In this document: piece by piece, positions 1-64,000 of the stretch
Numbering within the stretch: position 1 is the first letter of the stretch
Layout of the letters: each line of letters starts with the position of its first letter
NCBI RefSeq assembly: GCF_003790525.1
Contig: NZ_CP033632.1
Length of the DNA: 64,000 nucleotides
Reading direction: 5' to 3' (one strand)
Origin: Escherichia coli
Lineage (GTDB): Bacteria > Pseudomonadota > Gammaproteobacteria > Enterobacterales > Enterobacteriaceae
Translations under genes and position numbers: made by a program
The notes under the pieces: model-generated
Told to the model about the DNA's origin: nothing
Seen by the model: the letters and a program-made list of their open reading frames with translations, nothing else
The model's database searches: none

Positions 1-645
1 TGTAAATAATTGTTCAAAACTCATAAACACTCCTTTGTTAAAGGGCAGGAAGCGGTAAACGTCTCTCCCTTAGTTAAGCCATCAATCACTCGATTAGTTT
101 CTGAATGGCAATCAGCGCGTTTGCAATGGCGAGCACAGCCCTGAGAACGATGATTAACAGATTCATCATCCGTTTCTCTAGGTTGATACTGGAGGAAGTC
201 ACCGTAGCTTGCTCATACATCGCCTGTCACAACGGCTCTCTCACATTGTTGGATGTAGAGTACCTTCCCTCTACCAGAGCACTGAACACAGCACCACCCG
301 TTTGTTCAGCCAGGACTTTAATTCGTTCATCCCCAGATAGCGCAGGGGTTAGAAGCAAGGGAGACACACTGTACAGCGCCAACACAAAGATTATACAGAT
401 GCATGCATAAAATTCATTTAAAGAAATTACCATTGACAGACAATCTGAAGTCAAACTAGACAACAGGTGTCTAGTGCCATAATACTATGAGTGTTGGGTG
501 TAGAGTATCTTCCTCCAGTCAGAGCCACCAACTCAAGGCTGGAAAACACAAAAAAGCCAAATTACCAGTCGGTTTTTTTTGTGCTTGTCGTTCAGCTGTA
601 CTTCCGTTTTTTCCCCCCTTCATTGAAGAAGTAGTAGGCAGAGCA

Positions 646-871
646 GGTAATGACTCCAACTTATTGATAGTGTTTTATGTTCAGATAATGCCCGATGACT
701 TTGTCATGCAGCTCCACCGATTTTGAGAACGACAGCGACTTCCGTCCCAGCCGTGCCAGGTGCTGCCTCAGATTCAGGTTATGCCGCTCAATTCGCTGCG
801 TATATCGCTTGCTGATTACGTGCAGCTTTCCCTTCAGGCGGGATTCATACAGCGGCCAGCCATCCGTCATC
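646..871 (-). mobile_element. insB: IS1 fragment (3' end of insB plus terminal IR), truncated by IS26
   Basis: ORF 661..876 translates to the InsB C-terminus (...[46 protein letters not shown]); IS1 terminal sequence ggtaatgactccaac starts at 646. Confidence 0.85.
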
Positions 872-1691
872 GGCACTGTTGCAAATAGTCGGTGGTGATA
901 AACTTATCATCCCCTTTTGCTGATGGAGCTGCACATGAACCCATTCAAAGGCCGGCATTTTCAGCGTGACATCATTCTGTGGGCCGTACGCTGGTACTGC
1001 AAATACGGCATCAGTTACCGTGAGCTGCAGGAGATGCTGGCTGAACGCGGAGTGAATGTCGATCACTCCACGATTTACCGCTGGGTTCAGCGTTATGCGC
1101 CTGAAATGGAAAAACGGCTGCGCTGGTACTGGCGTAACCCTTCCGATCTTTGCCCGTGGCACATGGATGAAACCTACGTGAAGGTCAATGGCCGCTGGGC
1201 GTATCTGTACCGGGCCGTCGACAGCCGGGGCCGCACTGTCGATTTTTATCTCTCCTCCCGTCGTAACAGCAAAGCTGCATACCGGTTTCTGGGTAAAATC
1301 CTCAACAACGTGAAGAAGTGGCAGATCCCACGATTCATCAACACGGATAAAGCGCCCGCCTATGGTCGCGCGCTTGCTCTGCTCAAACGCGAAGGCCGGT
1401 GCCCGTCTGACGTTGAACACCGACAGATTAAGTACCGGAACAACGTGATTGAATGCGATCATGGCAAACTGAAACGGATAATCAACGCCACGCTGGGATT
1501 TAAATCCATGAAGACGGCTTACGCCACCATCAAAGGTATTGAGGTGATGCGTGCACTACGCAAAGGCCAGGCCTCAGCATTTTATTATGGTGATCCCCTG
1601 GGCGAAATGCGCCTGGTAAGCAGAGTTTTTGAAATGTAAGGCCTTTGAATAAGACAAAAGGCTGCCTCATCGCTAACTTTGCAACAGTGCC
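872..1691 (+). mobile_element. IS26: IS26 copy 1 (820 bp, 14-bp terminal IRs ggcactgttgcaaa)
   Basis: Terminal IRs at both ends; contains the Tnp26 ORF. Confidence 0.97.
917..1639 (+). CDS. tnp26: IS26 transposase Tnp26, Asn184 allele (canonical start MNPFKG at 935)
   Basis: ORF translation matches Tnp26; motif RIINATLGF. Confidence 0.95.
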   Translation: MLMELHMNPFKGRHFQRDIILWAVRWYCKYGISYRELQEMLAERGVNVDHSTIYRWVQRYAPEMEKRLRWYWRNPSDLCPWHMDETYVKVNGRWAYLYRAVDSRGRTVDFYLSSRRNSKAAYRFLGKILNNVKKWQIPRFINTDKAPAYGRALALLKREGRCPSDVEHRQIKYRNNVIECDHGKLKRIINATLGFKSMKTAYATIKGIEVMRALRKGQASAFYYGDPLGEMRLVSRVFEM

Positions 1692-1706
1692 AGAAGGTGA
1701 ACACTG

Positions 1707-2291
1707 ATGCCCCGCCCCAAGCTCAAGTCCGATGACGAGGTACTCGAGGCCGCCACCGTAGTGCTGAAGCGTTGCGGTCCCATAGAGTTCACGCTCAGCG
1801 GAGTAGCAAAGGAGGTGGGGCTCTCCCGCGCAGCGTTAATCCAGCGCTTCACCAACCGCGATACGCTGCTGGTGAGGATGATGGAGCGCGGCGTCGAGCA
1901 GGTGCGGCATTACCTGAATGCGATACCGATAGGCGCAGGGCCGCAAGGGCTCTGGGAATTTTTGCAGGTGCTCGTTCGGAGCATGAACACTCGCAACGAC
2001 TTCTCGGTGAACTATCTCATCTCCTGGTACGAGCTCCAGGTGCCGGAGCTACGCACGCTTGCGATCCAGCGGAACCGCGCGGTGGTGGAGGGGATCCGCA
2101 AGCGACTGCCCCCAGGTGCTCCTGCGGCAGCTGAGTTGCTCCTGCACTCGGTCATCGCTGGCGCGACGATGCAGTGGGCCGTCGATCCGGATGGTGAGCT
2201 AGCTGATCATGTGCTGGCTCAGATCGCTGCCATCCTGTGTTTAATGTTTCCCGAACACGACGATTTCCAACTCCTCCAGGCACATGCGTAA
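1707..2291 (+). CDS. mphR(A): TetR-family repressor MphR(A), 194 aa
   Basis: Translation MPRPKLKSDDEVLEAATVVLKRCGPIEF... matches MphR(A) from memory; IS6100 lies downstream as in the usual mph(A) module. Confidence 0.85.
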   Translation: MPRPKLKSDDEVLEAATVVLKRCGPIEFTLSGVAKEVGLSRAALIQRFTNRDTLLVRMMERGVEQVRHYLNAIPIGAGPQGLWEFLQVLVRSMNTRNDFSVNYLISWYELQVPELRTLAIQRNRAVVEGIRKRLPPGAPAAAELLLHSVIAGATMQWAVDPDGELADHVLAQIAAILCLMFPEHDDFQLLQAHA

Positions 2292-2729
2292 ACGGAGGTG
2301 TGCAGAGTCCCTGCGGCAGGCGACGAACACGACCGTCGTCGATTAGTACCGGTACGGTCGGTGGTATCGAAGTCTTGATCACCACTCAGGTCTACGGCTT
2401 ACAAATGGTGACCATCCCGATACTTGCGTCAGAGCACCGGGCCGATTCTTTGACAGTGAATCACTCCCGTAAGGTTGTGCCGGTGTGGGTGTCCCGGGTC
2501 GAGACGATACTCCGCCAATGCGCCCAGCAAACAACCTGGCCATCGCAGGTGGTGGGGAGCGGTGTGGCGGATGAGTTGGACAAGTTGGTGTAGCAGCACG
2601 AGCACGGCGAGATAACATCGCAGGAGTTCGACATGCTCAAGAGACAGCTGATTGCGAATCGCGATGCAGATTCATAACCCGATTGCGGGTTGGCTTCACT
2701 CCACCATCACCGAGCAGACTAGCACGGCG

Positions 2730-3609
2730 GGCTCTGTTGCAAAGATTGGCGGCAGTCAGAGGTAGGCTGTCGCTCTGCGCCGATCAGGCGGCTGCTGCGA
2801 AATGGTGGTTGAGCATGCCCATGGCCTCCGTCAGCGCCGAGGGCCCAATGCCAAAAGCTCTCTCCACAAGGCGCACCTCGCCCCTGATGCCGGGCTGCAG
2901 GCACCAGGGGCGAGCCTGTCCTTTGCGCAGGGCTCGCATGACTTCGAATCCCTTGATCGTGGCATAGGCCGTGGGGATCGATTTGAAACCGCGCACCGGC
3001 TTGATCAGTATCTTGAGCTTTCCGTGATCGGCCTCGATCACGTTATTGAGATACTTCACCTGCCGGTGGGCCGTCTCCCGGTCCAGCTTTCCTTCGCGCT
3101 TCAATTCGGTGATCGCTGCACCATAGCTCGGCGCTTTGTCGGTATTGAGCGTGGCAGGCTTTTCCCAGTGCTTCAGGCCTCGCAGGGCCTTGCCCAGGAA
3201 CCGCTTCGCTGCCTTGGCGCTGCGGGTCGGCGACAGGTAGAAATCGATCGTGTCGCCCCGCTTGTCGACTGCCCGGTACAGGTAGGTCCACTTGCCCCGC
3301 ACCTTGACGTAGGTTTCATCCAGGCGCCAGCTCGGATCAAAGCCACGCCGCCAGAACCAGCGCAGCCGCTTCTCCATCTCCGGGGCGTAGCACTGGACCC
3401 AGCGATAGATCGTCGTATGGTCGACCGAAATGCCGCGTTCCGCCAGCATTTCCTCAAGGTCGCGATAGCTGATCGGATAGCGACAATACCAGCGCACCGC
3501 CCACAGGATCACATCACCCTGGAAATGGCGCCACTTGAAATCCGTCATCGTTCCGTCCGTCCAATCTCCGCCAAGCATGCTCAAGCTTCACGATTTTTGC
3601 AACAGAGCC
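2730..3609 (-). mobile_element. IS6100: IS6100 (880 bp)
   Basis: 14-bp IRs ggctctgttgcaaa at 2730 and, reverse-complemented, at 3596..3609; encodes an IS6-family transposase. Confidence 0.92.
2784..3548 (-). CDS. IS6100 transposase (254 aa from MTDFKWRHFQGD)
   Basis: ORF 2784..3584 translation; IS6-family DDE protein about 60 percent identical to Tnp26. Confidence 0.9.
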   Translation of the reverse strand: MTDFKWRHFQGDVILWAVRWYCRYPISYRDLEEMLAERGISVDHTTIYRWVQCYAPEMEKRLRWFWRRGFDPSWRLDETYVKVRGKWTYLYRAVDKRGDTIDFYLSPTRSAKAAKRFLGKALRGLKHWEKPATLNTDKAPSYGAAITELKREGKLDRETAHRQVKYLNNVIEADHGKLKILIKPVRGFKSIPTAYATIKGFEVMRALRKGQARPWCLQPGIRGEVRLVERAFGIGPSALTEAMGMLNHHFAAAA

Positions 3610-3636
3610 CACACGAGTATTGAGCATAGTCGAGAT
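3610..3636. other. 27-bp fragment of class 1 integron/Tn402 IRt-proximal sequence, between IS6100 and IS26
   Basis: cacacgagtattgagcatagtcgagat is the exact reverse complement of 60699..60725, just inside IRt. Confidence 0.8.
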
Positions 3637-4456
3637 GGCACTGTTGCAAAGTTAGCGATGAGGCAGCCTTTTGTCTTATTCAAAGGCCTTACATTTCAAA
3701 AACTCTGCTTACCAGGCGCATTTCGCCCAGGGGATCACCATAATAAAATGCTGAGGCCTGGCCTTTGCGTAGTGCACGCATCACCTCAATACCTTTGATG
3801 GTGGCGTAAGCCGTCTTCATGGATTTAAATCCCAGCGTGGCGTTGATTATCCGTTTCAGTTTGCCATGATCGCATTCAATCACGTTGTTCCGGTACTTAA
3901 TCTGTCGGTGTTCAACGTCAGACGGGCACCGGCCTTCGCGTTTGAGCAGAGCAAGCGCGCGACCATAGGCGGGCGCTTTATCCGTGTTGATGAATCGTGG
4001 GATCTGCCACTTCTTCACGTTGTTGAGGATTTTACCCAGAAACCGGTATGCAGCTTTGCTGTTACGACGGGAGGAGAGATAAAAATCGACAGTGCGGCCC
4101 CGGCTGTCGACGGCCCGGTACAGATACGCCCAGCGGCCATTGACCTTCACGTAGGTTTCATCCATGTGCCACGGGCAAAGATCGGAAGGGTTACGCCAGT
4201 ACCAGCGCAGCCGTTTTTCCATTTCAGGCGCATAACGCTGAACCCAGCGGTAAATCGTGGAGTGATCGACATTCACTCCGCGTTCAGCCAGCATCTCCTG
4301 CAGCTCACGGTAACTGATGCCGTATTTGCAGTACCAGCGTACGGCCCACAGAATGATGTCACGCTGAAAATGCCGGCCTTTGAATGGGTTCATGTGCAGC
4401 TCCATCAGCAAAAGGGGATGATAAGTTTATCACCACCGACTATTTGCAACAGTGCC
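3637..4456 (-). mobile_element. IS26: IS26 copy 2
   Basis: 820 bp with terminal IRs. Confidence 0.97.
3689..4411 (-). CDS. tnp26: IS26 transposase Tnp26, Asn184 allele
   Basis: ORF translation identical to copy 1. Confidence 0.95.
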   Translation of the reverse strand: MLMELHMNPFKGRHFQRDIILWAVRWYCKYGISYRELQEMLAERGVNVDHSTIYRWVQRYAPEMEKRLRWYWRNPSDLCPWHMDETYVKVNGRWAYLYRAVDSRGRTVDFYLSSRRNSKAAYRFLGKILNNVKKWQIPRFINTDKAPAYGRALALLKREGRCPSDVEHRQIKYRNNVIECDHGKLKRIINATLGFKSMKTAYATIKGIEVMRALRKGQASAFYYGDPLGEMRLVSRVFEM

Positions 4457-4517
4457 CTATAAAGAACTAAAGAAATGAAGATACAAAGATACGAATATCT
4501 GAATAAAAACAGAAAAA

Positions 4518-4637
4518 TGCGTACCCATCCACCTTTCAGTGCGTACCCATCCACCTTTCAGTGCGCAGCCATCCACCTTTCATGAAAATTACAGTGCGTA
4601 CCCATCCACCTTTCAGTGCGTACCCATCCACCTTTCA
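4518..4637. repeat. Five direct ~22-bp iterons (consensus tgcgtacccatccacctttcag) in blocks of 3 and 2
   Basis: Tandem direct repeats read directly in the sequence. Confidence 0.85.
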
Positions 4638-4806
4638 TTTTGAGGCGACAAAAAACAACACCTATCTTAATGAAATTATTGATAAAAAAACTGGCACAAT
4701 GTTTGCAGAATAAGTTAGAGTAAGTTAAAGATCTTAAAGTAGATCTACCGATCTACATTTAAGATCTTAAAAACAAGAAGTTTAATAAGCAAAAAAACAC
4801 AAAAAA

Positions 4807-4861
4807 TCTGTGGATAACTTTGCTCAAAACAAAAAATTCACACTACCTGTGGATAACTTTG
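4807..4861. promoter_or_regulatory. Two 16-bp direct repeats (ctgtggataactttgc), each containing a DnaA-box-like tgtggataa
   Basis: Repeats at 4807..4822 and 4846..4861, next to an AT-rich tract and the iterons. Confidence 0.6.
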
Positions 4862-5499
4862 CGTAAACCCAGAGGACAGATCACTCTGAACCAAGACAAC
4901 CACACATAAAAACAATATGCTCGCTTTTTAACCACTGCGCGTAATTGCCTGATGTTATCCCTGTGCTGTTCCGCTTCCTCGCTCACTAACTCGCTACACT
5001 CGGTCGTTCGGCTGCGGCGAGCGGTGTCTCCTTTCTCAAAACCAGAAGAGTTCAGATCATACGATCCGTTGATTGATCCTTTTTGGATCTTTCACTGAGA
5101 AGCCCTGAATCGCTTTCTAACGCTTTGTTCGATGTAACCATGAGGAAAACCATGTGAAATCGAAAAAATCGCTCAGAATGCGATACAGCGCGTTTTAGAG
5201 GGTATTTACAAAACAGTCGTTGCCTTGAGGAAATTTTGATCAAGATTGAACTCCTATCCGGATCATGGCAACAGATCACAGCAACAAGGCCGCTAAAAAG
5301 CGTTGAGCGGCGTTAAAAACCGTTAAACCGTAGCTGACTATAACGAAACGGGAAAAAACGCTCAGAACGCGTTACAGAGCGTTTTAAGGCGATGTCGGAA
5401 AGAGCCATACCTCACCTGTTCTGATGTTTTTCTCAACACAAGCACTTTTAAGAGTACTTTTAAAGATGCTATTATGCCAATAAGACAAGCGGAGGACTT

Positions 5500-5751
5500 A
5501 TGAGCTATCAAATTCTGACAACCACAGCGGCCAGTATTACTGACCTGAAAAAAAATCCTATGGGAACCGTAGCTGAAGGTGAAGGGGACGCTGTTGCGAT
5601 CCTGAACCGAAACGAACCGGCGTTCTATTGCGTTCCACCAAAACTTTACGCCTACTATCGGGAACTCGCTGAAGATGCTGAGTTAAACGCTGTTGCTGAT
5701 GAGCGCATGAAAAACCCGGAAATTGTGAAGGTTAACCTGGATGACCTATGA
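5500..5751 (+). CDS. Type II antitoxin (StbD/RelB-like, Phd/YefM-type), 83 aa
   Basis: Small acidic protein overlapping a RelE/ParE-like toxin gene by 11 bp. Confidence 0.65.
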   Translation: MSYQILTTTAASITDLKKNPMGTVAEGEGDAVAILNRNEPAFYCVPPKLYAYYRELAEDAELNAVADERMKNPEIVKVNLDDL

Positions 5752-6022
5752 ACTGGCTTTTGACCGCAGAGCACTGAAGGAATGGCAGAAACTCGGCCAC
5801 ACCATCCGTGAACAATTCAAAAAGAAGCTGGCAGAACGGCTGGAAAATCCACGCGTACCCGCAGCCCGGTTACATGGTCATGCTGATCGCTATAAAATCA
5901 AACTTCGTGCATCTGGCTACAGACTTGTATATCAAGTCATTGATGAGAAAGTCGTTTTACTCGTTATTGCTGTTGGAAGAAGGGAAAGCAGCGAAGTTTA
6001 TCAGATTGCAGATATGCGCTGA
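5741..6022 (+). CDS. RelE/ParE-family toxin (StbE-like), 93 aa
   Basis: Translation ...RLHGHADRYKIKLRASGYRLVYQVIDEKVVLLVIAVGRRESSEVY is typical of RelE/ParE. Confidence 0.75.
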   Translation: MTYELAFDRRALKEWQKLGHTIREQFKKKLAERLENPRVPAARLHGHADRYKIKLRASGYRLVYQVIDEKVVLLVIAVGRRESSEVYQIADMR

Positions 6023-6208
6023 ACTGAAACCCGCCCCGTAATTCGCGGCTGCAGCCGCTCAGACGCGCAGATGCTACACACCGTCACGGCGTACCGTTCG
6101 CAAGCTTACGCGCTAACTGCGAAAGGCTAATTGCGTGTTGTTAGTCCGGTAATGGGCTTTGCAGGGAGGGGGGATGTCCCTGATCTTAATTAAGCTGGTT
6201 TGTTTCCG

Positions 6209-6350
6209 GGCACTGTTGCAAAGTTAGCGATGAGGCAGCCTTTTGTCTTATTCAAAGGCCTTACATTTCAAAAACTCTGCTTACCAGGCGCATTTCGCCT
6301 AGGGGATCACCATAATAAAATGCTGAGGCCTGGCCTTTGCGTAGTGCACG
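6209..6350 (-). mobile_element. IS26: IS26 stub (142 bp of the end distal to the tnp start)
   Basis: Matches 3637..3778 with one SNP (t at 6300); homology ends abruptly at 6350. Confidence 0.85.
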
Positions 6351-6518
6351 TATAGGAAATTGAAAAACCAGTCGATACCATTGTCCACGCCTTATGCCAC
6401 GTGAGCCTTTCTGCTTTTCCCACCACTCCGGTGGTTTCCCTCTCTGTATGGTCGATTTTTATACCGTAACAGGCTGTTTTTTATACTTTCACCGATTCCC
6501 GGGCACACTTAGCCTGTG

Positions 6519-7718
6519 TCAGGCCGGCATATACCTCAGTAGACTGATATCCCGCGCGTTTTTCTTCAGCCCTGATACATTCAGCCCCGCAATGGCCCGG
6601 CGGTATACCATCCGGCAGCCACACAGCACGCATTCGAACGGGTCACGACTCAGGAACTGTTTCACCATTTGTGCATAGCACACTTTCGCCACTGGTTCCG
6701 GTTTATCCATCCCCAGTGCACGGTACACCTGCGGCAGCTTCTCTCCACACACACGGTTGGCAAGGAACCCGAAGTACCTCACCATCTTAAAAAACTTCTC
6801 CGGGATGTGCTGTTTCAGCCTCGCGACCAGCTCACGCTGTGTCAGCGTTTCCGTCGCCGTTTCTCCCGTTTTGTGGTCCAGGTAACGGAAGCTCAGGCTT
6901 GCCCCTCCGTTGTAATGAGCCAGTCGGGAAGCCGCTATTGGTGGCTTCTTCAGATAACGACCCAGGTAGCGTGCCGTATTCCGCCCTCCGGCTGTCTTCT
7001 TCGACATGTACACATGCCAGTATTTTCCGCCGGATTTCAGCACCAGGCTTCTCCACTGTGATTCCGTCGTGATATGTGACAACGACTCCGGCATTGCCAT
7101 CCCCTCTGACCACGCTTTCAGAAGCAGCTGCCGCATATTCCACATCCACCGTGAACGCATCGCGTCTTTCAGGAAGCTCAGCTTTTTCCACTGACCATGC
7201 TTATTCAGACCTCCACAGGTTACAGACACATGTACATGCGGATGCCAGTTGAGACGACGGCCATACGTGTGGATGGCGCAGAAGATACCGGGTTCCAGCC
7301 CCCGTTTTCGGGCGGCATACAGCAGATTCTCCACCGCCAGACGGCACACGTCATTCAGCAGCCAGCGGTTGCTTTCGAACACCGGCCACAGCGTGTCCGG
7401 CAGGGTGAAGACCAGATGTACCCAGTCGCAGTCAGGAAGACGATTCAGCTGTGTTGCTGTCCACAGGTCTGTGGCCTTCTTTCCGCAGGACGGGCAGGCA
7501 CGGCTGCCGCATGAGTTGGTCAGGTACTTTACGTGCTGACAGTCCGGGTTATCACACCCGAACTCTTTTACACCCAGTATCCGTGTGCCGCAGGCCAGCA
7601 TTTTGGTGACGGCTTCAACCTCGATATCGCGCAGACCGCCCGCATCCAGGAAGGACGTCCAGCACTGGTTGGCTGTGAACAGACGTTTCAGAGGGCGGGG
7701 AGTAAAACCGGACAACAT
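6519..7718 (-). CDS. IS91-family (HUH rolling-circle) transposase, 399 aa
   Basis: N-terminal Cys cluster CDNPDCQHVKYLTNSCGSRACPSCGKK and IS91-like body, recalled not searched. Confidence 0.65.
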   Translation of the reverse strand: MLSGFTPRPLKRLFTANQCWTSFLDAGGLRDIEVEAVTKMLACGTRILGVKEFGCDNPDCQHVKYLTNSCGSRACPSCGKKATDLWTATQLNRLPDCDWVHLVFTLPDTLWPVFESNRWLLNDVCRLAVENLLYAARKRGLEPGIFCAIHTYGRRLNWHPHVHVSVTCGGLNKHGQWKKLSFLKDAMRSRWMWNMRQLLLKAWSEGMAMPESLSHITTESQWRSLVLKSGGKYWHVYMSKKTAGGRNTARYLGRYLKKPPIAASRLAHYNGGASLSFRYLDHKTGETATETLTQRELVARLKQHIPEKFFKMVRYFGFLANRVCGEKLPQVYRALGMDKPEPVAKVCYAQMVKQFLSRDPFECVLCGCRMVYRRAIAGLNVSGLKKNARDISLLRYMPA

Positions 7719-7727
7719 GAGGATGGA

Positions 7728-7916
7728 TTAAACCCCGGTATCCTGTAGCAGGGTAAGGGCTGCTGTATCGCCACGGCGCTTCAGGATGGAGGTCGTCACC
7801 ATCGCAGGTGGTGGGTCCATGGGTTTGAGCATTTTCATCCAGTCCCATTCTCGTTGTGAGAGCTTCTCAGCACCAACAGAGAGCAGAACTGTATCGATAC
7901 TTTTGCGGGTCAACAT
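7728..7916 (-). CDS. Small ORF upstream of the IS91-family transposase, 62 aa
   Basis: Same strand, 9 bp upstream of the transposase gene; IS91-like elements often carry a small upstream ORF. Confidence 0.3.
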   Translation of the reverse strand: MLTRKSIDTVLLSVGAEKLSQREWDWMKMLKPMDPPPAMVTTSILKRRGDTAALTLLQDTGV

Positions 7917-8026
7917 AAGGGGATGAGTCCTTAATAAAACAGGTCCTCAGAGCATACATATTCTGCGGGGCGTGCGGCAACAACAGGACGAACCGGGGCG
8001 GTTTTCAATTTGCAGCCGCCAGGCTG

Positions 8027-9477
8027 CCGTGGTTCATGATAACTTCTGCTCTTCATCGTGCGGCCGACTGGGCTAAATCTGTGTTCTCTTCGGCGGCGCT
8101 GGGTGATCCTCGCCGTACTGCCCGCTTGGTTAACGTCGCCGCCCAATTGGCAAAATATTCTGGTAAATCAATAACCATCTCATCAGAGGGTAGTGAAGCC
8201 ATGCAGGAAGGCGCTTACCGATTTATCCGCAATCCCAACGTTTCTGCCGAGGCGATCAGAAAGGCTGGCGCCATGCAAACAGTCAAGTTGGCTCAGGAGT
8301 TTCCCGAACTGCTGGCCATTGAGGACACCACCTCTTTGAGTTATCGCCACCAGGTCGCCGAAGAGCTTGGCAAGCTGGGCTCTATTCAGGATAAATCCCG
8401 CGGATGGTGGGTTCACTCCGTTCTCTTGCTCGAGGCCACCACATTCCGCACCGTAGGATTACTGCATCAGGAGTGGTGGATGCGCCCGGATGACCCTGCC
8501 GATGCGGATGAAAAGGAGAGTGGCAAATGGCTGGCAGCGGCCGCAACTAGCCGGTTACGCATGGGCAGCATGATGAGCAACGTGATTGCGGTCTGTGACC
8601 GCGAAGCCGATATTCATGCTTATCTGCAGGACAAACTGGCGCATAACGAGCGCTTCGTGGTGCGCTCCAAGCACCCACGCAAGGACGTAGAGTCTGGGTT
8701 GTATCTGTACGACCATCTGAAGAACCAACCGGAGTTGGGTGGCTATCAGATCAGCATTCCGCAAAAGGGCGTGGTGGATAAACGCGGTAAACGTAAAAAT
8801 CGACCAGCCCGCAAGGCGAGCTTGAGCCTGCGCAGTGGGCGCATCACGCTAAAACAGGGGAATATCACGCTCAACGCGGTGCTGGCCGAGGAGATTAACC
8901 CGCCCAAGGGTGAGACCCCGTTGAAATGGTTGTTGCTGACCAGCGAACCGGTCGAGTCGCTAGCCCAAGCCTTGCGCGTCATCGACATTTATACCCATCG
9001 CTGGCGGATCGAGGAGTTCCATAAGGCATGGAAAACCGGAGCAGGAGCCGAGAGGCAACGCATGGAGGAGCCGGATAATCTGGAGCGGATGGTCTCGATC
9101 CTCTCGTTTGTTGCGGTCAGGCTGTTACAGCTCAGAGAAAGCTTCACGCTGCCGCAAGCACTCAGGGCGCAAGGGCTGCTAAAGGAAGCGGAACACGTAG
9201 AAAGCCAGTCCGCAGAAACGGTGCTGACCCCGGATGAATGTCAGCTACTGGGCTATCTGGACAAGGGAAAACGCAAGCGCAAAGAGAAAGCAGGTAGCTT
9301 GCAGTGGGCTTACATGGCGATAGCTAGACTGGGCGGTTTTATGGACAGCAAGCGAACCGGAATTGCCAGCTGGGGCGCCCTCTGGTAAGCTTGGGAAGCC
9401 CTGCAAAGTAAACTGGATGGCTTTCTTGCCGCCAAGGATCTGATGGCGCAGGGGATCAAGATCTGATCAAGAGACAG
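8027..9477 (+). mobile_element. IS50L: IS50L of Tn5, missing about 90 bp including the outside end
   Basis: Inside end agatctgatcaagagacag at 9459..9477; IS50 homology begins only about 6 bp upstream of the tnp start. Confidence 0.85.
8036..9388 (+). CDS. tnp: IS50L transposase, 450 aa (ochre-truncated relative to the 476-aa IS50R Tnp)
   Basis: Translation MITSALHRAADWAKSVF...; ends at ...GIASWGALW as expected for IS50L. Confidence 0.88.
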   Translation: MITSALHRAADWAKSVFSSAALGDPRRTARLVNVAAQLAKYSGKSITISSEGSEAMQEGAYRFIRNPNVSAEAIRKAGAMQTVKLAQEFPELLAIEDTTSLSYRHQVAEELGKLGSIQDKSRGWWVHSVLLLEATTFRTVGLLHQEWWMRPDDPADADEKESGKWLAAAATSRLRMGSMMSNVIAVCDREADIHAYLQDKLAHNERFVVRSKHPRKDVESGLYLYDHLKNQPELGGYQISIPQKGVVDKRGKRKNRPARKASLSLRSGRITLKQGNITLNAVLAEEINPPKGETPLKWLLLTSEPVESLAQALRVIDIYTHRWRIEEFHKAWKTGAGAERQRMEEPDNLERMVSILSFVAVRLLQLRESFTLPQALRAQGLLKEAEHVESQSAETVLTPDECQLLGYLDKGKRKRKEKAGSLQWAYMAIARLGGFMDSKRTGIASWGALW

Positions 9478-9482
9478 GATGA

Positions 9483-10289
<807 letters not shown>

Positions 10290-10309
10290 GCGGGACTCTG
10301 GGGTTCGAA

Positions 10310-10532
10310 ATGACCGACCAAGCGACGCCCAACCTGCCATCACGAGATTTCGATTCCACCGCCGCCTTCTATGAAAGGTTGGGCTTCGGAATCGTTTTCC
10401 GGGACGCCGGCTGGATGATCCTCCAGCGCGGGGATCTCATGCTGGAGTTCTTCGCCCACCCCGGGCTCGATCCCCTCGCGAGTTGGTTCAGCTGCTGCCT
10501 GAGGCTGGACGACCTCGCGGAGTTCTACCGGC
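10310..10532 (+). pseudogene. ble: Tn5 bleomycin-resistance gene ble, 3' end removed by IS26
   Basis: Translation MTDQATPNLPSRDFDSTAAFYERLGFGIVFRDAGWMILQRGDLMLEFFAHPGLDPLASWFSCCLRLDDLAEFYR matches Ble, then runs into the IS26 IR. Confidence 0.85.
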
Positions 10533-11352
10533 GGCACTGTTGCAAATAGTCGGTGGTGATAAACTTATCATCCCCTTTTGCTGATGGAGCTGCACATGAA
10601 CCCATTCAAAGGCCGGCATTTTCAGCGTGACATCATTCTGTGGGCCGTACGCTGGTACTGCAAATACGGCATCAGTTACCGTGAGCTGCAGGAGATGCTG
10701 GCTGAACGCGGAGTGAATGTCGATCACTCCACGATTTACCGCTGGGTTCAGCGTTATGCGCCTGAAATGGAAAAACGGCTGCGCTGGTACTGGCGTAACC
10801 CTTCCGATCTTTGCCCGTGGCACATGGATGAAACCTACGTGAAGGTCAATGGCCGCTGGGCGTATCTGTACCGGGCCGTCGACAGCCGGGGCCGCACTGT
10901 CGATTTTTATCTCTCCTCCCGTCGTAACAGCAAAGCTGCATACCGGTTTCTGGGTAAAATCCTCAACAACGTGAAGAAGTGGCAGATCCCGCGATTCATC
11001 AACACGGATAAAGCGCCCGCCTATGGTCGCGCGCTTGCTCTGCTCAAACGCGAAGGCCGGTGCCCGTCTGACGTTGAACACCGACAGATTAAGTACCGGA
11101 ACAACGTGATTGAATGCGATCATGGCAAACTGAAACGGATAATCGGCGCCACGCTGGGATTTAAATCCATGAAGACGGCTTACGCCACCATCAAAGGTAT
11201 TGAGGTGATGCGTGCACTACGCAAAGGCCAGGCCTCAGCATTTTATTATGGTGATCCCCTGGGCGAAATGCGCCTGGTAAGCAGAGTTTTTGAAATGTAA
11301 GGCCTTTGAATAAGACAAAAGGCTGCCTCATCGCTAACTTTGCAACAGTGCC
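10533..11352 (+). mobile_element. IS26: IS26 copy 3 (Gly184 allele)
   Basis: 820 bp with terminal IRs. Confidence 0.97.
10578..11300 (+). CDS. tnp26: IS26 transposase Tnp26, Gly184 allele (RIIGATLGF)
   Basis: ORF translation. Confidence 0.95.
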   Translation: MLMELHMNPFKGRHFQRDIILWAVRWYCKYGISYRELQEMLAERGVNVDHSTIYRWVQRYAPEMEKRLRWYWRNPSDLCPWHMDETYVKVNGRWAYLYRAVDSRGRTVDFYLSSRRNSKAAYRFLGKILNNVKKWQIPRFINTDKAPAYGRALALLKREGRCPSDVEHRQIKYRNNVIECDHGKLKRIIGATLGFKSMKTAYATIKGIEVMRALRKGQASAFYYGDPLGEMRLVSRVFEM

Positions 11353-11401
11353 CTCTGCGGTGCTAAAAAGAACAAGATTCACCGCAACCCAGGACACTGC
11401 C

Positions 11402-11881
11402 ATGTTAGATTACCGCTTCCCGACAGCTTTGCAGATGGTTCTCAGCGTAGCAATGGCGGAGCAGATGGGTGAACGTTCGACGAGTGCGATTCTGGCCTAC
11501 GGCCTGGAAGCGAACCCGAGCTTTATCCGTAAACTAATGGTTCCGCTAACTCGTGACGGCATTATCGTCTCCACGCTTGGTCGCAACGGCTCAATTCATC
11601 TTGGCCGTCCGGCGGACAAGATCACCCTGCGTGATATCTATCTTTCGGTTATCGAAGATAAAAAACTGTGGGCGTCGCGTCCTGACGTCCCGGCCCGCTG
11701 CGTGGTCAGCGCCAACGCCTGCTGGTACTTCAAATCGGTTGCCGATGAAGCAGAGCAGGCTTCGTTAAACGTCCTCGCTCGCCATACCGTGGCCAGCGCG
11801 CTGGAGGCGGTCAAAAACGCCGATACCAGCGGCTGCGACCCGGTGCCGGAAATGATCGCCCGCTTTAAAAAAGCGCATTAA
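11402..11881 (+). CDS. oqxR: Rrf2-family repressor OqxR
   Basis: Start taken at MLDYRFPTALQ...; placed next to oqxAB; the track ORF extends into the IS26 end. Confidence 0.7.
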   Translation: MLDYRFPTALQMVLSVAMAEQMGERSTSAILAYGLEANPSFIRKLMVPLTRDGIIVSTLGRNGSIHLGRPADKITLRDIYLSVIEDKKLWASRPDVPARCVVSANACWYFKSVADEAEQASLNVLARHTVASALEAVKNADTSGCDPVPEMIARFKKAH

Positions 11882-11897
11882 TCATTTTCTGGTGACG

Positions 11898-11935
11898 AAA
11901 AAAAACCGCCTTCAAATTGTGAAGGCGGTTTTTTT
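11898..11935. terminator. Bidirectional rho-independent terminator between oqxR and oqxB
   Basis: A-run, stem ccgccttca/tgaaggcgg, T-run. Confidence 0.75.
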
Positions 11936-11950
11936 GTTATCTGCTGCAGG

Positions 11951-14900
11951 CTAGGCGGGCAGATCCTCCTGGACCGGCTTCCTGCGGGTCACCAGTTTCC
12001 GTAGCGTCACGTAAAACACCGGCGTCAGGAACAGACCGAAGAGCGTCACGCCCAGCATCCCGGAGAACACCGTGATCCCGGTGACGCCGCGGACTTCCGC
12101 CCCCGCGCCGTGGCCGAGGATCAGCGGAATGGTCCCGGCGATAAAGGCGATGGAGGTCATCACGATCGGGCGCAGACGCAGGCGGCATGCCTCCAGCGCC
12201 GCTTCCATGATGCCTTTCCCCTGGATCTCCAGCTCGCGGGCAAACTCGACGATCAGAATGGCGTTTTTACAGGCCAGGCCCATCAGGACCACCAGACCCA
12301 CCTGCACGAAGACGTTGTTATCGCCCCCGGTCAGCCAGACGCCAAACAGCGCGGAGAGCATCGTCATCGGTACGATAAGGATCACCGCCAGCGGCAGGGT
12401 CCAGCTTTCATACAGCGCGGCCAGTACGAGGAATGCCAGCAGCACCGCCACCGGGAAGACGATCAGCGCCGTGTTGCCCTGGGTGGCCTGCTGGAAGCTG
12501 AGATCCGTCCACTCAATATTCATCCCATTCGGCAGGATCTGCTTCGACAGCTCTTCCAGATGCGTCATCGCCTGCGAAGAAGAGAGGACCCGCGGATCGG
12601 CATCGCCAATCAGGTCCGCCGCCGGATAACCGTTGTAGCGGATCACCGGATCCGGCCCGTAGGTGGTACTGATATTCACCATACTGCCGATCGGTACCAT
12701 TTCGCCCTGATTATTGCGGGTGCGCAGATTGGCGATATCTTCCACGCTCTCGCGGTATGGTCCGTCAGCCTGGGCCATCACGCGCCAGGTACGCCCGAAC
12801 TGGTTAAAGTCATTGACATAAGACGAGCCGAGATAGGTCTGCAGCGTACCGAACAGATCGGTTAGCGATACCCCCTGCGCTTTCGCCTTATCGCGATCGA
12901 CCTGCACGTCCAGCTGCGGCACGTTAGCCTGGTAAGTCGAGATCGGGAAGTGCATCCCCGGCGTCTGCATAATCGCCCCGGACATCGCATTCACCGCGCT
13001 TTGCAGCGCGCCATAGCCCAGCCCTCCGCGATCCTGGATGTACAGGGAGTAGCCGGAACCCTGACCCAGACCTAAAATCGGCGGCGGCAGGATGGAAAAG
13101 CCAAAGCCCTGCTGGATTTGCGCGATTTTGGCGTTGATCTCCGCGTTAATTTCCGCCGCCGTGTGTTTGCGCTGGTCGAACGGTTTCAGGCCAAAAAAGA
13201 CCGTCCCGGTATTCGGCGTGTTGGTGAACTGCAGCGCGTTAAGCCCCGGGAAAGCGACCGCATAGTCGACCCCTTCGGTATTCATCCCGATCTCGCTCAT
13301 TTTGCGGATCACCGCGTCGGTGCGCGCCAGCGACGACCCTTCCGGCATCTTCACGCCGCCAATGAGATACAGCTTATCCTGGGTGGGAATAAACCCGCCG
13401 GGGACGACTTTAAACATCACCCCAGCGGCGCAGAGCAGCAGCAGGTACACCGCAAACACTGCGCCACGGCGTCCAAGCGTTTTGCCTACCAGTCCCTGAT
13501 AGCCGTTCGAGCTGCGCAGGAAAAAGCGGTTAAACGGACGGAAAATCCAGCCAAACAGGCGATCGATCAGCCGGGTAGGGAGGTCTTTCTTCGCGCCGTG
13601 CGGCTTTAACAGCAGGGCCGCCAGCGCCGGGGAGAGCGTCAGCGAGTTGATGGCCGAGATCACCGTCGAGATGGCGATGGTCACCGCGAACTGTTTGTAG
13701 AACTGGCCGGTGACCCCGGAGAGAAACGCCATCGGCACGAACACCGCACACAGCACCAGCGCAATGGCGATAATCGGCCCGGAGACCTCACGCATCGCCT
13801 GATGCGCCGCGGCAAGCGGCGCAAGCCCCTCTTCGATATTACGCTCGACGTTCTCCACCACCACGATGGCGTCGTCCACCACGATACCGATAGCCAGTAC
13901 CAGCCCGAACAGGCTCAGGGTATTCAGCGAGAAGCCCAGCAGATAGAGAATGCTGAAGGTACCCACCACCGATACCGGCACAGCGATCAACGGGATAATC
14001 GACGCGCGCCAGGTCTGCAGGAACAGGATCACTACCAGCACCACCAGCACTACCGCCTCCAGCAGCGTCTGCACCACCGCGCGGATGGAGTCGCGGACGA
14101 AAACCGTCGGGTCGTACGGCGCCGCCCATTGCATATCTTCCGGGAAGCGGGTGGCCAGCTCGGCCATTTTGGCGCGTACCGCGTTCGACAGATCGATGGC
14201 GTTAGCGCCGGGTGACTGGAAGATACCGATCCCGACCGCATCCTTATTGTTGAGCTGGGAGCGCAGCGCATAGCTACCGGAACCCATCTCGATGCGCGCC
14301 ACGTCGCGCAGGCGGACCAGCGAGCCATCCTGCGCCGTTTTCAGAATGATATTGCCAAACTCTTCTTCGGTATGCAGACGGCCCTGGGCGTTAATGGAGA
14401 TCAGGAAATCGCTCTCCTGCGGCAGCGGCTCGGCGCCAAGCTGTCCGGCAGACACCTGGACGTTTTGCTCCTGCATCGCCGTCACCACATCCGAGGCCGT
14501 CAGACCGCGGGCAGCGACCTTATTGGGATCCAGCCAGACGCGCATCGCATATTCACCGGAGCCAAAAATCTGGATCTGGCCGACGCCGGGCAGGCGCGCC
14601 AGCTCATCCTTCACTTTCAGCGTGGCGTAGTTGCGCATATACAGCGAGTCGTACTTCCCGCCGGGGGAGAACAGATGCACCACCAGGGTCAGCGTCGGAG
14701 ACTGCTTCTGGGTGGTGATCCCCAGACGGCGTACATCCTCCGGCAGACGCGCTTCGGCCTGCGCGACGCGGTTCTGCACCTGAACCTGCGCCTGATCCGG
14801 GTCGGTACCCGGGCGGAAGGTGACGGTGGTGACCAGCACGCCGTCGGAGCCGGCGACCGATTTCATGTACATCATGTTTTCAACGCCGTTGATCGCTTCC

Positions 14901-15103
14901 TCCAGCGGCGTCGCCACGGTCTCGGCAATCACTTTCGGGTTGGCGCCGGGATACTCCGCGCGCACCTGGACGCTCGGCGGGACGACATCCGGATATTCGC
15001 TCACCGGCAGCAGTGGGATAGCGATTAACCCGGTGATAAAAATTAAAATCGACAGCACCGCGGCGAAAATCGGCCTGTCGATAAAAAAGCGGGAAAAGTC
15101 CAT
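11951..15103 (-). CDS. oqxB: RND efflux transporter OqxB, 1050 aa
   Basis: AcrB-like 1050-aa translation; paired with the adaptor gene. Confidence 0.9.
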   Translation of the reverse strand: MDFSRFFIDRPIFAAVLSILIFITGLIAIPLLPVSEYPDVVPPSVQVRAEYPGANPKVIAETVATPLEEAINGVENMMYMKSVAGSDGVLVTTVTFRPGTDPDQAQVQVQNRVAQAEARLPEDVRRLGITTQKQSPTLTLVVHLFSPGGKYDSLYMRNYATLKVKDELARLPGVGQIQIFGSGEYAMRVWLDPNKVAARGLTASDVVTAMQEQNVQVSAGQLGAEPLPQESDFLISINAQGRLHTEEEFGNIILKTAQDGSLVRLRDVARIEMGSGSYALRSQLNNKDAVGIGIFQSPGANAIDLSNAVRAKMAELATRFPEDMQWAAPYDPTVFVRDSIRAVVQTLLEAVVLVVLVVILFLQTWRASIIPLIAVPVSVVGTFSILYLLGFSLNTLSLFGLVLAIGIVVDDAIVVVENVERNIEEGLAPLAAAHQAMREVSGPIIAIALVLCAVFVPMAFLSGVTGQFYKQFAVTIAISTVISAINSLTLSPALAALLLKPHGAKKDLPTRLIDRLFGWIFRPFNRFFLRSSNGYQGLVGKTLGRRGAVFAVYLLLLCAAGVMFKVVPGGFIPTQDKLYLIGGVKMPEGSSLARTDAVIRKMSEIGMNTEGVDYAVAFPGLNALQFTNTPNTGTVFFGLKPFDQRKHTAAEINAEINAKIAQIQQGFGFSILPPPILGLGQGSGYSLYIQDRGGLGYGALQSAVNAMSGAIMQTPGMHFPISTYQANVPQLDVQVDRDKAKAQGVSLTDLFGTLQTYLGSSYVNDFNQFGRTWRVMAQADGPYRESVEDIANLRTRNNQGEMVPIGSMVNISTTYGPDPVIRYNGYPAADLIGDADPRVLSSSQAMTHLEELSKQILPNGMNIEWTDLSFQQATQGNTALIVFPVAVLLAFLVLAALYESWTLPLAVILIVPMTMLSALFGVWLTGGDNNVFVQVGLVVLMGLACKNAILIVEFARELEIQGKGIMEAALEACRLRLRPIVMTSIAFIAGTIPLILGHGAGAEVRGVTGITVFSGMLGVTLFGLFLTPVFYVTLRKLVTRRKPVQEDLPA

Positions 15104-15126
15104 GTCTTGGATTCTCTGATTAGGGA

Positions 15127-16302
15127 TCAGTTAAGGGTGGCGCTGGAGGTCATGGCAACGGTTTTGGCGTTAACCGGCATACCCGGCATAAACACTTTTT
15201 GTAAGCCGTCGACGATGACGCTATCCCCAGGATTCAACCCCTTCTGAACGATGCGTAAACCGTCTGCCAGCCGCCCTGGGGTAATGTCGCGGCGCTGTGC
15301 TTTACCATCTTTATCAACGATATAGACGTATTTACGATCCTGATCGGTCAGTACCGCTTTGTCGTCGATCAGCGTGGCTTTGAACTCTGCGCTGCCCGGC
15401 AGACGCACGCGGGCAAACAGCCCCGGCGTGAACAGACGCTGCGAGTTATCCAGCAGCGCACGCATGCGGATGGTGCCGGTACTCGGCGTTAACTGATTAT
15501 CGAGAAAATCCACTTTGCCCTGGTGGGGGTAACCCTCCTCGCCCACCAGGCCAATCTCCACCGGGAGCGCCTGATTATCGCTGGACGCGCCTTGCCCGCG
15601 GCGGGCGAGGTTTTGATAGTGGAGGTAGGTTGACTCGTCGACGTCAAAGTAGACGTACACCGTCTTTTGCGAGACCAGGGTGGTGAGCACGCTGGCGGTG
15701 TCGCCCGCGGTGACCAGGTTACCGCTGGTGATCAGCGCCCGGCTGGCGCGGCCGTCAATAGGGGCGGTCACTTTGGTGAAGTCGAGGTTAAGCTGCGCGG
15801 CATCCACCGCCGCCTGCGCGGCGCGAATGTCGGCCTGCGCCTGAACCGCGGCTGACCGGCGCTGCTCCCACTCTTCACGGGAGACGAGGTTGGTATGGAC
15901 TAATTTATCGGTGCGGTTCGCCTCGCTTTGCGCGAGGCTGGCCTGCGTTTTGGCTCTTGCCAACGCCGCCTGCGCCTGCTCCAGCGCGGCGCGATAGGTT
16001 CTGTCATCTATCGTGAACAGCACCTGGCCCTTTTTCACCTCCTGGCCGTCAGTGTAATTCACTTTATCAATGTATCCCGAGACGCGAGGGCGAAGCTGAA
16101 CGCTCTCCACCGCTTCAATGCGACCGTTAAAACTATCCCACTGACTGATCGACTTCACCAGCACCTTAGCGGCGCTGACCGTCGGGGCGGGAGGCGCAGC
16201 ATTCTGTGCGACGCTGTCGTCGCAGCCGACGAGCAGAAAGGAGAGCATCATCGCGCCGAGCGCGGTCAGGTGAATGTTTCCCCAGGTTTTTTGCAGGCTC
16301 AT
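15127..16302 (-). CDS. oqxA: RND periplasmic adaptor OqxA, 391 aa
   Basis: Membrane-fusion-protein translation upstream of oqxB. Confidence 0.9.
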   Translation of the reverse strand: MSLQKTWGNIHLTALGAMMLSFLLVGCDDSVAQNAAPPAPTVSAAKVLVKSISQWDSFNGRIEAVESVQLRPRVSGYIDKVNYTDGQEVKKGQVLFTIDDRTYRAALEQAQAALARAKTQASLAQSEANRTDKLVHTNLVSREEWEQRRSAAVQAQADIRAAQAAVDAAQLNLDFTKVTAPIDGRASRALITSGNLVTAGDTASVLTTLVSQKTVYVYFDVDESTYLHYQNLARRGQGASSDNQALPVEIGLVGEEGYPHQGKVDFLDNQLTPSTGTIRMRALLDNSQRLFTPGLFARVRLPGSAEFKATLIDDKAVLTDQDRKYVYIVDKDGKAQRRDITPGRLADGLRIVQKGLNPGDSVIVDGLQKVFMPGMPVNAKTVAMTSSATLN

Positions 16303-16558
16303 TATTTTTATTCCGGTAAATGTAGCCGCCGGGCAAGACGCAGCGTGAGAAGCCGCGCCACTTCCTTTGTCCGGGCTGGCTTAAGGCCATTTGTGTCGAT
16401 CATCGCCACAAAACTGTAACAATTTCGAATACACTATCGCGGCGATTGTAGGAAGGCGCTTAACTAAGTGCAAGAATAATTGTTGCACTTTATGTGCGGT
16501 CCAGGGGGGGGATAAAAAACCGCGATCCCGGCGTGGATTTAAATGTAACAATAAAACT

Positions 16559-17378
16559 GGCACTGTTGCAAATAGTCGGTGGTGATAAACTTATCATCCC
16601 CTTTTGCTGATGGAGCTGCACATGAACCCATTCAAAGGCCGGCATTTTCAGCGTGACATCATTCTGTGGGCCGTACGCTGGTACTGCAAATACGGCATCA
16701 GTTACCGTGAGCTGCAGGAGATGCTGGCTGAACGCGGAGTGAATGTCGATCACTCCACGATTTACCGCTGGGTTCAGCGTTATGCGCCTGAAATGGAAAA
16801 ACGGCTGCGCTGGTACTGGCGTAACCCTTCCGATCTTTGCCCGTGGCACATGGATGAAACCTACGTGAAGGTCAATGGCCGCTGGGCGTATCTGTACCGG
16901 GCCGTCGACAGCCGGGGCCGCACTGTCGATTTTTATCTCTCCTCCCGTCGTAACAGCAAAGCTGCATACCGGTTTCTGGGTAAAATCCTCAACAACGTGA
17001 AGAAGTGGCAGATCCCACGATTCATCAACACGGATAAAGCGCCCGCCTATGGTCGCGCGCTTGCTCTGCTCAAACGCGAAGGCCGGTGCCCGTCTGACGT
17101 TGAACACCGACAGATTAAGTACCGGAACAACGTGATTGAATGCGATCATGGCAAACTGAAACGGATAATCAACGCCACGCTGGGATTTAAATCCATGAAG
17201 ACGGCTTACGCCACCATCAAAGGTATTGAGGTGATGCGTGCACTACGCAAAGGCCAGGCCTCAGCATTTTATTATGGTGATCCCCTGGGCGAAATGCGCC
17301 TGGTAAGCAGAGTTTTTGAAATGTAAGGCCTTTGAATAAGACAAAAGGCTGCCTCATCGCTAACTTTGCAACAGTGCC
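16559..17378 (+). mobile_element. IS26: IS26 copy 4
   Basis: 820 bp with terminal IRs. Confidence 0.97.
16604..17326 (+). CDS. tnp26: IS26 transposase Tnp26, Asn184 allele
   Basis: ORF translation. Confidence 0.95.
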   Translation: MLMELHMNPFKGRHFQRDIILWAVRWYCKYGISYRELQEMLAERGVNVDHSTIYRWVQRYAPEMEKRLRWYWRNPSDLCPWHMDETYVKVNGRWAYLYRAVDSRGRTVDFYLSSRRNSKAAYRFLGKILNNVKKWQIPRFINTDKAPAYGRALALLKREGRCPSDVEHRQIKYRNNVIECDHGKLKRIINATLGFKSMKTAYATIKGIEVMRALRKGQASAFYYGDPLGEMRLVSRVFEM

Positions 17379-19084
17379 ATATGACGATGGCTGCTAAAGA
17401 GCTGCTGGAGTCACAAGGGCTGAAGGTCACGGCGCTGGCCCCCTATGGGACACAGAAAAAAGCGCTTGAAGATGATGGATTACCGGCCCGCACCGTTGCC
17501 GCTTTCCTCAAAGCGAAGGATAAAAAGCTGGATGAAAAATCAGTCGTATTCATTGATGAAGCCGGGGTTATACCCGCCCGACAGATGAAACAGCTGATGG
17601 AGGTAATCGAGAAGCATAACGCTCGCGCGGTATTCCTGGGGGATACGTCACAGACGAAAGCGGTAGAAGCCGGTAAGCCTTTTGAGCAGCTGATTAAAGC
17701 AGGTATGCAGACCAGCTACATGAAAGACATTCAGCGACAGAAGAATGAAGTTTTGCTTGAGGCGGTTAAGTATGCCGCTGAAGGTAATGCCGCGCGCGCC
17801 CTGAAAAATATCACCGGCGTGAACGAACTGAAGGAAGAAGCGCCCCGACTCGCTCAACTTGCCGATCGCTACCTGTCTCTGTCCTCAGAACAACAGGATG
17901 CCACCCTGATAATCTCTGGTACGAACGCCTCACGCAAAACCCTCAATGACTACATCCGGGGCAATCTGGGGCTTGCCGGAACCGGCGAAACGTTCACGCT
18001 ACTTGACCGCGTGGATTCGACACAGGCGGAACGCCGCGACAGCCGTTATTTCAGTAAAGGGCAAATCATTATCCCCGAACAGGATTACAAAAATGGTATG
18101 AAGCGGGGCGAGTCTTACCAGGTTCTTGATACCGGGCCGGGCAACAAATTGACGGTTGAAAGCATCAGCGGTGAGCAGATCGCTTTCAGCCCGCGTACAC
18201 ACACCAAGCTGTCTGTATACCAGGCAGTCAGCGCCGAACTGGCGCCGGGCGATAAGGTTATGGTAACGCGTAACGATAAAACGCTGGACGTTGCCAACGG
18301 CGACCGCTTCACGGTGAAAACCGTGGAGGGTGAAAAACTGACGCTTGAGGACAAAAAAGGGCGCACGGTTGAGCTGGATAAAAAACAGGCTTCTTATCTT
18401 TCCTATGCTTATGCAACCACCGTCCACAAATCCCAGGGGCTTACCTGTGATCGCGTGTTGTTCAACATAGATACCAAATCGCTTACCACTTCTAAGGACG
18501 TTTTTTATGTTGGTATTTCGCGTGCGCGTCATGAGGTGGAAATTTTTACCGACGATAAAAAATCTTTGGCATCGAGCGTGAGCCGCGACAGCCCGAAAAC
18601 CACGGCCGCAGAAATTGACCGTTTCTTTGGACTTGAGGCCAGGTTTAAGGATATTGGCCGCGATACCAGTTTAGAAACCCGATCAGCTGAAAAAGGTCTG
18701 CCAGAAGCCACGGGGGAAAGCATGGCGTTTAACCAGAAACCCGATGAACATAACATGACAACCGGCACTGATTATCAGCCGGTGAGCAACGCAGAGGACG
18801 CCTTTCATCTTAAGCAGAACCCTATGGATGATTCCGTTGGCCTGCGGCGTCATGAAGCACAGCAAAATGATGCAGAGCTGGCCCATGATTATGCTGCTGC
18901 CGACGATCAGCAGTGGAGCGCGCAGGAGTATGCCGATTACGAGCATTATGCCGAAGCATCCGACTACGACTTTGACAGCAGCATTTACGACGATTACGCC
19001 ATGCCGCAGACGTCTCAGGCGGAACAGAGCCATACCGGAAAAGAACACACCCATGAGCATGAAGAAGGGGGCCATGAAATCTGA
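17379..19084 (+). pseudogene. traI: Conjugative relaxase/helicase (TraI-like) C-terminal fragment; 5' part removed by IS26
   Basis: Reading frame starts at the IS26 boundary; helicase-like body with an acidic C-terminal tail. Confidence 0.7.
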
Positions 19085-19710
19085 TGGAGCAGATCGACAA
19101 GCGCAAGCAGGATAAACTGAAGTTCGACCGGGTAATTAATCTGGCGCACAGACTGCCGCAACCGGCGATCCATGACTTACTACGCGCGCTGATACTGCCA
19201 ATTCAGGCCGATTACTTGCTGGCCGTTGGCACGGAGGGCCAGGACGCGCGCCCGGACATGAACGAGCGCGAGTTCTTCTTCACAAAAATCATCTGGGCGA
19301 TGGATTACACGCACATGAAATCACTCAGGCTTGCAGCTGAAGATTTTCCCCTGGCGCTTGCGACGGCCAAGATCCTGCCGTGGCCGTGGGGTGAATCAAG
19401 CTACCGGAGTGCTTTAGCCGATATAGGCAGCGCTAAGGGCAATCCGTGGGTACAGGATATTAACCACCGCGTTACTTTGTGGTTGCCCTGGCGGATAGGC
19501 TTTGTACGAGGAGGGAACCATTCTATTGCCAGCGGCGTTCTGGCCGGTGAGGGTGAGGTAATACCCGATACGGTTTATGATATGCGGTATTTGCTCGATA
19601 TTGTCAGCACTGACGGGTATTACTGGTACATGAGCGGGAAGATCTGCGAGAGAGTCAGTGACTACCGTACAGCCGCCTTTTTTGAAATAGGCCGCCTGCT
19701 TACACTGTGA
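19084..19710 (+). CDS. Hypothetical protein, 208 aa, coupled to the relaxase gene
   Basis: ATGA stop/start overlap with the upstream gene; no recognised domain. Confidence 0.5.
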   Translation: MEQIDKRKQDKLKFDRVINLAHRLPQPAIHDLLRALILPIQADYLLAVGTEGQDARPDMNEREFFFTKIIWAMDYTHMKSLRLAAEDFPLALATAKILPWPWGESSYRSALADIGSAKGNPWVQDINHRVTLWLPWRIGFVRGGNHSIASGVLAGEGEVIPDTVYDMRYLLDIVSTDGYYWYMSGKICERVSDYRTAAFFEIGRLLTL

Positions 19711-19753
19711 TTCCTTCAAAATATCTCAACGAAATTTCCCGACACCTGTTTAA

Positions 19754-19774
19754 GGGGGAACCGCAGAATTCGGA
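19754..19774. repeat. 21-bp remnant of a Tn21/Tn501-family terminal inverted repeat
   Basis: gggggaaccgcagaattcgga matches the first 21 bp of the 38-bp IR; compare the complete IR at 49753..49790. Confidence 0.6.
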
Positions 19775-20172
19775 TTTCATATAACCTATTTTTGTTGTTC
19801 AAGTTTGATTCCTTGGACTCTTCAGAATACAGACAGCAAATAAAGACCTTTCGTTTGAAGTATGTATTTCTTGCAGCAAAAATAATCAAAACCGCAAGAT
19901 ATGTAATCATGAAGTTGTCGGAAAACTATCCGTACAAGGGAGTGTATGAAAAATGTCTGGTATAATAAGAATATCATCAATAAAATTGAGTGTTGCTCTG
20001 TGGATAACTTGCAGAGTTTATTAAGTATCATTGCAGCAAAGATGAAATCAATGATTTATCAAAAATGATTGAAAGGTGGTTGTAAATAATGTTACAATGT
20101 GTGAGAAGCAGTCTAAATTCTTCGTGAAATAGTGATTTTTGAAGCTAATAAAAAACACACGTGGAATTTAGG
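19775..20172 (+). mobile_element. ISEcp1: ISEcp1 3' remnant with IRR and outward promoter; left boundary approximate
   Basis: Sequence ...tgttgctctgtggataacttgcagag...ttgaaa...tacaat...acacacgtggaatttagg recalled as the ISEcp1 right end; a 42-bp spacer follows. Confidence 0.8.
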
Positions 20173-20196
20173 GAATACTGATGTAACACGGATTGA

Positions 20197-21090
<894 letters not shown>

Positions 21091-21092
21091 CT

Positions 21093-22149
21093 GGTTTTGT
21101 TGAATAAATCGAACTTTTGCTGAGTTGAAGGATCAGATCACGTATCTTCCCGACAACGCAGACCGTTCCGTGGCAAAGCAAAAGTTCAAAATCACCAACT
21201 GGCCCACCTACAATAAAGCCCTCATCAACCGTGGCTCCATAACTTTCTGGCTGGATGATGAAGCTATTCAGGCCTGGTATGAGTCAGCAACACCTTCTTC
21301 ACGAGGCAGACCTCAGCGCTATTCTGACCTTGCCATCACGACTGTGCTGGTCATTAAACGCGTATTCAGGCTGACCCTGCGCGCTGCGCAGGGCTTTATT
21401 GATTCCATTTTTTCTCTGATGAACGTTCCGCTACGCTGCCCGGATTACAGCTGTGTCAGCAGGCGGGCAAAGTCGGTTAATATCAGTTTCAAAACGCCCA
21501 CCCGGGGTGAAATCGCACACCTGGTAATTGATTCCACCGGGCTGAAGGTCTTCGGTGAAGGCGAGTGGAAAGTCAAAAAGCATGGCCAGGAACGCCGTCG
21601 TATATGGCGTAAGCTGCATCTGGCAGTTGACAGTAAAACACATGAAATCATCTGCGCTGACCTGTCGCTGAACAACGTTACGGACTCAGAGGCCTTCCCC
21701 GGGTTAATCCGGCAAACCCACCGGAAAATCAGGTCAGCCGCCGCCGATGGAGCTTACGATACCCGGCTCTGTCACGATGAACTGCGGCGTAAGAAAATCA
21801 GCGCGCTTATCCCGCCCCGAAAAGGTGCGGGTTACTGGCCCGGTGAATATGCAGACCGTAACCGTGCAGTGGCTAATCAGCGAATGACCGGGAGTAATGC
21901 GCGGTGGAAATGGACAACAGATTACAACCGTCGCTCGATAGCGGAAACGGCGATGTACCGGGTAAAACAGCTGTTCGGGGGTTCACTGACGCTGCGTGAC
22001 TACGATGGTCAGGTTGCGGAGGCTATGGCCCTGGTACGAGCGCTGAACAAAATGACGAAAGCAGGTATGCCTGAAAGCGTGCGTATTGCCTGAAAACACA
22101 ACCCGCTACGGGGGAGACTTACCCGAAATCTGATTTATTCAACAAAGCC
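21093..22149 (+). mobile_element. IS903: IS903 (1057 bp, 18-bp IRs)
   Basis: IRs ggttttgttgaataaatc at 21093 and gatttattcaacaaagcc at 22132..22149. Confidence 0.9.
21170..22093 (+). CDS. IS903 transposase (GTG start)
   Basis: ORF 21125..22093 translation is IS5-family. Confidence 0.88.
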   Translation: MAKQKFKITNWPTYNKALINRGSITFWLDDEAIQAWYESATPSSRGRPQRYSDLAITTVLVIKRVFRLTLRAAQGFIDSIFSLMNVPLRCPDYSCVSRRAKSVNISFKTPTRGEIAHLVIDSTGLKVFGEGEWKVKKHGQERRRIWRKLHLAVDSKTHEIICADLSLNNVTDSEAFPGLIRQTHRKIRSAAADGAYDTRLCHDELRRKKISALIPPRKGAGYWPGEYADRNRAVANQRMTGSNARWKWTTDYNRRSIAETAMYRVKQLFGGSLTLRDYDGQVAEAMALVRALNKMTKAGMPESVRIA

Positions 22150-23247
22150 ACGCGCTGGACACACCACGATGACAGCGGTTTTATCCCTTACGCCATCACC
22201 ACCGGCCTTGATTACGAGGCGATGACCGAACAGCGCAAAGGCTATGAGAACTTTGTTTATCAGAACGGCGTTTACGATCTCGGCACCAAAGGTGATATGC
22301 GACGTAACGAACGTAACCTGATGTGGAACCTCGATCCCTACATTCAAACGCACTGGCAGCTCACCTCAGCCCTGGGGCTGGACGCCGGGGCGCGCTATAG
22401 CTCGGTATGGTTTGATTCCAACGATCGTTATGTTGTAGGTAAAAATGGTGATGATAGCGGCGAAGCGAGCTATCACAAGTGGCTTCCGGCGGCAGCGCTG
22501 AAGTATGCCATGACGCCGCAGTGGAACGTTTACCTCTCTGCCGGGAGGGGATTTGAAACGCCGACCATTAACGAGCTGTCCTATCGTCCCGATGGTCAGT
22601 CCGGGCTTAACTTTGCTCTGCAACCGGCCACTAACACCACCGTTGAAGCAGGCAGTAAATGGCAGGTGGGCACCGGGATGGCGAGCCTGAGCGTCTTCAA
22701 TACGGACACGAAAAATGAAATTGTCGTTGCCGCCAGCGACAATGGCCGTACGTCCTATCAGAACGCGGGCAAGACGCGCCGCCGCGGGGTCGAACTGGGA
22801 TGGGATCAGCAATTTGCGCCCGCCTGGCGCGCCAAACTGGCGTGGACGCTGCTGGATGCGACCTACCGTGAAAACGCCGGCGATGCTATTCAGAGCGGCA
22901 ATCGGATCCCGGGGATTGCACGTAATAGCGCCTATGCCTCCTTTGGCTGGGTGCCGGAAGAGGGATGGTACGCTGGCGCTGAAGTCCGCTATATGAGCGA
23001 TATTCAGGTCAACGATGCCAATAGCGAGCAGGCTCCAGCCTATACGGTGACGGCACTGAATACCGGCTATAAATATGTGCTAGATAACTGGACCGTCGAC
23101 CTCTATACGCGCGTTGATAACCTGTTTGATAAGCGCTACGTCGGCTCTGTTATCGTCAACGAGAGCAACGGACGCTATTATGAACCGGCGCCGGGCCGTA
23201 ACTATGGCGTTGGGCTATCGGTCAGCTATCAGTTTGATTCGCTGTAA
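22150..23247 (+). pseudogene. iroN: TonB-dependent siderophore receptor (IroN-like) C-terminal fragment
   Basis: Beta-barrel C-terminus ending ...YGVGLSVSYQFDSL; starts at the IS903 boundary. Confidence 0.75.
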
Positions 23248-23791
23248 CAATACGGCTGCCGGAGAGTGCTATTGAGGTGAGGCTCCGGCAGCGGGTAAAG
23301 GCGTTGATTCCTGGTAACAATAAGCTGCTTATTGATGTATCAGTAAGCATGCCGGCAGCCATTGCGCTTGATATAATACTACCCCATATGAGCAAGAGTA
23401 TTTTCACGGAAAAGCTAGCAGCCAATTTCGGCCTCGCGGCCTTCCCGCTTCTCAATTGAGCATATAATTTTTCCGCAGCCAAAACCTGCTCAGGTTCAGG
23501 CTTGGTCCTTACAGACTGGTATTCAACAATCGAACCATTCTTAGCTATTGGCGTTACATAAGCACTTACCCAATAGTGGTCGCCATTTTTACAGCGATTT
23601 TTTACTAGCCCCATCCATGAGCGGCCAGATTTTAATGTACTCCACATATGCTCAAATGCAGCAGGCGGCATATCTGGGTGTCTTACGATGTTGTGAGGCT
23701 GGCCTAATAGTTCTTCCTCAGTGAAACCACTGATTTTAATGAAGTCAGGATTAACGTACGTGATATGGCTTTGAGGGGAGGTAGTCGAAAG
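23222..23791 (-). pseudogene. PAS-domain sensor (Aer-like) fragment, 5' end removed by IS26
   Basis: PAS-like segment PAAFEHMWSTLKSGRSWMGLVKNRCKNGDHYWV; coding frame continues up to the IS26 boundary. Confidence 0.55.
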
Positions 23792-24611
23792 GGCACTGTT
23801 GCAAAGTTAGCGATGAGGCAGCCTTTTGTCTTATTCAAAGGCCTTACATTTCAAAAACTCTGCTTACCAGGCGCATTTCGCCCAGGGGATCACCATAATA
23901 AAATGCTGAGGCCTGGCCTTTGCGTAGTGCACGCATCACCTCAATACCTTTGATGGTGGCGTAAGCCGTCTTCATGGATTTAAATCCCAGCGTGGCGCCG
24001 ATTATCCGTTTCAGTTTGCCATGATCGCATTCAATCACGTTGTTCCGGTACTTAATCTGTCGGTGTTCAACGTCAGACGGGCACCGGCCTTCGCGTTTGA
24101 GCAGAGCAAGCGCGCGACCATAGGCGGGCGCTTTATCCGTGTTGATGAATCGCGGGATCTGCCACTTCTTCACGTTGTTGAGGATTTTACCCAGAAACCG
24201 GTATGCAGCTTTGCTGTTACGACGGGAGGAGAGATAAAAATCGACAGTGCGGCCCCGGCTGTCGACGGCCCGGTACAGATACGCCCAGCGGCCATTGACC
24301 TTCACGTAGGTTTCATCCATGTGCCACGGGCAAAGATCGGAAGGGTTACGCCAGTACCAGCGCAGCCGTTTTTCCATTTCAGGCGCATAACGCTGAACCC
24401 AGCGGTAAATCGTGGAGTGATCGACATTCACTCCGCGTTCAGCCAGCATCTCCTGCAGCTCACGGTAACTGATGCCGTATTTGCAGTACCAGCGTACGGC
24501 CCACAGAATGATGTCACGCTGAAAATGCCGGCCTTTGAATGGGTTCATGTGCAGCTCCATCAGCAAAAGGGGATGATAAGTTTATCACCACCGACTATTT
24601 GCAACAGTGCC
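23792..24611 (-). mobile_element. IS26: IS26 copy 5 (Gly184 allele)
   Basis: 820 bp with terminal IRs. Confidence 0.97.
23844..24566 (-). CDS. tnp26: IS26 transposase Tnp26, Gly184 allele
   Basis: ORF translation. Confidence 0.95.
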   Translation of the reverse strand: MLMELHMNPFKGRHFQRDIILWAVRWYCKYGISYRELQEMLAERGVNVDHSTIYRWVQRYAPEMEKRLRWYWRNPSDLCPWHMDETYVKVNGRWAYLYRAVDSRGRTVDFYLSSRRNSKAAYRFLGKILNNVKKWQIPRFINTDKAPAYGRALALLKREGRCPSDVEHRQIKYRNNVIECDHGKLKRIIGATLGFKSMKTAYATIKGIEVMRALRKGQASAFYYGDPLGEMRLVSRVFEM

Positions 24612-24933
24612 GTAATTATTTAGGATATAGCTCTGTGATTTAGTCTTTTTAGGGCGTTTATTTATGTCTTTATGCTGTAATGTCGGTGCTGATTTGGTCT
24701 TCAATAAGGCGATTTTTAGCCCGCTTTTTCCGGGGGGATGAAATGTTATTGGATTGCTAAATGATTTCAAAAAAGGGGTAACATAGAGCGGGGATTAGTG
24801 TGGCGAGGCGCAGGTTTCCGATGGCAGGCTAAACGCAAAAAATGCGCTTTTTAGCCGGTGATGAGGTGAGGCCGGGAGGGGATGCGTCGCCGATCACAGT
24901 TTACAACAGGGTTTGATAACGGGAGGAAAAGTC

Positions 24934-25350
24934 ATGCTGCAGGGATTGAATCATCTGACGCTGGCGGTCAGCGATCTGGCGTCAAGCCTGGCATTTTATC
25001 AGCAGTTACCTGGAATGCGCCTGCACGCCAGCTGGGATAGCGGAGCCTATCTCTCCTGTGGGGCGCTGTGGCTGTGCTTGTCGCTGGATGAGCAGCGGCG
25101 TAAAACGCCCCCTCAGGAAAGCGACTATACCCACTACGCCTTCAGCGTGGCGGAAGAAGAGTTTGCCGGGGTGGTGGCTCTGCTGGCGCAGGCGGGGGCT
25201 GAGGTATGGAAAGATAACCGCAGTGAAGGGGCGTCTTACTATTTTCTCGACCCTGACGGCCATAAGCTGGAGCTGCATGTGGGGAATCTGGCGCAGCGGC
25301 TGGCCGCCTGTCGCGAACGCCCCTACAAGGGGATGGTCTTTTTTGATTGA
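24934..25350 (+). CDS. fosA3: Fosfomycin glutathione transferase FosA3, 138 aa
   Basis: Translation from [40 protein letters not shown]... matches FosA3. Confidence 0.9.
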
Positions 25351-25354
25351 CGGG

Positions 25355-25873
25355 TTAGTTCAGCTTACTGCCGGATTTCAACGTGCAGATCCACAGCGGT
25401 GAATTGATAGAGCTGAGCAAGATAGCCTTTTCGTTGAGCTTCTGAGCGTTGAGAAACAGCCCGTCGTGGCTGTCGGACATCTCGCGCATAAAGTAGTCGA
25501 AAATCACGTTCGGCGATTCATCAATCGAGGAGGCGCTCGATTCCCACTGATTGATGCGGTAATGACGCTCGGTGGCCGAGATGCGTTTGCTGCTGTAGGT
25601 AAACTTCACGTAGCGTTGCAGGTAGAGCCAGCCGGCGGCGGAGTCGGTGTAACCTTCGACCACCATCGAGCCTTTACCCTGCGCGCCAAAATTGAAGTGA
25701 ATATTGCCGTTAACGTTCTCTTTGTCCATGTTCTCAAAGCGCATGATGCCCTTAGTGGAACAGCTCATGACACCCGCGTTGTCGGCAGGCAGCAGCCGCC
25801 AGGCGCTAAACGCGGCGGCGGCAATAAATACCAGAACGCAGAGGGCAAAGAACGGACGCGGCGCGAGTCTCAT
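25355..25873 (-). CDS. Hypothetical membrane-anchored protein (orf1 of the fosA3 module)
   Basis: N-terminal hydrophobic segment; position in the usual fosA3 module. Confidence 0.6.
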   Translation of the reverse strand: MRLAPRPFFALCVLVFIAAAAFSAWRLLPADNAGVMSCSTKGIMRFENMDKENVNGNIHFNFGAQGKGSMVVEGYTDSAAGWLYLQRYVKFTYSSKRISATERHYRINQWESSASSIDESPNVIFDYFMREMSDSHDGLFLNAQKLNEKAILLSSINSPLWICTLKSGSKLN

Positions 25874-26661
25874 TACGGCTTCCAGGAGTAGTAAAAGTAG
25901 TTATCGCAATAGCTGAACGGGTTATCTTCATGCATGGCGCAGTGGGCAAGGAACACGCGCCCCAGCCCGTTGGTTTCGAGCCGATCGCCGTAGAAGAAAA
26001 GAAAACGTTCACCGGGTTTACAGGCAATATTCAGCCGCTGGCGTACCTCATCGAAGTTTTTGCCGTAGGACTCTTCACTGACCGAACGTCGCATTTCATC
26101 GCTGGCCAGCAGTTCGCACTGGCTATGGCTGAGGCGGGTCAGCGCGATAGGCTGGGATTCACTGATGCCGACCAGACTGAAGGCAACCAGAAGCAGGGCA
26201 ATGGTGAGCAAGCAGGCTCCGGCCATGTACCAGCACATCCCGCGAGCATGTGCGGAGCGCGGTGCGTCTGGCGTTGTCGTAACGGGCGGCGGTTCGGCAG
26301 GCGTCTGTTGTGGTGAAACCGGCGGCGCGTCGTCCAGCGCTTCGATAATGACCTCGGGATTAAGCTGCAAATAGCCGCGCGAGACGGTGACGATGATGTT
26401 ATCGACGCCGTAATGGCGAAAGGTCTTCCGCAGCATGCTGAGATACTGATTCAGATTGCTGTTGGATGAGGTTAATCCATTGTCATCCCAGACTTTTTTC
26501 AGAACATCTTCCCGGCTGACAATCTCGGTATGGCGCAGAAAATAGTTAAACAGGGCGCTGGCGGTGAGGGATAGCTGGCTGTCCGGTTCATCGCTTTGCG
26601 GCAGCGTCAGGGTTCCGTCGGTGGCGTCGTAGATAAAACGGGCATTGATGTTGTAGCGCAT
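25873..26661 (-). CDS. CadC/ToxR-like membrane-anchored winged-helix regulator (orf2)
   Basis: OmpR/PhoB-type DNA-binding N-terminus, proline-rich linker, one transmembrane segment. Confidence 0.6.
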   Translation of the reverse strand: MRYNINARFIYDATDGTLTLPQSDEPDSQLSLTASALFNYFLRHTEIVSREDVLKKVWDDNGLTSSNSNLNQYLSMLRKTFRHYGVDNIIVTVSRGYLQLNPEVIIEALDDAPPVSPQQTPAEPPPVTTTPDAPRSAHARGMCWYMAGACLLTIALLLVAFSLVGISESQPIALTRLSHSQCELLASDEMRRSVSEESYGKNFDEVRQRLNIACKPGERFLFFYGDRLETNGLGRVFLAHCAMHEDNPFSYCDNYFYYSWKP

Positions 26662-26680
26662 CGCGGCCTCAGTCTGTGCT

Positions 26681-27108
26681 TCACGCGGGAAGCGTCATTT
26701 TATTCAGGGAGTCAACCAGCGCGCGACGGTGGTCGGCGCTCATGGTGATCCCTTCCGTCAACTCCGAAAGCCAGATGCCGTCAGCGGCGTAGCGCACCAG
26801 CGTGCCGGTTGGGCTGTTATCCAGCTCATCGCCCTGCGCCAGTTTCTCCAGCATCCAGTCGCGCCAGCATTTGCGCAGCACCGGTTCATCGGGCATTGCC
26901 AGCGACAAAACCATAAGCTGGCGGCTTTCATGGGTGTCCGTGAGATCCGCCAGATAGTTCAGATAGGCGCGGGTAAACCGGCCATAGCTCACGCCATCCT
27001 GTTGCATCAGCGCGGTAATCGCTTCTTCCATGATTGCCAGCAGACGCGCGAACAGGGCGAATATTAGCGCCTGCTTGTTCGGGAAATGGTGGATAAGGCC
27101 GCCTTTAC
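26681..27108 (-). pseudogene. TetR-family regulator C-terminal fragment (orf3), 5' end removed by IS26
   Basis: TetR-like ligand-domain sequence; frame runs into the IS26 end. Confidence 0.6.
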
Positions 27109-27928
27109 GGCACTGTTGCAAAGTTAGCGATGAGGCAGCCTTTTGTCTTATTCAAAGGCCTTACATTTCAAAAACTCTGCTTACCAGGCGCATTTCGCCC
27201 AGGGGATCACCATAATAAAATGCTGAGGCCTGGCCTTTGCGTAGTGCACGCATCACCTCAATACCTTTGATGGTGGCGTAAGCCGTCTTCATGGATTTAA
27301 ATCCCAGCGTGGCGCCGATTATCCGTTTCAGTTTGCCATGATCGCATTCAATCACGTTGTTCCGGTACTTAATCTGTCGGTGTTCAACGTCAGACGGGCA
27401 CCGGCCTTCGCGTTTGAGCAGAGCAAGCGCGCGACCATAGGCGGGCGCTTTATCCGTGTTGATGAATCGCGGGATCTGCCACTTCTTCACGTTGTTGAGG
27501 ATTTTACCCAGAAACCGGTATGCAGCTTTGCTGTTACGACGGGAGGAGAGATAAAAATCGACAGTGCGGCCCCGGCTGTCGACGGCCCGGTACAGATACG
27601 CCCAGCGGCCATTGACCTTCACGTAGGTTTCATCCATGTGCCACGGGCAAAGATCGGAAGGGTTACGCCAGTACCAGCGCAGCCGTTTTTCCATTTCAGG
27701 CGCATAACGCTGAACCCAGCGGTAAATCGTGGAGTGATCGACATTCACTCCGCGTTCAGCCAGCATCTCCTGCAGCTCACGGTAACTGATGCCGTATTTG
27801 CAGTACCAGCGTACGGCCCACAGAATGATGTCACGCTGAAAATGCCGGCCTTTGAATGGGTTCATGTGCAGCTCCATCAGCAAAAGGGGATGATAAGTTT
27901 ATCACCACCGACTATTTGCAACAGTGCC
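27109..27928 (-). mobile_element. IS26: IS26 copy 6 (Gly184 allele)
   Basis: 820 bp with terminal IRs. Confidence 0.97.
27161..27883 (-). CDS. tnp26: IS26 transposase Tnp26, Gly184 allele
   Basis: ORF translation. Confidence 0.95.
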   Translation of the reverse strand: MLMELHMNPFKGRHFQRDIILWAVRWYCKYGISYRELQEMLAERGVNVDHSTIYRWVQRYAPEMEKRLRWYWRNPSDLCPWHMDETYVKVNGRWAYLYRAVDSRGRTVDFYLSSRRNSKAAYRFLGKILNNVKKWQIPRFINTDKAPAYGRALALLKREGRCPSDVEHRQIKYRNNVIECDHGKLKRIIGATLGFKSMKTAYATIKGIEVMRALRKGQASAFYYGDPLGEMRLVSRVFEM

Positions 27929-28400
27929 GGCTATCGCTGCTGCTGAGGCTGCAATTGACGACTATAGAGGCGATGCTTGCGATGGATGGAGCGAAGAGGT
28001 CGAAAGCATTTGCTGGGGGGTAATTATTCAGCAGGCAACCAAGGTCGGTGAACGCAAGAAGAGGAAATGCGACAGAGTATCACCATGGATTGAAAGAGTT
28101 TGTGATTATGAGCTTCGACCTAATGTCGAAATCCCAGCCACCGATGCTTTCCTGTCTGAAATTCGTGCGGAAGCACGCAACGAGGGGATTAACTATACCG
28201 CCAGCCGTCTTGCTGCTGCGTTCAATCACGGATTTATCAATAAGTCTTTGCGTGAAGTTTTCGACGTTACACGCATGATTTTGTCAGCGAAAGAAGAGTT
28301 GGCTAATGAAGCGCATCCGATTGATGGCCTGTCTGGTGAATATGCGGAGAAATCCCTTGAAGAATGGGCGGAACAAATTCGCAAAGGAAGCAGCCAGTGA
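27929..28400 (+). CDS. Hypothetical phage protein; 5' end probably removed by IS26
   Basis: Frame opens at the IS26 boundary; shares the PATDAFL-E-RA segment with the gene at 28684. Confidence 0.5.
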
Positions 28401-28687
28401 ATATCGACACGACAATAACGATCGATACGCTCCTAAATACCGGTCTGGCACTTCTCGGTTGGCTTTACATCATGTCCCGCACATGGCGATGGCTGGGTTC
28501 CATTTTCCTAAAACAGTGGAAAAAACGGCGCAAACAGGAACTACGCCAGAAGGCATTAGAAGCGTTCTATGACGCATTTGAGCTTAGCCGCATTGAACCA
28601 GGTACAACAGCCAGGATAGCGACAAAAGGCGACCTGATGATAGTGATGTTCCGACAGGAGAGAGCAGAGAAAGGGGAATCAGCATGA
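28397..28687 (+). CDS. Small membrane protein (GTG start)
   Basis: GTGA overlap with the upstream stop; one hydrophobic segment. Confidence 0.45.
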   Translation: MNIDTTITIDTLLNTGLALLGWLYIMSRTWRWLGSIFLKQWKKRRKQELRQKALEAFYDAFELSRIEPGTTARIATKGDLMIVMFRQERAEKGESA

Positions 28688-29418
28688 AATTTTCCAAATT
28701 TTCTGAGTTGGTGAATCGTATTTTGTCCAACAACCACAGCCATCGTCGCGATATGGATGTAACAATCGTTGTTCATTCGCCTGGCAGCATTGGTTCAACA
28801 CCTTCAGTTGAGGTTCAGTCAATTCACGCTGGTTTTGATTGGGATTCCGGGAAAGTGCTTATTTTCCCATCACAGCCACTGACCACGCTAACACCAGAAC
28901 AGATTACTGATATCACTGATAGTGTGCGCAAAGGTCAGTCTTGGCACGCATATCAGGAATACAAGAAGCATCAAGAGCAGTTGGAAAAATTGTCGATTGA
29001 ACTGGATGCCGCAAAACAGCGCATTGCAGAGCTGGAGGGTAATCGCACGGCGCTGGCAGTGGAGAATGAGCTGGCTCGTAAGGCAGTTCAGGCATTCTGC
29101 GATGTTGTTGGCGACAACACCGAGGTTATCGCTGAGGTGGTTGGGCGAGATGGCGTTCTGGTTATTTTGGAGGCCATGAAGGCAACAGGAAATATGCCAG
29201 CCACCGATGCTTTCCTGGCTGAAGTGCGGGCGCAGGGCGTGGATGCTGCTATAGAAGCTGCAAAAAATCTGGTGGCCCAAGAATATGAGTATAAGGATTT
29301 CAAAGCGGCGCAGAGTGATTGCTGTATGCACCCTGGTTCAGACCTGGTAGGGAAGGTTGAAATGACTGAGTGGTTAGTTGACTTTGCTGCCCAGCTTCGC
29401 AAAGGAGGCAACCAGTGA
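28684..29418 (+). CDS. Hypothetical phage protein, coiled-coil, 244 aa
   Basis: ATGA overlap; paralogous C-terminal region to 27929..28400. Confidence 0.55.
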   Translation: MKFSKFSELVNRILSNNHSHRRDMDVTIVVHSPGSIGSTPSVEVQSIHAGFDWDSGKVLIFPSQPLTTLTPEQITDITDSVRKGQSWHAYQEYKKHQEQLEKLSIELDAAKQRIAELEGNRTALAVENELARKAVQAFCDVVGDNTEVIAEVVGRDGVLVILEAMKATGNMPATDAFLAEVRAQGVDAAIEAAKNLVAQEYEYKDFKAAQSDCCMHPGSDLVGKVEMTEWLVDFAAQLRKGGNQ

Positions 29419-29933
29419 GCGAAATTAATTACCAGGCACTGCGTGAGGCGGCGGAACGTGCAATTCCAGCAATGGAACGCCTGTTAATGTTGCCAGCTGA
29501 TGATGATTTGTTAAGTGAACAGGAACTTAAAGATTACGGTGTGGATATTGATGCGCTCAACGCCTTCAAATTTCTGGCCGGACCAGAAACCGTGCTGGCA
29601 CTACTGGATGAACGGGAAAGGAACCAGCAATACATCAAACGCCGCGACCAGGAGAACGAGGATATTGCGCTAACGGTAGGGAAGCTGCGCGTTGAGCTTG
29701 AAGCAGCAAAATCAAAACTCAACGAGCAGCGTGAATATTACGAGGGAGTAATCGCGGATGGAAGTAAGCGCATAGCAGAACTGGAGGAGCGGGAAATACT
29801 GCTCCCGGAACGTAGCAGCATGCTTCATCGAACAGATTTTCACGATGATTACCAAACGGTAATGGCATACAAAGTTTCTGAAGTCATCGCTGCAATCCGC
29901 GCCGCAGGCATTCGCATCAAAGGAGGTGAGTAA
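29415..29933 (+). CDS. Hypothetical coiled-coil protein, 172 aa
   Basis: GTGA overlap with the upstream gene. Confidence 0.55.
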   Translation: MSEINYQALREAAERAIPAMERLLMLPADDDLLSEQELKDYGVDIDALNAFKFLAGPETVLALLDERERNQQYIKRRDQENEDIALTVGKLRVELEAAKSKLNEQREYYEGVIADGSKRIAELEEREILLPERSSMLHRTDFHDDYQTVMAYKVSEVIAAIRAAGIRIKGGE

Positions 29934-30109
29934 TGCGTGTGGCATGTATCGGCTTGTTACCGTACCCGACTCGTTTTTGGGCTTCTGCGCTAATTGCAAA
30001 GCCGTATGTCCTGATGGCTGACAACATCATCCCGGCACCAAAGCGCCGCCATACCGGTATTGCAGCGGCACGACGAGCAGCAAAGAGACGCAGGAGAGCA
30101 AAGCGATGA
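29933..30109 (+). CDS. Small basic protein, 58 aa (below the ORF-track threshold)
   Basis: Manual translation [58 protein letters not shown]; overlaps neighbours at both ends. Confidence 0.4.
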   Translation: MRVACIGLLPYPTRFWASALIAKPYVLMADNIIPAPKRRHTGIAAARRAAKRRRRAKR

Positions 30110-30282
30110 AAAACCGTAAGGCAAAACGACTTTTTTTACAGCGACCTGTGCGTGTGGTGGAGCTGGTTATTAGCAACCATAAGATAGCGGTACTCCATCC
30201 ATTTGGTCAGGTGGCTTTTGCCGCAAAGCGTAAGCCTACTGCGTCACAGAACAGGCGGAAGAAAGGGTACGCAGTAAGATGA
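30106..30282 (+). CDS. Small basic protein, 58 aa, starting MKNRKAK
   Basis: Manual translation; ATGA overlap with the next gene; paralog of 30279..30467. Confidence 0.4.
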   Translation: MKNRKAKRLFLQRPVRVVELVISNHKIAVLHPFGQVAFAAKRKPTASQNRRKKGYAVR

Positions 30283-30467
30283 AAAACCGTAAAGCAAAGA
30301 TTCTGTTAGTTCGTAGAAACGCTCCTGGCGTCTGGCAGTGGGTGAGACTCAGCAACCGACGGATGGGGTTGATGAAATATTACGGGATGATGGATTGTGG
30401 TTTTTGCAAAAAGCCCAGCGCGGCGCAAAACCGCTGGAAAAACCATTTGCGCACTAAAGGAGAGTGA
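30279..30467 (+). CDS. Small basic protein, 62 aa, starting MKNRKAK
   Basis: ORF-track entry; tandem paralog of the preceding gene. Confidence 0.45.
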   Translation: MKNRKAKILLVRRNAPGVWQWVRLSNRRMGLMKYYGMMDCGFCKKPSAAQNRWKNHLRTKGE

Positions 30468-30468
30468 T

Positions 30469-30984
30469 ATGGCGTTAACACACCGCGAACTCTGTCAGAT
30501 TGCGTACAAGTTCCTTAAGCGCAACGGGTTCAAGGTTTGTTTTCATGACCGCTTTATAGCTGTAACCAGTACCGGAGAACAGCCAGATGCTATGGGGTTC
30601 AGAAATTCAGCATCATGCCTGATAGAGGCGAAGTGTTCTCGTGCTGATTTGTTGGCAGATAGAAAAAAGCGTTTTCGTAAAAATCCGTCTCTTGGAATGG
30701 GCGACTGGCGATTCTTTATTAGTGAGCCGGGAATTATTTCAATTGAGGATTTACCACCTGGCTGGGGATTACTTCACGTTGTTAACGGAAGAGTACGGAA
30801 AGTACATGGGTGGCCCAAGGGTAATTGCTGTTGGGGTAACCCTGAAGATAAACCTTTTATTGGGAATAAGCAGGTTGAATGCGATTACATGTTATCTGCA
30901 TTAAGGCGCATGGAGTTGAGAGGGCACCTTAATGAAATATATGACGGTGTAATTGTTAATAAGAAAGAAGGAAACGCGGCATGA
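30469..30984 (+). CDS. PD-(D/E)xK-type nuclease-like protein (about 171 aa from MALTHRELCQ)
   Basis: Motif ...EQPDAMGF...CLIEAKCS... (PD, then E-x-K); AAGGAG Shine-Dalgarno 9 bp upstream. Confidence 0.5.
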   Translation: MALTHRELCQIAYKFLKRNGFKVCFHDRFIAVTSTGEQPDAMGFRNSASCLIEAKCSRADLLADRKKRFRKNPSLGMGDWRFFISEPGIISIEDLPPGWGLLHVVNGRVRKVHGWPKGNCCWGNPEDKPFIGNKQVECDYMLSALRRMELRGHLNEIYDGVIVNKKEGNAA

Positions 30985-31838
30985 TCACTATTACCAAAGA
31001 GCGACTGCTGACAATCAAGCAGTGGCGCGAAACATACGGACCTGATAGCAACGTTGTACTGCCAGCAGAAGAAGCGGAAGAACTGGCGCGTATCGTGCTG
31101 GCATCGCTGGAAGCAGAGCCTGTTCTGTATCAGTCCTGCACTCGCCCCACCTGGAATAGCGGTGTTCCGTGGACGGAATGGAAAGAACGTAGTCGTGAGT
31201 GCTACGAAGACGATTTGCGTTTTACAGACACGCCTGACCATGCCGGTTGGATATACAAATGTCGAAAACTATATACCACTCCGCCAGCGCCGATAGCGTT
31301 AGAGGCCATTGAAAACGCAATTGAATACATTCGTAGTATCGCTTTTCACATCGATGAAGACGATTACCACGGCAAACATATTGCGTATTTCATGCGACAA
31401 GCATTGGCCTGGCTGGAAGGGCATTCATGCAGCGACGACAGACTGGGTAAAGCCGACAATCAACCAGTACGCGGCAACCAGGCTGCCGAATCCAATCGCG
31501 GTAATGAGTGGACCGGCAATCCTGATATTGATAACGCAATCATCATGCTCGACCGCATAGATACGGCGGAAAGTTACGATGATGACCGTATTGAGGCTGT
31601 TAAGGCTGTTTTGCGTAGACTGGCAGGCAACTCTCCGGTAACTCCGGATGGTTGGATAAGCTGTAGTGAGCGAATGCCCCCTCAAGATGATTGGATTTTA
31701 ATTTATTCAAAGCACGGCGAGTATATGGCAGGACAGGTACAAGGGGAATACGTGGAGTTGAGCGACGGCACTTTATCGTGGTTAGGGAACGCCTTGTTCT
31801 GGATGCCGCTACCAGAACCGCCGCAGGAGGCGAAATGA
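30981..31838 (+). CDS. Phage protein with a DUF551-like C-terminal domain, 285 aa
   Basis: C-terminal GWISCSERMPPQDDWILIY...LSWLGNALFWMPLPEPP resembles DUF551. Confidence 0.5.
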   Translation: MITITKERLLTIKQWRETYGPDSNVVLPAEEAEELARIVLASLEAEPVLYQSCTRPTWNSGVPWTEWKERSRECYEDDLRFTDTPDHAGWIYKCRKLYTTPPAPIALEAIENAIEYIRSIAFHIDEDDYHGKHIAYFMRQALAWLEGHSCSDDRLGKADNQPVRGNQAAESNRGNEWTGNPDIDNAIIMLDRIDTAESYDDDRIEAVKAVLRRLAGNSPVTPDGWISCSERMPPQDDWILIYSKHGEYMAGQVQGEYVELSDGTLSWLGNALFWMPLPEPPQEAK

Positions 31839-32095
31839 TGGATGTAAAAGAGAAGGTTTTGCAGGTGATGCGTTCCCGGGCTGCCCTGCAAGATAAAGCT
31901 CTCGGCGGGGAATATCCATTCAGGATGGCAACCTGGAATCTGCGGTTGGCAATGGAGAAGGAATTTCCTGATGAAGAATGGCGTTCGGCAGATTTGCGCA
32001 AAATTCTTATGGAGCTGGCTAAAGACGGAACAGTATCCAAAGATACCCATGCCAGCCGGATTGGTCAGGCGGTATGGAGACTGGAGGTGAGGTAA
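31835..32095 (+). CDS. Hypothetical protein, 86 aa
   Basis: ATGA coupling to the upstream gene. Confidence 0.45.
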   Translation: MMDVKEKVLQVMRSRAALQDKALGGEYPFRMATWNLRLAMEKEFPDEEWRSADLRKILMELAKDGTVSKDTHASRIGQAVWRLEVR

Positions 32096-32376
32096 TGGCT
32101 AACCTGCAACTTGCCGTTAAAGGTGAATACTTCGATGCCATGATTCGCGGGGAGAAAACGGAAGAGTATCGCCTGTGTAATGACTACTGGAATAAGCGCC
32201 TCGTTAACCGTAAGTATTACCGCCTGATTATCACAAAGGGATATCCGAAGCGCGAAGACTTCAGTCGCAGAATTGACGTCCCGTATAACGGATATGAAAT
32301 AAAAACAATCACACATCCACACTTCGGTGATAAACCGGTAAAGGTGTTCGCGATAAAAGTGAAGATTAATAGCTAA
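32095..32376 (+). CDS. ASCH/PUA-like small protein, 93 aa
   Basis: N-terminal KGEYFDAMIRGEKTEEYR motif typical of ASCH-type domains. Confidence 0.45.
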   Translation: MANLQLAVKGEYFDAMIRGEKTEEYRLCNDYWNKRLVNRKYYRLIITKGYPKREDFSRRIDVPYNGYEIKTITHPHFGDKPVKVFAIKVKINS

Positions 32377-32399
32377 ATTTCAATTAACACGGAGTAATT

Positions 32400-32693
32400 A
32401 TGTGGCGCGGTAATAATCATGGCGGAAGTCAGATGATACTTACCGAATATACGTTCGACCACAAAACCAATAAATCACGTTCAGTATATTTGCTTCGGCA
32501 CAATAGCCGCGTAAGAAATACCGTTCTGGAGCAAAATCTGACCGTTGAAATGGATAATTTGGGAAACTTCAAGCCAACAATATCGCTTGATGATTTTCCG
32601 TGTGGTTTAAGCGAAAGAGAAGCAATGCTGAAATTAGCAGAATGGCTACAAAGATTAAGCATTGCTATTGAAGATAACTGGTCTGAACCTTAA
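32400..32693 (+). CDS. Hypothetical protein, 97 aa
   Basis: ORF with GGAG Shine-Dalgarno. Confidence 0.45.
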   Translation: MWRGNNHGGSQMILTEYTFDHKTNKSRSVYLLRHNSRVRNTVLEQNLTVEMDNLGNFKPTISLDDFPCGLSEREAMLKLAEWLQRLSIAIEDNWSEP

Positions 32694-32699
32694 ATTAAT

Positions 32700-33074
32700 A
32701 TGATGACACTAAAACATTTTCTTGACCGCCCATTATGGGCGGCAGCCGCAGGCTATGACTTTAATTATATGGATTGCATGTCTTATACTGCCAATGCATA
32801 CGACCATTCGTTCAGCCTGCTGTTTAATTCTTTAAGAATATTGCCGGAAACAGAAGTTGGAGAGCTTCATTTATGGATATTGGGCTTTATCGCGGCTGGA
32901 GTTGGTATTGCCGTATGGCCTTTTATTTTCTGGCTGGTGGCTGTTGTAGTGTGGTTTAAGTGCAAGACGTACCGGAAAAAGTATTTCTTAGGTGATGGAA
33001 TGACTGATATTGCCAAAATGAACATTGAAAAATGGACTAAGGAATGTGAAAAGAAATGGCGCAAAAAGAAATGA
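32700..33074 (+). CDS. Membrane protein, 124 aa, basic C-terminus
   Basis: Hydrophobic stretch LWILGFIAAGVGIAVWPFIFWLVAVVVWF. Confidence 0.5.
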   Translation: MMTLKHFLDRPLWAAAAGYDFNYMDCMSYTANAYDHSFSLLFNSLRILPETEVGELHLWILGFIAAGVGIAVWPFIFWLVAVVVWFKCKTYRKKYFLGDGMTDIAKMNIEKWTKECEKKWRKKK

Positions 33075-33730
33075 CTACTCTAACGACAGCATACTTACAG
33101 CAATTGGTATTTTTTGCAGGCGAGGCTACTTGTCATCCTGACGCAAACTATTTATTGGAATTTGAGAGGTTAGCGTCACCCGGTATCGTTCTGGAACTGG
33201 CCCAACAGGTGCTGGCCTTGAGACAAAAAGAGCAACATGAAAGTAATACGTGTAGATTGAATTTTGAGCAGTGGCTGGAACAGCAACGCGGGAAAATCGA
33301 TGTGGACTGTGGTTGTGTGTCCACTGAAACATTCATGCACTGGCTGCGGGTAGCTTACGAGGCTGGCAACTATCCGGATATTCCGGATAGTTCGGTGCCA
33401 GCGCCAGGAAAGGGCGTCACCGGTGAACGTATCCGCATTAAGCCGCATGTTTATCGCGAACTGGTTAACCGTCTCCACGATACAGCGATCAAGTGTGCTG
33501 GCACTCAGCAATTACGAGAAAGAATTAGCCGTGTTTTGGGCGACGTTATTACGCCATATCATCATAAACAAGCCGAGAAAAGCGGTCTGGAAAGGTGTCA
33601 TCTTGAGGCAGCATTAAACATTAAGCCGGGGCATACGCTAGGCATTATTGATGCACTGTTGGTTCATAAGATGGCCAGGGCTTTATTGTCGTTGGTGGAC
33701 GCTGGTGATACAAGCGAGGGTGAAGTATGA
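33056..33730 (+). CDS. Hypothetical protein, 224 aa
   Basis: ORF overlapping the upstream gene. Confidence 0.5.
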   Translation: MAQKEMTTLTTAYLQQLVFFAGEATCHPDANYLLEFERLASPGIVLELAQQVLALRQKEQHESNTCRLNFEQWLEQQRGKIDVDCGCVSTETFMHWLRVAYEAGNYPDIPDSSVPAPGKGVTGERIRIKPHVYRELVNRLHDTAIKCAGTQQLRERISRVLGDVITPYHHKQAEKSGLERCHLEAALNIKPGHTLGIIDALLVHKMARALLSLVDAGDTSEGEV

Positions 33731-34089
33731 GAGTTGCAGATCACATCAAACACCTTGAAAGAATTATCGAAAACGGTGAACTCTTAAGAGATCAGATGAG
33801 ACGCACGGCAGAAGCCAGGGAGGCGATAATCCGCAGTCAGGCTGGTAAATTAAAGCAATTGTCAGAGATTAACACGCTATACAAGAACAGACGTAACCGG
33901 GCGGTGATGCGGCTTCAGAAAGCACGTAATGAAATTAAATTGGTGGAGGCAAAACTGAAAAAACAGATCCAGCGTTACGATCAGCAAGATGCTTTTTATG
34001 CCGCCATCAAGGCGGCTGCTAATGAAATAGGCATCTGGAAGTTGCTGGTGGAGAAAGCAAAGACGAAGTTAAATGCCAACGAAAGCTGA
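33727..34089 (+). CDS. Hypothetical coiled-coil protein, 120 aa; last gene of the + strand operon
   Basis: ATGA coupling to the upstream gene. Confidence 0.5.
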   Translation: MRVADHIKHLERIIENGELLRDQMRRTAEAREAIIRSQAGKLKQLSEINTLYKNRRNRAVMRLQKARNEIKLVEAKLKKQIQRYDQQDAFYAAIKAAANEIGIWKLLVEKAKTKLNANES

Positions 34090-34164
34090 ACTACAGGTGC
34101 CCACCAGCACATACAGAAAATGATTGTTTCCACATCAAGGAGATTTTAATGTTTCACTGAAACA

Positions 34165-34302
34165 TTAAGTAAGCCAGTGCATAATTCCATTTTTTACTGA
34201 CCTTAAAAGCAAAATCAAAACGATGATGAGGATAATAGCCAGAATCTGGCTAATAATAGGCGCATCTAAAAATGCACTCAGGAACTGAAAAAAAGCGTTC
34301 AT
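34165..34302 (-). CDS. Small hydrophobic peptide, 45 aa (possible membrane-active toxin or holin-like peptide)
   Basis: Manual translation MNAFFQFLSAFLDAPIISQILAIILIIVLILLLRSVKNGIMHWLT; below the ORF-track threshold. Confidence 0.3.
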   Translation of the reverse strand: MNAFFQFLSAFLDAPIISQILAIILIIVLILLLRSVKNGIMHWLT

Positions 34303-35164
34303 TCAGGTGGTTCCTTGTCAAATGTAAAGGTGCACTTGCTCACGTTGACGTAGAAACCCAACCCCTATATAGTTGGATTCGGTGAATGAAAGTCGTTAAC
34401 GTGAGCTTACGGCACATGTTTTCGGAAAAACATCAGGGAACGGCTAATTCCTTGATGCGGGTGGGGTCTGTAATGCAGACCCTATCTATTAACGTCATGA
34501 TTGCATCTCAAATTTTCTCCTTATCTTCAATTAATCTACATTCATTTCATCTGTTAGCCACCACAATATGTAGAAAATGGCCCTCTTGCAAGTGCATAAC
34601 TTTGTGGATAACTCAGGAAGGAAAAAGTGGCTTTCGCGCACCTTCGGTCAGACAAGGTGTCCGGGAAAGTCAACGCAAAGAAAAAAATTGTTAAAAATAA
34701 CGTTTGTTGGAATTGTATATTTTTATCCCCTTCAATGGTTAGCATTCTATTAACATCTTTTTTTAGAGACAGAAAAACATATCGTAACAACATATATACA
34801 GTGTTAAGCGGCGAGTATTATCCTGCGGTGGGAATTCTGGGCGCTGTTAGATTCGACTTTCTCAGCAGGATTACATCGTCAACTTGCGACGTTGCCGTAT
34901 GACTTTCGTGTAATAGGTGACAATGATGCGGCTAGTGAGTTACTTGTGAAGTTTTTCGGAAAAGGTTTTGTGGCCTCGGATCTTGATGAGCTACAGCAAC
35001 ATGAAGTGTCTAATTTGATTTTTAGCCATAGCCAATAAGCCTCCCTCCTCCATCAAGGCCACAATTTGTGACCTTAAACAATTTGTTTTCTGCTTTTTCT
35101 TATTTGAGAAAATAACGTTGTTGACAGCTAATAGGCTCGTTGTTGTTATACATGCCTGTATAGA

Positions 35165-35521
35165 TTATGACCGTAAATTATTAGCGGATTTTAAGCCATA
35201 TTCACCGTTGTAGAAATTACTCATGTTCCATTCATTAGGAAGTTCTTTTCTGTCCAATGTATAGTGGCGCACGATATAACGATCTTCATCTTCTTCGATG
35301 GACAGGCGGACATAGCCAATGTGAATCACCGATACGGGCGGTGTTCGTATTGCATAGATGTCGCGGAGATATACCGGCAGCTCGACAAATGCATCAGGTG
35401 CATCTGTGATGCTCGTTTTTTCACAGTATTCATATAACGCATCGTTGATATCGTTAAGAGATTCATGATCGTATATTTCCAGGTAATTACCGCGATCGCG
35501 ATGGTACTCGATTTTAGCCAT
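35165..35521 (-). CDS. Hypothetical protein, 118 aa (second gene of a two-gene operon)
   Basis: Start codon immediately follows the stop of the upstream gene. Confidence 0.55.
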   Translation of the reverse strand: MAKIEYHRDRGNYLEIYDHESLNDINDALYEYCEKTSITDAPDAFVELPVYLRDIYAIRTPPVSVIHIGYVRLSIEEDEDRYIVRHYTLDRKELPNEWNMSNFYNGEYGLKSANNLRS

Positions 35522-36106
35522 TCAAAATCCCCTGTTATCGTTTTGCATTTCTCTAATCCGGTTCAGAACTACTTCATGCTGGACTTGGATAGCGGCTTTT
35601 TCGTTTTCAAGCCGGGCAATAGACATCTCTAATTCTTTGCTGTACCAGGCGAGCTGGGCCAGGTTCATCCGGTTGTGGTCGAGAGTTGGAGACACTTCGA
35701 CGCGATCCCTTTCTTCCTGCTTTAATGAGAAGAGATTTATCTCATCCCTTGAGGAAAATTCAGCAACAATTTCTTGTTGATGATCCGGTCGCTGCGGCAT
35801 CCTCGCCAGTATAAATGGCGGTTCTTTTGAAAACATGAATGTCGGTTCAGACCGTGTTTTTACCCAGCTTGCCTGCTGTCTTTCGGCAAGTTCACAGGCT
35901 TCATCATAGTTATCTGCCAAACAAAGCACGGATGGACGGTCCCACGCCCCACCATTCAGACAATAAACTACAATTTTCCCGTCAGGTTGTGTAACCCCAT
36001 ATGGATGGTCCCACCAGGCGTCCAGCTGAGCTTTAGAGCGTTTCTCGTTAGGAGTGCAGTCAAAATTTTTGGGCAATACAGGATCGAGAGGAATGCGGGC
36101 AGGCAT
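35522..36106 (-). CDS. Hypothetical protein, 194 aa, C-terminal coiled coil (first gene of the operon)
   Basis: AAGGA Shine-Dalgarno 9 bp upstream; divergent from humD. Confidence 0.55.
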   Translation of the reverse strand: MPARIPLDPVLPKNFDCTPNEKRSKAQLDAWWDHPYGVTQPDGKIVVYCLNGGAWDRPSVLCLADNYDEACELAERQQASWVKTRSEPTFMFSKEPPFILARMPQRPDHQQEIVAEFSSRDEINLFSLKQEERDRVEVSPTLDHNRMNLAQLAWYSKELEMSIARLENEKAAIQVQHEVVLNRIREMQNDNRGF

Positions 36107-36241
36107 AGCTAATTCCTTATTAACTGATTGGCAACGAGGTTACGCTGATCCGTTGGTGATGAATAGTAGCAAAGAGCACAAAATCATCAGCGGTGGTTGA
36201 TGTACGTAACGCGTTTGCACCAAAGGTGTCTCTTTAATGTA

Positions 36242-36261
36242 TACTGTATAAATGAACAGTA
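36242..36261. promoter_or_regulatory. LexA (SOS) box tactgtataaatgaacagta upstream of humD
   Basis: CTGT-N8-ACAG consensus read directly, 20 bp before the humD start. Confidence 0.8.
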
Positions 36262-36280
36262 TTATTGAGGTGAAAACGCT

Positions 36281-36670
36281 ATGGGCTTCCCTTCTCCTGC
36301 GGCGGATTATGTTGAAAGCCGAATTTCTCTTGATCAGCAACTAATCAGGCATCCATCAGCAACCTACTTCATGCGGGCAGTTGATAGCCATCACCGTGAG
36401 GGAATATTGCAGGGTGCTTTGCTGGTGGTTGATTCCTCGCTTACTCCGGTTGATGGTTCTCTGCTTGTGTGCGCTATGGAGGGTGAATATCGCATAAAGA
36501 GATACAGGAAGTATCCGCGCCAGCACCTGGAGGATTTAAGCACCGGGAAGAAAGAGGCGTTACCAGTAGATGACGATGGATGCACGGGCAGTAATGCTGT
36601 TTTTGGTGTGATCACTCATGTCATCAATGATGCCAGAAGTGGGGAGTTTGATGATTGTCCGGTTATTTAA
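36281..36670 (+). CDS. humD: HumD (UmuD'-like, LexA/S24 peptidase-type)
   Basis: 129-aa translation with S24-like features; LexA box upstream; position before phd-doc as in P1. Confidence 0.8.
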   Translation: MGFPSPAADYVESRISLDQQLIRHPSATYFMRAVDSHHREGILQGALLVVDSSLTPVDGSLLVCAMEGEYRIKRYRKYPRQHLEDLSTGKKEALPVDDDGCTGSNAVFGVITHVINDARSGEFDDCPVI

Positions 36671-36742
36671 GCTGCAAAGGGCTGGTGCTTTATGCCTGTG
36701 AAGTTTATAATTGTGTACACATAACGAGTACACGAGGTGTTT

Positions 36743-36964
36743 ATGCAATCCATTAACTTCCGTACCGCGCGTGGCAACCTTTCTGAAGTGCTCAACAATG
36801 TTGAAGCCGGGGAAGAGGTTGAAATCACCCGCAGAGGCCGTGAGCCAGCAGTAATTGTCAGCAAGGCTACTTTCGAAGCCTACAAAAAAGCGGCGCTGGA
36901 TGCTGAATTTGCATCCCTGTTTGACACCCTGGACTCCACCAACAAGGAACTGGTTAACCGATAA
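36743..36964 (+). CDS. phd: Phd antitoxin, 73 aa
   Basis: Translation [73 protein letters not shown]. Confidence 0.9.
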
Positions 36965-37344
36965 TGAGGCATATATCACCGGAAGAACTTATTGCGCTTC
37001 ATGATGCGAATATAAGCCGCTACGGCGGCCTGCCGGGAATGTCTGATCCGGGTAGGGCAGAGGCCATTATCGGGAGAGTTCAGGCCAGAGTTGCCTACGA
37101 AGAGATCACCGACCTTTTCGAAGTCTCTGCCACCTACCTGGTGGCTACAGCGAGAGGGCATATATTCAATGATGCCAATAAGCGTACCGCGCTAAACAGT
37201 GCGCTGCTATTTCTACGCCGTAACGGGGTGCAGGTATTTGATTCACCTGAACTGGCAGACCTTACCGTAGGCGCTGCGACTGGCGAGATATCTGTATCTT
37301 CTGTCGCCGACACGTTACGTAGATTGTATGGTTCTGCGGAGTAG
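36964..37344 (+). CDS. doc: Doc toxin, 126 aa
   Basis: Translation [43 protein letters not shown]...; overlaps the phd stop. Confidence 0.9.
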
Positions 37345-37348
37345 ATTA

Positions 37349-37528
37349 ATGGCACGCAAATACAACAAGTTGTCCCGTGAAGCGTTAAAGATGCTTCTTG
37401 ATGGCGTGAGTCGCCGCAAGGTAAAGCAATACCTGGTTGGTAAGCAAATTGGTGCCAGGACAGCTATTGCTGTGTTATGCCGTCAGGAAATGGTTGTGCT
37501 TAAACAGAGAATGCCGGGCAGCAGATAA
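37349..37528 (+). CDS. Small basic protein (P1 pdcA position)
   Basis: ORF 37328..37528 with internal start MARKYNK; assignment by position only. Confidence 0.4.
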   Translation: MARKYNKLSREALKMLLDGVSRRKVKQYLVGKQIGARTAIAVLCRQEMVVLKQRMPGSR

Positions 37529-37555
37529 AGCCCAATCAGTGATTAAAGGTGTGAT

Positions 37556-38599
37556 GTGAAAGCCGTAATTACTCCATTTGTACAGAAAGAGCTTGGCCTC
37601 GCCACGTTCAAAGTGGATCAGGAGGTCAGAAAGCTGGTGGAGGCTGGCCGTAAATTTATTATGGAGCCGGTGCCGCGTGAGTTAATCGAGCACATGGAAG
37701 ACGGCCTCGTTGTTACCGAGCAAACCATGGCAACAAATGAGGCGTTGCAGCCGTTTTTTAACAGCGATGAACTGTTTCGCCGTATTGGTGGAATTGACGC
37801 GCTGGTGGCGTGGTTGCGTAGGAAAGAGGGTCAATGCCAGGCCGCAGATCGTAGTTGGTGTGACAACCATATTGTCCACGCTGAACGAGACAATAGCGCG
37901 GTGTTGTTGTGCTGGCATCACGATAACCATTACCGGATGCGTGGTTTTAATGAGCTGAAAGAAACGCTGCACAATAATCGCGTTAACTGGATACTGGATG
38001 TCGCCCGTCAGGAAATGGGCCTTTCAAATAGCCATGATTTAAGTATTCAGGAGCTGTGCTGGTGGGCTTTCATGCGCAACATGATGCACCTGATGCCGGA
38101 AGAAGTCTGCCGCATATCAATAAATAAGATGAAGGCTACTCCGCAGGATAGCGGACCTCTGAAAGAGGCGGATATTCGCCCGTATGACGATCGCGCTACA
38201 GCATATGTTCAGATGATGGAAGAACGCGCCGCGCCGATGCGTGCAAAAGTATGCCCTGTGGATGTTGACTCCGACCCTGGCATGGCGCATTTCAAAATAC
38301 CAAAACTGCAATCGCTAAAATTACCTGAGTACATGGACTTTGTTGCTTCCCGTCCATGCTGTGGGTGTGGAGCTGCGGGAGCTGGCGCTCACATTACGCC
38401 TTATATCGTTCGTCATAGTCGATTATGCGCGCATGACATTTACGCAATTCCTCTGTGCCAGTCATGCCAGCGTGATATTGAGCGTGACCGCGATAATTGG
38501 GAGAAGACGCACGGTAGGTTGGCGATGCATCAACGATTGTTCTTTGATTACGCGCTTGGAGTGGGCGTTATCACAAGTCATTCGTCGAGTGTTAGATAA
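37556..38599 (+). CDS. Cys-rich hypothetical protein, 347 aa (P1 pdcB position)
   Basis: C-terminal Cys/His cluster ...[12 protein letters not shown]...CQSCQRD... Confidence 0.5.
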
Positions 38600-38687
38600 A
38601 ATTGCTCTAATGTATTGCTATTTCTTTAATCGAGGGTATTATATTCCACGTTGATTAGTTGACATGGGCTAATCAGTAGGTGACAGG

Positions 38688-39140
38688 ATGTTACTTAACT
38701 GGCAGGGACGCCACTTCATGGAAATAAATCACTCACGAATAACATCGTACGAGATTGCGGATTACATGATCCGCACTAAATCTCTTCTATCAGCGAAAGA
38801 ACTCGCAGCAATTCTTGAAAAGGAATACCCGCATCTGGATGTCGATAAGCGCGATGTTTATCTGCGCTTAAAGGCTATCGCTGTGTCTAAGTATTCGTCT
38901 GTTTTGATAGATGACAGTACACGCCCACGTAGATTTCAGATCCACTCTCTGAATCCTGAATTCTTTCGCCGTAGCCGCGCTCCGCGCCGGTTTGATGAAA
39001 AACTCCAGAACGAACTCTATATGACGCAGGACGAAAAGGAACGCCGGGAGCACCAGCCTTGGGTAATGGCGCGTCAACTTTTCAATAAGGTGGCCCGTCA
39101 GCACCGTCATTACGGTAATGCCACATCCGCACGTATCTGA
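38688..39140 (+). CDS. lpa: Late promoter activator Lpa-like, 150 aa
   Basis: Positioned immediately upstream of pacA as in P1; sequence not verified from memory. Confidence 0.55.
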   Translation: MLLNWQGRHFMEINHSRITSYEIADYMIRTKSLLSAKELAAILEKEYPHLDVDKRDVYLRLKAIAVSKYSSVLIDDSTRPRRFQIHSLNPEFFRRSRAPRRFDEKLQNELYMTQDEKERREHQPWVMARQLFNKVARQHRHYGNATSARI

Positions 39141-39225
39141 TTGATTGCTTGCCCGTTCCGGGCCTTTTGACATGTGACTTTCGTTACCCTCGCGTCAAAA
39201 AGAGTTTTTACGAAAGGAAGCATAA

Positions 39226-40419
39226 GTGACCTGGGACGATCACAAGAAGAATTTTGCTCGCCTGGCGCGAGATGGTGGTTACACCATCGCACAGTATGCC
39301 GCCGAGTTTAATCTTAACCCTAATACCGCACGTCGTTATCTCCGTGCCTTCAAAGAAGACACCAGGACTACGGACAGCCGCAAGCCAAATAAGCCAGTCA
39401 GGAAGCCACTAAAAAGCATGATCATTGATCACTCTAATGATCAACATGCAGGTGATCACATTTCGGCTGAAATAGCGGAAAAACAAAGAGTTAATGCCGT
39501 TGTCAGTGCCGCAGTCGAGAATGCGAAGCGCCAAAATAAGCGCATAAATGATCGTTCAGATGATCATGACGTGATCACCCGCGCCCACCGGACCTTACGT
39601 GATCGCCTGGAACGCGACACCCTGGATGATGATGGTGAACGCTTTGAATTCGAAGCTGGCGATTACCTGATAGATAACGTTGAAGCGCGGAAGGCCGCGC
39701 GCGCTATGTTGCGTCGGTCCGGGGCCGATGTTCTGGAAACCACTCTTCTGGAAAAGTCTCTTTCTCATCTCCTTATGCTGGAGAACGCCAGGGATACGTG
39801 TATTCGCCTAGTGCAGGAAATGCGCGATCAGCAAAAAGACGATGATGAAGGTACTCCGCCTGAATACCGTATCGCGAGCATGCTAAACAGCTGTTCCGCG
39901 CAGATAAGCAGCCTGATCAACACCATTTACAGCATCCGGAATAACTATCGAAAAGAAAGCCGGGAGGCGGAAAAGCACGCTTTATCTATGGGGCAAGCTG
40001 GCATTGTTAAGCTGGCATACGAACGAAAGCGTGAAAATAACTGGTCAGTGCTGGAAGCGGCTGAATTCATCGAGGCGCATGGAGGAAAAGTGCCTCCCCT
40101 GATGCTGGAGCAAATCAAAGCCGATCTGCGTGCTCCTAAGACCAATACCGATGATGAGGAAAACCAAACAGCATCTGGCGCTCCATCACTTGAAGATCTG
40201 GATAAAATCGCGCGAGAACGGGCCGCCAGCCGCCGCGCTGATGCCGCATTGTGGATTGAGCATCGTAGAGAAGAAATTGCCGATATCGTCGATACAGGTG
40301 GTTATGGTGATGTCGATGCGGAAGGCATATCAAACGAAGCATGGCTTGAACAGGATCTGGACGAAGACGAGGAGGAAGACGAAGAAGTTACCCGCAAACT
40401 GTACGGGGATGATGATTAA
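39226..40419 (+). CDS. pacA: Terminase small subunit PacA, 397 aa (GTG start)
   Basis: Translation starts [27 protein letters not shown]...; contains the pac hexamer cluster. Confidence 0.85.
39419..39577. other. pac: P1-type pac site: 4 + 3 tgatca/tgatcg hexamers
   Basis: Hexamers at 39419, 39426, 39438, 39453 and 39549, 39561, 39572. Confidence 0.8.
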
Positions 40420-49790: not shown

Positions 49791-51606
49791 GTTTTCCGGG
49801 CATCCGTAAGGGCCGAAACTTCCCGTCTTCCAGTCTGCGGCTCTGCCGCCAGACGTAATCGCCGGTTAGGTTGATGTGCTCCCAGCCCAGCGGCGACAGG
49901 AATTGCAGCAGCTCGCCGTCCACCGGCTTGCCGGCCTCGACCAACCCCTGGGTGGCGCGTTCCAGGTACACCGTGTTCCACAGCACGATAGCCGCCGTCA
50001 CCAGGTTGAGGCCGCTGGCCCGGTAGCGCTGCTGCTCGAAGCTCCGATCCCTGATTTCCCCAAGGCGGTTGAAGAACACCGCCCTGGCCAGCGAGTTGCG
50101 CGCCTCACCTTTGTTCAGGCCGGCATGCACGCGGCGGAGCAGTTCAACACTTTGCAGCCAGTCCAGGATGAACAGCGTGCGCTCGATCCGGCCCAGCTCG
50201 CGCAGGGCCACGGCCAGTCCGTTCTGGCGCGGGTAGCTGCCGAGCTTGCGCAGCATCAGCGAGGCGGTGACGGTGCCCTGCTTGATCGAGCTGGCCAGGC
50301 GCAGGATGTCGTCCCAGTGGGCACGCACGTGCTTGATGTTCAGGGTGCCGCCGATCAGCGGGCGCAACGTCGGGTAGGCTTGCACGCCCTGCGGCACGTA
50401 CAGCTTGGTTTCGCCGAGGTCGCGGATGCGCGGCGCGAAGCGGAAGCCTAGCAGGTGCATCAGGGCAAAGACGTGATCGGTGAAGCCGGCCGTGTCGGTG
50501 TAGTGCTCCTCGATCCGCAGGTCGGACTCGTGGTACAGCAGGCCGTCGAGCACATAGGTGGAATCGCGGACGCCGACATTCACCACGCGGGTGCTGAACG
50601 GCGCGTACTGGTCGGAGATATGGGTATAGAACAGCCGTCCCGGCTCGCTACCGTACTTCGGGTTGACGTGCCCGGTGCTCTCGCCCCGGCCCCCCGCGCG
50701 GAAGCGCTGGCCATCGGAGGATGAGGTCGTGCCGTCGCCCCAGTGGGCGGCAAAGGCGTGGCGATACTGGTGGTTGACCAGCTCGGCCAAGGCCGCCGAA
50801 TAGGTTTCGTCGCGGATGTGCCAGGCTTGCAGCCAGGACAGCTTGGCGTAGGTCAGGCCGGGGCTCGACTCGGCCATCTTGGTCAGCCCGAGGTTGATCG
50901 CATCACCGAGGATTGCGGACAGCAGCAACGTCCTGTCTTTGGCCTCGGCCCCGTCCTTCAAGTGGGTGAAGTGGCGGCTGAAGCCCGTCCAGTCGTCCAC
51001 GTCCATCAGCAGTTCGGTGATCTTGATGCGCGGCAGTAACTGGCTGGTTTGGTCGATCAGCGCCTGCGCCCGATCCGGCACCGCCGCATCCAGCGGGGTG
51101 ATTTTCAGCCCTGACTCGGTGAGGATGGCATCGGGCAGCTCGTTGTCCTTGGCCAGGCGGGTGACGGTGGCCAACTGCTCGTCCAGCAGCTGCAAACGCT
51201 CTTCCAGGTACTGGTCGCTGTTCGGGTTGATCGCCAGGGGCAGGGCCTGCTCGCGCTTGAGTGCGGCGAACTTCTCGGCCGGCAGCAGGTAGTCGTCGAA
51301 GTCGCGGAACTGCCGCGAGCCCTTGACCCAGATGTCGCCGGAGCGCAGGGCGTTCTTCAGCTCGGACAGGGCGCAGATTTCGTAGAATTTCCGGTCGAGG
51401 CCTTCCGGGGTGATCACCAGCGGCTTCCAGCGCGGCTTGATGAAGGCCGTGGGTGCATCGGCCGGCACCTTGCGCAGGTTGTCGGCGTTCATCTCACGCA
51501 GGGTCTGCACGGCTGCCAGCACGCCTTGCGCGGCCGGCCCGTGCTGTTCCCCAACTTTTCGCTCGGCGAAGAGTATGAACATGCGCCGCCGGCGACGAAT
51601 CGCCAA
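49786..51606 (-). pseudogene. tnpA: Tn3-family transposase (Tn1721-type), C-terminal about 600 codons only
   Basis: 606-aa ORF ending next to the IR; full-length proteins are near 990 aa. Confidence 0.85.
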
Positions 51607-51649
51607 ATCTCACCGTATCTCCCGAGCGGACGATTTCGCACCGGTCTGC

Positions 51650-51933
51650 CCGTCGAAGGGCTTGCGATCGAACGGGGCGACCTTTTCTATGCATGTCCGC
51701 GAGCCAGCGTCTTTTATGGCACGGCGCTCGACGCCGACCTTCGGACGCGCGGCGTAAGCACGCTTGTCATGGCCGGGATAAGCACCACCGGCGTTGTTCT
51801 TTCAAGCGTCGCCTGGGCTAGTGATGCGGACTACGACGTGCGTTTGGTCCAGGACTGCTGCTACGACCCGGATCGGGATGCCCACGAAGCTCTGTTGCGT
51901 TCCGGGTTCGGCGGACGTGTACAGGTCGTGTAA
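51650..51933 (+). pseudogene. Isochorismatase-family hydrolase C-terminal fragment
   Basis: Tail ...LVMAGISTTGVVLSSVAWASDADYDVRLVQDCCYDPDRDAHEALLRSGFGGRVQVV. Confidence 0.55.
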
Positions 51934-52070
51934 TTTTCGGGCCTCGCATGATCGCGGCCATAGCCGCAGGTGGATTGGTGCGAGGCAGGGCCAGTCCAAG
52001 TCAGGGTGCGGTCATCGCGGCGCCTGCAACTCTCAAAAACCCATCGCCGTAGCGGAGGTCTTGTAATCGC

Positions 52071-52955
52071 ATGTCATTACGCACGCCCGATTTATTGTTC
52101 ACAGCGATAGCACCTGCCATTTGGGGCAGCACCTACATTGTCACCACCCAATACCTGCCGAACTTCTCACCGATGACGGTCGCGATGCTGCGGGCGTTGC
52201 CGGCGGGTTTATTGCTCGTGATGATCGTCCGACAGATTCCAACGGGAATCTGGTGGATGCGCATCTTCATCCTCGGCGCACTTAATATTTCGCTATTCTG
52301 GAGCTTGTTGTTTATTTCGGTCTACCGCCTGCCGGGCGGGGTCGCGGCGACGGTAGGCGCTGTGCAGCCGCTGATGGTCGTGTTCATCTCTGCCGCTCTG
52401 CTAGGTAGCCCGATACGATTGATGGCGGTCCTGGGGGCTATTTGCGGAACTGCGGGCGTGGCGCTGTTGGTGTTGACACCAAACGCAGCGCTAGATCCTG
52501 TCGGCGTCGCAGCGGGCCTGGCGGGGGCGGTTTCCATGGCGTTCGGAACCGTGCTGACCCGCAAGTGGCAACCTCCCGTGCCTCTGCTCACCTTTACCGC
52601 CTGGCAACTGGCGGCCGGAGGACTTCTGCTCGTTCCAGTAGCTTTAGTGTTTGATCCGCCAATCCCGATGCCTACAGGAACCAATGTTCTCGGCCTGGCG
52701 TGGCTCGGCCTGATCGGAGCGGGTTTAACCTACTTCCTTTGGTTCCGGGGGATCTCGCGACTCGAACCTACAGTTGTTTCCTTACTGGGCTTTCTCAGCC
52801 CGGGGACCGCCGTGTTGCTAGGATGGTTGTTCTTGGATCAGACGCTGAGTGCGCTTCAAATCATCGGCGTCCTGCTCGTGATCGGGAGTATCTGGCTGGG
52901 CCAACGTTCCAACCGCACTCCTAGGGCGCGTATAGCTTGCCGGAAGTCGCCTTGA
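52071..52955 (+). CDS. pecM: EamA-family transporter PecM
   Basis: Ten-helix membrane protein beside tetA(A), as in Tn1721. Confidence 0.8.
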   Translation: MSLRTPDLLFTAIAPAIWGSTYIVTTQYLPNFSPMTVAMLRALPAGLLLVMIVRQIPTGIWWMRIFILGALNISLFWSLLFISVYRLPGGVAATVGAVQPLMVVFISAALLGSPIRLMAVLGAICGTAGVALLVLTPNAALDPVGVAAGLAGAVSMAFGTVLTRKWQPPVPLLTFTAWQLAAGGLLLVPVALVFDPPIPMPTGTNVLGLAWLGLIGAGLTYFLWFRGISRLEPTVVSLLGFLSPGTAVLLGWLFLDQTLSALQIIGVLLVIGSIWLGQRSNRTPRARIACRKSP

Positions 52956-52986
52956 CCCGCATGGCATAGGCCTATCGTTTCCACGA

Positions 52987-54186
52987 TCAGCGATCGGCTC
53001 GTTGCCCTGCGCCGCTCCAAAGCCCGCGACGCAGCGCCGGCAGGCAGAGCAAGTAGAGGGCAGCGCCTGCAATCCATGCCCACCCGTTCCACGTTGTTAT
53101 AGAAGCCGCATAGATCGCCGTGAAGAGGAGGGGTCCGACGATCGAGGTCAGGCTGGTGAGCGCCGCCAGTGAGCCTTGCAGCTGCCCCTGACGTTCCTCA
53201 TCCACCTGCCTGGACAACATTGCTTGCAGCGCCGGCATTCCGATGCCACCCGAAGCAAGCAGGACCATGATCGGGAACGCCATCCATCCCCGTGTCGCGA
53301 AGGCAAGCAGGATGTAGCCTGTGCCGTCGGCAATCATTCCGAGCATGAGTGCCCGCCTTTCGCCGAGCCGGGCGGCTACAGGGCCGGTGATCATTGCCTG
53401 GGCGAGTGAATGCAGAATGCCAAATGCGGCAAGCGAAATGCCGATCGTGGTCGCGTCCCAGTGAAAGCGATCCTCGCCGAAAATGACCCAAAGCGCGGCC
53501 GGCACCTGTCCGACAAGTTGCATGATGAAGAAGACCGCCATCAGGGCGGCGACGACGGTCATGCCCCGGGCCCACCGGAACGAAGCGAGCGGGTTGAGAG
53601 CCTCCCGGCGTAACGGCCGGCGTTCGCCTTTGTGCGACTCCGGCAAAAGGAAACAGCCCGTCAGGAAATTGAGGCCGTTCAAGGCTGCCGCGGCGAAGAA
53701 CGGAGCGTGGGGGGAGAAACCGCCCATCAGCCCACCGAGCACAGGTCCCGCGACCATCCCGAACCCGAAACAGGCGCTCATGAAGCCGAAGTGCCGCGCG
53801 CGCTCATCGCCATCAGTGATATCGGCAATATAAGCGCCGGCTACCGCCCCAGTCGCCCCGGTGATGCCGGCCACGATCCGCCCGATATAGAGAACCCAAA
53901 GGAAAGGCGCCGTCGCCATGATGGCGTAGTCGACAGCAGCGCCGGCCAGCGAGACGAGCAAGACCGGCCGCCGCCCGAAACGATCCGACAGCGCGCCCAG
54001 CACAGGTGCGCAGGCAAATTGCATCAACGCATACAGCGCCAGCAGAATGCCATAGTGGGCGGTGACGTCGTTCGAGTGAACCAGATCGCGCAGGAGGCCC
54101 GGCAGCACCGGCATAATCAGGCCGATGCCGACAGCGTCGAGCGCGACAGTGCTCAGAATTACGATCAGGGGTCTGTTGGGTTTCAC
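52987..54186 (-). CDS. tet(A): Tetracycline efflux protein TetA(A), 399 aa (GTG start)
   Basis: Translation from KPNRPLIVILSTVALDAVGIGLIMPVLPGLLRDLVHSNDVTAHYG... matches TetA(A). Confidence 0.95.
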   Translation of the reverse strand: MKPNRPLIVILSTVALDAVGIGLIMPVLPGLLRDLVHSNDVTAHYGILLALYALMQFACAPVLGALSDRFGRRPVLLVSLAGAAVDYAIMATAPFLWVLYIGRIVAGITGATGAVAGAYIADITDGDERARHFGFMSACFGFGMVAGPVLGGLMGGFSPHAPFFAAAALNGLNFLTGCFLLPESHKGERRPLRREALNPLASFRWARGMTVVAALMAVFFIMQLVGQVPAALWVIFGEDRFHWDATTIGISLAAFGILHSLAQAMITGPVAARLGERRALMLGMIADGTGYILLAFATRGWMAFPIMVLLASGGIGMPALQAMLSRQVDEERQGQLQGSLAALTSLTSIVGPLLFTAIYAASITTWNGWAWIAGAALYLLCLPALRRGLWSGAGQRADR

Positions 54187-54291
54187 GTCTGGCCTCCGGA
54201 CCAGCCTCCGCTGGTCCGATTGAACGCGCGGATTCTTTATCACTGATAAGTTGGTGGACATATTATGTTTATCAGTGATAAAGTGTCAAGC

Positions 54292-54942
54292 ATGACAAAG
54301 TTGCAGCCGAATACAGTGATCCGTGCCGCCCTGGACCTGTTGAACGAGGTCGGCGTAGACGGTCTGACGACACGCAAACTGGCGGAACGGTTGGGGGTTC
54401 AGCAGCCGGCGCTTTACTGGCACTTCAGGAACAAGCGGGCGCTGCTCGACGCACTGGCCGAAGCCATGCTGGCGGAGAATCATACGCATTCGGTGCCGAG
54501 AGCCGACGACGACTGGCGCTCATTTCTGATCGGGAATGCCCGCAGCTTCAGGCAGGCGCTGCTCGCCTACCGCGATGGCGCGCGCATCCATGCCGGCACG
54601 CGACCGGGCGCACCGCAGATGGAAACGGCCGACGCGCAGCTTCGCTTCCTCTGCGAGGCGGGTTTTTCGGCCGGGGACGCCGTCAATGCGCTGATGACAA
54701 TCAGCTACTTCACTGTTGGGGCCGTGCTTGAGGAGCAGGCCGGCGACAGCGATGCCGGCGAGCGCGGCGGCACCGTTGAACAGGCTCCGCTCTCGCCGCT
54801 GTTGCGGGCCGCGATAGACGCCTTCGACGAAGCCGGTCCGGACGCAGCGTTCGAGCAGGGACTCGCGGTGATTGTCGATGGATTGGCGAAAAGGAGGCTC
54901 GTTGTCAGGAACGTTGAAGGACCGAGAAAGGGTGACGATTGA
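54292..54942 (+). CDS. tetR(A): Tetracycline repressor TetR(A), 216 aa
   Basis: Translation MTKLQPNTVIRAALDLLNEVGVDGLTTRKLAERLGVQQPALYWHF... Confidence 0.95.
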   Translation: MTKLQPNTVIRAALDLLNEVGVDGLTTRKLAERLGVQQPALYWHFRNKRALLDALAEAMLAENHTHSVPRADDDWRSFLIGNARSFRQALLAYRDGARIHAGTRPGAPQMETADAQLRFLCEAGFSAGDAVNALMTISYFTVGAVLEEQAGDSDAGERGGTVEQAPLSPLLRAAIDAFDEAGPDAAFEQGLAVIVDGLAKRRLVVRNVEGPRKGDD

Positions 54943-55026
54943 TCAGGACCGCTGCCGGAGCGCAACCCACTCACTACAGCAGAGCCATGTAGACAACATC
55001 CCCTCCCCCTTTCCACCGCGTCAGAC

Positions 55027-55054
55027 GCCCGTAGCAGCCCGCTACGGGCTTTTT
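55027..55054 (+). terminator. Rho-independent terminator downstream of tetR(A)
   Basis: Stem gcccgtagc/gctacgggc followed by ttttt. Confidence 0.65.
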
Positions 55055-55289
55055 CATGCCCTGCCCTAGCGTCCAAGCCTCACGGCCGCGCTCGGCCTCT
55101 CTGGCGGCCTTCTGGCGCTCCTGCTGCGGCGTCCGCTCGTGGGCCGTGGCGCGGGTCCGCGCGCCGGCCTCGTGCGCCTGGCGCTCGCGGGCGAGGTCCA
55201 GGGCGGCCGTCTTCACGTTCTGCCTTGCGCAGATGAGATAGATCTAGCGTGGACTCAAGGCTCTCGCGAATGGCTCGCGTTGGAAACTT

Positions 55290-55960
55290 TCATTGACACT
55301 TGAGGGGCACCGCAGGGAAATTCTCGTCCTTGCGAGAACCGGCTATGTCGTGCTGCGCATCGAGCCTGCGCCCTTGGCTTGTCTCGCCCCTCTCCGCGTC
55401 GCTACGGGGCTTCCAGCGCCTTTCCGACGCTCACCGGGCTGGTTGCCCTCGCCGCTGGGCTGGCGGCCGTCTATGGCCCTGCAAACGCGCCAGAAACGCC
55501 GTCGAAGCCGTGTGCGAGACACCGCGGCCGCCGGCGTTGTGGATACCTCGCGGAAAACTTGGCCCTCACTGACAGATGAGGGGCGCGATCCTTGACACTT
55601 GAGGGGCAGAGTGCTGACAGATGAGGGGCGCACCTATTGACATTTGAGGGGCTGTCCACAGGCAGAAAATCCAGCATTTGCAAGGGTTTCCGCCCGTTTT
55701 TCGGCCACCGCTAACCTGTCTTTTAACCTGCTTTTAAACCAATATTTATAAACCTTGTTTTTAACCAGGGCTGCGCCCTGTGCGCGTGACCGCGCACGCC
55801 GAAGGGGGGTGCCCCCCCTTCTCGAACCCTCCCGGCCCGCTAACGCGGGCCTCCCATCCCCCCAGGGGCTGCGCCCCTCGGCCGCGAACGGCCTCACCCC
55901 AAAAATGGCAGCGCCTACGGCGCTGACTCTTTCGTTGACCAGGCGCAAGCGCCTGGAAAT
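55290..55960. other. oriV: IncP-1 (RK2-like) oriV relic with iterons, A+T-rich and GC-rich tracts
   Basis: 17-bp iterons tgaca(c/g)(a/t)tgaggggc at 55294, 55570, 55593, 55615, 55638, followed by the AT-rich and GC-rich oriV segments as recalled. Confidence 0.8.
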
Positions 55961-55969
55961 GCTCAATTA

Positions 55970-56007
55970 GGGGGCACCTCAGAAAACGGAAAATAAAGCA
56001 CGCTAAG
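55970..56007. repeat. Tn21-subgroup 38-bp terminal IR at the mer end
   Basis: gggggcacctcagaaaacggaaaataaagcacgctaag. Confidence 0.85.
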
Positions 56008-56437
56008 GCATAGCTGACCTTGCCAGGCCTGCTTCGCCCTGTAGTGACGCGATCAACGGGCAGGAAACATTCCCCTTTCGTGCATGGCAGGCGCACACGA
56101 GTTCAGACAGCACGGTTTCCATGCGCGCCAAGTCGGCCATCTTCTCGCGCACGTCCTTGAGCTTGTGTTCGGCCAGGCTGCTGGCCTCCTCGCAGTGGGT
56201 GCCATCGTCGAGCCGCAACAGCTCGGCAATCTCGTCCAGACTGAACCCCAGCCGCTGTGCCGATTTCACGAATTTCACCCGAACCACGTCCGCCTCCCCA
56301 TAGCGGCGGATGCTGCCGTAAGGCTTGTCCGGTTCCCGCAACAGGCCCTTGCGCTGATAGAAGCGGATTGTCTCCACGTTGACCCCGGCCGCCTTGGCAA
56401 AAACGCCAATGGTCAGGTTTTCCAAATTATTTTCCAT
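56003..56437 (-). CDS. merR: MerR regulator, 144 aa
   Basis: Translation from [33 protein letters not shown]... Confidence 0.92.
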
Positions 56438-56508
56438 ATCGCTTGACTCCGTACATGAGTACGGAAGTAAGGTTACGCTATCCAATCCAAATTCAAAAGG
56501 GCCAACGT

Positions 56509-56859
56509 ATGTCTGAACCACAAAACGGGCGCGGTGCGCTCTTCGCCGGCGGGCTGGCCGCCATTCTTGCATCGACCTGCTGCCTGGGGCCGCTAGTACT
56601 GGTCGCCCTGGGCTTCTCCGGTGCTTGGATCGGCAACCTGACGGTGCTGGAACCCTATCGACCGTTGTTCATCGGCGCGGCGCTAGTGGCGCTGTTCTTC
56701 GCCTGGAAGCGGATTTACCGGCCCGTGCAGGCATGCAAGCCAGGTGAGGTCTGCGCGATTCCGCAGGTGCGCGCCACCTACAAGCTGATTTTCTGGATCG
56801 TGGCCGTGCTGGTCCTGGTCGCGCTTGGATTTCCCTATGTCGTTCCATTTTTCTATTAA
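56509..56859 (+). CDS. merT: MerT, 116 aa
   Basis: Translation [42 protein letters not shown]... Confidence 0.92.
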
Positions 56860-56872
56860 CCAGGAGTTCATC

Positions 56873-57148
56873 ATGAAGAAACTGTTTGCCTCCCTTGCCC
56901 TCGCCGCCACTGTTGCCCCGGTGTGGGCCGCTACCCAGACCGTCACGCTAGCGGTTCCCGGCATGACTTGCGCCGCCTGCCCGATCACAGTCAAGAAAGC
57001 GCTCTCCAAGGTCGAAGGCGTGAGCAAGGTCGATGTGGGCTTCGAGAAGCGCGAGGCCGTCGTCACTTTTGACGACACCAAGGCCAGCGTACAGAAGCTG
57101 ACCAAGGCCACCGCAGACGCCGGCTATCCGTCCAGCGTCAAGCAGTGA
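56873..57148 (+). CDS. merP: MerP, 91 aa
   Basis: Signal peptide plus GMTCAAC metal-binding motif. Confidence 0.92.
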   Translation: MKKLFASLALAATVAPVWAATQTVTLAVPGMTCAACPITVKKALSKVEGVSKVDVGFEKREAVVTFDDTKASVQKLTKATADAGYPSSVKQ

Positions 57149-57183
57149 GCCAGCAAGCCAACGACAACAGCGAGAGCCGCTTC

Positions 57184-57606
57184 ATGGGACTGATGACACG
57201 CATTGCCGATAAAACCGGCGCGCTCGGCAGCGTCGTTTCCGCGATGGGCTGCGCCGCCTGCTTTCCAGCCCTCGCCAGCTTCGGCGCGGCCATCGGGCTG
57301 GGCTTCTTGAGCCAGTACGAGGGACTGTTCATCAGCCGCCTGCTGCCGCTGTTTGCCGCGCTGGCCTTCCTGGCGAACGCGCTGGGTTGGTTCAGTCATC
57401 GGCAATGGCTGCGCAGTCTGCTCGGCATGATCGGCCCGGCCATCGTGTTTGCGGCCACGGTCTGGCTGCTCGGCAACTGGTGGACGGCGAACCTGATGTA
57501 CGTCGGCCTGGCCTTGATGATTGGGGTGTCGATCTGGGACTTCGTGTCGCCGGCGCATCGCCGTTGCGGACCGGACGGCTGCGAACTCCCCGCCAAGCGC
57601 TTGTGA
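57184..57606 (+). CDS. merC: MerC, 140 aa
   Basis: Translation from MGLMTRIADKTGALGSVVSAMGCAACFPALASFG... Confidence 0.85.
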   Translation: MGLMTRIADKTGALGSVVSAMGCAACFPALASFGAAIGLGFLSQYEGLFISRLLPLFAALAFLANALGWFSHRQWLRSLLGMIGPAIVFAATVWLLGNWWTANLMYVGLALMIGVSIWDFVSPAHRRCGPDGCELPAKRL

Positions 57607-59352
<1,746 letters not shown>

Positions 59353-59369
59353 GGACAAGGAGGTGTGCG

Positions 59370-59732
59370 ATGAGCGCCTACACGGTATCGCAACTGGCCC
59401 ATAACGTTGGGGTGAGCGTACATATCGTGCGCGACTACCTGGTGCGCGGCTTGTTACGGCCGGTGGCCTGCACCACGGGCGGCTACGGCGTGTTCGACGA
59501 TGCGGCCTTGCAACGGCTGTGCTTCGTGCGCGCGGCCTTCGAGGCGGGTATCGGCCTGGATGCCCTGGCGCGGCTGTGCCGTGCGCTCGACGCAGCGGAC
59601 GGCGCACAAGCCGCAGCGCAGCTTGCCGTGCTGCGCCAGTTGGTCGAGCGGCGGCGCGCGGCGTTGGCCCATCTGGACGCGCAACTGGCCTCCATGCCAG
59701 CCGAGCGGGCGCACGAGGAGGCATTGCCGTGA
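59370..59732 (+). CDS. merD: MerD
   Basis: MerR-like HTH protein after merA; start taken at [11 protein letters not shown]. Confidence 0.85.
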
Positions 59733-59965
59733 ACGCCCCTGACAAACTGCCGCCCGAGACGCGCCAACCCGTTTCCGGCTACCTGTGGGGTGCGCTGGCC
59801 GTGTTGACCTGCCCCTGCCATCTGCCGATTCTCGCCGCCGTGCTGGCCGGGACGACCGCCGGTGCCTTCCTTGGCGAGCATTGGGGTGTTGCCGCGCTCG
59901 CGCTGACCGGCTTGTTCGTTCTGGCCGTAACGCGGCTGCTGCGCGCCTTCCGGGGCGGATCATGA
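59729..59965 (+). CDS. merE: MerE, 78 aa (GTG start)
   Basis: Translation [47 protein letters not shown]... Confidence 0.85.
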
Positions 59966-60669
59966 CGAGTTCGCAGCCCGCCGGATGGACGGCGGCCGAG
60001 TTGGCGCAGGCGGCGGCGCGCGGACAGCTTGACCTGCATTACCAGCCGCTGGTCGATCTGCGCGATCACCGGATCGCTGGCGCGGAAGCGTTGATGCGCT
60101 GGCGGCATCCGAGGCTTGGCCTGTTGCCGCCCGGCCAGTTCCTGCCGCTGGCCGAGTCGTTCGGCCTGATGCCGGAAATAGGCGCGTGGGTGCTGGGCGA
60201 GGCCTGTCGCCAGATGCACAAGTGGCAAGGACCGGCATGGCAACCGTTCCGTCTTGCCATCAATGTGTCCGCCAGCCAGGTTGGGCCAACGTTCGACGAC
60301 GAGGTAAAGCTGGTGCTGGCCGATATGGCCCTGCCCGCCGAGCTTCTGGAGATCGAACTGACCGAATCGGTCGCATTCGGCAATCCAGCCCTGTTCGCCA
60401 GTTTCGACGCCTTGCGCGCCATCGGCGTGCGCTTCGCCGCCGACGACTTCGGCACCGGCTATTCCTGCCTGCAACATCTGAAATGCTGCCCCATCACCAC
60501 ATTGAAAATCGACCAATCCTTTGTCGCCAGGCTCCCGGATGATGCCCGTGACCAAACTATCGTGCGGGCGGTGATCCAGCTCGCGCACGGGCTGGGCATG
60601 GATGTCATTTTCAGAAGACGACTGCACCAGTTGATTGGGCGTAATGGCTGTTGTGCAGCCAGCTCCTGA
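59962..60669 (+). CDS. urf2: Urf2 (EAL-domain protein); 3' end encoded by integron IRt-proximal DNA
   Basis: ATGA overlap with merE; frame runs through IRt as in Tn21. Confidence 0.8.
   Translation: MTSSQPAGWTAAELAQAAARGQLDLHYQPLVDLRDHRIAGAEALMRWRHPRLGLLPPGQFLPLAESFGLMPEIGAWVLGEACRQMHKWQGPAWQPFRLAINVSASQVGPTFDDEVKLVLADMALPAELLEIELTESVAFGNPALFASFDALRAIGVRFAADDFGTGYSCLQHLKCCPITTLKIDQSFVARLPDDARDQTIVRAVIQLAHGLGMDVIFRRRLHQLIGRNGCCAASS
60603..60627. repeat. IRt: Class 1 integron/Tn402 IRt (25 bp)
   Basis: tgtcattttcagaagacgactgcac. Confidence 0.85.
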
Positions 60670-60743
60670 CAGTTCAATATCAGAAGTGATCTGCACCAAT
60701 CTCGACTATGCTCAATACTCGTGTGCACCAAAGCGAGGTGAGC

Positions 60744-62423
60744 ATGGCGACGGACACCCCACGGATTCCAGAACAAGGCGTGGCCACTCTGCCTGATGAG
60801 GCTTGGGAGCGTGCGCGCCGTCGTGCGGAGATCATCAGTCCGTTGGCGCAGTCGGAGACGGTCGGGCACGAAGCGGCCGATATGGCGGCTCAGGCGCTGG
60901 GCTTGTCTCGGCGCCAGGTATACGTTCTGATCCGGCGTGCCCGGCAAGGCAGCGGCCTCGTGACGGATCTGGTGCCCGGCCAGTCCGGTGGAGGTAAAGG
61001 TAAGGGGCGCTTGCCGGAACCGGTCGAGCGCGTCATCCACGAGCTACTGCAAAAGCGGTTCCTGACCAAGCAGAAGCGCAGCCTAGCGGCCTTTCACCGC
61101 GAAGTCACTCAGGTGTGCAAGGCTCAAAAACTGCGAGTGCCGGCGCGCAATACCGTGGCCTTACGGATCGCTAGCCTTGACCCGCGCAAGGTCATCCGCC
61201 GGCGGGAAGGCCAGGATGCCGCTCGTGACCTACAAGGTGTGGGCGGCGAGCCTCCTGCCGTGACCGCGCCGCTGGAGCAGGTGCAGATAGACCATACGGT
61301 CATCGACCTGATCGTGGTCGATGACCGCGACCGGCAACCTATTGGCCGCCCGTACCTGACCCTCGCCATCGACGTGTTCACCCGCTGCGTGCTCGGCATG
61401 GTCGTCACGCTGGAAGCGCCGTCTGCCGTTTCGGTTGGCCTGTGCCTCGTGCATGTCGCCTGCGACAAGCGCCCTTGGCTGGAAGGACTGAACGTGGAAA
61501 TGGATTGGCAGATGAGCGGCAAGCCCTTGCTGCTCTACCTAGACAACGCGGCCGAGTTCAAGAGCGAGGCCCTGCGCCGGGGTTGCGAGCAGCATGGCAT
61601 CCGGCTGGACTATCGCCCGCTGGGACAGCCGCACTATGGCGGCATCGTGGAACGGATCATCGGCACGGCGATGCAGATGATTCACGACGAACTGCCGGGA
61701 ACGACCTTCTCCAACCCTGACCAGCGCGGCGACTACGATTCCGAAAACAAGGCCGCCCTGACGCTGCGCGAGCTAGAGCGCTGGCTCACATTGGCGGTCG
61801 GCACCTACCACGGTTCGGTGCACAACGGCCTGCTCCAACCGCCGGCCGCGCGCTGGGCCGAGGCCGTGGCGCGTGTCGGCGTACCGGCCGTCGTCACACG
61901 CGCTACTTCGTTCCTGGTCGATTTTCTGCCGATCCTCCGGCGCACGCTGACCCGCACCGGCTTTGTCATCGACCACATCCACTACTACGCCGATGCGCTC
62001 AAGCCGTGGATTGCGCGGCGTGAACGCTGGCCGTCCTTTCTGATCCGGCGCGATCCGCGCGACATCAGCCGTATCTGGGTCCTGGAACCGGAGGGACAGC
62101 ATTACCTGGAAATTCCCTACCGTACCTTGTCGCATCCGGCTGTCACCCTCTGGGAACAACGGCAGGCGCTGGCGAAACTGCGGCAGCAAGGGCGCGAACA
62201 GGTGGATGAGTCGGCGCTGTTCCGCATGATCGGCCAGATGCGTGAGATTGTGACCAGCGCGCAGAAGGCCACACGCAAGGCGCGGCGTGACGCGGATCGC
62301 CGCCAGCACCTCAAGACATCAGCTCGGCCGGACAAGCCCGTTCCGCCGGATACGGATATTGCCGACCCGCAGGCAGACAACTTGCCACCCGCCAAACCGT
62401 TCGACCAGATTGAGGAGTGGTAG
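60744..62423 (+). CDS. tniA: Tn402-type transposase TniA, 559 aa
   Basis: Translation from MATDTPRIPEQGVATLPDEAWERARRRAEIISPLAQ... Confidence 0.92.
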   Translation: MATDTPRIPEQGVATLPDEAWERARRRAEIISPLAQSETVGHEAADMAAQALGLSRRQVYVLIRRARQGSGLVTDLVPGQSGGGKGKGRLPEPVERVIHELLQKRFLTKQKRSLAAFHREVTQVCKAQKLRVPARNTVALRIASLDPRKVIRRREGQDAARDLQGVGGEPPAVTAPLEQVQIDHTVIDLIVVDDRDRQPIGRPYLTLAIDVFTRCVLGMVVTLEAPSAVSVGLCLVHVACDKRPWLEGLNVEMDWQMSGKPLLLYLDNAAEFKSEALRRGCEQHGIRLDYRPLGQPHYGGIVERIIGTAMQMIHDELPGTTFSNPDQRGDYDSENKAALTLRELERWLTLAVGTYHGSVHNGLLQPPAARWAEAVARVGVPAVVTRATSFLVDFLPILRRTLTRTGFVIDHIHYYADALKPWIARRERWPSFLIRRDPRDISRIWVLEPEGQHYLEIPYRTLSHPAVTLWEQRQALAKLRQQGREQVDESALFRMIGQMREIVTSAQKATRKARRDADRRQHLKTSARPDKPVPPDTDIADPQADNLPPAKPFDQIEEW

Positions 62424-62425
62424 CC

Positions 62426-64000: not shown

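What the first reader, a model, noticed from the sequence alone, without database searches (positions are those of the whole stretch)
17379..19710. Relaxase fragment and coupled 208-aa unknown: remnant of a conjugative backbone
Only the C-terminal roughly 570 codons of a TraI-like relaxase/helicase remain, starting at the IS26 boundary, followed by a translationally coupled 208-aa protein with no recognisable domain. The nic-cleaving domain is lost, so self-transfer from this locus is unlikely.
Basis: inference. Interest (0 to 1): 0.25.

Follow-up and report, generated by a model that had tools for sequence, protein, structure and literature searches.

The report
IncN traI stub plus intact fipA
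This is a well-known leftover of an IncN conjugative plasmid, namely the dead back half of its relaxase gene plus an intact copy of the fertility-inhibition gene fipA, dragged along by IS26 with the blaCTX-M-65 resistance gene; it is ordinary.

Summary
IS26 (16559-17378) abuts the last 567 codons of a relaxase/helicase gene (17381-19084). A 208-codon ORF follows (19084-19710), and its start overlaps the stop (TGATG).

- **Origin.** The 2,376-bp segment 17379-19754 is IncN backbone. It is 99.4% identical to R46, and it is the only IncN backbone in the window.
- **The traI stub.** The break falls just after the helicase Walker A motif (…GYAGTGKS|YMTMAAKE). Both the TrwC nicking domain and the P-loop are therefore lost, and the fragment is a pseudogene.
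- **The "unknown" protein.** It is FipA: Pfam DUF6710 at E 1e-44, and 207/208 identical to the R46 gene between traI and nuc. FipA is the pKM101 factor reported to inhibit IncP transfer through TraG.
- **Provenance.** Window 17376-27726 is collinear at ≥99.9% with the intact IncN plasmid pAMSC4, apart from a ~1-kb gap. This includes the fipA–ΔISEcp1–blaCTX-M-65–IS903B–IS26–fosA3 arrangement. The IS26-bracketed fipA/blaCTX-M-65 module is published and widespread.
- **Host.** The carrier looks like a P1-type phage-plasmid. The window holds no relaxase, oriT or T4SS.

One side lead is weakly supported: the FipA C-terminal domain resembles the ParB/Srx fold, and DUF6710 genes also sit in defence islands.

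The parts
16559..17378 (+). IS26, complete 820-bp copy. Its right terminal repeat forms the truncation point of traI. There is no 8-bp target duplication (left flank ATAAAACT, right flank ATATGACG).
   Evidence: Sequence read directly. Script locating all IS26 copies and their flanks.
17379..19084 (+). ΔtraI: the 3' 53% of the IncN MOBF relaxase/helicase gene (codons 510-1076 in frame from 17381; stop at 19082-19084). It lacks the TrwC relaxase domain and the Walker A P-loop. It retains Walker B and the later SF1B helicase motifs, an SH3-like domain and the acidic C-terminal tail. It is a pseudogene.
   Evidence: Pfam and NCBIfam hits. Full-length TraI translation showing GYAGTGKS just before the break. 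Junction alignment. 566/569 identity to R46 TraI residues 510-1078.
19084..19710 (+). fipA, intact (208 aa, DUF6710): the fertility-inhibition gene of IncN plasmids. Its start overlaps the traI stop (TGATG). An SD-like AAGGGGG lies 12 nt upstream.
   Evidence: Pfam DUF6710 at 9.6e-45. 207/208 identity to the R46 gene between traI and nuc. UniRef name 'Fertility inhibition protein' for the exact sequence. N3 annotation of fipA, 100% to pKM101 AAC63100 (PMC3347995). SD sequence.
19711..19754 (+). Last 44 bp of IncN backbone downstream of fipA. Identity to R46 ends after ...CACCTGTTTAAG.
   Evidence: Three-way alignment of the window, R46 and pAMSC4. BLAST of R46 against the window ends at 19754.
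19755..20172 (+). ΔISEcp1: the 3' end only. It carries the only strong sigma-70-like promoter of the region (TTGAAA-18-TACAAT, 20069-20098) and the right terminal repeat ACGTGGAATTTAGG at 20159-20172, which lies 42 bp from the bla start.
   Evidence: Promoter scan. Exact match to the repeat. PGAP annotation 'IS1380 family transposase, missing N-terminus' at the equivalent place in AP021934.
20215..21090 (+). blaCTX-M-65.
   Evidence: Identical protein WP_013188475.1 annotated as CTX-M-65 at the collinear position in pAMSC4, CP019443 and AP021934. NCBIfam blaCTX-M at 617.8 bits.
21125..22093 (+). IS903B transposase gene.
   Evidence: ORF list. Annotation of the collinear records.
22222..23671 (.). 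Truncated TonB-dependent receptor gene (22222-23247, +) and truncated PAS-domain gene (23222-23671, -). These are passenger fragments that always accompany this blaCTX-M-65 module.
   Evidence: Pfam. Pseudogene annotation in AP021934. Published description of the bracket (PMC10783052).
23792..24611 (-). IS26 closing the blaCTX-M-65 bracket, inverted relative to the left copy.
   Evidence: Script.
24612..27928 (.). fosA3 module (fosA3 at 24934-25350, +) and the next IS26 (27109-27928, -). It is collinear with pAMSC4.
   Evidence: ORF translation [12 protein letters not shown].... BLAST of pAMSC4 16395-20336 against window 23786-27726, 99.95%. FosA3 annotation in pAMSC4.

Best explanation
Window 17379-19754 is a piece of IncN (R46/pKM101-type) plasmid backbone that travels as dead weight at the left end of an IS26-bounded resistance module.

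**History (shown by sequence comparison)**
1. An ISEcp1-blaCTX-M-65-IS903B unit became fixed 44 bp downstream of fipA in an IncN plasmid like pAMSC4. That plasmid also carries the adjacent IS26-fosA3-IS26 unit.
2. IS26 activity then cut into traI and moved the block onto other replicons. Here the recipient is a P1-like phage-plasmid.

**Function (partly inferred)**
- ΔtraI lacks the relaxase domain, the Walker A motif, its own start codon and a ribosome-binding site. It is a non-functional pseudogene.
- No oriT, accessory protein or coupling protein accompanies it, so the locus contributes nothing to transfer.
- fipA is intact and differs at one residue from the R46 gene.
- If fipA is transcribed, it should still make FipA. 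Transcription would come from read-through out of IS26 tnp26, since no + strand terminator is predicted in between and no strong promoter was found. This step is inferred.
- FipA is reported to block transfer of co-resident IncP plasmids by acting on their TraG coupling protein. Expression and activity in this context are not shown.
For: - **Identity to R46.** 99.4% over 2,385 bp, and nowhere else in the window apart from IS26 and integron sequences.
- **TraI fragment.** 566/569 identical to R46 TraI residues 510-1078. The breakpoint lies directly after GYAGTGKS.
- **FipA.** DUF6710 at 9.6e-45. 207/208 identical to the R46 gene between nuc and traI. The exact protein is named 'Fertility inhibition protein' in UniRef. 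The literature places fipA immediately after traI and before nuc (PMC3347995; PMC10446048). FipA acts on TraG (Santini & Stanisich 1998, as cited in PMC5696584).
- **Provenance.** The same fipA/ΔISEcp1 junction sits beside an intact traKJI operon in IncN pAMSC4. Window 17376-23791 is 99.98% and window 23786-27726 is 99.95% identical to that plasmid.
- **Published module.** The IS26-fipA-ISEcp1 fragment-blaCTX-M-65-IS102/903-TonB-PAS-IS26 bracket is described in E. coli and S. Infantis pESI-like plasmids, with variable fipA/IS26 distance (PMC10783052; PMC5507995; PMC13209303).
- **Spread.** The module is seen on IncHI2 and IncFII plasmids, with IS26 at other positions in traI.
- **PLSDB counts.** 720 records hold the traI 5' half, 1112 hold the 3' half plus fipA, and 1641 hold fipA sequence.
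- **Host.** Window ~29.4-45.3 kb is 99.2% phage P1. No relaxase or T4SS ORF is present in the window.
Against: - The exact IS26/traI junction of this window was not found as a continuous match in PLSDB or in complete E. coli genomes. The immediate ancestor is therefore not identified, and the order of events is inferred.
- Only 64 kb of the replicon is visible. The nearest relative of the right-hand part (pPSS-10_1) is typed MOBH/IncHI1B by MOB-suite, so a relaxase elsewhere cannot be excluded.
- No consensus promoter lies between IS26 and fipA. Only 8-of-12 matches were found. Loss of the traI translation start should weaken any coupling, so fipA may be silent.
Confidence: 0.9

Rival explanations
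1. The whole segment, fipA included, is an inert passenger. Neither gene is expressed, and it persists only because it lies between IS26 and the selected blaCTX-M-65 gene.
For: - No sigma-70 consensus promoter lies between 17200 and 19084, and only weak 8/12 matches were found.
- The native traKJI promoter region and the traI start are absent.
- In other carriers fipA is truncated or absent without loss of the module (PMC5507995). Only 396 of 1641 PLSDB records cover at least 80% of the fipA segment, which argues against strong selection for fipA.
Against: - fipA is intact, with 207/208 residues conserved.
- It keeps an SD-like sequence.
- tnp26 is co-oriented, with no predicted + strand terminator in between, so read-through transcription is possible.
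Confidence: 0.45
2. The truncated TraI is a functional stand-alone RecD-like helicase or defence protein, or a dominant-negative inhibitor of IncN or IncW relaxases.
For: - The fragment still matches helicase models (AAA_30, UvrD_C_2, RecD2) and PADLOC RecD-like models.
- RefSeq annotates similar fragments as 'ATP-dependent DNA helicase' or 'AAA family ATPase'.
Against: - The Walker A motif GYAGTGKS lies just upstream of the cut and is lost. The AAA_30 match starts at profile position 37 of 191.
- No SD sequence precedes the candidate ATGs at 17381 and 17387.
- The break position differs between plasmids. This is the pattern of random IS26 deletion, not of a selected product.
- The PADLOC hits reflect generic SF1 helicase similarity.
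Confidence: 0.03
3. The locus belongs to a still-transmissible conjugative or mobilisable replicon, with an intact relaxase and oriT outside the window.
For: - Only 64 kb is visible.
- The closest relative of window 39.5-61.5 kb, pPSS-10_1, is typed as mobilisable with a MOBH relaxase.
- Many carriers of this module are conjugative IncHI2, IncFII or IncN plasmids.
Against: - The backbone in the window is phage P1 at 99.2% (pacA, pacB, c1, cre).
- No relaxase, T4CP or T4SS gene is in the window.
- Even if a relaxase were present elsewhere, it would not make this fragment functional.
Confidence: 0.1

Closest known systems
traI-fipA region of IncN plasmids R46 / pKM101 / N3 / pAMSC4
   Same: 99.4% DNA identity to R46 over the retained 2.38 kb. 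The gene order is the same (traI then fipA, with a one-base TGATG overlap, then the intergenic sequence towards nuc). FipA is 207/208 identical and the TraI C-terminal half 566/569 identical.
   Different: Here traI is cut at codon 509 by IS26, and traK, traJ, oriT, nuc and the T4SS are absent. TraI has a 2-residue (HE) deletion and one substitution in the acidic tail relative to R46.
Published IS26-bracketed blaCTX-M-65 module (IS26-fipA-ΔISEcp1-blaCTX-M-65-IS903B/IS102-ΔTonB receptor-ΔPAS-IS26) of E. coli, IncHI2 plasmids and S. Infantis pESI-like plasmids
   Same: [quoted passage not shown]
   Different: In most described versions IS26 sits about 44 bp upstream of fipA, or inside fipA. This window keeps 1,705 bp of traI, and its exact IS26/traI junction was not found in PLSDB or in complete E. 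coli genomes. The two bracketing IS26 copies are inverted here.
Other fertility-inhibition factors that target coupling proteins: Osa (pSa/R388), FiwA (RP4), PifC (F)
   Same: The reported phenotype is of the same kind: a co-resident plasmid's transfer is blocked through its T4CP (TraG, TrwB or VirD4) (PMC5696584). Osa is reported to have a ParB/Srx fold, and the FipA C-terminal domain model weakly resembles that fold.
   Different: There is no detectable sequence relationship. hhalign of DUF6710 against the Osa family gave probability 0.6% and against a single Osa sequence 0.3%. Osa belongs to Pfam PFIN, not DUF6710.

Membership tests
MOBF relaxase/helicase (TrwC/TraI_IncN type) | N-terminal TrwC-type relaxase (nicking) domain | tested here: not met
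   The fragment starts at residue 510. No TrwC domain hit was obtained, and the 5' 1,525 bp of traI is absent from the window.
MOBF relaxase/helicase (TrwC/TraI_IncN type) | SF1B helicase core with Walker A P-loop | tested here: not met
   GYAGTGKS lies immediately upstream of the IS26 junction. The AAA_30 match begins at profile position 37.
MOBF relaxase/helicase (TrwC/TraI_IncN type) | Remaining helicase motifs and C-terminal region homologous to IncN TraI | tested here: met
   AAA_30 at 7e-32 and UvrD_C_2 at 1e-8. 566/569 identity to R46 TraI residues 510-1078. It is therefore a fragment of a family member, not a functional member.
MOBF relaxase/helicase (TrwC/TraI_IncN type) | Cognate oriT, accessory protein (TraK) and coupling protein (TraJ) adjacent | tested here: not met
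   BLAST of R46 and pAMSC4 against the window finds no backbone other than 17376-19754.
FipA / DUF6710 | Full-length match to Pfam DUF6710 above the gathering score | tested here: met
   153 bits against a cut-off of 27, E 9.6e-45, residues 27-206.
FipA / DUF6710 | Orthology to the pKM101/R46 fipA gene (sequence and position directly 3' of traI) | tested here: met
   207/208 identity to the R46 gene between traI and nuc. N3 fipA is annotated at the same position and is 100% identical to pKM101 AAC63100 (PMC3347995). The UniRef name is 'Fertility inhibition protein'.
FipA / DUF6710 | Inhibits IncP (RP1/RP4) conjugation through TraG | not testable with these tools
   This is an experimental phenotype, known only from the literature as cited in PMC5696584.
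IS26-bracketed blaCTX-M-65 module | Synteny IS26 / fipA / ΔISEcp1 / blaCTX-M-65 / IS903B / ΔTonB / ΔPAS / IS26 | tested here: met
   for the window. for collinear records. PMC10783052.
ParB/Srx superfamily (considered for the FipA C-terminal domain) | Structural similarity to the ParB/Srx fold | tested here: inconclusive
   [not shown]
ParB/Srx superfamily (considered for the FipA C-terminal domain) | Sequence-profile similarity to a ParB/Srx family | tested here: not met
   hhalign against a sulfiredoxin alignment gave probability 0.2%. A profile search of PDB sequences found nothing significant. No ParBc hit was obtained in Pfam.
Osa/FiwA (Pfam PFIN) fertility inhibitors | Sequence-profile homology | tested here: not met
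   hhalign gave probability 0.3% and 0.6%.

The most novel reading that the evidence does not exclude
fipA may not be dead cargo.
- DUF6710 proteins could be stand-alone anti-conjugation weapons whose C-terminal domain is a divergent ParB/Srx-like nucleotide-binding fold. The conserved strand-GGNHS-helix motif recalls the sulfiredoxin FGGCHR motif. This would make them structurally akin to the otherwise unrelated inhibitor Osa.
- The family also sits in chromosomal defence islands next to CBASS and Hachiman systems.
- By riding in the IS26-blaCTX-M-65 module, an intact fipA could give non-conjugative carriers, such as this P1-like phage-plasmid or pESI, the ability to suppress transfer of co-resident IncP-type plasmids.
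Probability: 0.2. Interest if true: 0.5.

Novelty: already known. Interest (0 to 1): 0.12.

Why it matters
As a finding it matters little. It is a textbook scar of IS26-mediated gene shuffling, and both the remnant and the module are already described.

Its practical value is as a provenance marker. The retained traI-fipA sequence shows that this blaCTX-M-65/fosA3 block was assembled in an IncN plasmid and later moved onto a P1-like phage-plasmid. In that host, resistance could spread by phage routes rather than by conjugation.

The one open point is whether the intact fipA that accompanies blaCTX-M-65 across many replicons is expressed and alters plasmid-plasmid competition. The mechanism of FipA remains unknown.

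Tried and rejected
- **Same IS26/traI junction elsewhere.** A 200-bp junction probe found no continuous match in PLSDB or in complete E. coli genomes. Only other break positions appeared.
- **Target-site duplications.** No flanks matched among the six IS26 copies, so no simple insertion or inversion history could be reconstructed.
- **Promoter for fipA.** No consensus promoter was found. A relaxed scan gave only 8/12 matches.
- **FipA as a known defence protein.** No PADLOC hit was obtained for FipA or three homologues.
- **FipA homology to Osa.** hhalign was negative with a single Osa sequence and with an 8-sequence Osa alignment against a 104-sequence DUF6710 alignment.
- **FipA homology to sulfiredoxin.** hhalign was negative. 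The Srx alignment was shallow and almost all vertebrate.
- **Solved relative by sequence.** None was found. An arginase 'LGGDHS' local match at E 1.2 is chance.
- **Other searches that failed.** The Santini & Stanisich 1998 paper is not held in the library, and Maindola 2014 did not turn up in a title search, so their content is taken from citing papers and from memory.
- **Rejected idea: DUF6710 is obligatorily coupled to a relaxase.** Of seven homologue contexts examined, only one (a metagenome-assembled genome) has TrwC-T4CP-PLD-DUF6710. The others are plasmid accessory regions or defence islands.
Full report
**Observation.** IS26 occupies window 16559-17378. It is 820 bp, has perfect 14-bp terminal repeats, and is one of six complete copies in the window. 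Directly after it, from 17379, lies an open frame whose in-frame native part runs from 17381 to a TGA at 19082-19084. That is 567 codons. The frame hits AAA_30 (7e-32), Viral_helicase1, UvrD_C_2 and TraI_hel_assoc_N. It also hits, well below their cut-offs, the TraA_Ti and TraI relaxase/helicase NCBIfam models. A 208-codon ORF follows at 19084-19710, and its ATG shares one base with the TGA (TGATG).

**What the relaxase fragment is.** megablast against PLSDB finds 1112 plasmids with this DNA. Most are at 99% identity or more. The 40-55 kb hits whose typing I checked (pAMSC4, R46) are IncN with a MOBF relaxase. The intact gene in IncN plasmid pAMSC4 (CP031109) encodes 1076 aa. The window retains residues 510-1076, and against R46 TraI it is 566/569 identical over residues 510-1078. 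The junction alignment places the IS26 end immediately after the helicase Walker A motif (…HGYAGTGKS|YMTMAAKE…). The TrwC nicking domain and the P-loop are therefore both missing. No Shine-Dalgarno sequence precedes the first in-frame ATGs. The fragment is a pseudogene, and RefSeq labels such as 'AAA family ATPase' or 'ATP-dependent DNA helicase' for similar fragments are automatic names.

**What the 208-aa protein is.** It is not domain-less. It matches Pfam DUF6710 at 9.6e-45. It is 207/208 identical to the R46 gene that lies between traI and nuc. The exact sequence is named 'Fertility inhibition protein' in UniRef. The published annotation of IncN plasmid N3 lists traI at 12475-15717 and fipA at 15717-16343, described as 'fertility inhibition of IncP plasmids' and 100% identical to pKM101 AAC63100. 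That is the same size and the same one-base overlap (PMC3347995). Other papers place fipA and nuc between the two tra loci (PMC10446048) and describe fipA as an insertion hotspot in IncN plasmids (PMC6045649, PMC5027574, PMC3490853). FipA of pKM101 is reported to inhibit RP1/RP4 transfer by an effect on the coupling protein TraG, and also to block Agrobacterium T-DNA transfer (Santini & Stanisich 1998 and Maindola et al. 2014, as summarised in PMC5696584).

**Boundaries and provenance.**
- Identity to R46 ends at 19754, 44 bp after the fipA stop.
- From 19755 the sequence is the 3' end of ISEcp1. Its right repeat ACGTGGAATTTAGG lies at 20159-20172, 42 bp before blaCTX-M-65 (20215-21090). Its promoter TTGAAA-18-TACAAT is the only strong promoter-like site in the region.
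- IS903B follows, then a truncated TonB-receptor gene, a truncated PAS gene and an inverted IS26 at 23792-24611.
- pAMSC4 has exactly the same fipA/ΔISEcp1 junction, but with an intact traK-traJ-traI operon upstream.
- Window 17376-23791 is 99.98% identical and window 23786-27726 is 99.95% identical to pAMSC4. Only about 1 kb next to IS26 is missing. The fosA3 unit is therefore shared as well (fosA3 at 24934-25350).
- R46 backbone matches the window nowhere else.
- The block was therefore assembled in an IncN plasmid and exported by IS26.

The same module, with IS26 at other positions in traI, is on an IncHI2 plasmid (CP019443) and an IncFII plasmid (AP021934). The literature describes the IS26-fipA-ISEcp1 fragment-blaCTX-M-65-IS102/903-TonB-PAS-IS26 bracket in E. 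coli plasmids and chromosomes, and in S. Infantis pESI-like plasmids, with fipA 'of varied lengths, or absent' (PMC10783052, PMC5507995, PMC13209303). In PLSDB, 720 records carry the traI 5' half, 1112 carry the 3' half plus fipA, and 1641 carry fipA sequence, of which only 396 cover at least 80% of it. Remnants without a relaxase domain are therefore common. The precise junction seen here was not found elsewhere.

**Host replicon.** Window ~29.4-45.3 kb is 99.2% identical to phage P1, including PdcB, PacA, PacB, C1 and Cre. A survey of all ORFs of 180 aa or more found transposases, resistance genes (oqxAB, aph(3')-II, tet(A), mer, CTX-M-65, fosA3) and P1 genes. It found no relaxase, coupling protein or T4SS component. 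Whether the whole replicon has another relaxase cannot be decided from 64 kb. One related plasmid is typed MOBH by MOB-suite.

**Likely function.** ΔtraI has none. fipA is intact and keeps an SD-like AAGGGGG 12 nt upstream. It has lost its operon promoter and the upstream translation that would couple to it. tnp26 is co-oriented, no + strand terminator is predicted in between, and no good promoter is found. Expression by read-through is therefore possible but unproven. I put roughly even odds on 'silent passenger' versus 'low-level FipA producer'.

**Side exploration of FipA.**
- An AlphaFold model built from 26 homologues is confident (pLDDT 93.4). It has an N-terminal helical hairpin and a C-terminal α/β domain.
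- The nearly invariant strand-GGNHS-helix motif is positioned like the sulfiredoxin FGGCHR motif. This comparison rests on my own reading of the sequences.
- Profile-profile comparisons with Osa and with sulfiredoxin are negative, so the fold assignment remains a lead only.
- DUF6710 is a large family, with 1030 clusters at 50% identity.
- Homologues occur next to TrwC-T4CP-PLD genes in a metagenome-assembled genome and in plasmid accessory regions.
- Homologues also occur in Pseudomonas, Vibrio and metagenomic islands beside CBASS-type, Hachiman-type and AAA_15/21 ATPase genes. No PADLOC model covers the family.

**Verdict.** This is a real and correctly located feature, but it is ordinary and already described. 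It is an IncN traI pseudogene plus fipA, carried as hitch-hiking backbone in a well-known IS26/blaCTX-M-65 module.

Noticed in passing
window 29400-45300: The backbone here is 99.2% identical to phage P1 (PdcB 37556-38599, PacA 39226-40419, PacB 40419-41903, C1 41928-42779, Cre 43933-44964). The multiresistance islands therefore appear to sit in a P1-like phage-plasmid, a carrier that spreads by lysogeny or transduction rather than by conjugation.
   Followed up: partly
window 17376-27726 compared with L001 (pAMSC4, CP031109): About 10.4 kb of the window (ΔtraI through blaCTX-M-65, IS26 and fosA3 into the next IS26, which ends at 27928) is collinear at 99.95-99.98% with one IncN plasmid. The only difference is a ~1-kb deletion next to the middle IS26. 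Both resistance units were therefore probably exported together.
   Followed up: yes
[not shown]
   Followed up: partly
window 872-27928: Six complete IS26 copies are present (872, 3637, 10533, 16559, 23792, 27109) plus a lone IS26 terminal repeat at 6209. No two flanks share an 8-bp duplication. Three of the copies differ from the copy at 16559 by 3 bases.
   Followed up: partly
window 11306-16302: oqxAB efflux genes (oqxB 11951-15103, oqxA 15127-16302, both on the - strand) lie with an Rrf2-family regulator gene (11306-11881) between two IS26 copies, immediately left of the finding.
   Followed up: no
window 6519-10289: An IS91/ISCR-type Y2 transposase gene (6519-7718, -), a Tn5/IS50-type transposase gene (8036-9388) and aph(3')-II (9495-10289) form another resistance fragment.
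   Followed up: no
window 49786-64000: A truncated Tn3-family transposase, tet(A)/tetR(A) (52987-54942), a mer operon (merR 56003-56572, merA 57658-59352), tni genes (60708-62423) and integron 3'-conserved sequence at the window end form a Tn1721/Tn21-like second resistance island on the other side of the P1 segment.
   Followed up: no
window 19030-19081: The acidic, His/Glu-rich C-terminal tail of TraI has a 2-residue (HE) deletion and an R-to-W change relative to R46. It matches pAMSC4 exactly, which supports that lineage as the donor.
   Followed up: partly
window 2802-3623: A 273-codon ORF between two IS26 copies has no Pfam or NCBIfam match. It overlaps an antisense 266-codon ORF (2784-3584) and may not be a gene.
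   Followed up: partly

Follow-up and report, generated by a model that had tools for sequence, protein, structure and literature searches.

The window (the whole 64,000-nt stretch of Escherichia coli DNA that was analysed) carries a plus-strand run of closely packed genes, bounded on its left by an insertion element. This element, an IS26 copy on the minus strand at 27109..27928, has 14-bp inverted repeats at 27109 and 27915-27928 and a 240-aa transposase ORF at 27161-27883 on the minus strand. The resistance region at 872-27928 contains six complete copies of IS26, of which this is the last. Its right inverted repeat ends at 27928 and adjoins the first gene, g1 (27929..28400, plus strand), an ead/Ea22-like 3' remnant. 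Its match to the intact relative pSBF22b, at 99.55% identity, begins exactly at 27929, which corresponds to position 6001 within the pSBF22b gene 5606-6472 and bears out the proposal of the first-pass annotation that IS26 had cut the first gene. The cut removed 395 nt (131 codons) of the 867-bp gene, and with them the Ead_Ea22 N-domain and the coiled coil, leaving 472 of 867 nt (residues 132-288) and the tail ..EQIRKGSSQ. The full-length relative in pSBF22b matches PF13935 at 70.2 bits, whereas a Pfam search with the 156-aa remnant gave no match, PF13935 included. The 8-mers on either side of the IS26 copy are unlike (gcctttac versus ggctatcg), so that the 8-bp target-site duplication of a simple insertion is absent here, and the left flank is a fragment of a TetR-family gene; the element thus joins unrelated segments. 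A search of PLSDB for the exact IS26/Ea22 junction found none. Since positions 1-871 of the window belong to a different plasmid backbone, the arrangement resembles a fusion brought about by IS26, and the P1 part that is missing here may be located elsewhere on the replicon. The operon promoter and upstream genes, which had been described as lost, are indeed absent from the window, but "lost" is therefore too strong a term.

The P1-family backbone suggested earlier is supported by colinear P1 homology, with P1, P7 and SJ46 matching at 95-99% identity over pacA, pacB, cre and others. The block of genes considered here is at least 98% identical in at least 20 sequenced P1-like plasmids, and in 20 plasmids the match extends over 80% or more of the region, at 98.0-99.2% identity. 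When compared with the pmgT-pmgV / upfM-upfO region of P1, the intact relative is colinear over the stretch between ppp and the beginning of pmgT, C1 operator included, and the window regains P1 homology at pmgU-upfO and lxr-humD. Reference P1, however, lacks the Ea22-like block, and in the window the promoter-proximal part is replaced by the IS26 resistance array. In P1-like plasmids the block sits after the C1-controlled pmgT promoter of P1, which is not in the window; the intact relative carries PpmgT with operator Op88, and on this comparison PpmgT/Op88 is likely to be the missing promoter of the operon. A promoter scan of 27700-31200 revealed no plus-strand sigma-70 site. A hybrid IS26 promoter was also considered and rejected, since the outward TTGCAA in the IS26 end is followed, as judged by eye, by no usable -10 at 16-18 nt. 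The genes remaining after IS26 are presumably now poorly transcribed.

The g1 remnant is followed by at least nine further genes, out to ~32095, and the ten consecutive junctions in this chain are all of the form GTGA, ATGA, TAATG or TGAnATG, i.e. a stop/start overlap or a gap of at most 1 nt, combined with a Shine-Dalgarno site within the upstream ORF. The coupled run previously delimited at 27929-29933 is thus present, yet it extends well past that end. The g1/g2 junction, TTCGCAAAGGAAGCAGCCAGTGA (28378..28400, plus strand), comprises the Shine-Dalgarno site for g2 and a GTGA overlap at 28397-28400, with an anti-Shine-Dalgarno (anti-SD) duplex of -5.6 kcal/mol. The second gene, g2 (28397..28687, plus strand; GTG start), codes for a 96-aa DUF4752 protein, as judged by the annotation of a relative and by PF15944 (E = 1.7e-42; 143.8 bits, above the gathering score, cut-off 27), and its 3' end, which spells the tail ..EKGESA, holds AAAGGGGAA and overlaps the next start as ATGA. 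The first-pass annotation had described three successive genes with similar tails; the three tails are as stated, but g2 lies between the first two of them.

The third gene, g3 (28684..29418, plus strand), codes for a mosaic Ea22-superfamily protein of 244 aa matching phrog_368 (E = 1.9e-75), a family which is also matched by g1 and g4. It consists of its own N-terminal module, a coiled coil, a junction encoding PATDAFL and a C-terminal-domain cassette, and it ends in ..AAQLRKGGNQ. Its relatives are 82-83% identical over the full query and some of them carry PF13935; g3 itself gave no match to PF13935 in the Pfam search. The N-module of g3 thus differs, yet phrog_368 and the C-terminal-domain cassette are shared, and the C-terminal domains of g1 and g3 are distant paralogues at 28% identity. 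An AF2 model of g3, with a mean pLDDT of only 52, places strands at 24-62, a helix at 71-168 and, after a break, helices at 173-239. Within the coiled coil a further island, ..RIAELEGNRTALAVEN.. (29020..29068, plus strand), is 85.7% identical over 49 nt to positions 5876-5924 of the relative L001, and is thereby common, at the DNA level, to the deleted 5' part of g1; the encoded ALAAENAGxK is kept across differing N-terminal modules.

The g3/g4 junction, TTCGCAAAGGAGGCAACCAGTGA (29396..29418, plus strand), holds the Shine-Dalgarno site for g4 and a GTGA overlap at 29415-29418, with an anti-SD duplex of -11.6 kcal/mol. The product of g4 (29415..29933, plus strand) is an Ead/Ea22-like protein of 172 aa (PF13935, E = 6e-38; 131 bits, above the gathering score, cut-off 27), whose tail ..AGIRIKGGE is encoded by AAAGGAGGTGAGTAATG (duplex -12.9 kcal/mol). 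The GTGA/ATGA overlaps noted earlier hold for g1 and g3 (GTGA), but g4 ends in TAATG, with a 1-nt overlap at 29933. The next gene, g5 (29933..30109, plus strand), is a small conserved ORF of 58 aa (MRVACIGLLPY..; phrog_13831, E = 1.1e-41), which among the viral loci listed is invariably found 3' of the KGGE/TAATG junction variant. It is followed by two tandem small paralogues (MKNRKAK..), g6 and g7 (30106-30282 and 30279-30467, plus strand), recognized by PHROGs, their junctions and anti-SD pairing; g7 is not Ea22-like, but ends in ..LRTKGE with the same AAAGGAGAGTGAtATG junction. The chain continues on the plus strand with g8 (30469-30984), g9 (30981-31838) and g10 (31835-32095), whose junctions are ATGA, ATGA and TAATG and whose tails are ..KKEGNAA, ..PPQEAK and ..RLEVR, respectively. 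Searches of PDB sequences, in which g1, g3 and g4 were used at full length, returned coiled-coil noise only, NCBIfam held no family for any of nine proteins, and the PHROGs matches were confined to families of "unknown function".

Ea22 proteins have been described as having a three-part plan, i.e. an N-region, a coiled coil and a variable C-terminal domain, with a K/R-G-E end (PMC7093339, PMC10834534). This plan and end, known from lambda and Stx phages, are common to g4, which shares with lambda Ea22 the N-terminus (MSEIN.QALREAAE..), the coiled coil and the ..AGIRIKG(G)E tail. Lambda Ea22 has been reported to be pro-lysogenic, and this function is known only for lambda and Stx phages (PMC7093339). 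There the gene belongs to the exo-xis region of a lambdoid prophage; the genes described here, in contrast, lie on a P1-type phage-plasmid. They also occur as three paralogues in series, with g1 truncated, and their C-terminal domains differ from the solved domain of lambda Ea22, in that no PDB sequence match was obtained.

A repeat search disclosed a short stretch of DNA shared by g1 and g3, with one copy (..IPATDAFLSEIRA..; 28131..28169, plus strand) where the C-terminal-domain cassette of g1 begins and the other (..MPATDAFLAEVRA..; 29194..29232, plus strand) at what is a mosaic breakpoint in many phages. The two are 87% identical over 39 nt, including a 21-nt exact match, CCAGCCACCGATGCTTTCCTG, where chance alone would give ~5e-7 shared 21-mers in 2172 nt, and both are in frame and encode PATDAFL. 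Among viral loci the TDAFL junction was recovered in 51 distinct contexts, comprising 13 upstream and 13 downstream classes in 34 combinations with 13 four-gamete quartets, and one C-terminal domain is joined to several differing N-terminal architectures. DNA identity at this junction is 63-92% from -12 to +42 nt, as opposed to ~27% in the flanks. A conserved island of ~55 nt lies here, at the boundary of coiled coil and C-terminal domain, family-wide in Ea22-like genes. Twenty-three BLAST alignments (HSPs) to viral loci start in the bin 29196-29207, within a few nucleotides of the island, and megablast pieces begin at query 1269 (window 29197); from this clustering we infer that recombination begins within the islands.

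Conserved protein structure might by itself account for such an island, if illegitimate recombination occurred anywhere and selection (of the Hendrix type) retained the functional joints, with no targeting by homology. Both models of mosaicism are treated in the literature (PMC3233612). The motif is almost invariant in amino acids, and in the low-confidence AF2 model the helix breaks at 169-172, just before it. Certain synonymous sites vary (TTC 39 and TTT 12; GAT 43 and GAC 8), and protein-level constraint therefore contributes. On the other hand, one codon prevails at most positions of the island although the flanks are at random identity (GCT in 49/51, CCA in 42/51, CTG in 45/51 and ACC in 44/51 contexts), and the g1 and g3 copies agree at all seven synonymous sites over the 21 nt, even though the domains which follow have diverged so far; the clustered alignment starts point in the same direction. 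Constraint as the sole cause is thus rather unlikely, though it retains some weight, and homology-assisted exchange is preferred. The island bears no resemblance to a Chi site on inspection, and a literature search for PATDAFL found nothing.

The tails form the second conserved element. The last codons of each gene hold the Shine-Dalgarno site of the next, giving the tails ..RKGSSQ, ..EKGESA, ..RKGGNQ, ..IKGGE and ..TKGE. The first-pass annotation had placed AAGGAGG at each 3' end; the literal sequence is found in g3 and g4 only, while g1 has AAAGGAAG and g2 has AAAGGGGAA. At the ten starts the mean anti-SD pairing energy is -8.5 kcal/mol, as against -2.9 in the background, and seven of the ten reach -6 kcal/mol or lower, a level attained by 13% of background windows. 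In 80 IMG/VR loci nearly all Ea22-like genes end in ..AAAGGAGAGTGA(T/G)ATG, also written GGCATTCGCATCAAAGGAGAGTGA(T/G)ATG, and no fewer than 12 unrelated genes occur downstream of them. Judged from these arrangements, translation may be coupled across the chain, although RNA folding around eight junctions gave no unusual or Shine-Dalgarno-sequestering structure (z from -0.9 to +1.2) and nothing pointed to a dependence of downstream initiation on upstream translation. Coupled translation at 4-nt stop/start overlaps, in which the Shine-Dalgarno site belongs to the upstream gene and biases its C-terminal codons, has been described (PMC7246954), and the present junctions are alike in their ATGA/GTGA overlaps with UGA stops and in the shaping of the upstream last codons by the ribosome site. 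The chain differs in being unusually long and uniform, at no fewer than ten genes, and in that a by-product tail is conserved enough in one family to have been printed as a protein motif.

The K/R-G-E tail was indeed listed by Dydecka et al. 2020 as "of unknown significance", and it could be a functional Ea22 motif, serving as a binding or degradation signal, with the overlap of the ribosome site incidental. The tail is kept on Ea22 proteins with differing C-terminal domains, and lambda ea22 retains ..AAAGGAGAGTGA although no start codon follows and 190 nt separate it from ea8.5, so that a coupled gene is not required for the tail to persist. The lambda case is read here as a relic of a lost neighbour, and a protein-level role would fit it too. 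Against such a motif, the variants alter the residues and keep the ribosome site: AACGGAGGTGAGTAGTG gives NGGE, GGAGAC/T gives KGD, AAGGGGAAT gives KGN and GCAGGAGAA gives AGE, so that lysine or glutamate is lost and GGAG is kept. The glycine codon of the motif is limited to GGA or GGG in the 80 loci, and a start codon lies 0-5 nt from the stop in every sampled locus bearing the tail. The same tail and junction occur on proteins unrelated to Ea22 (g7 and the DUF4752 protein), and across all genes the tails follow coupling: [KR]G stands within the last 8 residues of 31% of coupled and 5% of uncoupled genes (p = 8e-18 over 611 non-redundant gene ends, although crude gene calls and interrelated loci make p-values overstate independence), and 74% of coupled versus 27% of uncoupled gene ends contain an SD-like 4-mer. 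A protein motif is accordingly very unlikely, and the next gene's ribosome-binding site read in frame would explain the K/R-G-E tail of the Ea22 literature. The earlier view, by which the tails are a side effect of the next gene's ribosome-binding site together with the stop/start overlap, thus stands, with the addition that the similarity of g1 and g3 derives also from their homologous 3' ends (28378-28400 versus 29396-29418, 23 nt at 91%).

The segment shared by g1 and g3 had been taken for a duplication, to be attributed to assembly should it be missing from relatives; the shared DNA is real, but although two direct copies 1063 bp apart might suggest a recent plasmid-specific duplication or gene conversion, or an assembly artefact, these readings are rejected as having next to no probability, since independently assembled relatives have both copies at the same positions (L001 6206-6241 and 7266-7304), the motif recurs in all those viral contexts and similarity is confined to the 39 nt amid diverged surroundings. 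The segment is a family-wide junction motif where modules are swapped.

The gene ends reassort in a similar manner. Flanking classes number 24 x 20 in 48 combinations at the Ea22 tail junction and 16 x 12 in 32 combinations at the RKGGNQ (g3/g4) junction, where contexts were chosen by a pattern on the junction itself and identity inside that pattern is by construction. With 13, 18 and 8 four-gamete quartets at the three junctions, reassortment across mosaic boundaries is evident, and short conserved DNA lies between unrelated flanks in different genomes. Conserved boundary or "linker" sequences have long been known from lambdoid mosaicism (Susskind and Botstein 1978; Clark et al. 2001, summarised in PMC3233612), and the present islands resemble them in being short conserved boundaries between unrelated, reassorting flanks. 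They differ in that the PATDAFL island is intragenic and in frame, that the gene-end islands double as ribosome-binding site and stop/start overlap, and that the exchange spans phages of unrelated types, namely P1-like, lambdoid and phiV10-like.

The whole explanation, which we hold to be probable, builds on the demonstrated anatomy, junction conservation, reassortment and IS26 truncation. The region would be what is left, on the 3' side, of a lambdoid-derived accessory early operon whose 5' end was cut off by the IS26 array; its genes (Ead/Ea22-like, DUF4752 and small ORFs) would occupy the pmgT-pmgV slot in a phage-plasmid of the P1 family. Dense packing places each Shine-Dalgarno site within the final 4-7 codons of the gene before it, with the stop overlapping or abutting the next start, and the purine-rich site, read in frame, spells the Lys/Arg-Gly-Glu/Gly tails, which would therefore be RNA-level by-products rather than protein motifs. 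The gene-end sequences, together with the ~55-nt in-frame island encoding (E)TPATDAFLAEVRAQGV, form stretches of high-identity DNA amid unrelated sequence, and most likely provide the short homology at which different phages, or tandem paralogues, recombine with one another. A more far-reaching proposal, which we consider unlikely, is that of a cassette system, whereby a C-terminal "effector", carried on an oligomerising coiled coil, could be swapped as a unit between the PATDAFL linker and the gene-end junction, and homologies of ~25-55 nt along with tandem paralogues enable rapid exchange of host-targeting domains across P1-like, lambdoid and phiV10-like phages. If true, this would be recombination-driven diversification with a logic like that of tail-fibre or immunity-module swapping, acting on early lysis/lysogeny or anti-host functions.

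Translational coupling and mosaic boundary sequences are already known in kind, and the block itself is common, ordinary but instructive. It offers a simple, testable explanation for the K/R-G-E motif, unexplained in the Ea22 literature, and cautions against calling such tails protein motifs. Its boundary sequences are unusually clean, one of them being intragenic at a domain boundary, and they are relevant to the long-standing debate as to whether the mosaic joints of phages are targeted by homology or formed at random and then selected. The block also shows that lambdoid accessory genes of the exo-xis type circulate in P1-like phage-plasmids. Several of its small ORFs are unannotated in reference phages such as 933W, where the Ea22 end ..IKRGE, encoded by AAAAGAGGTGAGTAATG, is followed by an unannotated ORF of 51 aa.

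The DNA segment shared by g1 (27929-28400) and g3 (28684-29418), two genes of the Ea22-like block, is real, as the first-pass annotation had claimed. It measures 39 nt (28131-28169 versus 29194-29232) at 87% identity and includes an exact, in-frame match of 21 nt that encodes PATDAFL, with a chance expectation of about 5e-7; the 3' ends of the two genes match as well (23 nt, 91%). The segment is not absent from relatives: independently made assemblies contain each of the two copies, which rules out an assembly artefact. What was earlier termed a "duplication" is better read as a domain and recombination junction conserved in a mosaic family. All 80 viral (IMG/VR) contigs, retrieved through the Ea22 N-domain, were searched for the encoded TDAFL motif, which yielded 51 distinct contexts; on clustering, their flanks fell into 13 classes upstream and 13 downstream, paired in 34 combinations with 13 four-gamete quartets. 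Between pairs unlike on both sides, DNA identity is about 27% away from the motif, reaches 63-92% in a stretch of roughly -12 to +42 nt relative to it, and then declines again. Alignments also break here, since 23 BLAST alignments of the window against the viral loci begin at 29196-29207, and megablast pieces against GenBank phages begin at both segment copies and at gene junctions. The g3-type C-terminal domain occurs on several N-terminal architectures, and a single upstream type is paired with up to five C-terminal domains. Reassorting flanks, clustered alignment starts and domain swaps thus mark the segment as a family-wide junction at the boundary of the coiled coil and the C-terminal domain. 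The C-terminal domains of g1 and g3 are cassettes, set between this island and the ..RKGxxQ/GTGA gene end.

The gene ends reassort in a similar manner, the ..RKGxxQ/GTGA end with 16 x 12 classes in 32 combinations and the GIRIKGE junction with 24 x 20 classes in 48 combinations, part of the identity at both being there by construction, as they were picked by a pattern on the junction itself. A third, weaker island (ALAAENAGxK; window 29020-29068 versus locus positions 5876-5924 of the relative plasmid pSBF22b, 49 nt, 85.7%) lies in the coiled coil, is kept across otherwise unlike N-terminal modules and, as ..AELE.N..ALA.EN.., connects g3 with the 5' part of g1 that is deleted here. Such a feature is well known in kind, and the classical "boundary sequence" model of lambdoid mosaicism (summarized in PMC3233612) fits the junctions of the Ea22 block. 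The islands may be targets of homology-directed exchange or random joints that were then selected. Codon choice in the PATDAFL island is mostly, but not wholly, uniform. What is new, to a modest degree, is a clean junction island inside a gene and an explanation of the published K/R-G-E tail.

By sequence comparison, g1, g3 and g4 (29415-29933) are paralogous mosaics of one superfamily. The g4 product clearly belongs to Ead_Ea22 (PF13935, E = 6e-38), and lambda Ea22 is close to it in N-terminus, coiled coil and tail. Full-length g1 of pSBF22b is a PF13935 match too; it aligns with g4 at the N-terminus and, over the 88 residues at its C-terminal end, with the C-terminus of g3 at 28% identity. 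The N-terminal module of g3 differs; phrog_368 is common to all three, and among the close relatives of g3, 82-83% identical across the whole query, some have PF13935. Nothing reliable came from searches of PDB sequences, from NCBIfam or from an AF2 model (pLDDT 52). A pro-lysogenic effect has been reported for lambda and Stx Ea22 (PMC7093339, PMC10834534).

The similar tails and overlapping gene ends are as first described, and the reading given to them was largely right; the three genes are not successive, however, as a DUF4752 gene (28397-28687; PF15944, E = 1.7e-42; tail ..EKGESA; ATGA overlap) lies between g1 and g3. The fourth junction is TAATG rather than GTGA or ATGA, and the chain does not end at 29933: it continues through at least 10 genes to about 32095. 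At 10 of 10 junctions, the final codons of a gene contain the ribosome-binding site of the one that follows, with a mean anti-SD pairing of -8.5 kcal/mol at starts versus -2.9 in background windows. RNA folding detected no SD-masking structure at the junctions, and the chain is putatively coupled. At 30106-30467, ATGA overlaps join a tandem pair of small phrog_1380 paralogues, 58 and 62 aa long, that both begin MKNRKAK; an Ea22-type KGE junction closes the second.

Dydecka et al. (2020) reported a K/R-G-E end for all Ea22 proteins and described its significance as unknown; no explanation is offered in a later review or NMR paper. Almost all Ea22-like genes in the 80 viral contigs end GGCATTCGCATCAAAGGAGAGTGA(T/G)ATG, with the ATG one base past the stop; across the contigs, a dozen or more unrelated genes begin after this junction. 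Variants alter the residues and keep the purine core (NGGE, AACGGAGGTGAGTAGTG; KGD, GGAGAC/T; KGN, AAGGGGAAT; AGE, GCAGGAGAA), and the glycine codon of the motif is GGA or GGG without exception. Unrelated proteins, such as the products of g7 (30279-30467; ..LRTKGE) and the DUF4752 gene, share the ending. Among 611 non-redundant gene ends, which are not independent and stem from crude gene calls, the final eight residues contain [KR]G in 31% of genes that abut a downstream start and in 5% of the rest. In phage 933W, the Ea22 tail ..IKRGE is AAAAGAGGTGAGTAATG, followed by an ORF without RefSeq annotation. The constant glycine codons, the unrelated proteins, the [KR]G skew and 933W therefore support the RNA-level reading, already proposed in the first pass, that the tail is a by-product of the next gene's ribosome-binding site. 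Lambda ea22, where AAAGGAGAGTGA is kept and followed by GATCGG.. without a start codon, is the one counter-example and leaves some room for a protein-level role of the tail; its gene end is read as a relic junction. The lambda junction (NC_001416, locus positions 1040-1060, minus strand) keeps ..ATCAAAGGAGAGTGA with no start codon next, and the 190 nt or so of apparently non-coding DNA before ea8.5 resembles a scar left where a downstream gene was lost. In 933W (NC_000924), the region at locus positions 3763-4103 between ST933Wp08 and the Ea22-like ST933Wp09 has no RefSeq annotation and holds two conserved small ORFs, one of 51 aa (MRVACIG..) and one MKNRKAK.. ending ..TKGE. ST933Wp08 is annotated with a GTG start, and its true start is probably the ATG just past a AAAGGAGAGTGAtATG-type junction (MAIAASYTMHLYC..).

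The claim that IS26 cuts the first gene was borne out by pSBF22b (NZ_CP067237), which is 99.55% identical from window position 27929 on. The alignment begins at locus position 6001, inside an annotated 867-bp ead/Ea22-like gene (5606-6472), and the window therefore retains only the 3' 472 nt of g1 (residues 132-288 of 288). No part of the 6 kb upstream in pSBF22b was found anywhere in the 64-kb window. These 6 kb align colinearly with reference P1, beginning at ppp, passing pap and reaching the start of pmgT; operator Op88, bound by C1, and the promoters PpmgT (NC_005856 annotation) fall within them. This colinearity indicates that the Ea22-like block occupies the pmgT-pmgV operon slot of P1 and that its probable C1-controlled promoter is missing from the window. 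The promoter and upstream genes, described as lost, are thus absent from their position and from the window, but this P1 part may persist in another region of the replicon. The Ea22-like block is common: 20 plasmids cover 80% or more of its length, with identities of 98.0-99.2%.

The window belongs to a P1-family phage-plasmid: P1, P7 and SJ46 match 34000-58000 at 95-99% (pacA, pacB, cre and other genes). The resistance region (872-27928) carries, within 27 kb, six complete IS26 and one partial one, a lone IS26 end at 6209. The last copy (27109-27928, transposase on the minus strand), whose right end is at 27928, has no target-site duplication; part of a TetR-family gene (26681-27121, minus strand) extends into this IS26, and the exact IS26 junction with the Ea22-like gene was not found in PLSDB. 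Window positions 1-871 have no phage match and are not P1; other plasmids carry the identical sequence (100%) as their region of dqlB, a DinQ-like toxin gene, and an IS1 end (about 640-871) follows that region and is cut by IS26. The non-P1 left flank and the lack of a target-site duplication therefore suggest that IS26 mediated a fusion between a P1-like phage-plasmid and a second plasmid. The P1 hot gene, a DNA polymerase III theta homologue (16578-16810 of the P1 locus), has no blastn match in the window and is present in pSBF22b; its flanks, the pmgU-upfO and lxr-humD segments, do match the window (34710-35539 compared).

What the first reader, a model, noticed from the sequence alone, without database searches (positions are those of the whole stretch)
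29933..30984. Three tandem tiny basic proteins coupled to a PD-(D/E)xK nuclease-like gene
Three consecutive ORFs of 58, 58 and 62 aa are highly basic. The last two both start MKNRKAK, indicating a tandem duplication, and all are linked by ATGA overlaps. They directly precede a roughly 171-aa protein with a clear PD...E-x-K signature (EQPDAMGF...CLIEAKCS), whose Shine-Dalgarno lies inside the preceding gene. Small nucleic-acid-binding partners ahead of a nuclease could be inhibitors, specificity factors or an anti-defence module.
Basis: partly seen in the sequence, partly recalled or inferred. Interest (0 to 1): 0.55.

Follow-up and report, generated by a model that had tools for sequence, protein, structure and literature searches.

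The report
Small basic genes beside phage nuclease
Three real but uncharacterised tiny basic-protein genes lie next to an intact MmcB/Hjc-like DNA-nuclease gene in a P1-like phage-plasmid, but the two are separately shuffled prophage cassettes rather than a dedicated nuclease-partner system.

Summary
ORF1 (29933-30109), ORF2 (30106-30282) and ORF3 (30279-30467) are open, have pI 11.3-12, and precede a 171-aa gene (30469-30984) with invariant D40, E53 and K55.

The small ORFs look translated. pN/pS is about 0.4 in frame against 0.8-1.0 out of frame, and 0.01 for the MKNRKAK N-terminus. All ORF1 indels are in frame.

The proposed coupling is not conserved:
- 46 of 80 viral loci with a 98-100% identical nuclease place it directly after an Ea22-like gene.
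- Only 21 of 120 loci with an MKNRKAK gene have the nuclease downstream.
- 909 complete E. coli genomes carry the nuclease; at most 167 carry the whole block.
- Distant nuclease homologues sit in nin regions beside RusA, NinG and NinB, with no small basic ORFs.

ORF1 and the MKNRKAK genes do travel together, as their own module of unknown function. The tight gene junctions are generic portable stop/start joints of this mosaic operon. Verdict: ordinary lambdoid accessory mosaic; modest interest.

The parts
29415..29933 (+). Ea22-like gene (172 aa, acidic). It is the usual upstream neighbour of both the small-ORF module and, in other phages, of the nuclease itself.
   Evidence: phrog_250/368. 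Annotated ead/Ea22-like in related records. Its C-terminal ...GIRIKGGE* junction is seen.
29920..29935 (+). Portable junction AAGGAGGTGAGTAATG: Shine-Dalgarno, Ea22-like stop and ORF1 start.
   Evidence: Sequence. The same ATTCGCATCAA(A/C)GGAGGTGAGTA junction precedes ORF1 in most loci with an ORF1 homologue.
29933..30109 (+). ORF1: 58-aa basic protein with a hydrophobic N-half and an invariant arginine-rich tail [11 protein letters not shown](K/R)RRRAKR. Belongs to phrog_13831.
   Evidence: 46 distinct DNA variants are all open, and all indels are in frame. pN/pS is 0.41 in frame against 1.08 and 0.97 out of frame. Both halves are below 0.45. It precedes the first MKNRKAK gene in about 84 of 120 loci.
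30106..30282 (+). ORF2: 58-aa MKNRKAK-family protein of the subtype with the ...QNRRKKGYAVR tail, which is used when another MKNRKAK gene follows. It is an optional member of the module.
   Evidence: phrog_1380. 37% identical to ORF3. Present in the 539-nt form of the block and absent from the 366-nt form. Tail usage.
30279..30467 (+). ORF3: 62-aa MKNRKAK-family protein with the ...AAQNRWKNHLRTKGE tail.
   Evidence: phrog_1380 E 1e-40. 86 distinct proteins of 50-65 aa were recovered, nearly all 58-65 aa. Substitutions by codon position are 74/53/126, and pN/pS is 0.39 against 0.80 and 0.76 out of frame. N-terminal 8 codons: pN/pS 0.011 with pS 0.15. AlphaFold model of low confidence, pLDDT 65.
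30450..30471 (+). Portable junction CGCACTAAAGGAGAGTGATATG: Shine-Dalgarno, ORF3 stop, 1-nt spacer and nuclease start.
   Evidence: The same AAAGGAGAGTGA(T/G)ATG joint links the nuclease to Ea22-like genes in other phages. It also links MKNRKAK genes to many different downstream genes. Nuclease-only BLAST matches in E. coli start at query 518-524, which is window 30450-30456.
30469..30984 (+). 171-aa PD-(D/E)xK-fold nuclease-like protein. It is distantly related to MmcB-like (PF06319), Hjc and YraN families. Catalytic candidates are D40, E53 and K55.
   Evidence: Intact at 171 aa in all 80 close loci. The start at ATG 30469, not GTG 30397, is supported by homologue N-termini and the Shine-Dalgarno.
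30981..31838 (+). Downstream DUF551-type gene (285 aa), joined by an ATGA overlap. This is context only.
   Evidence: The gene downstream of the nuclease varies between loci, but all begin M(I/T)TIT....

Best explanation
The region is a stretch of lambdoid-prophage early accessory genes, of the ea/nin type. It sits in the variable region of a P1-like (IncY) phage-plasmid and is read as one tightly packed + strand operon. It holds two independent cassettes that recombination has placed side by side.

(1) A small-protein module. ORF1 is followed by one or two members of the MKNRKAK family (here ORF2 and ORF3). These are translated, very basic proteins of 58-62 aa. Their arginine- and lysine-rich ends are under strong protein-level constraint and their cores are variable. 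Inference: they bind nucleic acid, and act on their own rather than through the nuclease.

(2) A 171-aa PD-(D/E)xK enzyme with an intact D40...E53-x-K55 site. Its nearest solved relative is the MmcB-like protein SPO1766. Inference: it is a metal-dependent, structure-specific DNA endonuclease. It probably helps phage recombination, or the processing of damaged or branched replication intermediates, as its nin-region neighbours Rap/NinG and RusA do.

The overlapping or abutting stop/start joints, with the Shine-Dalgarno inside the upstream gene, are generic portable junctions at which cassettes are exchanged. They are not a sign of a dedicated pair.

Shown: the ORFs, the coding signatures, the fold, the conserved motif and the lack of conserved linkage. 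Inferred: nucleic-acid binding by the small proteins, and the substrate and role of the nuclease.
For: Context:
- P1-like backbone with Ea22-like, DUF551, eaa, ASCH, hot, humD and phd/doc around the block.
- No promoter- or terminator-like site inside the small-ORF and nuclease genes; the nearest is a minus-strand promoter-like match just past the nuclease stop.

Nuclease:
- AlphaFold model pLDDT 84, pTM 0.79, with helix-strand-strand-strand-helix-strand order.
- Family profile against PDB: 3dnx E 8e-5, aligning D...IECKSSRADFQAD.
- The 3dnx segment is Pfam MmcB-like, E 1.6e-33.
- AFDB50 neighbours are annotated MmcB family, YraN family or Holliday junction resolvase.
- D40, E53 and K55 are conserved.
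- 3328 cluster representatives at E <= 0.001.
- 171 aa and intact in 80 of 80 close loci.
- Homologues lie beside RusA, NinG, NinB and Dam.
- MmcB is described as a PD-(D/E)XK endonuclease protecting against mitomycin C (PMC9578287).

Small ORFs are coding.

Independence of the cassettes. RCS47 keeps ORF1-ORF3 but has a different downstream gene.

Portable junctions.
Against: - No experiment bears on any of the four proteins, and no paper mentions them.
- The window protein itself matches no Pfam, NCBIfam or PADLOC model, so the family assignment rests on structure and profile evidence.
- The small-protein structure model is of low confidence and has no structural or sequence neighbour. 'Nucleic-acid binding' is inferred from charge only.
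- In 167 complete E. coli genomes the block and the nuclease are adjacent. An opportunistic functional interaction where they co-occur is therefore not excluded.
- The locus samples are not random: the 80 best nuclease matches, and the first 120 pattern matches.
Confidence: 0.72

Rival explanations
1. One reading: the three small basic proteins are dedicated partners of the nuclease. They would be inhibitors or antitoxins, specificity or DNA-loading factors, or, together with it, an anti-defence module. Translational coupling would set their stoichiometry.
For: They are adjacent and translationally coupled in the window and in at most 167 complete E. coli genomes. The proteins are basic and plausibly bind nucleic acid. 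A different small ORF, a Zn-ribbon Lar-like protein, overlaps the nuclease start in a Providencia prophage.
Against: - An intact nuclease occurs without them in 46 of 80 close loci, and about 909 genomes carry it against at most 167 with the whole block.
- Only 21 of 120 MKNRKAK loci have the nuclease downstream; the rest have many other genes.
- Phage RCS47 keeps the small ORFs without the nuclease.
- Distant nuclease homologues have no relatives of the small ORFs nearby.
- No PADLOC match.
Confidence: 0.08
2. The small ORFs are not genes. They are open frames that arise by chance in recombination linker DNA or in a non-coding RNA region between Ea22 and the nuclease.
For: - ORF1 is left unannotated in several records.
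- The ends of the units are conserved junctions.
- Rare variants carry a compensated double frameshift through the core, such as P0174 and P0180.
- The core is highly variable.
Against: - In-frame pN/pS is 0.39-0.41 against 0.76-1.08 in the other frames.
- The MKNRKAK N-terminus tolerates synonymous but not amino-acid change: pN/pS 0.011, substitutions 0/1/9 by codon position.
- The core also shows third-position excess, 48/32/74.
- All ORF1 length variants are in frame.
- Shine-Dalgarno sites sit in place.
- No Rfam hit, and the RNA folds no better than shuffles, z +0.74.
Confidence: 0.05
3. The nuclease is a weapon rather than a repair or recombination enzyme. It would be an accessory gene for defence, superinfection exclusion or host-DNA degradation, carried in a variable region.
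For: It sits in a hypervariable accessory region among genes of unknown function. PD-(D/E)xK domains are common effectors of defence systems, for example the Can2, Card1 and restriction enzyme hits.
Against: - No PADLOC family matches.
- It is a single small domain with no sensor or partner conserved next to it.
- Its closest relatives are MmcB-like, Hjc and YraN families, not restriction or abortive-infection effectors.
- It recurs next to the recombination genes RusA, NinG and NinB.
Confidence: 0.15

Closest known systems
MmcB-like DNA repair proteins (Pfam PF06319): Caulobacter MmcB and SPO1766 of Silicibacter pomeroyi (PDB 3dnx)
   Different: The window protein does not reach the Pfam model, with no hit even at E <= 10. 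Only 1 of 48 homologues hits at E <= 0.001. It is phage-borne in early operons, not an SOS-regulated chromosomal gene (PMC9578287 for MmcB). It carries extra conserved motifs, GMGDWRF and GWGLL, and a C-terminal helix with SALRR.
Archaeal Holliday junction resolvase Hjc (PF01870) and YraN/UPF0102 (PF02021)
   Same: Same PD-(D/E)xK core and a similar size. Weak Pfam hits among homologues: Hjc 3 of 48 at E <= 0.001 and 19 of 48 at E <= 0.1; UPF0102 1 of 48. Some close UniProt homologues are auto-named YraN family. Profile against PDB gives Hjc E about 0.1.
Lambda nin-region recombination nucleases Rap (NinG) and RusA
   Same: Small phage-encoded DNA endonucleases in mosaic early accessory regions. 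Homologues of the 171-aa protein lie immediately next to RusA (Providencia) or NinG (Lonsdalea).
   Different: Unrelated folds and families. The resemblance is of context and presumed role only.
Arginine-rich RNA-binding peptides such as lambda N (recalled from memory, not tested)
   Same: The tails of ORF1 ([18 protein letters not shown]) and of MKNRKAK proteins (AAQNRWKNH) are short, arginine-rich, alanine-containing segments in an early phage operon.
   Different: No detectable homology to anything in Pfam or PDB. No boxB-like target was sought. This is a lead only.
PHROG families phrog_13831 (ORF1) and phrog_1380 (ORF2, ORF3)
   Same: Full-length matches: E 1e-41 for ORF1, 6.5e-23 for ORF2 and 1e-40 for ORF3. 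The proteins are already catalogued.
   Different: The families carry no functional annotation.

Membership tests
PD-(D/E)xK nuclease superfamily | Core fold of helix, three strands, helix and strand | tested here: met
PD-(D/E)xK nuclease superfamily | Conserved acidic residue before strand 2 and (D/E)-x-K in strand 3 | tested here: met
   D40, E53 and K55 are invariant in 26 homologues. D40 is invariant and E53 and K55 are at least 90% conserved in 48 divergent homologues. They align to D...ECK of 3dnx.
PD-(D/E)xK nuclease superfamily | Metal-dependent phosphodiester cleavage | not testable with these tools
   Needs biochemistry.
MmcB-like (Pfam PF06319) | Significant match to the Pfam family model | tested here: not met
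   No Pfam hit for the window protein even at E <= 10. Among 48 homologues, 1 hits at E <= 0.001 and 11 at E <= 0.1.
MmcB-like (Pfam PF06319) | Whole-domain structural similarity to a solved member | tested here: met
MmcB-like (Pfam PF06319) | Role in tolerance of mitomycin C or cross-links; SOS regulation | not testable with these tools
   Described for Caulobacter MmcB (PMC9578287). Here the gene is in a phage early operon.
Hjc Holliday junction resolvase (PF01870) | Match to the family model and close structural similarity | tested here: not met
Dedicated two-component system (nuclease plus inhibitor, antitoxin or specificity factor) | Conserved co-occurrence of the components across relatives | tested here: not met
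   46 of 80 nuclease loci lack the small ORFs. 21 of 120 MKNRKAK loci have the nuclease. 909 genomes against at most 167. Distant homologues have none.
Known anti-phage defence systems (PADLOC-DB) | Match of any component to a defence-system model | tested here: not met
   No family at E <= 0.1 for any of the four proteins.
Lambdoid mosaic accessory cassette (ea/nin-type genes) | The same gene in different neighbourhoods, with exchange points at gene boundaries | tested here: met
   The nuclease follows either Ea22-like genes or ORF3 through the same AAAGGAGAGTGA(T/G)ATG joint. Its downstream genes vary. MKNRKAK genes precede more than 15 different genes. Homologues lie in nin regions.
ORF1 + MKNRKAK small-protein module (phrog_13831 + phrog_1380) | The two families occur together, in that order | tested here: met
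   An ORF1 homologue is upstream in nearly all of the roughly 35 nuclease-linked loci that have MKNRKAK genes, 34 loci in all. It is also upstream in about 84 of 120 pattern-selected loci.

The most novel reading that the evidence does not exclude
ORF1 plus the MKNRKAK proteins form a previously undescribed, self-contained and mobile module of two ultra-basic small proteins. Their invariant arginine- and lysine-rich ends would bind RNA or DNA, and the hypervariable core would set target specificity. The module would re-programme early phage or host gene expression, or neutralise a host factor. Where it lies next to the MmcB-like nuclease it might also modulate that enzyme.
Probability: 0.15. 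Interest if true: 0.6.

Novelty: new member of a known kind. Interest (0 to 1): 0.3.

Why it matters
- The 171-aa protein stands for a large family with no Pfam, NCBIfam or PADLOC model: 3328 cluster representatives at E <= 0.001, and presence in about 17% of complete E. coli genomes. It can now be filed as an MmcB/Hjc-like PD-(D/E)xK enzyme with named catalytic residues, which makes it directly testable.
- The small basic proteins are real, selected genes of unknown function that are common in Shiga-toxin prophages and P1-like resistance plasmids. They are cheap targets for functional screens.
- The main practical result is negative. Tight translational coupling in lambdoid accessory operons should not be read as evidence of a functional pair.

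Tried and rejected
No hits for the proteins:
- Pfam, NCBIfam and PADLOC scans of the window proteins.
- phmmer of the nuclease against PDB: noise only.

No sign of a non-coding RNA or internal transcription signal:
- Rfam over the region at E <= 1: nothing.
- RNA folding of 29920-30480: z +0.74, no structure signal.
- Promoter and terminator scan: nothing inside the block.

Small-protein structure and relatives:
- AlphaFold of the MKNRKAK family: pLDDT 65, pTM 0.31. Foldseek against PDB with that model: best E 0.66, meaningless.
- hhalign of the ORF1 family against the MKNRKAK family: probability 0.2%, so ORF1 is not a third paralogue.
- Profiles of both small families against PDB: only a non-significant MS2-coat SSAQNRK resemblance, E 0.78.
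- tblastn of the small ORFs against distant nuclease loci: nothing.
- Literature search for MKNRKAK: no papers.

Considered and rejected:
- The 195-aa GTG-started ORF (30397-30984) as the real nuclease gene. Homologue N-termini and the Shine-Dalgarno support ATG 30469.
- A recent tandem duplication of ORF2 and ORF3. They are only 37% identical, and both subtypes exist as separate lineages.
Full report
**1. What is there**

The window is a P1-like phage-plasmid. The stretch 29400-31900 matches Punavirus records and IncY plasmids at 97-99.7% identity. The related records carry pmgS, pap, hot, humD, phd/doc and lpa around it.

Between the pap side and hot these elements hold a block of lambdoid-type early accessory genes: Ea22-like, DUF4752, DUF551, eaa and ASCH. 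The finding lies inside this block.

- ORF1: 29933-30109.
- ORF2: 30106-30282.
- ORF3: 30279-30467.
- A 171-aa ORF: 30469-30984.

The three small products have pI 11.3-12.0 and net charge +14 to +15.

The gene joints are as follows:
- Ea22-like to ORF1: TAATG.
- ORF1 to ORF2: ATGA.
- ORF2 to ORF3: ATGA.
- ORF3 to the 171-aa gene: TGAtATG.
- The 171-aa gene to the DUF551 gene: ATGA.

Each start is preceded by a Shine-Dalgarno inside the upstream gene. The scan finds no promoter- or terminator-like site inside the small-ORF and nuclease genes. This fits one long + strand operon.

**2. The nuclease-like protein**

It matches no Pfam, NCBIfam or PADLOC model. phmmer against PDB gives only noise.

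It belongs to a large family:
- 319 clusters at 90% identity, found across Enterobacterales and nearly all called hypothetical.
- 3328 representatives of 50%-identity clusters at E <= 0.001.

D40, E53 and K55 are invariant in 26 homologues. Over 48 homologues of 34-56% identity, D40 stays invariant and E53 and K55 stay at least 90% conserved.

The AlphaFold model (pLDDT 84, pTM 0.79) has the helix-strand-strand-strand-helix-strand order of restriction-endonuclease-like enzymes. D40 sits just before strand 2, and E53 and K55 lie in strand 3.

Structure and profile comparisons agree:
- A profile of the family finds 3dnx by sequence at E 8e-5 and aligns the ...IECKSSRADFQAD motif.
- The aligned 3dnx segment is Pfam MmcB-like at E 1.6e-33.
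- AFDB50 neighbours include proteins named MmcB family (37-40% identical), YraN family and Holliday junction resolvase.
- Scanned singly, 11 of 48 homologues touch MmcB-like and 19 of 48 touch Hjc at E <= 0.1.

MmcB of Caulobacter is described as a PD-(D/E)XK endonuclease that protects against mitomycin C (PMC9578287). 3dnx is used as a PD-(D/E)xK reference structure (PMC3045609; PMC4838377).

The protein is a distant relative of the MmcB-like, Hjc and YraN group, but not a formal Pfam member.

The gene is intact at 171 aa in all 80 close viral loci.

**3. Are the small ORFs genes?**

ORF2 and ORF3 are paralogues, 37% identical at E 5e-10, of phrog_1380. ORF1 is phrog_13831 and is unrelated to them.

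For the MKNRKAK family I collected 105 distinct DNA sequences, giving 86 distinct proteins of 50-65 aa, nearly all 58-65 aa. The pattern is an invariant MKNRKAK, a variable core with a conserved (I/L)(S/T)N(R/H)(R/K) motif, and a conserved ...(S/T)A(A/S)QNR... tail.

Within subtypes the substitution pattern is that of a coding sequence:
- Minimum substitutions by codon position are 74/53/126. pN/pS is 0.39 in frame against 0.80 and 0.76 out of frame.
- The first eight codons show 0/1/9 substitutions, pS 0.15 and pN/pS 0.011. The N-terminus is therefore conserved as protein, not merely as DNA.
- The core has pN/pS 0.50 and the tail 0.33.

ORF1 gives the same answer:
- All 46 distinct DNA variants are open.
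- All length differences are whole codons.
- pN/pS is 0.41 in frame against 1.08 and 0.97 out of frame. Both halves are constrained.

No Rfam family matches, and the RNA folds no better than shuffled sequence (z +0.74).

I conclude that all three are translated genes under moderate purifying selection.

Their function stays unknown:
- No Pfam hit.
- No PDB relative.
- A low-confidence structure model: helix, three strands, helix; pLDDT 65.
- No structural neighbour.
- No literature.

**4. Is the pairing with the nuclease meaningful?**

No.

From the nuclease side:
- Among the 80 IMG/VR loci with a 98-100% identical nuclease, 46 have the gene directly after an Ea22-like gene.
- The joint in those loci is ...GGCATTCGCATCAAAGGAGAGTGATATG. 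Its final stretch, AAAGGAGAGTGATATG, is the same joint that links ORF3 to the nuclease in the window.

From the small-ORF side:
- Among 120 viral contigs picked only for the MKNRKAK start, 21 have the nuclease downstream. The rest have more than 15 other genes.
- The ...ACTAAAGGAGAGTGATATG end of the small gene is kept whatever follows it.
- Phage RCS47 has ORF1-ORF2-ORF3 followed by a different gene.

In 5426 complete E. coli genomes:
- The nuclease is present at 80% coverage or more in 909.
- Some part of the small-ORF block is present in 586.
- The combined 1052-bp stretch is present in 167. Most nuclease matches begin at query 518-524, exactly at the joint.

More distant homologues have different neighbours:
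- Homologues 66-67% identical, in Providencia and Lonsdalea prophages, lie in nin regions next to RusA, NinG, NinB and Dam.
- Others lie in arrays of small early genes, one near RusA.
- None has relatives of the small ORFs nearby.

ORF1 and the MKNRKAK genes do travel together. ORF1 is upstream in nearly all nuclease-linked loci that have them, and in about 84 of 120 pattern-selected loci. ORF2 is optional: the block exists as a 366-nt and a 539-nt form.

The real unit is therefore ORF1 plus one or two MKNRKAK genes, and it is independent of the nuclease.

**5. Mechanism**

Best-supported reading: two independent cassettes of a mosaic early operon, brought together by exchange at short conserved stop/start joints.

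The nuclease is most likely a metal-dependent, structure-specific DNA endonuclease. It would serve phage recombination, or the processing of damaged or branched replication intermediates. This rests on fold, family and recurrent recombination-gene neighbours. It is an inference and is untested.

A role as a defence or host-attack nuclease is a weaker rival: there is no PADLOC match, and no sensor or partner is conserved next to it.

The small proteins probably bind nucleic acid through their arginine- and lysine-rich ends. This rests on composition only.

**6. Comparison, novelty and score**

The nuclease is a new, Pfam-less member of a known kind: PD-(D/E)xK, nearest to MmcB-like. The small proteins are already catalogued as PHROGs of unknown function.

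The dedicated nuclease-partner idea fails its defining test, which is conserved co-occurrence.

Interest is modest at 0.3. The region is ordinary lambdoid mosaicism, with two testable leads:
- a large unannotated nuclease family with named catalytic residues;
- a selected, ultra-basic two-family small-protein module.

Noticed in passing
window 20215-27883: An IS26-bounded resistance module lies just upstream of the ea-type block. It holds blaCTX-M (20215-21090, NF033089, 618 bits), an IS5-family IS903B-like transposase (21125-22093), a C-terminal fragment of a TonB-dependent receptor (22222-23247) and fosA3/4 (24913-25350). IS6-family (IS26-type) transposase ORFs lie at 23844-24566 (-) and 27161-27883 (-), with another copy at 917-1639 (+).
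   Followed up: partly
window 86-581: Rfam AgrB (RF02891) hit at 494-581 (+), 51.8 bits against a gathering score of 40. A hydrophobic 44-aa ORF lies at 86-220 (-). This may be a dinQ/agrB-like type I toxin-antitoxin locus on the plasmid.
   Followed up: no
window 30279-30984: phrog_9263 (230 aa) equals ORF3 residues 1-61 fused to the nuclease from residue 3. phrog_12350 (155 aa) ends with ORF3. Some phage records therefore carry, or are called with, fusions across these joints. Whether this reflects a real indel or a gene-calling artefact was not resolved.
   Followed up: no
window 30240-30282 and 30420-30467; loci L083-L202: The tail of an MKNRKAK protein depends on what follows it. It is ...QNRRKKGYAVR before another MKNRKAK gene and ...QNRWKNHLRTKGE before any other gene, including hybrids with an ORF3-type core and a GYAVR tail. 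This suggests recombination inside the conserved SAAQNR segment.
   Followed up: partly
P0174, P0180 (relatives of window 30279-30467): Rare variants read the core of ORF3 in the +1 frame and return to frame before the conserved tail, a compensated double frameshift. The +1 frame is open in the window too (ORF 30338-30457). Each has only one member sequence, so this may be assembly error.
   Followed up: no
window 30981-31838; loci L003-L082: Every gene found downstream of the nuclease starts M(I/T)TIT... (or a close variant such as MNSIT...) with an ATGA overlap, but the bodies and lengths differ, from 44 to 404 aa. This is another conserved portable junction.
   Followed up: partly
L203 3831-4010; L206 3733-4003: In a Providencia prophage, a 59-aa Zn-ribbon ORF with a weak Lar_restr_allev hit overlaps the start of the nuclease homologue. 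In Lonsdalea, the uncalled gap upstream contains a CxxC...CxxC ORF. These small Zn-ribbon neighbours are unrelated to ORF1-ORF3.
   Followed up: no
window 17366-19084: A 572-aa ORF has partial matches to relaxase/helicase and RecD-type models (TraA_Ti E 5e-48, RecD2 E 3e-30), all below the curated cut-offs. It was not examined further.
   Followed up: no

Follow-up and report, generated by a model that had tools for sequence, protein, structure and literature searches.

What are three tightly packed genes, encoding proteins of 285, 86 and 93 aa, doing in a long operon of a P1-like phage-plasmid? The genes lie in a 64,000-nucleotide stretch of Escherichia coli DNA, referred to here as the window, which is a P1-like phage-plasmid. 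A preliminary description had presented their products as a protein with a DUF551-like C-terminus, an 86-aa protein and an ASCH/PUA-like protein, and the coordinates and sizes that it gave for the three + strand ORFs match the sequence exactly. The features on which the analysis is based are the following.

28364..34089, + strand: chain of 14 same-strand ORFs (from the ORFs, their junctions, Pfam, and comparison with P1, RCS47 and MH422554)
30981..31838, + strand: ORF of the 285-aa protein (from the ORF list)
30981..30984, + strand: ATGA stop/start overlap of 4 nt between the upstream 171-aa ORF and the 285-aa gene (from the sequence)
31650..31826, + strand: DUF551 domain, residues 224-282 of the 285-aa protein (from PF04448)
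31825-31830, + strand: Shine-Dalgarno sequence AGGAGG of the 86-aa gene, within the end of the DUF551 coding region
31835..31838, + strand: ATGA stop/start overlap of 4 nt between the 285-aa and 86-aa genes (from the sequence)
31835..32095, + strand: ORF of the 86-aa protein (from the ORF list)
32083-32092, + strand: Shine-Dalgarno sequence GGAGGTGAGG of the 93-aa gene (from the sequence)
32093..32097, + strand: TAATG overlap of 1 nt between the 86-aa and 93-aa genes (from the sequence)
32095..32376, + strand: ORF of the 93-aa protein (from the ORF list)
32149..32172, + strand: codons of the ASCH octapeptide G19-E-K21-T-E-E24-Y-R26 (GxKxxExR; from column conservation)

Shine-Dalgarno-like sequences are present at each of the three starts (GAAGGAA, AGGAGG and GGAGGTGAGG, respectively). 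The genes had been described as chained by ATGA overlaps; this holds for the junction between the 285-aa and 86-aa genes, but the junction between the 86-aa and 93-aa genes is TAATG, with an overlap of a single nucleotide. As read from the sequence, the three genes are translationally coupled. Full-length PHROG matches were obtained for all of them (phrog_60, 4e-64; phrog_2814, 9e-53; phrog_625, 6e-48), and an identical 285-aa protein is present on 681 contigs. In addition, comparison of the 93-aa gene with its copy in Stx2 phage II gave 6, 3 and 16 differences at the first, second and third codon positions. This is the pattern of purifying selection in the + frame, which indicates that the ASCH-like ORF is a gene. 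Together, the PHROG matches, the 681 contigs and the codon pattern confirm, at the level of sequence, that the three ORFs are genes and not chance ORFs. Both protein-level conservation and the codon-position pattern favour the + frame, so that the antisense ORFs (85-146 aa) were treated as shadow ORFs.

The 285-aa protein is acidic (pI 4.6) and has the modular build of EaA-type proteins. In agreement with the preliminary description, its C-terminus matched DUF551 (PF04448) over profile positions 1-68 of 68, with E = 2.5e-10 and a score of 41.5 bits that passes the Pfam gathering cut-off of 22 bits. A precomputed PF04448 match is also present in all 120 homologues listed for this protein. The N-terminal module of about 50 aa also occurs in EaA/EaD proteins from phages of the P22-like and Stx types; in tblastn it showed 74-90% identity to the first part of genes annotated as EaA or EaD. 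Matches to the protein came module by module in this search; likewise, phrog_60, phrog_3323 and phrog_924 each match different parts of it. Its middle 140 aa are rare: of the 76 DUF551 ORFs found upstream of ASCH-like genes, no more than 16 have them. The Pfam search found no match to the Ead_Ea22 N-terminal/coiled-coil domain (PF13935), and a single-sequence search of PDB sequences returned nothing. The portable DUF551 is the sole recognisable domain of the 285-aa protein.

The 86-aa protein (phrog_2814; NCBI name 'eaa protein') is a basic, stand-alone protein with a pI of 9.2. Its sequence matched no Pfam or NCBIfam model and can therefore not be placed in a family at that level. The predicted structure, with an H1-b1-H2-H3-b2-wing-b3 topology and strong structural matches to winged-helix domains, nevertheless assigns it with confidence to the winged-helix fold. 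DNA-binding as well as protein-binding winged helices are among these matches, with identities of 7-22% to structural matches such as PefI of Salmonella, STIV F93, the DNA-binding domains of Fur and ArsR, and the winged helix of Cdc6/ORC. Unlike known stand-alone winged-helix proteins, the 86-aa protein has no metal-binding or dimerisation extension. A profile search of PDB sequences recovered nothing for the winged helix, and a TPR-repeat match from the single-sequence PDB search (E = 7e-5) was rejected as the sum of four insignificant repeat matches. The family comprises about 131 clusters, and the named ones all come from Enterobacteriaceae. Against a role in nucleic-acid binding, the winged-helix fold also serves protein-protein contacts; ESCRT-II and cullin are among the structural matches.

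The 93-aa protein (phrog_625) is likewise basic (pI 9.7) and consists of a minimal single domain. Its earlier designation as ASCH/PUA-like was borne out by the predicted fold and by the octapeptide, but not by the Pfam threshold: the match to PF04266 (ASCH) covers residues 6-28 only and misses the gathering cut-off (14.1 versus 21.2 bits, E = 0.082). Even among 83 diverse homologues (42-76% identity), only five matched ASCH and two matched DUF3850 at E < 0.01. Within the alignment of these homologues the octapeptide is strongly conserved (G19 93%, K21 100%, E24 99% and R26 96%), and W32, Y50, H74 and F77 are further near-invariant residues. W32, R35, Y50 and H74 are conserved residues of a pocket type. 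The predicted structure is a PUA-like beta-barrel whose best structural matches are solved ASCH proteins. The PUA-like barrel, the GxKxxExR motif and the small single-domain size are shared with 3iuw of E. faecalis, PH0355 of P. horikoshii, YqfB of E. coli and ZmASCH of Z. mobilis, although sequence identity to solved ASCH proteins is only 12-19%. Thus, by predicted fold and by motif, the 93-aa protein is a member of the ASCH superfamily (PUA-like clan).

A profile search of PDB sequences with this family reached 3iuw at only E = 0.3, whereas 709 relatives were found at E <= 0.001 in a library of 50%-identity representatives. The single-sequence match of the 93-aa protein to the GH43 beta-xylosidase 1y7b (E = 0.0018, 71 residues) was rejected as spurious, since it concerns part of a large glycosidase that bears no relation to the small barrel predicted here with confidence, and since the profile search no longer gave it. 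Ten longer homologues were scanned for fusion partners, and none was informative except for one Ead/Ea22 N-terminus (P0122); read-through or recombination may account for the ORFs of P0121 and P0122.

The three genes form part of the chain of 14 ORFs, which runs in the order DUF4752, 244-aa ORF, Ead/Ea22-like, three small basic ORFs, 171-aa ORF, DUF551, winged helix, ASCH-like, 97-aa ORF, 124-aa ORF, PmgT-like chimera and PmgV. Nine of its 13 junctions are overlaps (six of 4 nt, two of 1 nt and one of 19 nt), with gaps of 1, 6 and 23 nt at the remaining four. The Ead_Ea22 domain (PF13935, 6e-38) is encoded by a separate ORF at 29415-29933. A promoter/terminator scan detected no convincing internal + strand terminator in the chain; it did not find the operon promoter either, and gave fewer sites than shuffled sequence. 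No C1 operator was found near the operon start. Whereas P1 has the C1 operator OpmgT and the pmgT promoters, these were not found upstream in the window, and the upstream end of the operon is instead adjoined by an IS26 copy, at about 27929. That promoter and operator were not found counts against the operon reading. No Rfam family was detected within 27800-35200, and NCBIfam matched none of the proteins.

The preliminary description had proposed comparison with annotated P1 genes at the same map position. Reference P1 proved to lack the three genes: blastn gave no match between window 17001-33354 and P1 (NC_005856, of which the 70-94.8 kb segment was compared), and P1 identity resumes at window position 33355 with the 3' end of pmgT, followed by pmgU, pmgV and upfM-O. 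About 5 kb of genes of the lambdoid exo-xis ('ea') type, at 28364-33350, thus replaces the 5' part of pmgT. The same DNA is present with 100% identity in the P1-like records MH422554, MH445380 and MH445381, and with 99.3% identity in RCS47. Where P1 has pmgT-pmgU-pmgV, the related P1-like records contain the block between pap and a PmgT-like gene.

Parts of the block occur on 533 plasmids and in about 500 phage records, but only nine of the 533 plasmids contain at least 80% of it, and both the winged-helix and ASCH genes are present in only 66 of 357 phage records that match their DNA. The synteny of the ASCH-like gene was analysed in 80 enterobacterial prophage loci (IMG/VR), found with a 12-sequence alignment; these are close relatives (86-100% identity) and hence not independent loci. 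A DUF551 domain ends upstream of the ASCH-like gene in 76 of the 80, adjoining it directly in 32 and being separated from it by the winged-helix gene in 35. The upstream DUF551 proteins are very diverse: 67 different C-terminal strings occur, and the architecture of the 285-aa protein is found in only 12. DUF551 precedes ASCH in lambdoid, P22-like and P1-like elements, whereas in Jersey-type phages the order is reversed, ASCH being followed by a 69-aa DUF551-only protein (Jerseyvirus SETP13). Seven loci of distant ASCH-like homologues contained no DUF551 and no recurrent partner. In Stx2 phage II, the stretch of the pL operon from Ea22 to xis contains DUF551 and ASCH genes, and phage Lys12581Vzw carries the winged-helix gene without ASCH and followed by an anti-repressor. 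These results indicate that the three genes assort partly independently and that an inserted winged-helix gene optionally separates the DUF551 and ASCH-like genes. The position of the ASCH-like gene just downstream of DUF551 in enterobacterial phages hints at a DUF551/ASCH partnership; the seven distant loci and the relatedness of the 80 speak against it.

The genes most closely resemble lambdoid accessory genes. The 285-aa gene shares its C-terminal DUF551, its N-terminal ~50 aa and its ea/exo-xis setting with EaA/DUF551 proteins of P22-like and Stx phages, YfdS of E. coli CPS-53 and the V2 variant of Ea22; it differs from them in its rare middle, in having no Ead_Ea22 coiled-coil, and in residing on a P1-like phage-plasmid instead of a lambdoid prophage. 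The exo-xis region of lambda and Stx phages (ea22, orf60a, orf61, orf63, ea8.5) holds genes of the same kind, being early, non-essential, mosaic and mostly small, and the operon studied here includes Ead/Ea22 and DUF4752 genes. The characterised genes orf60a, orf61, orf63 and ea8.5 are however absent from the block. DUF551 is regarded as a portable domain of unknown function, and exo-xis genes modulate lysogenisation and induction (PMC10834534, PMC4776307). We therefore consider it probable that the three genes are coupled accessory genes of the lambdoid exo-xis type, which in some P1-like phage-plasmids take the place of the 5' part of pmgT.

Other explanations fit less well. From their position in the pmg/pap-pmgT operon the genes could be read as P1 morphogenetic (pmg) functions, and in MH422554 and RCS47 they do lie between pap and a PmgT-like gene, with PmgV, hot or lxr, and humD further downstream. 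However, reference P1, with no similarity to 28364-33354 in the segment compared, is fully viable, which argues that the block is dispensable for P1 morphogenesis and replication. Moreover, the homologues reside in the early-left accessory region of Stx phages and in other clusters of small accessory genes, not among structural genes, and this makes a morphogenetic role highly improbable. That the three genes constitute one obligate three-component functional system might be supposed from their adjacency and coupling here and from the recurrence of the DUF551, winged-helix, ASCH order in 35 of the 80 prophage loci. We find this quite unlikely, because the winged-helix gene is missing from most ASCH-like loci, occurs without ASCH in Lys12581Vzw, and belongs to a family very different in size (about 131 clusters, against the 709 ASCH-like relatives).

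Another reading concerns the ASCH-like protein in particular. It could be an amidohydrolase of the YqfB type that removes N4-acyl groups from cytidine (ac4C), for pyrimidine salvage during phage growth. YqfB uses a Lys21, Thr24, Glu74 triad plus Arg26 (PMC9599836), and the 93-aa protein has the equivalents of Lys21 and Arg26. In place of the nucleophile Thr24 it has a Glu that is 99% conserved, as is canonical for non-YqfB ASCH proteins, and identity to YqfB is 12%; such an activity is therefore unlikely. Alternatively, the genes could be defence or counter-defence cargo, for instance free-standing readers of modified bases by which methylated phage DNA would be protected against type IV restriction. 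They occupy a variable hot spot of the phage-plasmid, the winged-helix and ASCH-like proteins are both basic, type IV enzymes use PUA-like and winged-helix domains to sense modifications, and reading of 6mA has been predicted for ASCH (PMC11037411, PMC4738411). An N6/N4 methyltransferase is encoded three genes downstream at one distant locus, but this linkage was seen at only one of the seven. Since none of the three proteins matched a PADLOC-DB model (E <= 0.01) and the ten longer homologues carried no fusions to nucleases or other effectors, we give this explanation little credence. A related proposal is that DUF551 and the ASCH-like protein form a two-part module of enterobacterial phages, in which the barrel would read or shield a modified base (e.g. 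Dam/Dmt 6mA) in nucleic acid of the phage or the host, the optional winged helix would help, and DUF551 would tether the barrel to variable partner domains. It is very unlikely to be correct; if it were, it would provide the first function for DUF551 and phage ASCH proteins, possibly protection from modification-dependent restriction.

Under the favoured explanation, that of exo-xis type accessory genes, the three genes would be expressed within a single long polycistronic transcript. Both the winged-helix and the ASCH-like protein would bind nucleic acid, as suggested by their folds, charge and context, and the pocket of the ASCH-like protein may hold a single base or nucleotide, perhaps a modified one, by analogy with PUA-superfamily domains. 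For the DUF551 protein, the role would be that of an acidic adaptor. Jointly or singly, the products would tune host or phage physiology rather than build virions, in the way that other exo-xis genes act on the choice between lysis and lysogeny. We found no reported phenotype in the literature for any of the three genes.

The three genes are real, had been recognised correctly and are ordinary, being common to P1-like phage-plasmids and lambda-like phages. They are also already annotated: in phage RCS47 and many plasmids, RefSeq/PGAP lists these genes as DUF551, eaa protein and ASCH. The finding is of little importance in itself: the genes are common, and the names given in the preliminary description already stand in public annotation. 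The 'eaa protein' family, unannotated so far, gains a confidently predicted winged-helix fold, and a first functional experiment on DUF551 and ASCH, both very widespread in phages, could take their lineage-wide adjacency as its guide. For P1-like phage-plasmids, the results document a mosaic hot spot at pmgT that is filled with lambdoid exo-xis genes and that, in the window, lies directly beside an IS26/blaCTX-M resistance module.

The preliminary description had placed three chained genes in this operon, and all three were found on the + strand with exactly the positions and sizes proposed:

30981..31838, + strand, ORF of 285 aa, DUF551-tailed protein
31835..32095, + strand, ORF of 86 aa, 'eaa protein', winged helix
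32095..32376, + strand, ORF of 93 aa, ASCH-like protein

These ORFs are real genes, because their products match PHROGs over their full length (4e-64, 9e-53 and 6e-48 for the 285-, 86- and 93-aa proteins, respectively), because 681 contigs hold the 285-aa protein in identical form, and because the differences between the ASCH-like gene and its copy in Stx2 phage II are distributed as 6, 3 and 16 over codon positions 1, 2 and 3. A Shine-Dalgarno-like sequence is present upstream of all three starts. The genes sit in a chain of 14 ORFs on the same strand (28364-34089). Of its 13 junctions, nine are overlaps (4 nt in six cases, 1 nt in two and 19 nt in one) and four are gaps of 1, 6 and 23 nt. 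Chaining by ATGA, claimed for both junctions, was confirmed for the 285/86 junction (4-nt overlap) but not for the 86/93 junction, which is TAATG with a 1-nt overlap; ATGA also joins an upstream 171-aa ORF to the 285-aa gene (30981-30984). No Rfam family was found within 27800-35200. The operon begins directly where an IS26 copy stops (junction region 27929-28364), and neither a P1 C1 operator nor a convincing + strand promoter was found upstream of it. In reference P1 the C1 operator OpmgT/Op88 is placed before pmgT.

As had been proposed, the acidic 285-aa protein (pI 4.6) ends in a DUF551 domain (PF04448, residues 224-282, full profile length, 41.5 bits versus a Pfam curated cut-off of 22). 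Variants of Ea22 are known in which DUF551 serves as the alternative C-terminal domain (PMC10834534), and tolerance of oxidative stress is affected by the DUF551 protein YfdS (PMC4776307). The basic 86-aa protein (pI 9.2) has no family in Pfam or NCBIfam and is one of a small group of relatives (∼131 clusters, all from Enterobacteriaceae where the source is named) that NCBI calls 'eaa protein'. Its assignment to the winged helices is new; in the model (pLDDT 95.2) the elements are arranged as H1-b1-H2-H3-b2-b3.

The ASCH/PUA-like label of the 93-aa protein (pI 9.7) failed at the Pfam threshold, the PF04266 alignment being limited to residues 6-28 (14.1 bits versus 21.2), but was upheld by predicted fold and octapeptide. 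An exhaustive search gave 709 relatives at E <= 0.001; among 83 diverse ones taken from these, ASCH was matched in only 5 and DUF3850 in 2 (E < 0.01), and the family profile reached the ASCH structure 3iuw among PDB sequences at only E = 0.3. AlphaFold2 gave a confident model (pLDDT 95.7, pTM 0.84), and ASCH-family proteins, among them 3iuw, PH0355, YqfB and ZmASCH, make up 13 of its 14 top PDB matches by Foldseek. The protein carries the ASCH octapeptide GxKxxExR in the form G19-E-K21-T-E-E24-Y-R26, with 93-100% conservation in the family; further conserved residues are W32, R35, Y50, H74 and F77. Since fold and motif agree although the Pfam cut-off is missed, the protein is a divergent member of the ASCH superfamily, here characterised at motif level for the first time.

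The window is a P1-like phage-plasmid. The block containing the genes (∼28364-33350) is composed of lambdoid 'ea'/exo-xis-type genes (DUF4752, Ead/Ea22, DUF551, ASCH), and in the pL operon of Stx2 phage II a DUF551 gene likewise lies beside an ASCH gene, between ea22 and xis. MH422554, MH445380 and MH445381 ('Punavirus P1', 'Escherichia phage P1') carry the block with 100% identity, and phage RCS47 carries it with 99.3%; in RCS47 the RefSeq names of the three genes are 'DUF551 domain-containing protein', 'eaa protein' and 'ASCH domain-containing protein'. Comparison with annotated P1 genes at the same map position, which had been suggested, yielded no counterparts: reference P1 (NC_005856, 70-94.8 kb compared) lacks the three genes, and identity to it starts only at 33355, with the 3' end of pmgT, then pmgU, pmgV, upfM-O, and then lxr through c1. 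The block is thus dispensable for P1. A 224-aa ORF (33056-33730, +) is a chimera: only its 3' part, from 33355 on, matches pmgT (∼95%), and nothing in the P1 segment compared corresponds to its 5' part. The replaced segment has its right-hand boundary here. Pieces of the block occur in ∼500 phage and 533 plasmid records (the plasmids mostly 90-100 kb and non-mobilisable), but no more than 5 of the phage records and 9 of the plasmids have at least 80% of it; the locus is thus a mosaic hot spot. Four short segments recur:

30981-31124, first ∼144 nt of the DUF551 gene
31622-31678, linker before DUF551
31799-31830, DUF551 3' end and the next gene's Shine-Dalgarno sequence
32090-32134, first ∼40 nt of the ASCH-like gene

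They are 92-100% identical across hundreds of lambdoid, P22-like and Stx phages, with unrelated flanks, and look like conserved junctions where mosaic modules are exchanged.

The DNA of the winged-helix and ASCH-like genes matched 357 phage records, 66 of which contain both. Most hold the ASCH-like gene alone (including HK022, ST104, VT2-Sakai and Jersey-type Salmonella phages), and some, such as Lys12581Vzw, the winged-helix gene alone, with an anti-repressor gene after it. We also counted DUF551-ASCH synteny, for the first time, in 80 IMG/VR loci with close ASCH homologues, which are not independent: a DUF551 domain ends just upstream of the ASCH-like gene in 76, abutting it directly in 32, with the winged-helix gene between in 35 and with other inserts (280-613 nt) in the remainder. 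The winged-helix gene is thus an optional cassette. The upstream DUF551 proteins are very diverse (67 distinct C-terminal strings, ∼90 to 400 aa), only 12 sharing the 285-aa architecture. In Jerseyvirus SETP13 (locus L007, 2995-3476) the order is reversed relative to lambdoid and P1-like elements, ASCH-like gp51 preceding a 69-aa DUF551-only gp52 with a 4-nt overlap, and DUF551 is absent at seven loci of ASCH-like homologues with 43-57% identity. Two library homologues carry the ASCH-like domain in frame behind the linker NRRRRLTV, joined to an Ead/Ea22 N-terminus (P0122) or to a DUF551-protein-like middle region plus a CxxC zinc-ribbon-like segment (P0121); both could be genuine fusions or the result of gene calling by read-through. 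The adjacency is robust within enterobacterial phages, though lineage-bound and drawn from non-independent loci. Its cause may be a partnership, or simply that a junction for recombination and translational coupling has been conserved.

The preliminary description was therefore correct as an observation, and its reading of the genes is supported; they are common, already known genes, to which RefSeq/PGAP gives matching names. With gene reality, coupling, domain identities and context established, we propose that the genes would be expressed from one long message and that both basic proteins, of 86 and 93 aa, would bind nucleic acid. In the ASCH-like barrel, K21, E24, R26, Y50 and H74 could line a pocket for one base or nucleotide, which may be modified, in the manner of PUA-clan domains (PMC11037411); the acidic DUF551 protein might act as an adaptor, and the genes may modulate host or phage physiology as accessory functions. 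Other exo-xis genes shift lysogenisation and induction; in the literature on DUF551, ASCH in phages and the exo-xis region we found no experiment on these three proteins.

That the genes form an obligate three-part system is unlikely, because they assort independently, and a morphogenetic role in P1 is contradicted by the absence of the block from reference P1. YqfB uses Thr24 as nucleophile (PMC9599836), whereas 99% of the ASCH-like family have Glu at this position; with the nucleophile replaced, the 93-aa protein is unlikely to be an amidohydrolase of this type. A role in defence or counter-defence is unlikely: PADLOC had no match for the three proteins, and no effector fusions were found among 10 longer ASCH-like homologues.

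Upstream of the three genes lie further ORFs and a resistance module (20215-27929), the latter directly upstream of the operon:

20215-21090, blaCTX-M, 291 aa (NCBIfam blaCTX-M, 617.8 bits)
21125-22093, IS5-family transposase
22222-23247, truncated TonB-dependent receptor
23844-24566, - strand, IS26 tnp, copy 1
27161-27883, - strand, IS26 tnp, copy 2
29933-30467, + strand, three consecutive small basic ORFs (58, 58 and 62 aa), chained by ATGA overlaps
30469-30984, + strand, basic ORF of 171 aa, matching phrog_9263 and phrog_631 (both 'function unknown')

The 171-aa ORF, which has an alternative GTG start at 30397 (195 aa), is absent from RCS47 and unannotated in MH422554. It had no match in Pfam (195-aa form), NCBIfam or PDB sequences, but contains a PD...E-x-K-like motif (PDAMGF...LIEAKCS) and weakly matches a 'DNA repair protein' PHROG. 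The small ORFs have no Pfam family; the last two both start with MKNRKAK, which suggests that they are tandem paralogues. The CTX-M segment is 99.9% identical to that of the P1-like Salmonella phage SJ46, where it is annotated as CTX-M-27.

Follow-up and report, generated by a model that had tools for sequence, protein, structure and literature searches.

Four probable early accessory genes at the 3′ end of a mosaic pmgT operon in a P1-like phage-plasmid

The window analysed here, a 64-kb stretch of DNA, is a P1-like phage-plasmid. We examined four consecutive + strand ORFs encoding proteins of 97 aa (32400–32693), 124 aa (32700–33074), 224 aa (33056–33730) and 120 aa (33727–34089), which the ORF list gives exactly as an earlier sequence-only reading had described them. 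The 97-aa gene is preceded by a gap of 23 nt and followed by one of 6 nt, the 124- and 224-aa genes overlap by 19 nt, and an ATGA overlap connects the 224- and 120-aa genes. Each of the four ORFs matched a PHROG family end to end (for the 224-aa protein, over aa 102–223), with E-values of 1e-49 to 1e-79, and all four are accordingly classed, by sequence comparison, as real genes. Scans of the four proteins against Pfam, NCBIfam and PADLOC models yielded nothing over threshold, and a PDB sequence search with the 224-, 120- and 97-aa proteins gave no match at E < 0.3. The locus itself is already known: the segment is 100% identical in DNA sequence to deposited P1-like genomes (MH422554, MH445380/1), two of the four genes have names in P1, and the published hypervariable region in which it lies is “variable region 8” of P1-like phage-plasmids (PMC9603915).

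The locus corresponds in position and synteny to pmgT-pmgU-pmgV of P1, which has pap on its upstream side and the upfM region, lxr, humD and phd-doc on its downstream side, and intact relatives share the same C1 operator. It differs from reference P1, where a single ASCH-like pmgT is joined out of frame to pmgU, in having a ~5.4-kb string of ea/nin-type cassettes in place of pmgT, in carrying PmgU in frame, and in the removal of the promoter by IS26. In a blastn comparison of the window with the P1 locus, similarity to reference P1 spans 33355–34710. The downstream non-P1 segment therefore starts ~620 bp past pmgV and not, as had been proposed, just after the four genes. Relative to the reference, non-P1 sequence also makes up the 97-aa gene, the 124-aa gene and the opening ~100 codons of the 224-aa gene. 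The four genes do terminate a + strand operon, but the membrane-protein gene placed at that end is the second of the four. The two proteins listed as unknowns have no known function, but both have a clear P1 orthologue: pmgV for one and pmgU, present here as the C-terminal domain of a fusion, for the other. An Rfam scan of 32000–36500 detected no RNA family, and no canonical terminator was found after pmgV. The sole feature noted there is an AT-rich 23-bp palindrome without a T-run at 34146–34168.

The 224-aa protein consists of an N-terminal non-P1 module of ~100 aa and a C-terminal P1 PmgU domain of ~120 aa. All 111 residues of PmgU align in frame with aa 114–224 at 93% identity, the domain being 93–94% identical to its P1 version, and phrog_21459 matches aa 102–223 (E 1e-79). 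As a measure of constraint, pN/pS in the PmgU part was 0.09–0.17 (0.17 against P1, in the same frame). By blastn and DNA alignment, similarity to reference P1 begins on the left at 33355 (P1 85182), which we interpret as a recombination junction within the 224-aa gene. The overlapping annotation of pmgT and pmgU in P1 arises because the equivalent junction is out of frame there; this overlap is a recombination scar, and most relatives encode pmgU in frame, as the C-terminal domain of a mosaic protein. The 811 relatives of the 224-aa protein range from 139 to 392 aa and display more than 10 distinct breakpoints, with aa 103–213 as the constant piece. PmgT itself (P1 gp095, with an ASCH-like N-terminus) has no real similarity to the 224-aa protein, the 26% identity of their alignment being a product of forced gaps. 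An alternative start at ATG 33071, as in the RCS47 annotation, would give a protein of 219 aa with an ATGA overlap with the stop codon of the 124-aa gene.

Further comparison addressed the relation of the 224-aa protein to proteins of the ea region. Sequence shared with EaA of the P22 group is confined to a motif of ~34 aa (aa 128–161; 59–68% identity, E 3e-5 to 4e-4), and several PHROG families match this same short stretch. PHROG families 60 and 924 match the 224-aa protein and the neighbouring DUF551 protein alike. Neither an Ead_Ea22 nor a DUF551 domain was detected in the 224-aa protein by the Pfam scan. Exchangeable domains and short conserved linkers are common to this protein and to lambda/Stx Ea22, P22 EaA and DUF551 proteins. 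The arrangement is nevertheless opposite to that of Ea22, in which the N-terminus and coiled coil stay constant while the C-terminal domain is exchanged (PMC10834534); in the 224-aa protein it is the PmgU domain at the C-terminus that stays constant and the N-terminus that varies by exchange.

The 120-aa protein is identical to P1 PmgV (gp097) at 116 of 120 residues (97%; E 3e-84) and matches phrog_4403 over 1–120/120 (E 6e-78). Synteny is kept as well, the start overlapping the stop of the PmgU frame (ATGA, 33727–33730) and the upfM intergenic region following, and on sequence grounds we assign the gene as the pmgV orthologue. PmgV is confined to P1-like phages, where its identity is at least 96.7%; its pN/pS of ~0.5 derives from only 6–7 differences, too few for judgement. 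The protein is basic (pI 10.2), and with A, E, K, R, L and Q making up 62% of its residues and no proline it appears helix-rich. A coiled coil, as claimed in the sequence-only reading, is thus plausible from the composition, but the heptad-contrast test was weak and not significant (the observed value was reached by 59 of 500 shuffles). Family scans of PmgV returned only weak coiled-coil-type matches (FlgN, DndD). In our survey of P1-like plasmids, PmgU and PmgV occurred together in 197 of 360 plasmids, and pmgV was missing from ~45% of those retaining the PmgU domain. An obligate PmgU–PmgV complex, which the ATGA coupling might suggest, is for this reason not required.

The 97-aa and 124-aa genes are both missing from reference P1. 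Relatives of their products with 30–70% identity occur in other genera; in lambdoid, P22-like and N15-like phages the corresponding genes occupy mid-operon positions within the nin or early regions. The 97-aa protein belongs to the phrog_1258/N15 gp44 family and is predicted to be cytoplasmic, with a conserved core at residues 12–97 and a predicted fold of an antiparallel four-strand sheet followed by a C-terminal helix. It is 40–58% identical to N15 gp44 and to the product of an unnamed gene that lies between ninF and HNH/rusA in mEp235 and SPN9CC. The 97- and 124-aa genes were carried together by 253 plasmids in the survey; we rejected an obligate pairing, as their relatives are found apart in other phages, whereas in this element they stand side by side in the P1 early operon. 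Our literature search found no study in which either gene had been deleted or expressed.

The description of the 124-aa product as a membrane protein with a lysine-rich tail was borne out. Hydropathy analysis revealed one hydrophobic stretch of 31 residues (~56–86; maximum KD19 2.38), and the protein ends in KKWRKKK, with a basic amphipathic C-terminal helix. AlphaFold2 predicted a single continuous helix at residues 53–97 (mean pLDDT 86.6), and the protein is confidently modelled as a single-pass inner-membrane protein. Its topology is probably N-out/C-in, as predicted from the positive-inside rule alone (charge bias N −2.2/C +4.5 over 25 family members). The N-tail of 55 residues lacks a signal peptide and is long for spontaneous translocation. 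The family (phrog_2638, E 7e-63) is small, a search of 1.84 billion proteins yielding only 24 representative clusters, and shares the conserved N-terminal motif MLTLKHFxDRPxWAAAAGYDFNxxDC, with invariant alignment positions P11, A14, G18 and Y19. We found no characterised relative, and no Pfam model (holins included), NCBIfam model or PADLOC model matched the protein. Fold searches of BFVD and PDB with the predicted model gave a single unnamed member of the family (in BFVD) and otherwise nothing beyond generic helical matches. Distant homologues occupy internal positions in lambdoid nin/early-right operons, with replication genes on one side and NinB/NinG/RusA on the other; here the neighbours are genes of unknown function and the PmgU-domain gene.

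The upstream part of the same operon (27929–32376, + strand) was delineated from ORFs, Pfam matches, the RCS47 and pQ502 annotations and similarity to Stx phages. It contains a 5′-truncated ead/Ea22-like gene, genes for DUF4752, Ead/Ea22, DUF551, Eaa and ASCH proteins, a 244-aa ORF, a 195-aa ORF and several small ORFs, and by these similarities all of its genes are identified as ea-type cassettes of lambdoid or Stx phages. The operon is abutted by a copy of IS26 (27109–27928, − strand), recognised from its terminal repeats GGCACTGTTGCAAA and from matches to plasmids annotated with IS26, CTX-M-65 and fosA3, which borders a blaCTX-M-65/fosA3 resistance module. The IS26 junction corresponds to position 2499 of pQ502, within an ead/Ea22 CDS. 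The element thus truncates the first gene of the operon and takes the place of pap and the C1 operator/promoter (Op88, PpmgT). In pQ502, MH422554 and RCS47, the same expanded operon is preceded by Op88, which immediately follows pap, whereas no Op88, pap or pmgS sequence was detected anywhere in the 64-kb window. A scan of 27900–33100 revealed no consensus + strand promoter, although such a scan may miss weak internal promoters. The IS26 end carries TTGCAA, with GCTGCT 17 nt further on; we do not claim a hybrid promoter there, because GCTGCT is a poor −10.

Since IS26 has parted the genes from Op88/PpmgT in this window, their expression is uncertain, and the four genes may here be silent passengers, severed from their promoter and heading for decay. 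The truncated first gene, the loss of Op88, pap and pmgS and the promoter scan all point in this direction. However, none of the four ORFs is disrupted, and all match copies in promoter-bearing elements exactly or almost exactly, which would fit a recent IS26 insertion, and read-through or weak internal promoters could still drive them. We regard silence and decay as a realistic prospect for this copy, but on balance a doubtful one. A different question is what the proteins do where they are expressed. In the P1 annotation, pmg denotes a “putative morphogenetic function”, and pmgU and pmgV lie downstream of pmgR and pmgS, pmgR being required for head completion (PMC9024508); together with the strong conservation of PmgV in the P1 lineage, this could mark the PmgU-domain protein and PmgV as factors in assembly or packaging. 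However, in-frame deletions of pmgT, pmgU and pmgV caused no plaque or antirestriction defect and fell outside the five defective knockouts, and the three proteins were not reported in the virion proteome, in which only PmgC and PmgG were newly detected (PMC9024508). All three genes were also non-essential by CRISPRi (PMC10695390). Also against a morphogenetic role are the many natural PmgU-domain plasmids that lack PmgV and the fusion of PmgU to freely exchanged N-terminal modules of the kind common to ea-region proteins. We consider this reading largely refuted and very improbable, although a morphogenetic or packaging role restricted to certain conditions may be compatible with the laboratory dispensability of pmgU and pmgV. 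The sequence-only reading had named clear orthology to P1 structural or morphogenesis genes of known function as evidence against its own proposal; orthology to pmgU and pmgV was indeed found, but these genes are morphogenetic in name and neither has a known function.

That proposal, namely that a membrane protein at an operon end serves superinfection exclusion or lysis, received no specific support for the 124-aa protein, whose gene is not at the end, whose homologues are mid-operon and which matches no model. Holins, antiholins and other factors that time lysis could look like this protein, which is small and has one transmembrane domain and a strongly charged, basic C-terminus, but these traits are generic and non-diagnostic. 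In the contexts examined, homologues were never adjacent to holin, endolysin or other lysis genes, and in lambdoid contexts a separate Phage_holin_3_1 gene lies ~1.9–3.6 kb downstream, past the nin genes. P1 has its own lydA/lydB/lyz lysis system elsewhere, and a holin expressed from an early operon would be prematurely lethal. A lysis role is thus unlikely, and we give it hardly any weight. Superinfection exclusion, in which the protein would stop incoming phage DNA at the inner membrane, agrees better with the protein's small size, its single pass through the inner membrane and the predicted periplasmic location of its conserved domain, and with its gene being a dispensable cassette in temperate phages of several genera. 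T4 Imm, HK97 gp15, P22 SieA/SieB and P1 Sim are likewise small phage envelope proteins dispensable for growth, and because T4 Imm, a membrane exclusion protein, is expressed early, early expression of the 124-aa protein would be compatible with exclusion. However, the protein shows no sequence, profile or fold similarity to these or any other known exclusion protein and no PADLOC match, and its gene, unlike theirs, lies inside repressor-controlled early lytic operons and is not independently expressed in the lysogen. Lysogens would consequently be unprotected, contrary to what is usual for prophage exclusion genes. An exclusion role during lytic growth is possible, but we judge a dedicated superinfection-exclusion factor to be unlikely.

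We propose, as the probable explanation, that the segment forms the distal (3′) part of the C1-repressed P1 pmgT operon, rebuilt from portable cassettes, and that it encodes four dispensable early accessory proteins. Recombination in this lineage would have rebuilt the operon from ea/nin-region cassettes of lambdoid, P22-like and N15-like phages. The products would be a small soluble protein of β-sheet and helix in the N15 gp44 family; a single-pass inner-membrane protein with its acidic, conserved N-terminal ~55 residues in the periplasm and its basic tail in the cytoplasm; an EaA-like mosaic of the constant PmgU C-domain and an exchangeable N-terminal module; and PmgV, basic, helical and specific to the P1 lineage. 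Of this picture, the orthology, the mosaic build and the membrane character are established here, together with the genomic settings of the relatives and the loss of the native promoter from this copy, and laboratory work has established that the P1 orthologues are dispensable. In intact relatives, lifting of C1 repression would switch the genes on, and the proteins may then target the host cell or competing phages early in lytic growth, rather than take part in virion assembly or lysis. Operon position and analogy suggest that a dispensable, early, host-directed accessory role is the most likely one for all four. For the 124-aa protein, the likeliest single mechanism would be binding of an envelope target by the N-terminal domain, with the possible effect of keeping superinfecting DNA out of the cell or of perturbing an envelope process. 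A more elaborate and frankly speculative version, to which we assign a low probability, is that these early-expressed, N-out membrane proteins of temperate enterobacterial phages bind a host envelope component through the invariant periplasmic motif HFxDxPxWAxAAGYDF..DC, thereby excluding competing phages or disarming a membrane-associated defence in the course of lytic growth, with PmgU as the constant effector or anchor of swapped N-terminal specificity modules.

We consider the “pmg” label, with its implication of morphogenesis, misleading for pmgT, pmgU and pmgV alike. The operon serves P1-like phage-plasmids as a landing pad for the exchange of ea/nin cassettes with phages of the lambdoid and Stx groups, and in this element the same hotspot took up an IS26-bounded CTX-M-65/fosA3 module, uncoupling the operon from C1 control. 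The 97-aa protein and the membrane protein represent compact, confidently modelled families and are candidates for exclusion and anti-defence screens.

The four plus-strand ORFs at the tail of the pmgT operon were recovered in the ORF list exactly as the sequence-only reading had placed them: 97 aa (32400-32693), 124 aa (32700-33074), 224 aa (33056-33730) and 120 aa (33727-34089), separated successively by 6 nt, a 19-nt overlap and an ATGA overlap, with the stop of the ASCH gene 23 nt 5′ of the 97-aa ORF. If it started instead at ATG 33071, as annotated in the P1-like phage RCS47, the 224-aa gene would encode 219 aa and overlap the stop of the 124-aa gene by ATGA. PHROG families labelled 'unknown function' cover all four ORFs end to end (E = 3e-49, 7e-63, 1e-79 and 6e-78, respectively); no known-function family was matched by any of the four proteins in Pfam, PHROG, NCBIfam or PADLOC, and PDB sequence searches with the 97-, 224- and 120-aa proteins were empty.

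The DNA at 32000-34400 matches three deposited P1-like genomes (MH422554, MH445380 and MH445381) at 100% identity, and phages SJ46 and RCS47 at 97-99%. Similarity to reference P1 (NC_005856) extends from 33355 (= P1 85182) to 34710 and resumes at approximately 35539, covering lxr/humD/phd-doc. The segment between (34711-35538), the 'non-P1 insert' of the sequence-only reading, takes the place of hot and of part of lxr; it contains a 118-aa minus-strand ORF (35165-35521), annotated 'Upf93.6' in MH422554 and followed by a 194-aa lxr-like ORF. In P1, pap is followed by the pmgT operon, which is controlled by the C1 operator Op88 and promoters P1/P2pmgT, and Op88 (ATTGCTCTAATAAATCT) was found after pap, 5′ of the expanded operon, in pQ502 (a relative with an intact promoter), MH422554 and RCS47. 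Overall, the segment represents a typical allele of an accessory operon known to be hypervariable, and it is already in public records.

In the window, an IS26 copy (27109-27928, tnpA on the minus strand, terminal repeats GGCACTGTTGCAAA) ends an IS26/IS903B/blaCTX-M-65/fosA3 resistance module with two IS26 copies, which spans at least 18000-27928 and matches modules of many Enterobacteriaceae plasmids at 100% identity. The junction lies within the first ead/Ea22-like gene (position 2499 in pQ502, where the CDS spans 2104-2970); IS26 truncates this first operon gene and has removed pap and the Op88/PpmgT promoter. Nothing resembling pmgS, pap or Op88 was found anywhere in the 64-kb window, and a consensus scan from the end of IS26 to 33100 gave no plus-strand promoter, so it is uncertain whether the four genes are expressed here. 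All four remain intact, as fits a recent IS26 insertion. A 28-codon hydrophobic mini-ORF (MNTAFKIIMAAIYFWLFSITFGGIVAHG), in a stretch absent from the window, lies just 3′ of Op88 at approximately 965-1050 of pQ502, preceding the first annotated operon gene.

The operon at 27929-33354 is a string of cassettes (the truncated ead/Ea22-like gene, DUF4752, Ead/Ea22, DUF551, Eaa and ASCH) with 92-97% DNA identity to Stx-converting and other lambdoid phages. Relatives of the 97- and 124-aa proteins occur in other genera at 30-70% identity; the two genes are separate in other phages and together in 253 P1-like plasmids. The 97-aa family includes N15 gp44 and members in phiKO2 and in the nin regions of mEp235 and P22-like SPN9CC, in both of which the gene lies between ninF and HNH/rusA genes. 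Most of its 122 relatives (Escherichia, Salmonella, Klebsiella, Citrobacter, Erwinia and others) are exactly 97 aa long, with 16 invariant positions, mainly in the C-terminal third (F66 to S95), and the model is a four-strand antiparallel meander with a C-terminal helix (pLDDT 85.7).

The C-terminal ~120 residues of the 224-aa protein correspond to P1 PmgU (93% identity across all 111 PmgU residues), and the N-terminal ~100 residues show no relationship to P1 PmgT. DNA alignment showed that P1 joins an ASCH-like N-terminal module to the PmgU module in a different reading frame, which explains the odd overlapping pmgT/pmgU annotation; in the window, pQ502 and RCS47, a longer protein ends in the PmgU module, read in frame. 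The overlap in reference P1 (4307-5376 of the extracted locus, = P1 84488-85557) thus appears to be a recombination scar. P1 pmgT reads past the junction into a non-conserved frame, where relatives encode a single in-frame fusion protein. The pN/pS of 0.09-0.17 for the PmgU reading frame points to selection acting on it. Relatives of the 224-aa protein number 811, with lengths of 139-392 aa; when the best 120 of these were mapped onto the query, similarity started at residues ~1, 6, 17, 27, 31, 38, 45, 57-62, 66-68, 74, 83-88 and 101-103 and ended at ~213 or 224. The gene is therefore a patchwork assembled by recombination, in which residues 103-213 stay constant and the tail takes one of two forms. 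The 224-aa protein shares a ~34-residue motif (128-161) with P22-group EaA proteins and with proteins adjoining primase genes in Klebsiella phages, and several PHROG families match solely in this stretch. Genes of the ea region are known to be mosaic: in lambda/Stx Ea22 variants the C-terminal domain is exchanged and the N-terminus stays constant (PMC10834534), whereas in the 224-aa protein the polarity is reversed and the C-terminal piece is constant. A stand-alone ASCH-domain gene lies at 32095-32376, just 5′ of the four genes, and P1 PmgT has an ASCH-like N-terminus (…RAILEGRKTQTRR…), so that an ASCH module recurs at the locus in different arrangements.

The 124-aa family is much smaller than the 97-aa family: a search of 1.84 billion proteins gave 24 representative clusters. 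The protein's one hydrophobic stretch is 31 residues long (maximum KD19 2.38), and its C-terminus reads KKWRKKK. An AlphaFold2 model built from a 25-sequence alignment was confident (pLDDT 86.6, pTM 0.69), with short helices at 4-9 and 11-16, a helix at 23-46, a continuous one at 53-97 that includes the hydrophobic stretch, and a last one at the C-terminus (103-123); a BFVD fold search with it returned one unnamed family member and nothing specific. Conservation is strongest in the N-terminal motif MLTLKHFxDRPxWAAAAGYDFNxxDC (P11, A14, G18 and Y19 invariant). Since the family-wide mean net charge is acidic before the TM segment (-2.2) and basic after it (+4.5), the positive-inside rule predicts an N-out/C-in topology.

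In phages, relatives of the 124-aa protein lie in early regions: between NinB and RusA/Q in phiKp_30, among exonuclease and Dam genes in Yersinia P840, and between exonuclease and primase in Proteus phages. Distant prophage members have replication genes (DnaB-, primase- or DnaC-like) on one side and NinB/NinG/RusA on the other, with a separate holin ~1.9-3.6 kb downstream; one weak outlier adjoins a terminase gene. The sequence-only reading holds as a description, but its suggestion of superinfection exclusion or lysis for the membrane protein is unsupported, and lysis is unlikely because the gene never adjoins lysis genes and sits in early operons. Published P1 genetics also speaks against a morphogenesis role for pmgT, pmgU and pmgV: in-frame deletions of all three were built by Gonzales et al. 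and were not among the five knockouts with a defect, the other 24 having normal plaquing and antirestriction activity; PmgC and PmgG were the only new virion proteins (PMC9024508), and genome-wide CRISPRi scored the three genes as non-essential (PMC10695390). Given C1 control of the operon in intact relatives, the nin/ea cassette provenance and this dispensability, the four genes are best read as probable dispensable early accessory proteins acting on the host or competitors. The favoured, putative mechanism is that the 124-aa protein would bind an envelope target via its conserved N-terminal domain, with exclusion of superinfecting phages during lytic growth as a possible outcome. That this family is a new early envelope-targeting/exclusion factor, and the PmgU domain a constant module with swappable specificity domains, we consider rather improbable.

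The 120-aa protein is P1 PmgV (116/120 residues identical), found in P1-like phages only, at identities of at least 96.7%. It is basic (pI 10.2), lacks proline and is 62% A/E/K/R/L/Q; a heptad test was not significant (59/500 shuffles), which leaves the earlier 'coiled-coil' label no more than plausible. The PmgU+PmgV segment matched 360 plasmids, 197 with both and the remainder, e.g. RCS47, ending after the PmgU domain; PmgV as an obligate partner of that domain was therefore ruled out. A perfect 23-bp AT-rich palindrome, TTAATGTTTCA-C-TGAAACATTAA (34146-34168), lies 57 nt 3′ of the pmgV stop; it was rejected as a canonical terminator because neither strand has a T-run, and it may be a protein-binding site. 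The palindrome overlaps the stop of an unannotated, strongly hydrophobic 45-aa minus-strand ORF (MNAFFQFLSAFLDAPIISQILAIILIIVLILLLRSVKNGIMHWLT; 34165-34302, AGGA 9 nt upstream), which is convergent with pmgV and lies, within the 'upfM' intergenic region, opposite the PupfM promoters annotated there. This ORF had no Pfam, NCBIfam or Rfam match, is kept in reference P1 and pQ502 (43/45 identical), and resembles a small membrane peptide or a type I toxin.

Follow-up and report, generated by a model that had tools for sequence, protein, structure and literature searches.

A candidate type I toxin–antitoxin-like module on the minus strand of the pmgV–hot gap in P1-like phage-plasmids

What does the minus strand encode in the gap that follows pmgV in phage P1 and its relatives? 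The question arose from a stretch of 64,000 nucleotides of Escherichia coli DNA (contig NZ_CP033632.1 of assembly GCF_003790525.1), here called the window, in which a first-pass annotation made from the letters alone had noticed a small hydrophobic-peptide ORF ending in a palindrome. The window is a P1/P7-type phage-plasmid, and its positions 33700-35200 are 100% identical to records labelled “Punavirus P1” and 99.7% identical to phage P7. P1 is among the most heavily studied phages and is a standard genetic tool, and P1-like phage-plasmids spread resistance genes, for example blaCTX-M, in Escherichia and Salmonella. The ORF sits in a gap of ~650 bp after pmgV (the pmgV–hot gap), which in P1 is followed by hot, lxr, humD, and phd-doc; the window, like P7, carries Upf93.6/Upf94.2 on the minus strand in place of hot and lxr. 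In the P1 and P7 records the gap is annotated with short plus-strand ORFs (upfM, upfN, and upfO; upf91.3-91.7) and a few predicted promoters, and its minus strand carries no annotated feature. The region is dispensable for lytic growth (PMC10695390). A literature search, with the P1 genome paper outside its scope, returned no paper describing the ORF or an antisense RNA.

The ORF itself is present as the first-pass annotation had it, with the same translation: it starts with ATG, occupies 34165..34302 on the minus strand, and encodes a peptide of 45 aa, MNAFFQFLSAFLDAPIISQILAIILIIVLILLLRSVKNGIMHWLT. The peptide is laid out as an N-terminal amphipathic segment, a D/N-A-P motif, one hydrophobic helix at residues 16-33 (IISQILAIILIIVLILLL, of which 16 of 18 residues are I, V, L, F, C, M, or A), and a basic/aromatic tail, R-S-V-K-N-G-I-M-H-W-L-T (RSVKNGIMHWLT). 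A Shine-Dalgarno sequence, AAGGA (34312..34316, minus strand), lies 9 nt 5' of the ATG within a conserved CUUUACAUUUGAC(A/G)AGGA. Convergence with the upstream plus-strand operon had also been proposed, and the pmgV-like ORF does stop at 34089 on the plus strand; the two genes therefore converge. A 45-aa ORF is by itself not significant here; counting those with at least 30 aa, 105 ORFs overlap 8.5 kb. Its description as unannotated holds for the GenBank/RefSeq records of phages P1 and P7, which show upfM/upf91.3 on the plus strand instead, but not elsewhere: RefSeq lists the same ORF on some plasmids as hypothetical protein WP_000123562.1, and diverged alleles have been deposited as “hypothetical protein.” Gene callers rarely call it.

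Is the ORF more than a chance reading frame? Homologue searches (word-index, exhaustive HMMER profile, viral-contig, genome-contig, and metagenome scans) returned four clades only, all of them P1-like, and a scan of 100,044 species-representative genomes gave zero matches. These relatives, about 88 loci from P1-like elements of Escherichia, Salmonella, and Shigella, comprise clade 1 (the window, P1, and P7), clade 2 (pUTAK-6-1 and its relatives, at 77% nucleotide identity), clade 3 (L062-L065), and clade 4 (L066-L070). Although nucleotide divergence between clades in the ORF is 22-27%, all four clades keep its ATG, the Shine-Dalgarno sequence as GAC(A/G)AGGA amid variable flanking bases, and the hydrophobic helix. 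In clades 1-3 the ORF has the same stop, exactly 45 codons, and zero indels, with several indels in the flanks; in clade 4 an out-of-frame 20-nt deletion swaps the last 12 residues for 9 others and the first 33 residues are kept. Overall, the peptide is intact or altered only C-terminally in 87 of 89 loci, the remaining two running off a contig end or having no anchor motif, and rare frameshifted or insertion-disrupted alleles occur. Between-clade identity is 0.78 over codons 2-33 of the ORF versus 0.39 over an unconstrained leader segment. No other ORF of the region survives in all clades: the plus-strand upfM/upfN and two minus-strand leader uORFs are each lost in at least one.

The substitution patterns within the ORF give a modest statistical coding signal. 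Its dN/dS is 0.26-0.41 by the Nei-Gojobori method (NG86), and the synonymous excess over random re-placement of the substitutions with the observed transition bias is marginal (in three clade pairs, P = 0.19, 0.09, and 0.04). For one clade pair, the open frame and the hydrophobic helix are jointly retained with a P of about 0.03; the frame stays open in ~38-41% of random mutation sets when one pairwise comparison is taken alone. Substitutions fall on the three codon positions as 12/8/13 in one clade pair, which is uninformative. Because of this pattern and the marginal synonymous excess, we do not claim strong purifying selection.

These marginal values, the ease with which a random frame stays open, and the reluctance of gene callers all favor a different account, in which the ORF is untranslated, being open by chance in T-rich sequence or constrained at the RNA level, and the functional products of the locus are RNAs: a leader/attenuator or lysogenic promoter for hot (encoding DNA polymerase III theta), or else a small RNA acting in trans. 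Against it stand the persistence of the ORF, its ATG, and its Shine-Dalgarno sequence across four clades, its freedom from indels in clades 1-3 where the flanks have them, and the retained hydrophobic character of the product. We consider that the ORF is probably translated, and comparison among the clades lends support to its being a real small membrane-peptide gene.

The palindrome at the end of the ORF raises the next question, namely, whether it, rather than the ORF, is the functional feature. The repeat is perfect and overlaps the ORF end as first described, but the 19 bp given for it (34148..34166) are too short: it spans 34146..34168 (minus strand) in an 11+1+11 arrangement, with arms TTAATGTTTCA and TGAAACATTAA around one C, and the TAA stop codon (34167..34165) was correctly placed inside it, in the outer stem. 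It could be imagined as a (bidirectional) pmgT-pmgV terminator or as a protein-binding operator, the ORF being incidental. It lies 57 nt past the pmgV stop codon, and either strand can fold it at about −8 kcal/mol. Perfect inverted repeats with 11-nt arms are rare in the 64-kb window, with two other representatives among the matches listed; by our own estimate, chance alone would give about 0.2. However, the hairpin is AU-rich and weak (−7.8/−8.0 kcal/mol on either strand; 2 of 10 stem pairs are G-C), the bases 3' of it are GUAAGCC on the plus strand and AAAAUCUCC on the minus strand, neither of which is a U-tract, and the terminator scan did not call it; as a canonical Rho-independent terminator it fails. 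Its sequence is not conserved in clades 2-4, and about a third of the clade-1 loci (~16/51) carry a 1-nt deletion in it. In clade 2, where pmgV is absent, a stem nevertheless forms on the ORF strand only (−6.2 kcal/mol versus no stem), surviving through one compensatory pair and G-U pairs. The possibility, raised together with the first description of the ORF, that the palindrome is just the terminator of the upstream operon was thus not borne out. An operator fares no better: the half-site has three more copies with one mismatch, making 5 matches in total versus 0.82 expected, but these extra copies are few and lie inside coding DNA, and the half-site is not conserved in the other clades.

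We therefore regard it as very unlikely that the palindrome is the functional feature and the ORF incidental. It is neither an upstream-operon terminator nor a regulatory center. Between clades, two pairs of its stem (helix 4 of the consensus described below) are changed on both sides; because the hairpin is degenerate, weak, or different in clades 3 and 4, the claim of a conserved minus-strand-specific hairpin is a limited one. The palindrome is best seen, on the evidence of the alignments, as a clade-specific 3' hairpin of the putative ORF transcript that would be peripheral to the module.

What, then, would transcribe the ORF? Positions 34573-34701 match the ypaB-nrdA intergenic region of essentially every E. 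coli chromosome at ~95% identity (5,425/5,426 genomes), and the nrdA direction in this segment is that of the minus strand, towards the ORF. The nrdA-like promoter (34563..34611, minus strand) has a −10 element TATTGT at 34568..34563, a −35 element TTGCAA at 34591..34586, and two DnaA boxes, TTATGCACT at 34599..34591 and TTATCCACA at 34611..34603. The P1 RefSeq record notes two boxes, and the 1993 GenBank entry M95666 already labels an “nrdA-like promoter” and a “dnaA box” on the complementary strand. The −10 element is TATTGT at the locus versus TATCTT in nrdA, at the same spacing, and the −35 element, a TAnTGT −10 element at the same spacing, and both DnaA boxes are kept in all four clades. 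By consensus the promoter is weak, and because it scores just 8/12 the generic promoter scan did not call it. Control by LexA or NrdR was considered and rejected, as no conserved LexA box was seen by eye in the four clades and a resemblance to an NrdR box (CCCCTATATAG) was unconvincing.

A transcript from this promoter would be an mRNA of ~420 nt (34136..34555, minus strand; ends inferred) comprising a leader of ~250 nt, the ORF, the 3' hairpin, and a fold-back element, and its predicted fold has a z of −4.3. Its helices were predicted with RNAalifold on 17 sequences. The leader stem (helix 2; 34339..34405, minus strand) joins CUCACGUUAACG (34405..34394) to CGUCAACGUGAG (34350..34339) in 12 bp and encloses a 10-bp inner hairpin; pairing in it is complete (100%) and includes one compensatory pair, and in helix 3 pairing reaches 98.8%. 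Helix 1 is a fold-back between the 3' element UCUCCUUG (34143..34136), just past the palindrome, and a 5' partner, UAAGGAGA (34523..34516). It is 94.9% paired by cell, with two pairs changed on both sides, and AAGGAGA/UCUCCUU becomes GGGGG/CCCCC in clade 3; this long-range 5'-3' pairing is a prediction. Taken together, the minus-strand helices are 96.4% paired and have five pairs changed on both sides, a combination reached by 0 of 500 shuffles, and the covariation support, here as on the plus strand, rests on few independent events, because only four closely related clades were found. The leader stem is possible in a minus-strand transcript only, because one of its arms lies upstream of the start of the plus-strand RNA described below, and its G-U pairs would be A-C mismatches on the plus strand. 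Such minus-strand-specific structure, as modelled, indicates a functional transcript running towards the ORF. Near the 5' end, at 34504..34523 (minus strand), immediately 5' of the stretch that the plus-strand RNA would bind, the sequence and alignments also contain a conserved Shine-Dalgarno-like UAAGGAG with a mini start-stop ORF, which reads AUG-CAA-UCA-UGA, or AUG-UAA in clades 2 and 4 and GUG-UAA in clade 3. This element might possibly serve as a ribosome standby site and as the 5' fold-back partner.

The plus strand of the same leader carries a near-consensus sigma-70 promoter, TTGACG-17-TATAGT (34345..34373), with 10 of 12 matches, which the P1 annotation names PupfN. Its hexamers and spacing are invariant in all four clades and in every unique haplotype, and with a mean between-clade identity of 0.92 it is the best-conserved segment of the locus. 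Conservation at the locus is strongest upstream of the ORF, not inside it. We take positions 34345-34373 as the candidate promoter of an antisense small RNA, which would be ~110 nt long with three stem-loops (34380..34492, plus strand; ends likewise estimated). The minimum free energy of this segment is −43.2 kcal/mol versus −26.1 for shuffles (z = −5.3; none of 200 shuffled sequences is as stable). In a consensus structure from eight distinct sequences, 95.7% of cells are paired and three pairs are changed on both sides, which 3 of 500 shuffles match, and sliding the pairing partners lowers pairing to 33-51%. Substitutions between clades fall in loops and spacers or are compensatory. The last hairpin is terminator-like (34459..34487, plus strand): its 13-bp stem, some pairs of which are G-U, is followed by UAUCUAUU (UAUCUUUU in clade 3), and compensation is seen in changes from U-A to C-G and from G-C to A-U. 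Several pairs of the small RNA, some of them in this hairpin, are G-U on the plus strand only and would be A-C in a minus-strand transcript; hairpin 2 and the terminator extension therefore belong to a plus-strand RNA.

The search for an antisense RNA that the first-pass annotation suggested thus yields a conserved candidate gene, but in a different place: it lies opposite the 5' leader, not opposite the ORF or the palindrome. The candidate RNA is complementary to the predicted mRNA 78-190 nt upstream of the start codon and leaves the ribosome-binding site uncovered. The overlap with the leader requires that transcription of the ORF begin at the nrdA-like promoter. An interaction between the small RNA and the translation-start region of the ORF was rejected, being no better than random (−30.1 versus a shuffled mean of −30.2 kcal/mol). 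Searches against Rfam gave no covariance-model match at E up to 1 for positions 30000-39000 and two chance-level matches only (E above 8) for 34100-34620; the families without a match at the locus include Sok, rdlD, IstR, Sib, OhsC, OrzO, and C4, among others.

Could these RNAs be the whole story, with the peptide never made? The U-tract of the small-RNA terminator is imperfect, so the plus-strand RNA could instead read through as a leader for hot, which lies 3' of the locus on the plus strand in clades 1 (P1-type), 2, 3, and 4. However, hot is missing from the lineage of the window, where the cassette is intact, and both the minus-strand-specific structure and the nrdA-like promoter are directed at the ORF. 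With the persistence of the ORF set out above, this makes functional RNAs beside an untranslated ORF an unlikely account. The cassette travels as a unit into different contexts: in pUTAK-6-1 it adjoins a type I restriction system, in clade 4 its neighbors are H-NS/TsiV genes, and the window lineage has retained it despite the loss of hot.

In the account that we favor, and to which we would give an even chance on what the sequences offer, the locus is a new type I toxin–antitoxin-like module. A weak DnaA-box promoter copied from host nrdA would start a minus-strand mRNA near 34555 that carries a structured leader of ~250 nt ahead of the coding sequence for a single-helix membrane peptide of 45 residues (34302..34165). 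Inside the leader, on the plus strand, a promoter that looks strong and constitutive (34345-34373) would direct synthesis of the ~110-nt three-hairpin RNA, which would be perfectly complementary to the leader and by RNA-RNA pairing would keep the peptide unmade, through cleavage of the duplex and/or blocked ribosome loading at the upstream Shine-Dalgarno/start-stop site. The 5'-3' fold-back and the stop-codon hairpin would help to hold the full-length mRNA inert and stable. Upon loss of the plasmid-prophage or a fall in the antisense RNA, the peptide would be made and would damage the membrane. With phd-doc 2.4 kb away (36737-37344) on the same replicon, the cassette may thereby be a second module for addiction or abortive defence.

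Much of the same evidence, namely, that the ORF and both RNAs appear to be real, would equally suit a small membrane protein that is not a toxin but, for instance, a modulator of a host membrane protein or an exclusion factor, with the antisense RNA tuning its level or serving some other target. The peptide matches no toxin family, and frameshifted alleles and the C-terminal replacement in clade 4 are tolerated. However, the pairing of a short hydrophobic peptide with a cis-antisense RNA, the latter made from a strong promoter and the mRNA from a weak one, is typical of the type I systems of enterobacteria. The locus also lies in an accessory/addiction region by phd-doc and, in one clade, alongside a restriction system. 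A non-toxic membrane protein therefore seems to us improbable.

If the locus is such a module, the type I class would gain a new toxin family, and a second, RNA-controlled addiction/defence module by phd-doc would help to explain the stable maintenance of these phage-plasmids. The annotation of the pmgV–hot gap would also be corrected, with upfM, upfN, and upfO probably being artefacts that overlie an RNA locus. Through the captured nrdA/DnaA-box promoter, a connection between the replication status of the host and the expression of a membrane peptide becomes open to testing. A stronger proposal, that this is a new type I family whose peptide is gated by host DnaA/replication status through the captured nrdA promoter together with a cis-antisense RNA, we hold to be decidedly unlikely; if this DnaA-gated reading were true, a textbook phage would carry a replication-sensing addiction or abortive-infection switch.

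How does the proposed module compare with known systems? The operational criteria of Fozo et al. 2010 (PMC2887945) for type I toxins are a length of <70 aa, a stretch able to span the membrane, and a C-terminal tail that is polar/aromatic. The peptide has all three features (45 aa, hydrophobic residues 16-33, and a polar/aromatic tail), which lends support to the first-pass likening of it to type I toxins. The likening to holins gains no support: no holin family matches the peptide, the neighbors of the ORF are pmgV, hot/upf, and humD-phd-doc with no lysis genes, and LPhot, which is the one late promoter annotated in the vicinity, is on the strand opposite to the ORF. Comparison with known type I toxin families, which had also been proposed at the outset, produced no family match for the peptide. 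Neither Pfam and NCBIfam nor PDB gave a match at E up to 10, and PADLOC returned nothing usable. PHROGs gave weak, mutually inconsistent matches to families of unknown function, and their change from allele to allele indicates hydrophobic composition bias. With no match to a toxin or RNA family and a type I-like layout, the locus belongs to no described family.

The nearest resemblance of the peptide, judged by sequence motif, is to the Ldr toxins (ldrD-rdlD, E. coli, Fst/Ldr superfamily). Both are short single-helix peptides with a Trp-containing basic tail, and the motif L-(D/N)-A-P-(I/V)-(I/L)-x-x-I-L-A here is 58% identical over 12 columns to L-A-A-P-V-I-A-G-I-L-A in LdrD. Rdl, moreover, is an antisense RNA encoded in cis, and its complementarity is to the 5' leader of ldr, not to the ribosome-binding site. 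However, Ldr is 35 aa long versus 45 aa for the P1 peptide, and Ldr/Rdl lies in chromosomal long direct repeats whereas the P1 locus is on a phage-plasmid and has no Rfam rdlD match. Family membership was rejected, the resemblance being at the motif level: the Pfam models PF13940 (Ldr_toxin) and PF13955 (Fst_toxin) gave no match to the peptide at E up to 10, although they recovered the positive controls LdrD (94 bits), LdrA (86 bits), and Fst (22.8 bits), and hhalign of the peptide against Ldr gave a probability of 8% over 12 aligned columns.

In overall arrangement the locus recalls hok/sok (and pnd, srnB, and flm), which likewise couples a low-copy plasmid, a small membrane peptide, and a long structured mRNA leader with an antisense RNA from a strong promoter inside the leader, here predicted from sequence. 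The hok mRNA is known for its fbi fold-back, its leader, and its antisense arrangement; the locus has only an analogous predicted 5'-3' fold-back, drawn from few sequences and from RNA ends that are themselves approximate. Membership in Hok/Gef was rejected, as PF01848 (Hok_Gef) gave no domain match at E up to 10 and there is no conserved mok-like frame: leader ORFs of 21 and 25 aa are present in clades 1 and 2, all their changes are non-synonymous, and because they are lost in clade 3 they were rejected as mok-like genes.

The position of the antisense target recalls that in tisB/istR-1 and zorO/orzO, where the antisense RNA acts at a ribosome standby site in the leader, ~100 nt upstream of the start codon. 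Here, too, the target would lie far upstream of the ribosome-binding site, and the conserved Shine-Dalgarno-like/start-stop element next to it could be a standby site of the same sort. In the IstR-1 standby mechanism the antitoxin RNA acts by competition with ribosomes on standby or by provoking cleavage by RNase III, and the mechanism of Rdl is stated as unknown (PMC8309996). These two systems differ from the locus in having a divergent antisense gene with ~20 nt of pairing, whereas here the RNA would be fully cis-antisense over ~110 nt, and the locus has an nrdA-like promoter with DnaA boxes and, by eye, no conserved LexA box. Finally, phd-doc is a type II system with a protein antitoxin and is unrelated in sequence and mechanism, but it sits on the same replicon, 2.4 kb away, and would share with the proposed module the same presumed purpose, the stabilization of the plasmid-prophage.

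Among the versions of the small ORF (34165-34302, minus strand; a 45-aa hydrophobic peptide and candidate type I toxin), some alleles carry foreign or frameshifted C termini (L080 and proteins P0005, P0002, P0001, and P0006). In two independent alleles the peptide terminates as ...VMTPTY, and one allele continues into IS-like sequence; these altered C termini suggest that the 3' end of the ORF has repeatedly been hit by insertions or frameshifts. In clade 4, one of the diverged P1-like versions of the locus, indels have fused the small ORF with the leader and with a leader uORF (a short minus-strand ORF in the predicted 5' leader), giving a single 106-aa frame (L066:3001-3321; protein P0008), which gene callers call as one protein. 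This clade-4 cassette is flanked by hot and an H-NS-like gene, with TsiV and VRR_NUC genes nearby.

The left edge of the cassette is a block conserved in all clades (34100-34126; plus strand, CCCACCAGCACATACAGAAAATGATTG). On the strand of the small ORF it lies downstream of the palindrome that overlaps the stop codon, and it might be the site at which the mRNA ends. The window holds other repeats as well. At 33368-33392, internal to an ORF at 33056-33730, is another perfect inverted repeat; its arms, AACTATCCGGA and TCCGGATAGTT, are 11 nt long and separated by a 3-nt spacer. At 30105-30467, two small plus-strand ORFs of 58 and 62 aa stand in tandem; both have the N terminus MKNRKAK, and the two starts make up a direct repeat of 21 nt with a spacing of 173 nt.

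On the other side of the cassette, P1 hot and lxr are replaced in the window by Upf94.2 (35165-36106, minus strand) and Upf93.6 (36120-36280), which have the orientation of the small ORF and are transcribed from the LexA-box region shared with humD. No terminator was found between these genes and the small ORF in a scan that reached only as far as 35300, and read-through toward the small ORF upon SOS induction is conceivable.

The reference records annotate short plus-strand ORFs over 34272-34694 (upfM, upfN, and upfO in P1; upf91.3 to upf91.7 in P7). They are not conserved between clades, with frames disrupted by indels and varying lengths, and they are probably annotation artefacts overlying an RNA locus. 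The segment at 34573-34701 (about 130 bp) is kept in all four clades. It matches the ypaB-nrdA intergenic region, which holds the nrdA promoter with two DnaA boxes, at approximately 95% identity in 5,425 of the 5,426 complete E. coli genomes. The segment is a host promoter taken up by P1-type elements, and the label "nrdA-like promoter" is already present in GenBank M95666.
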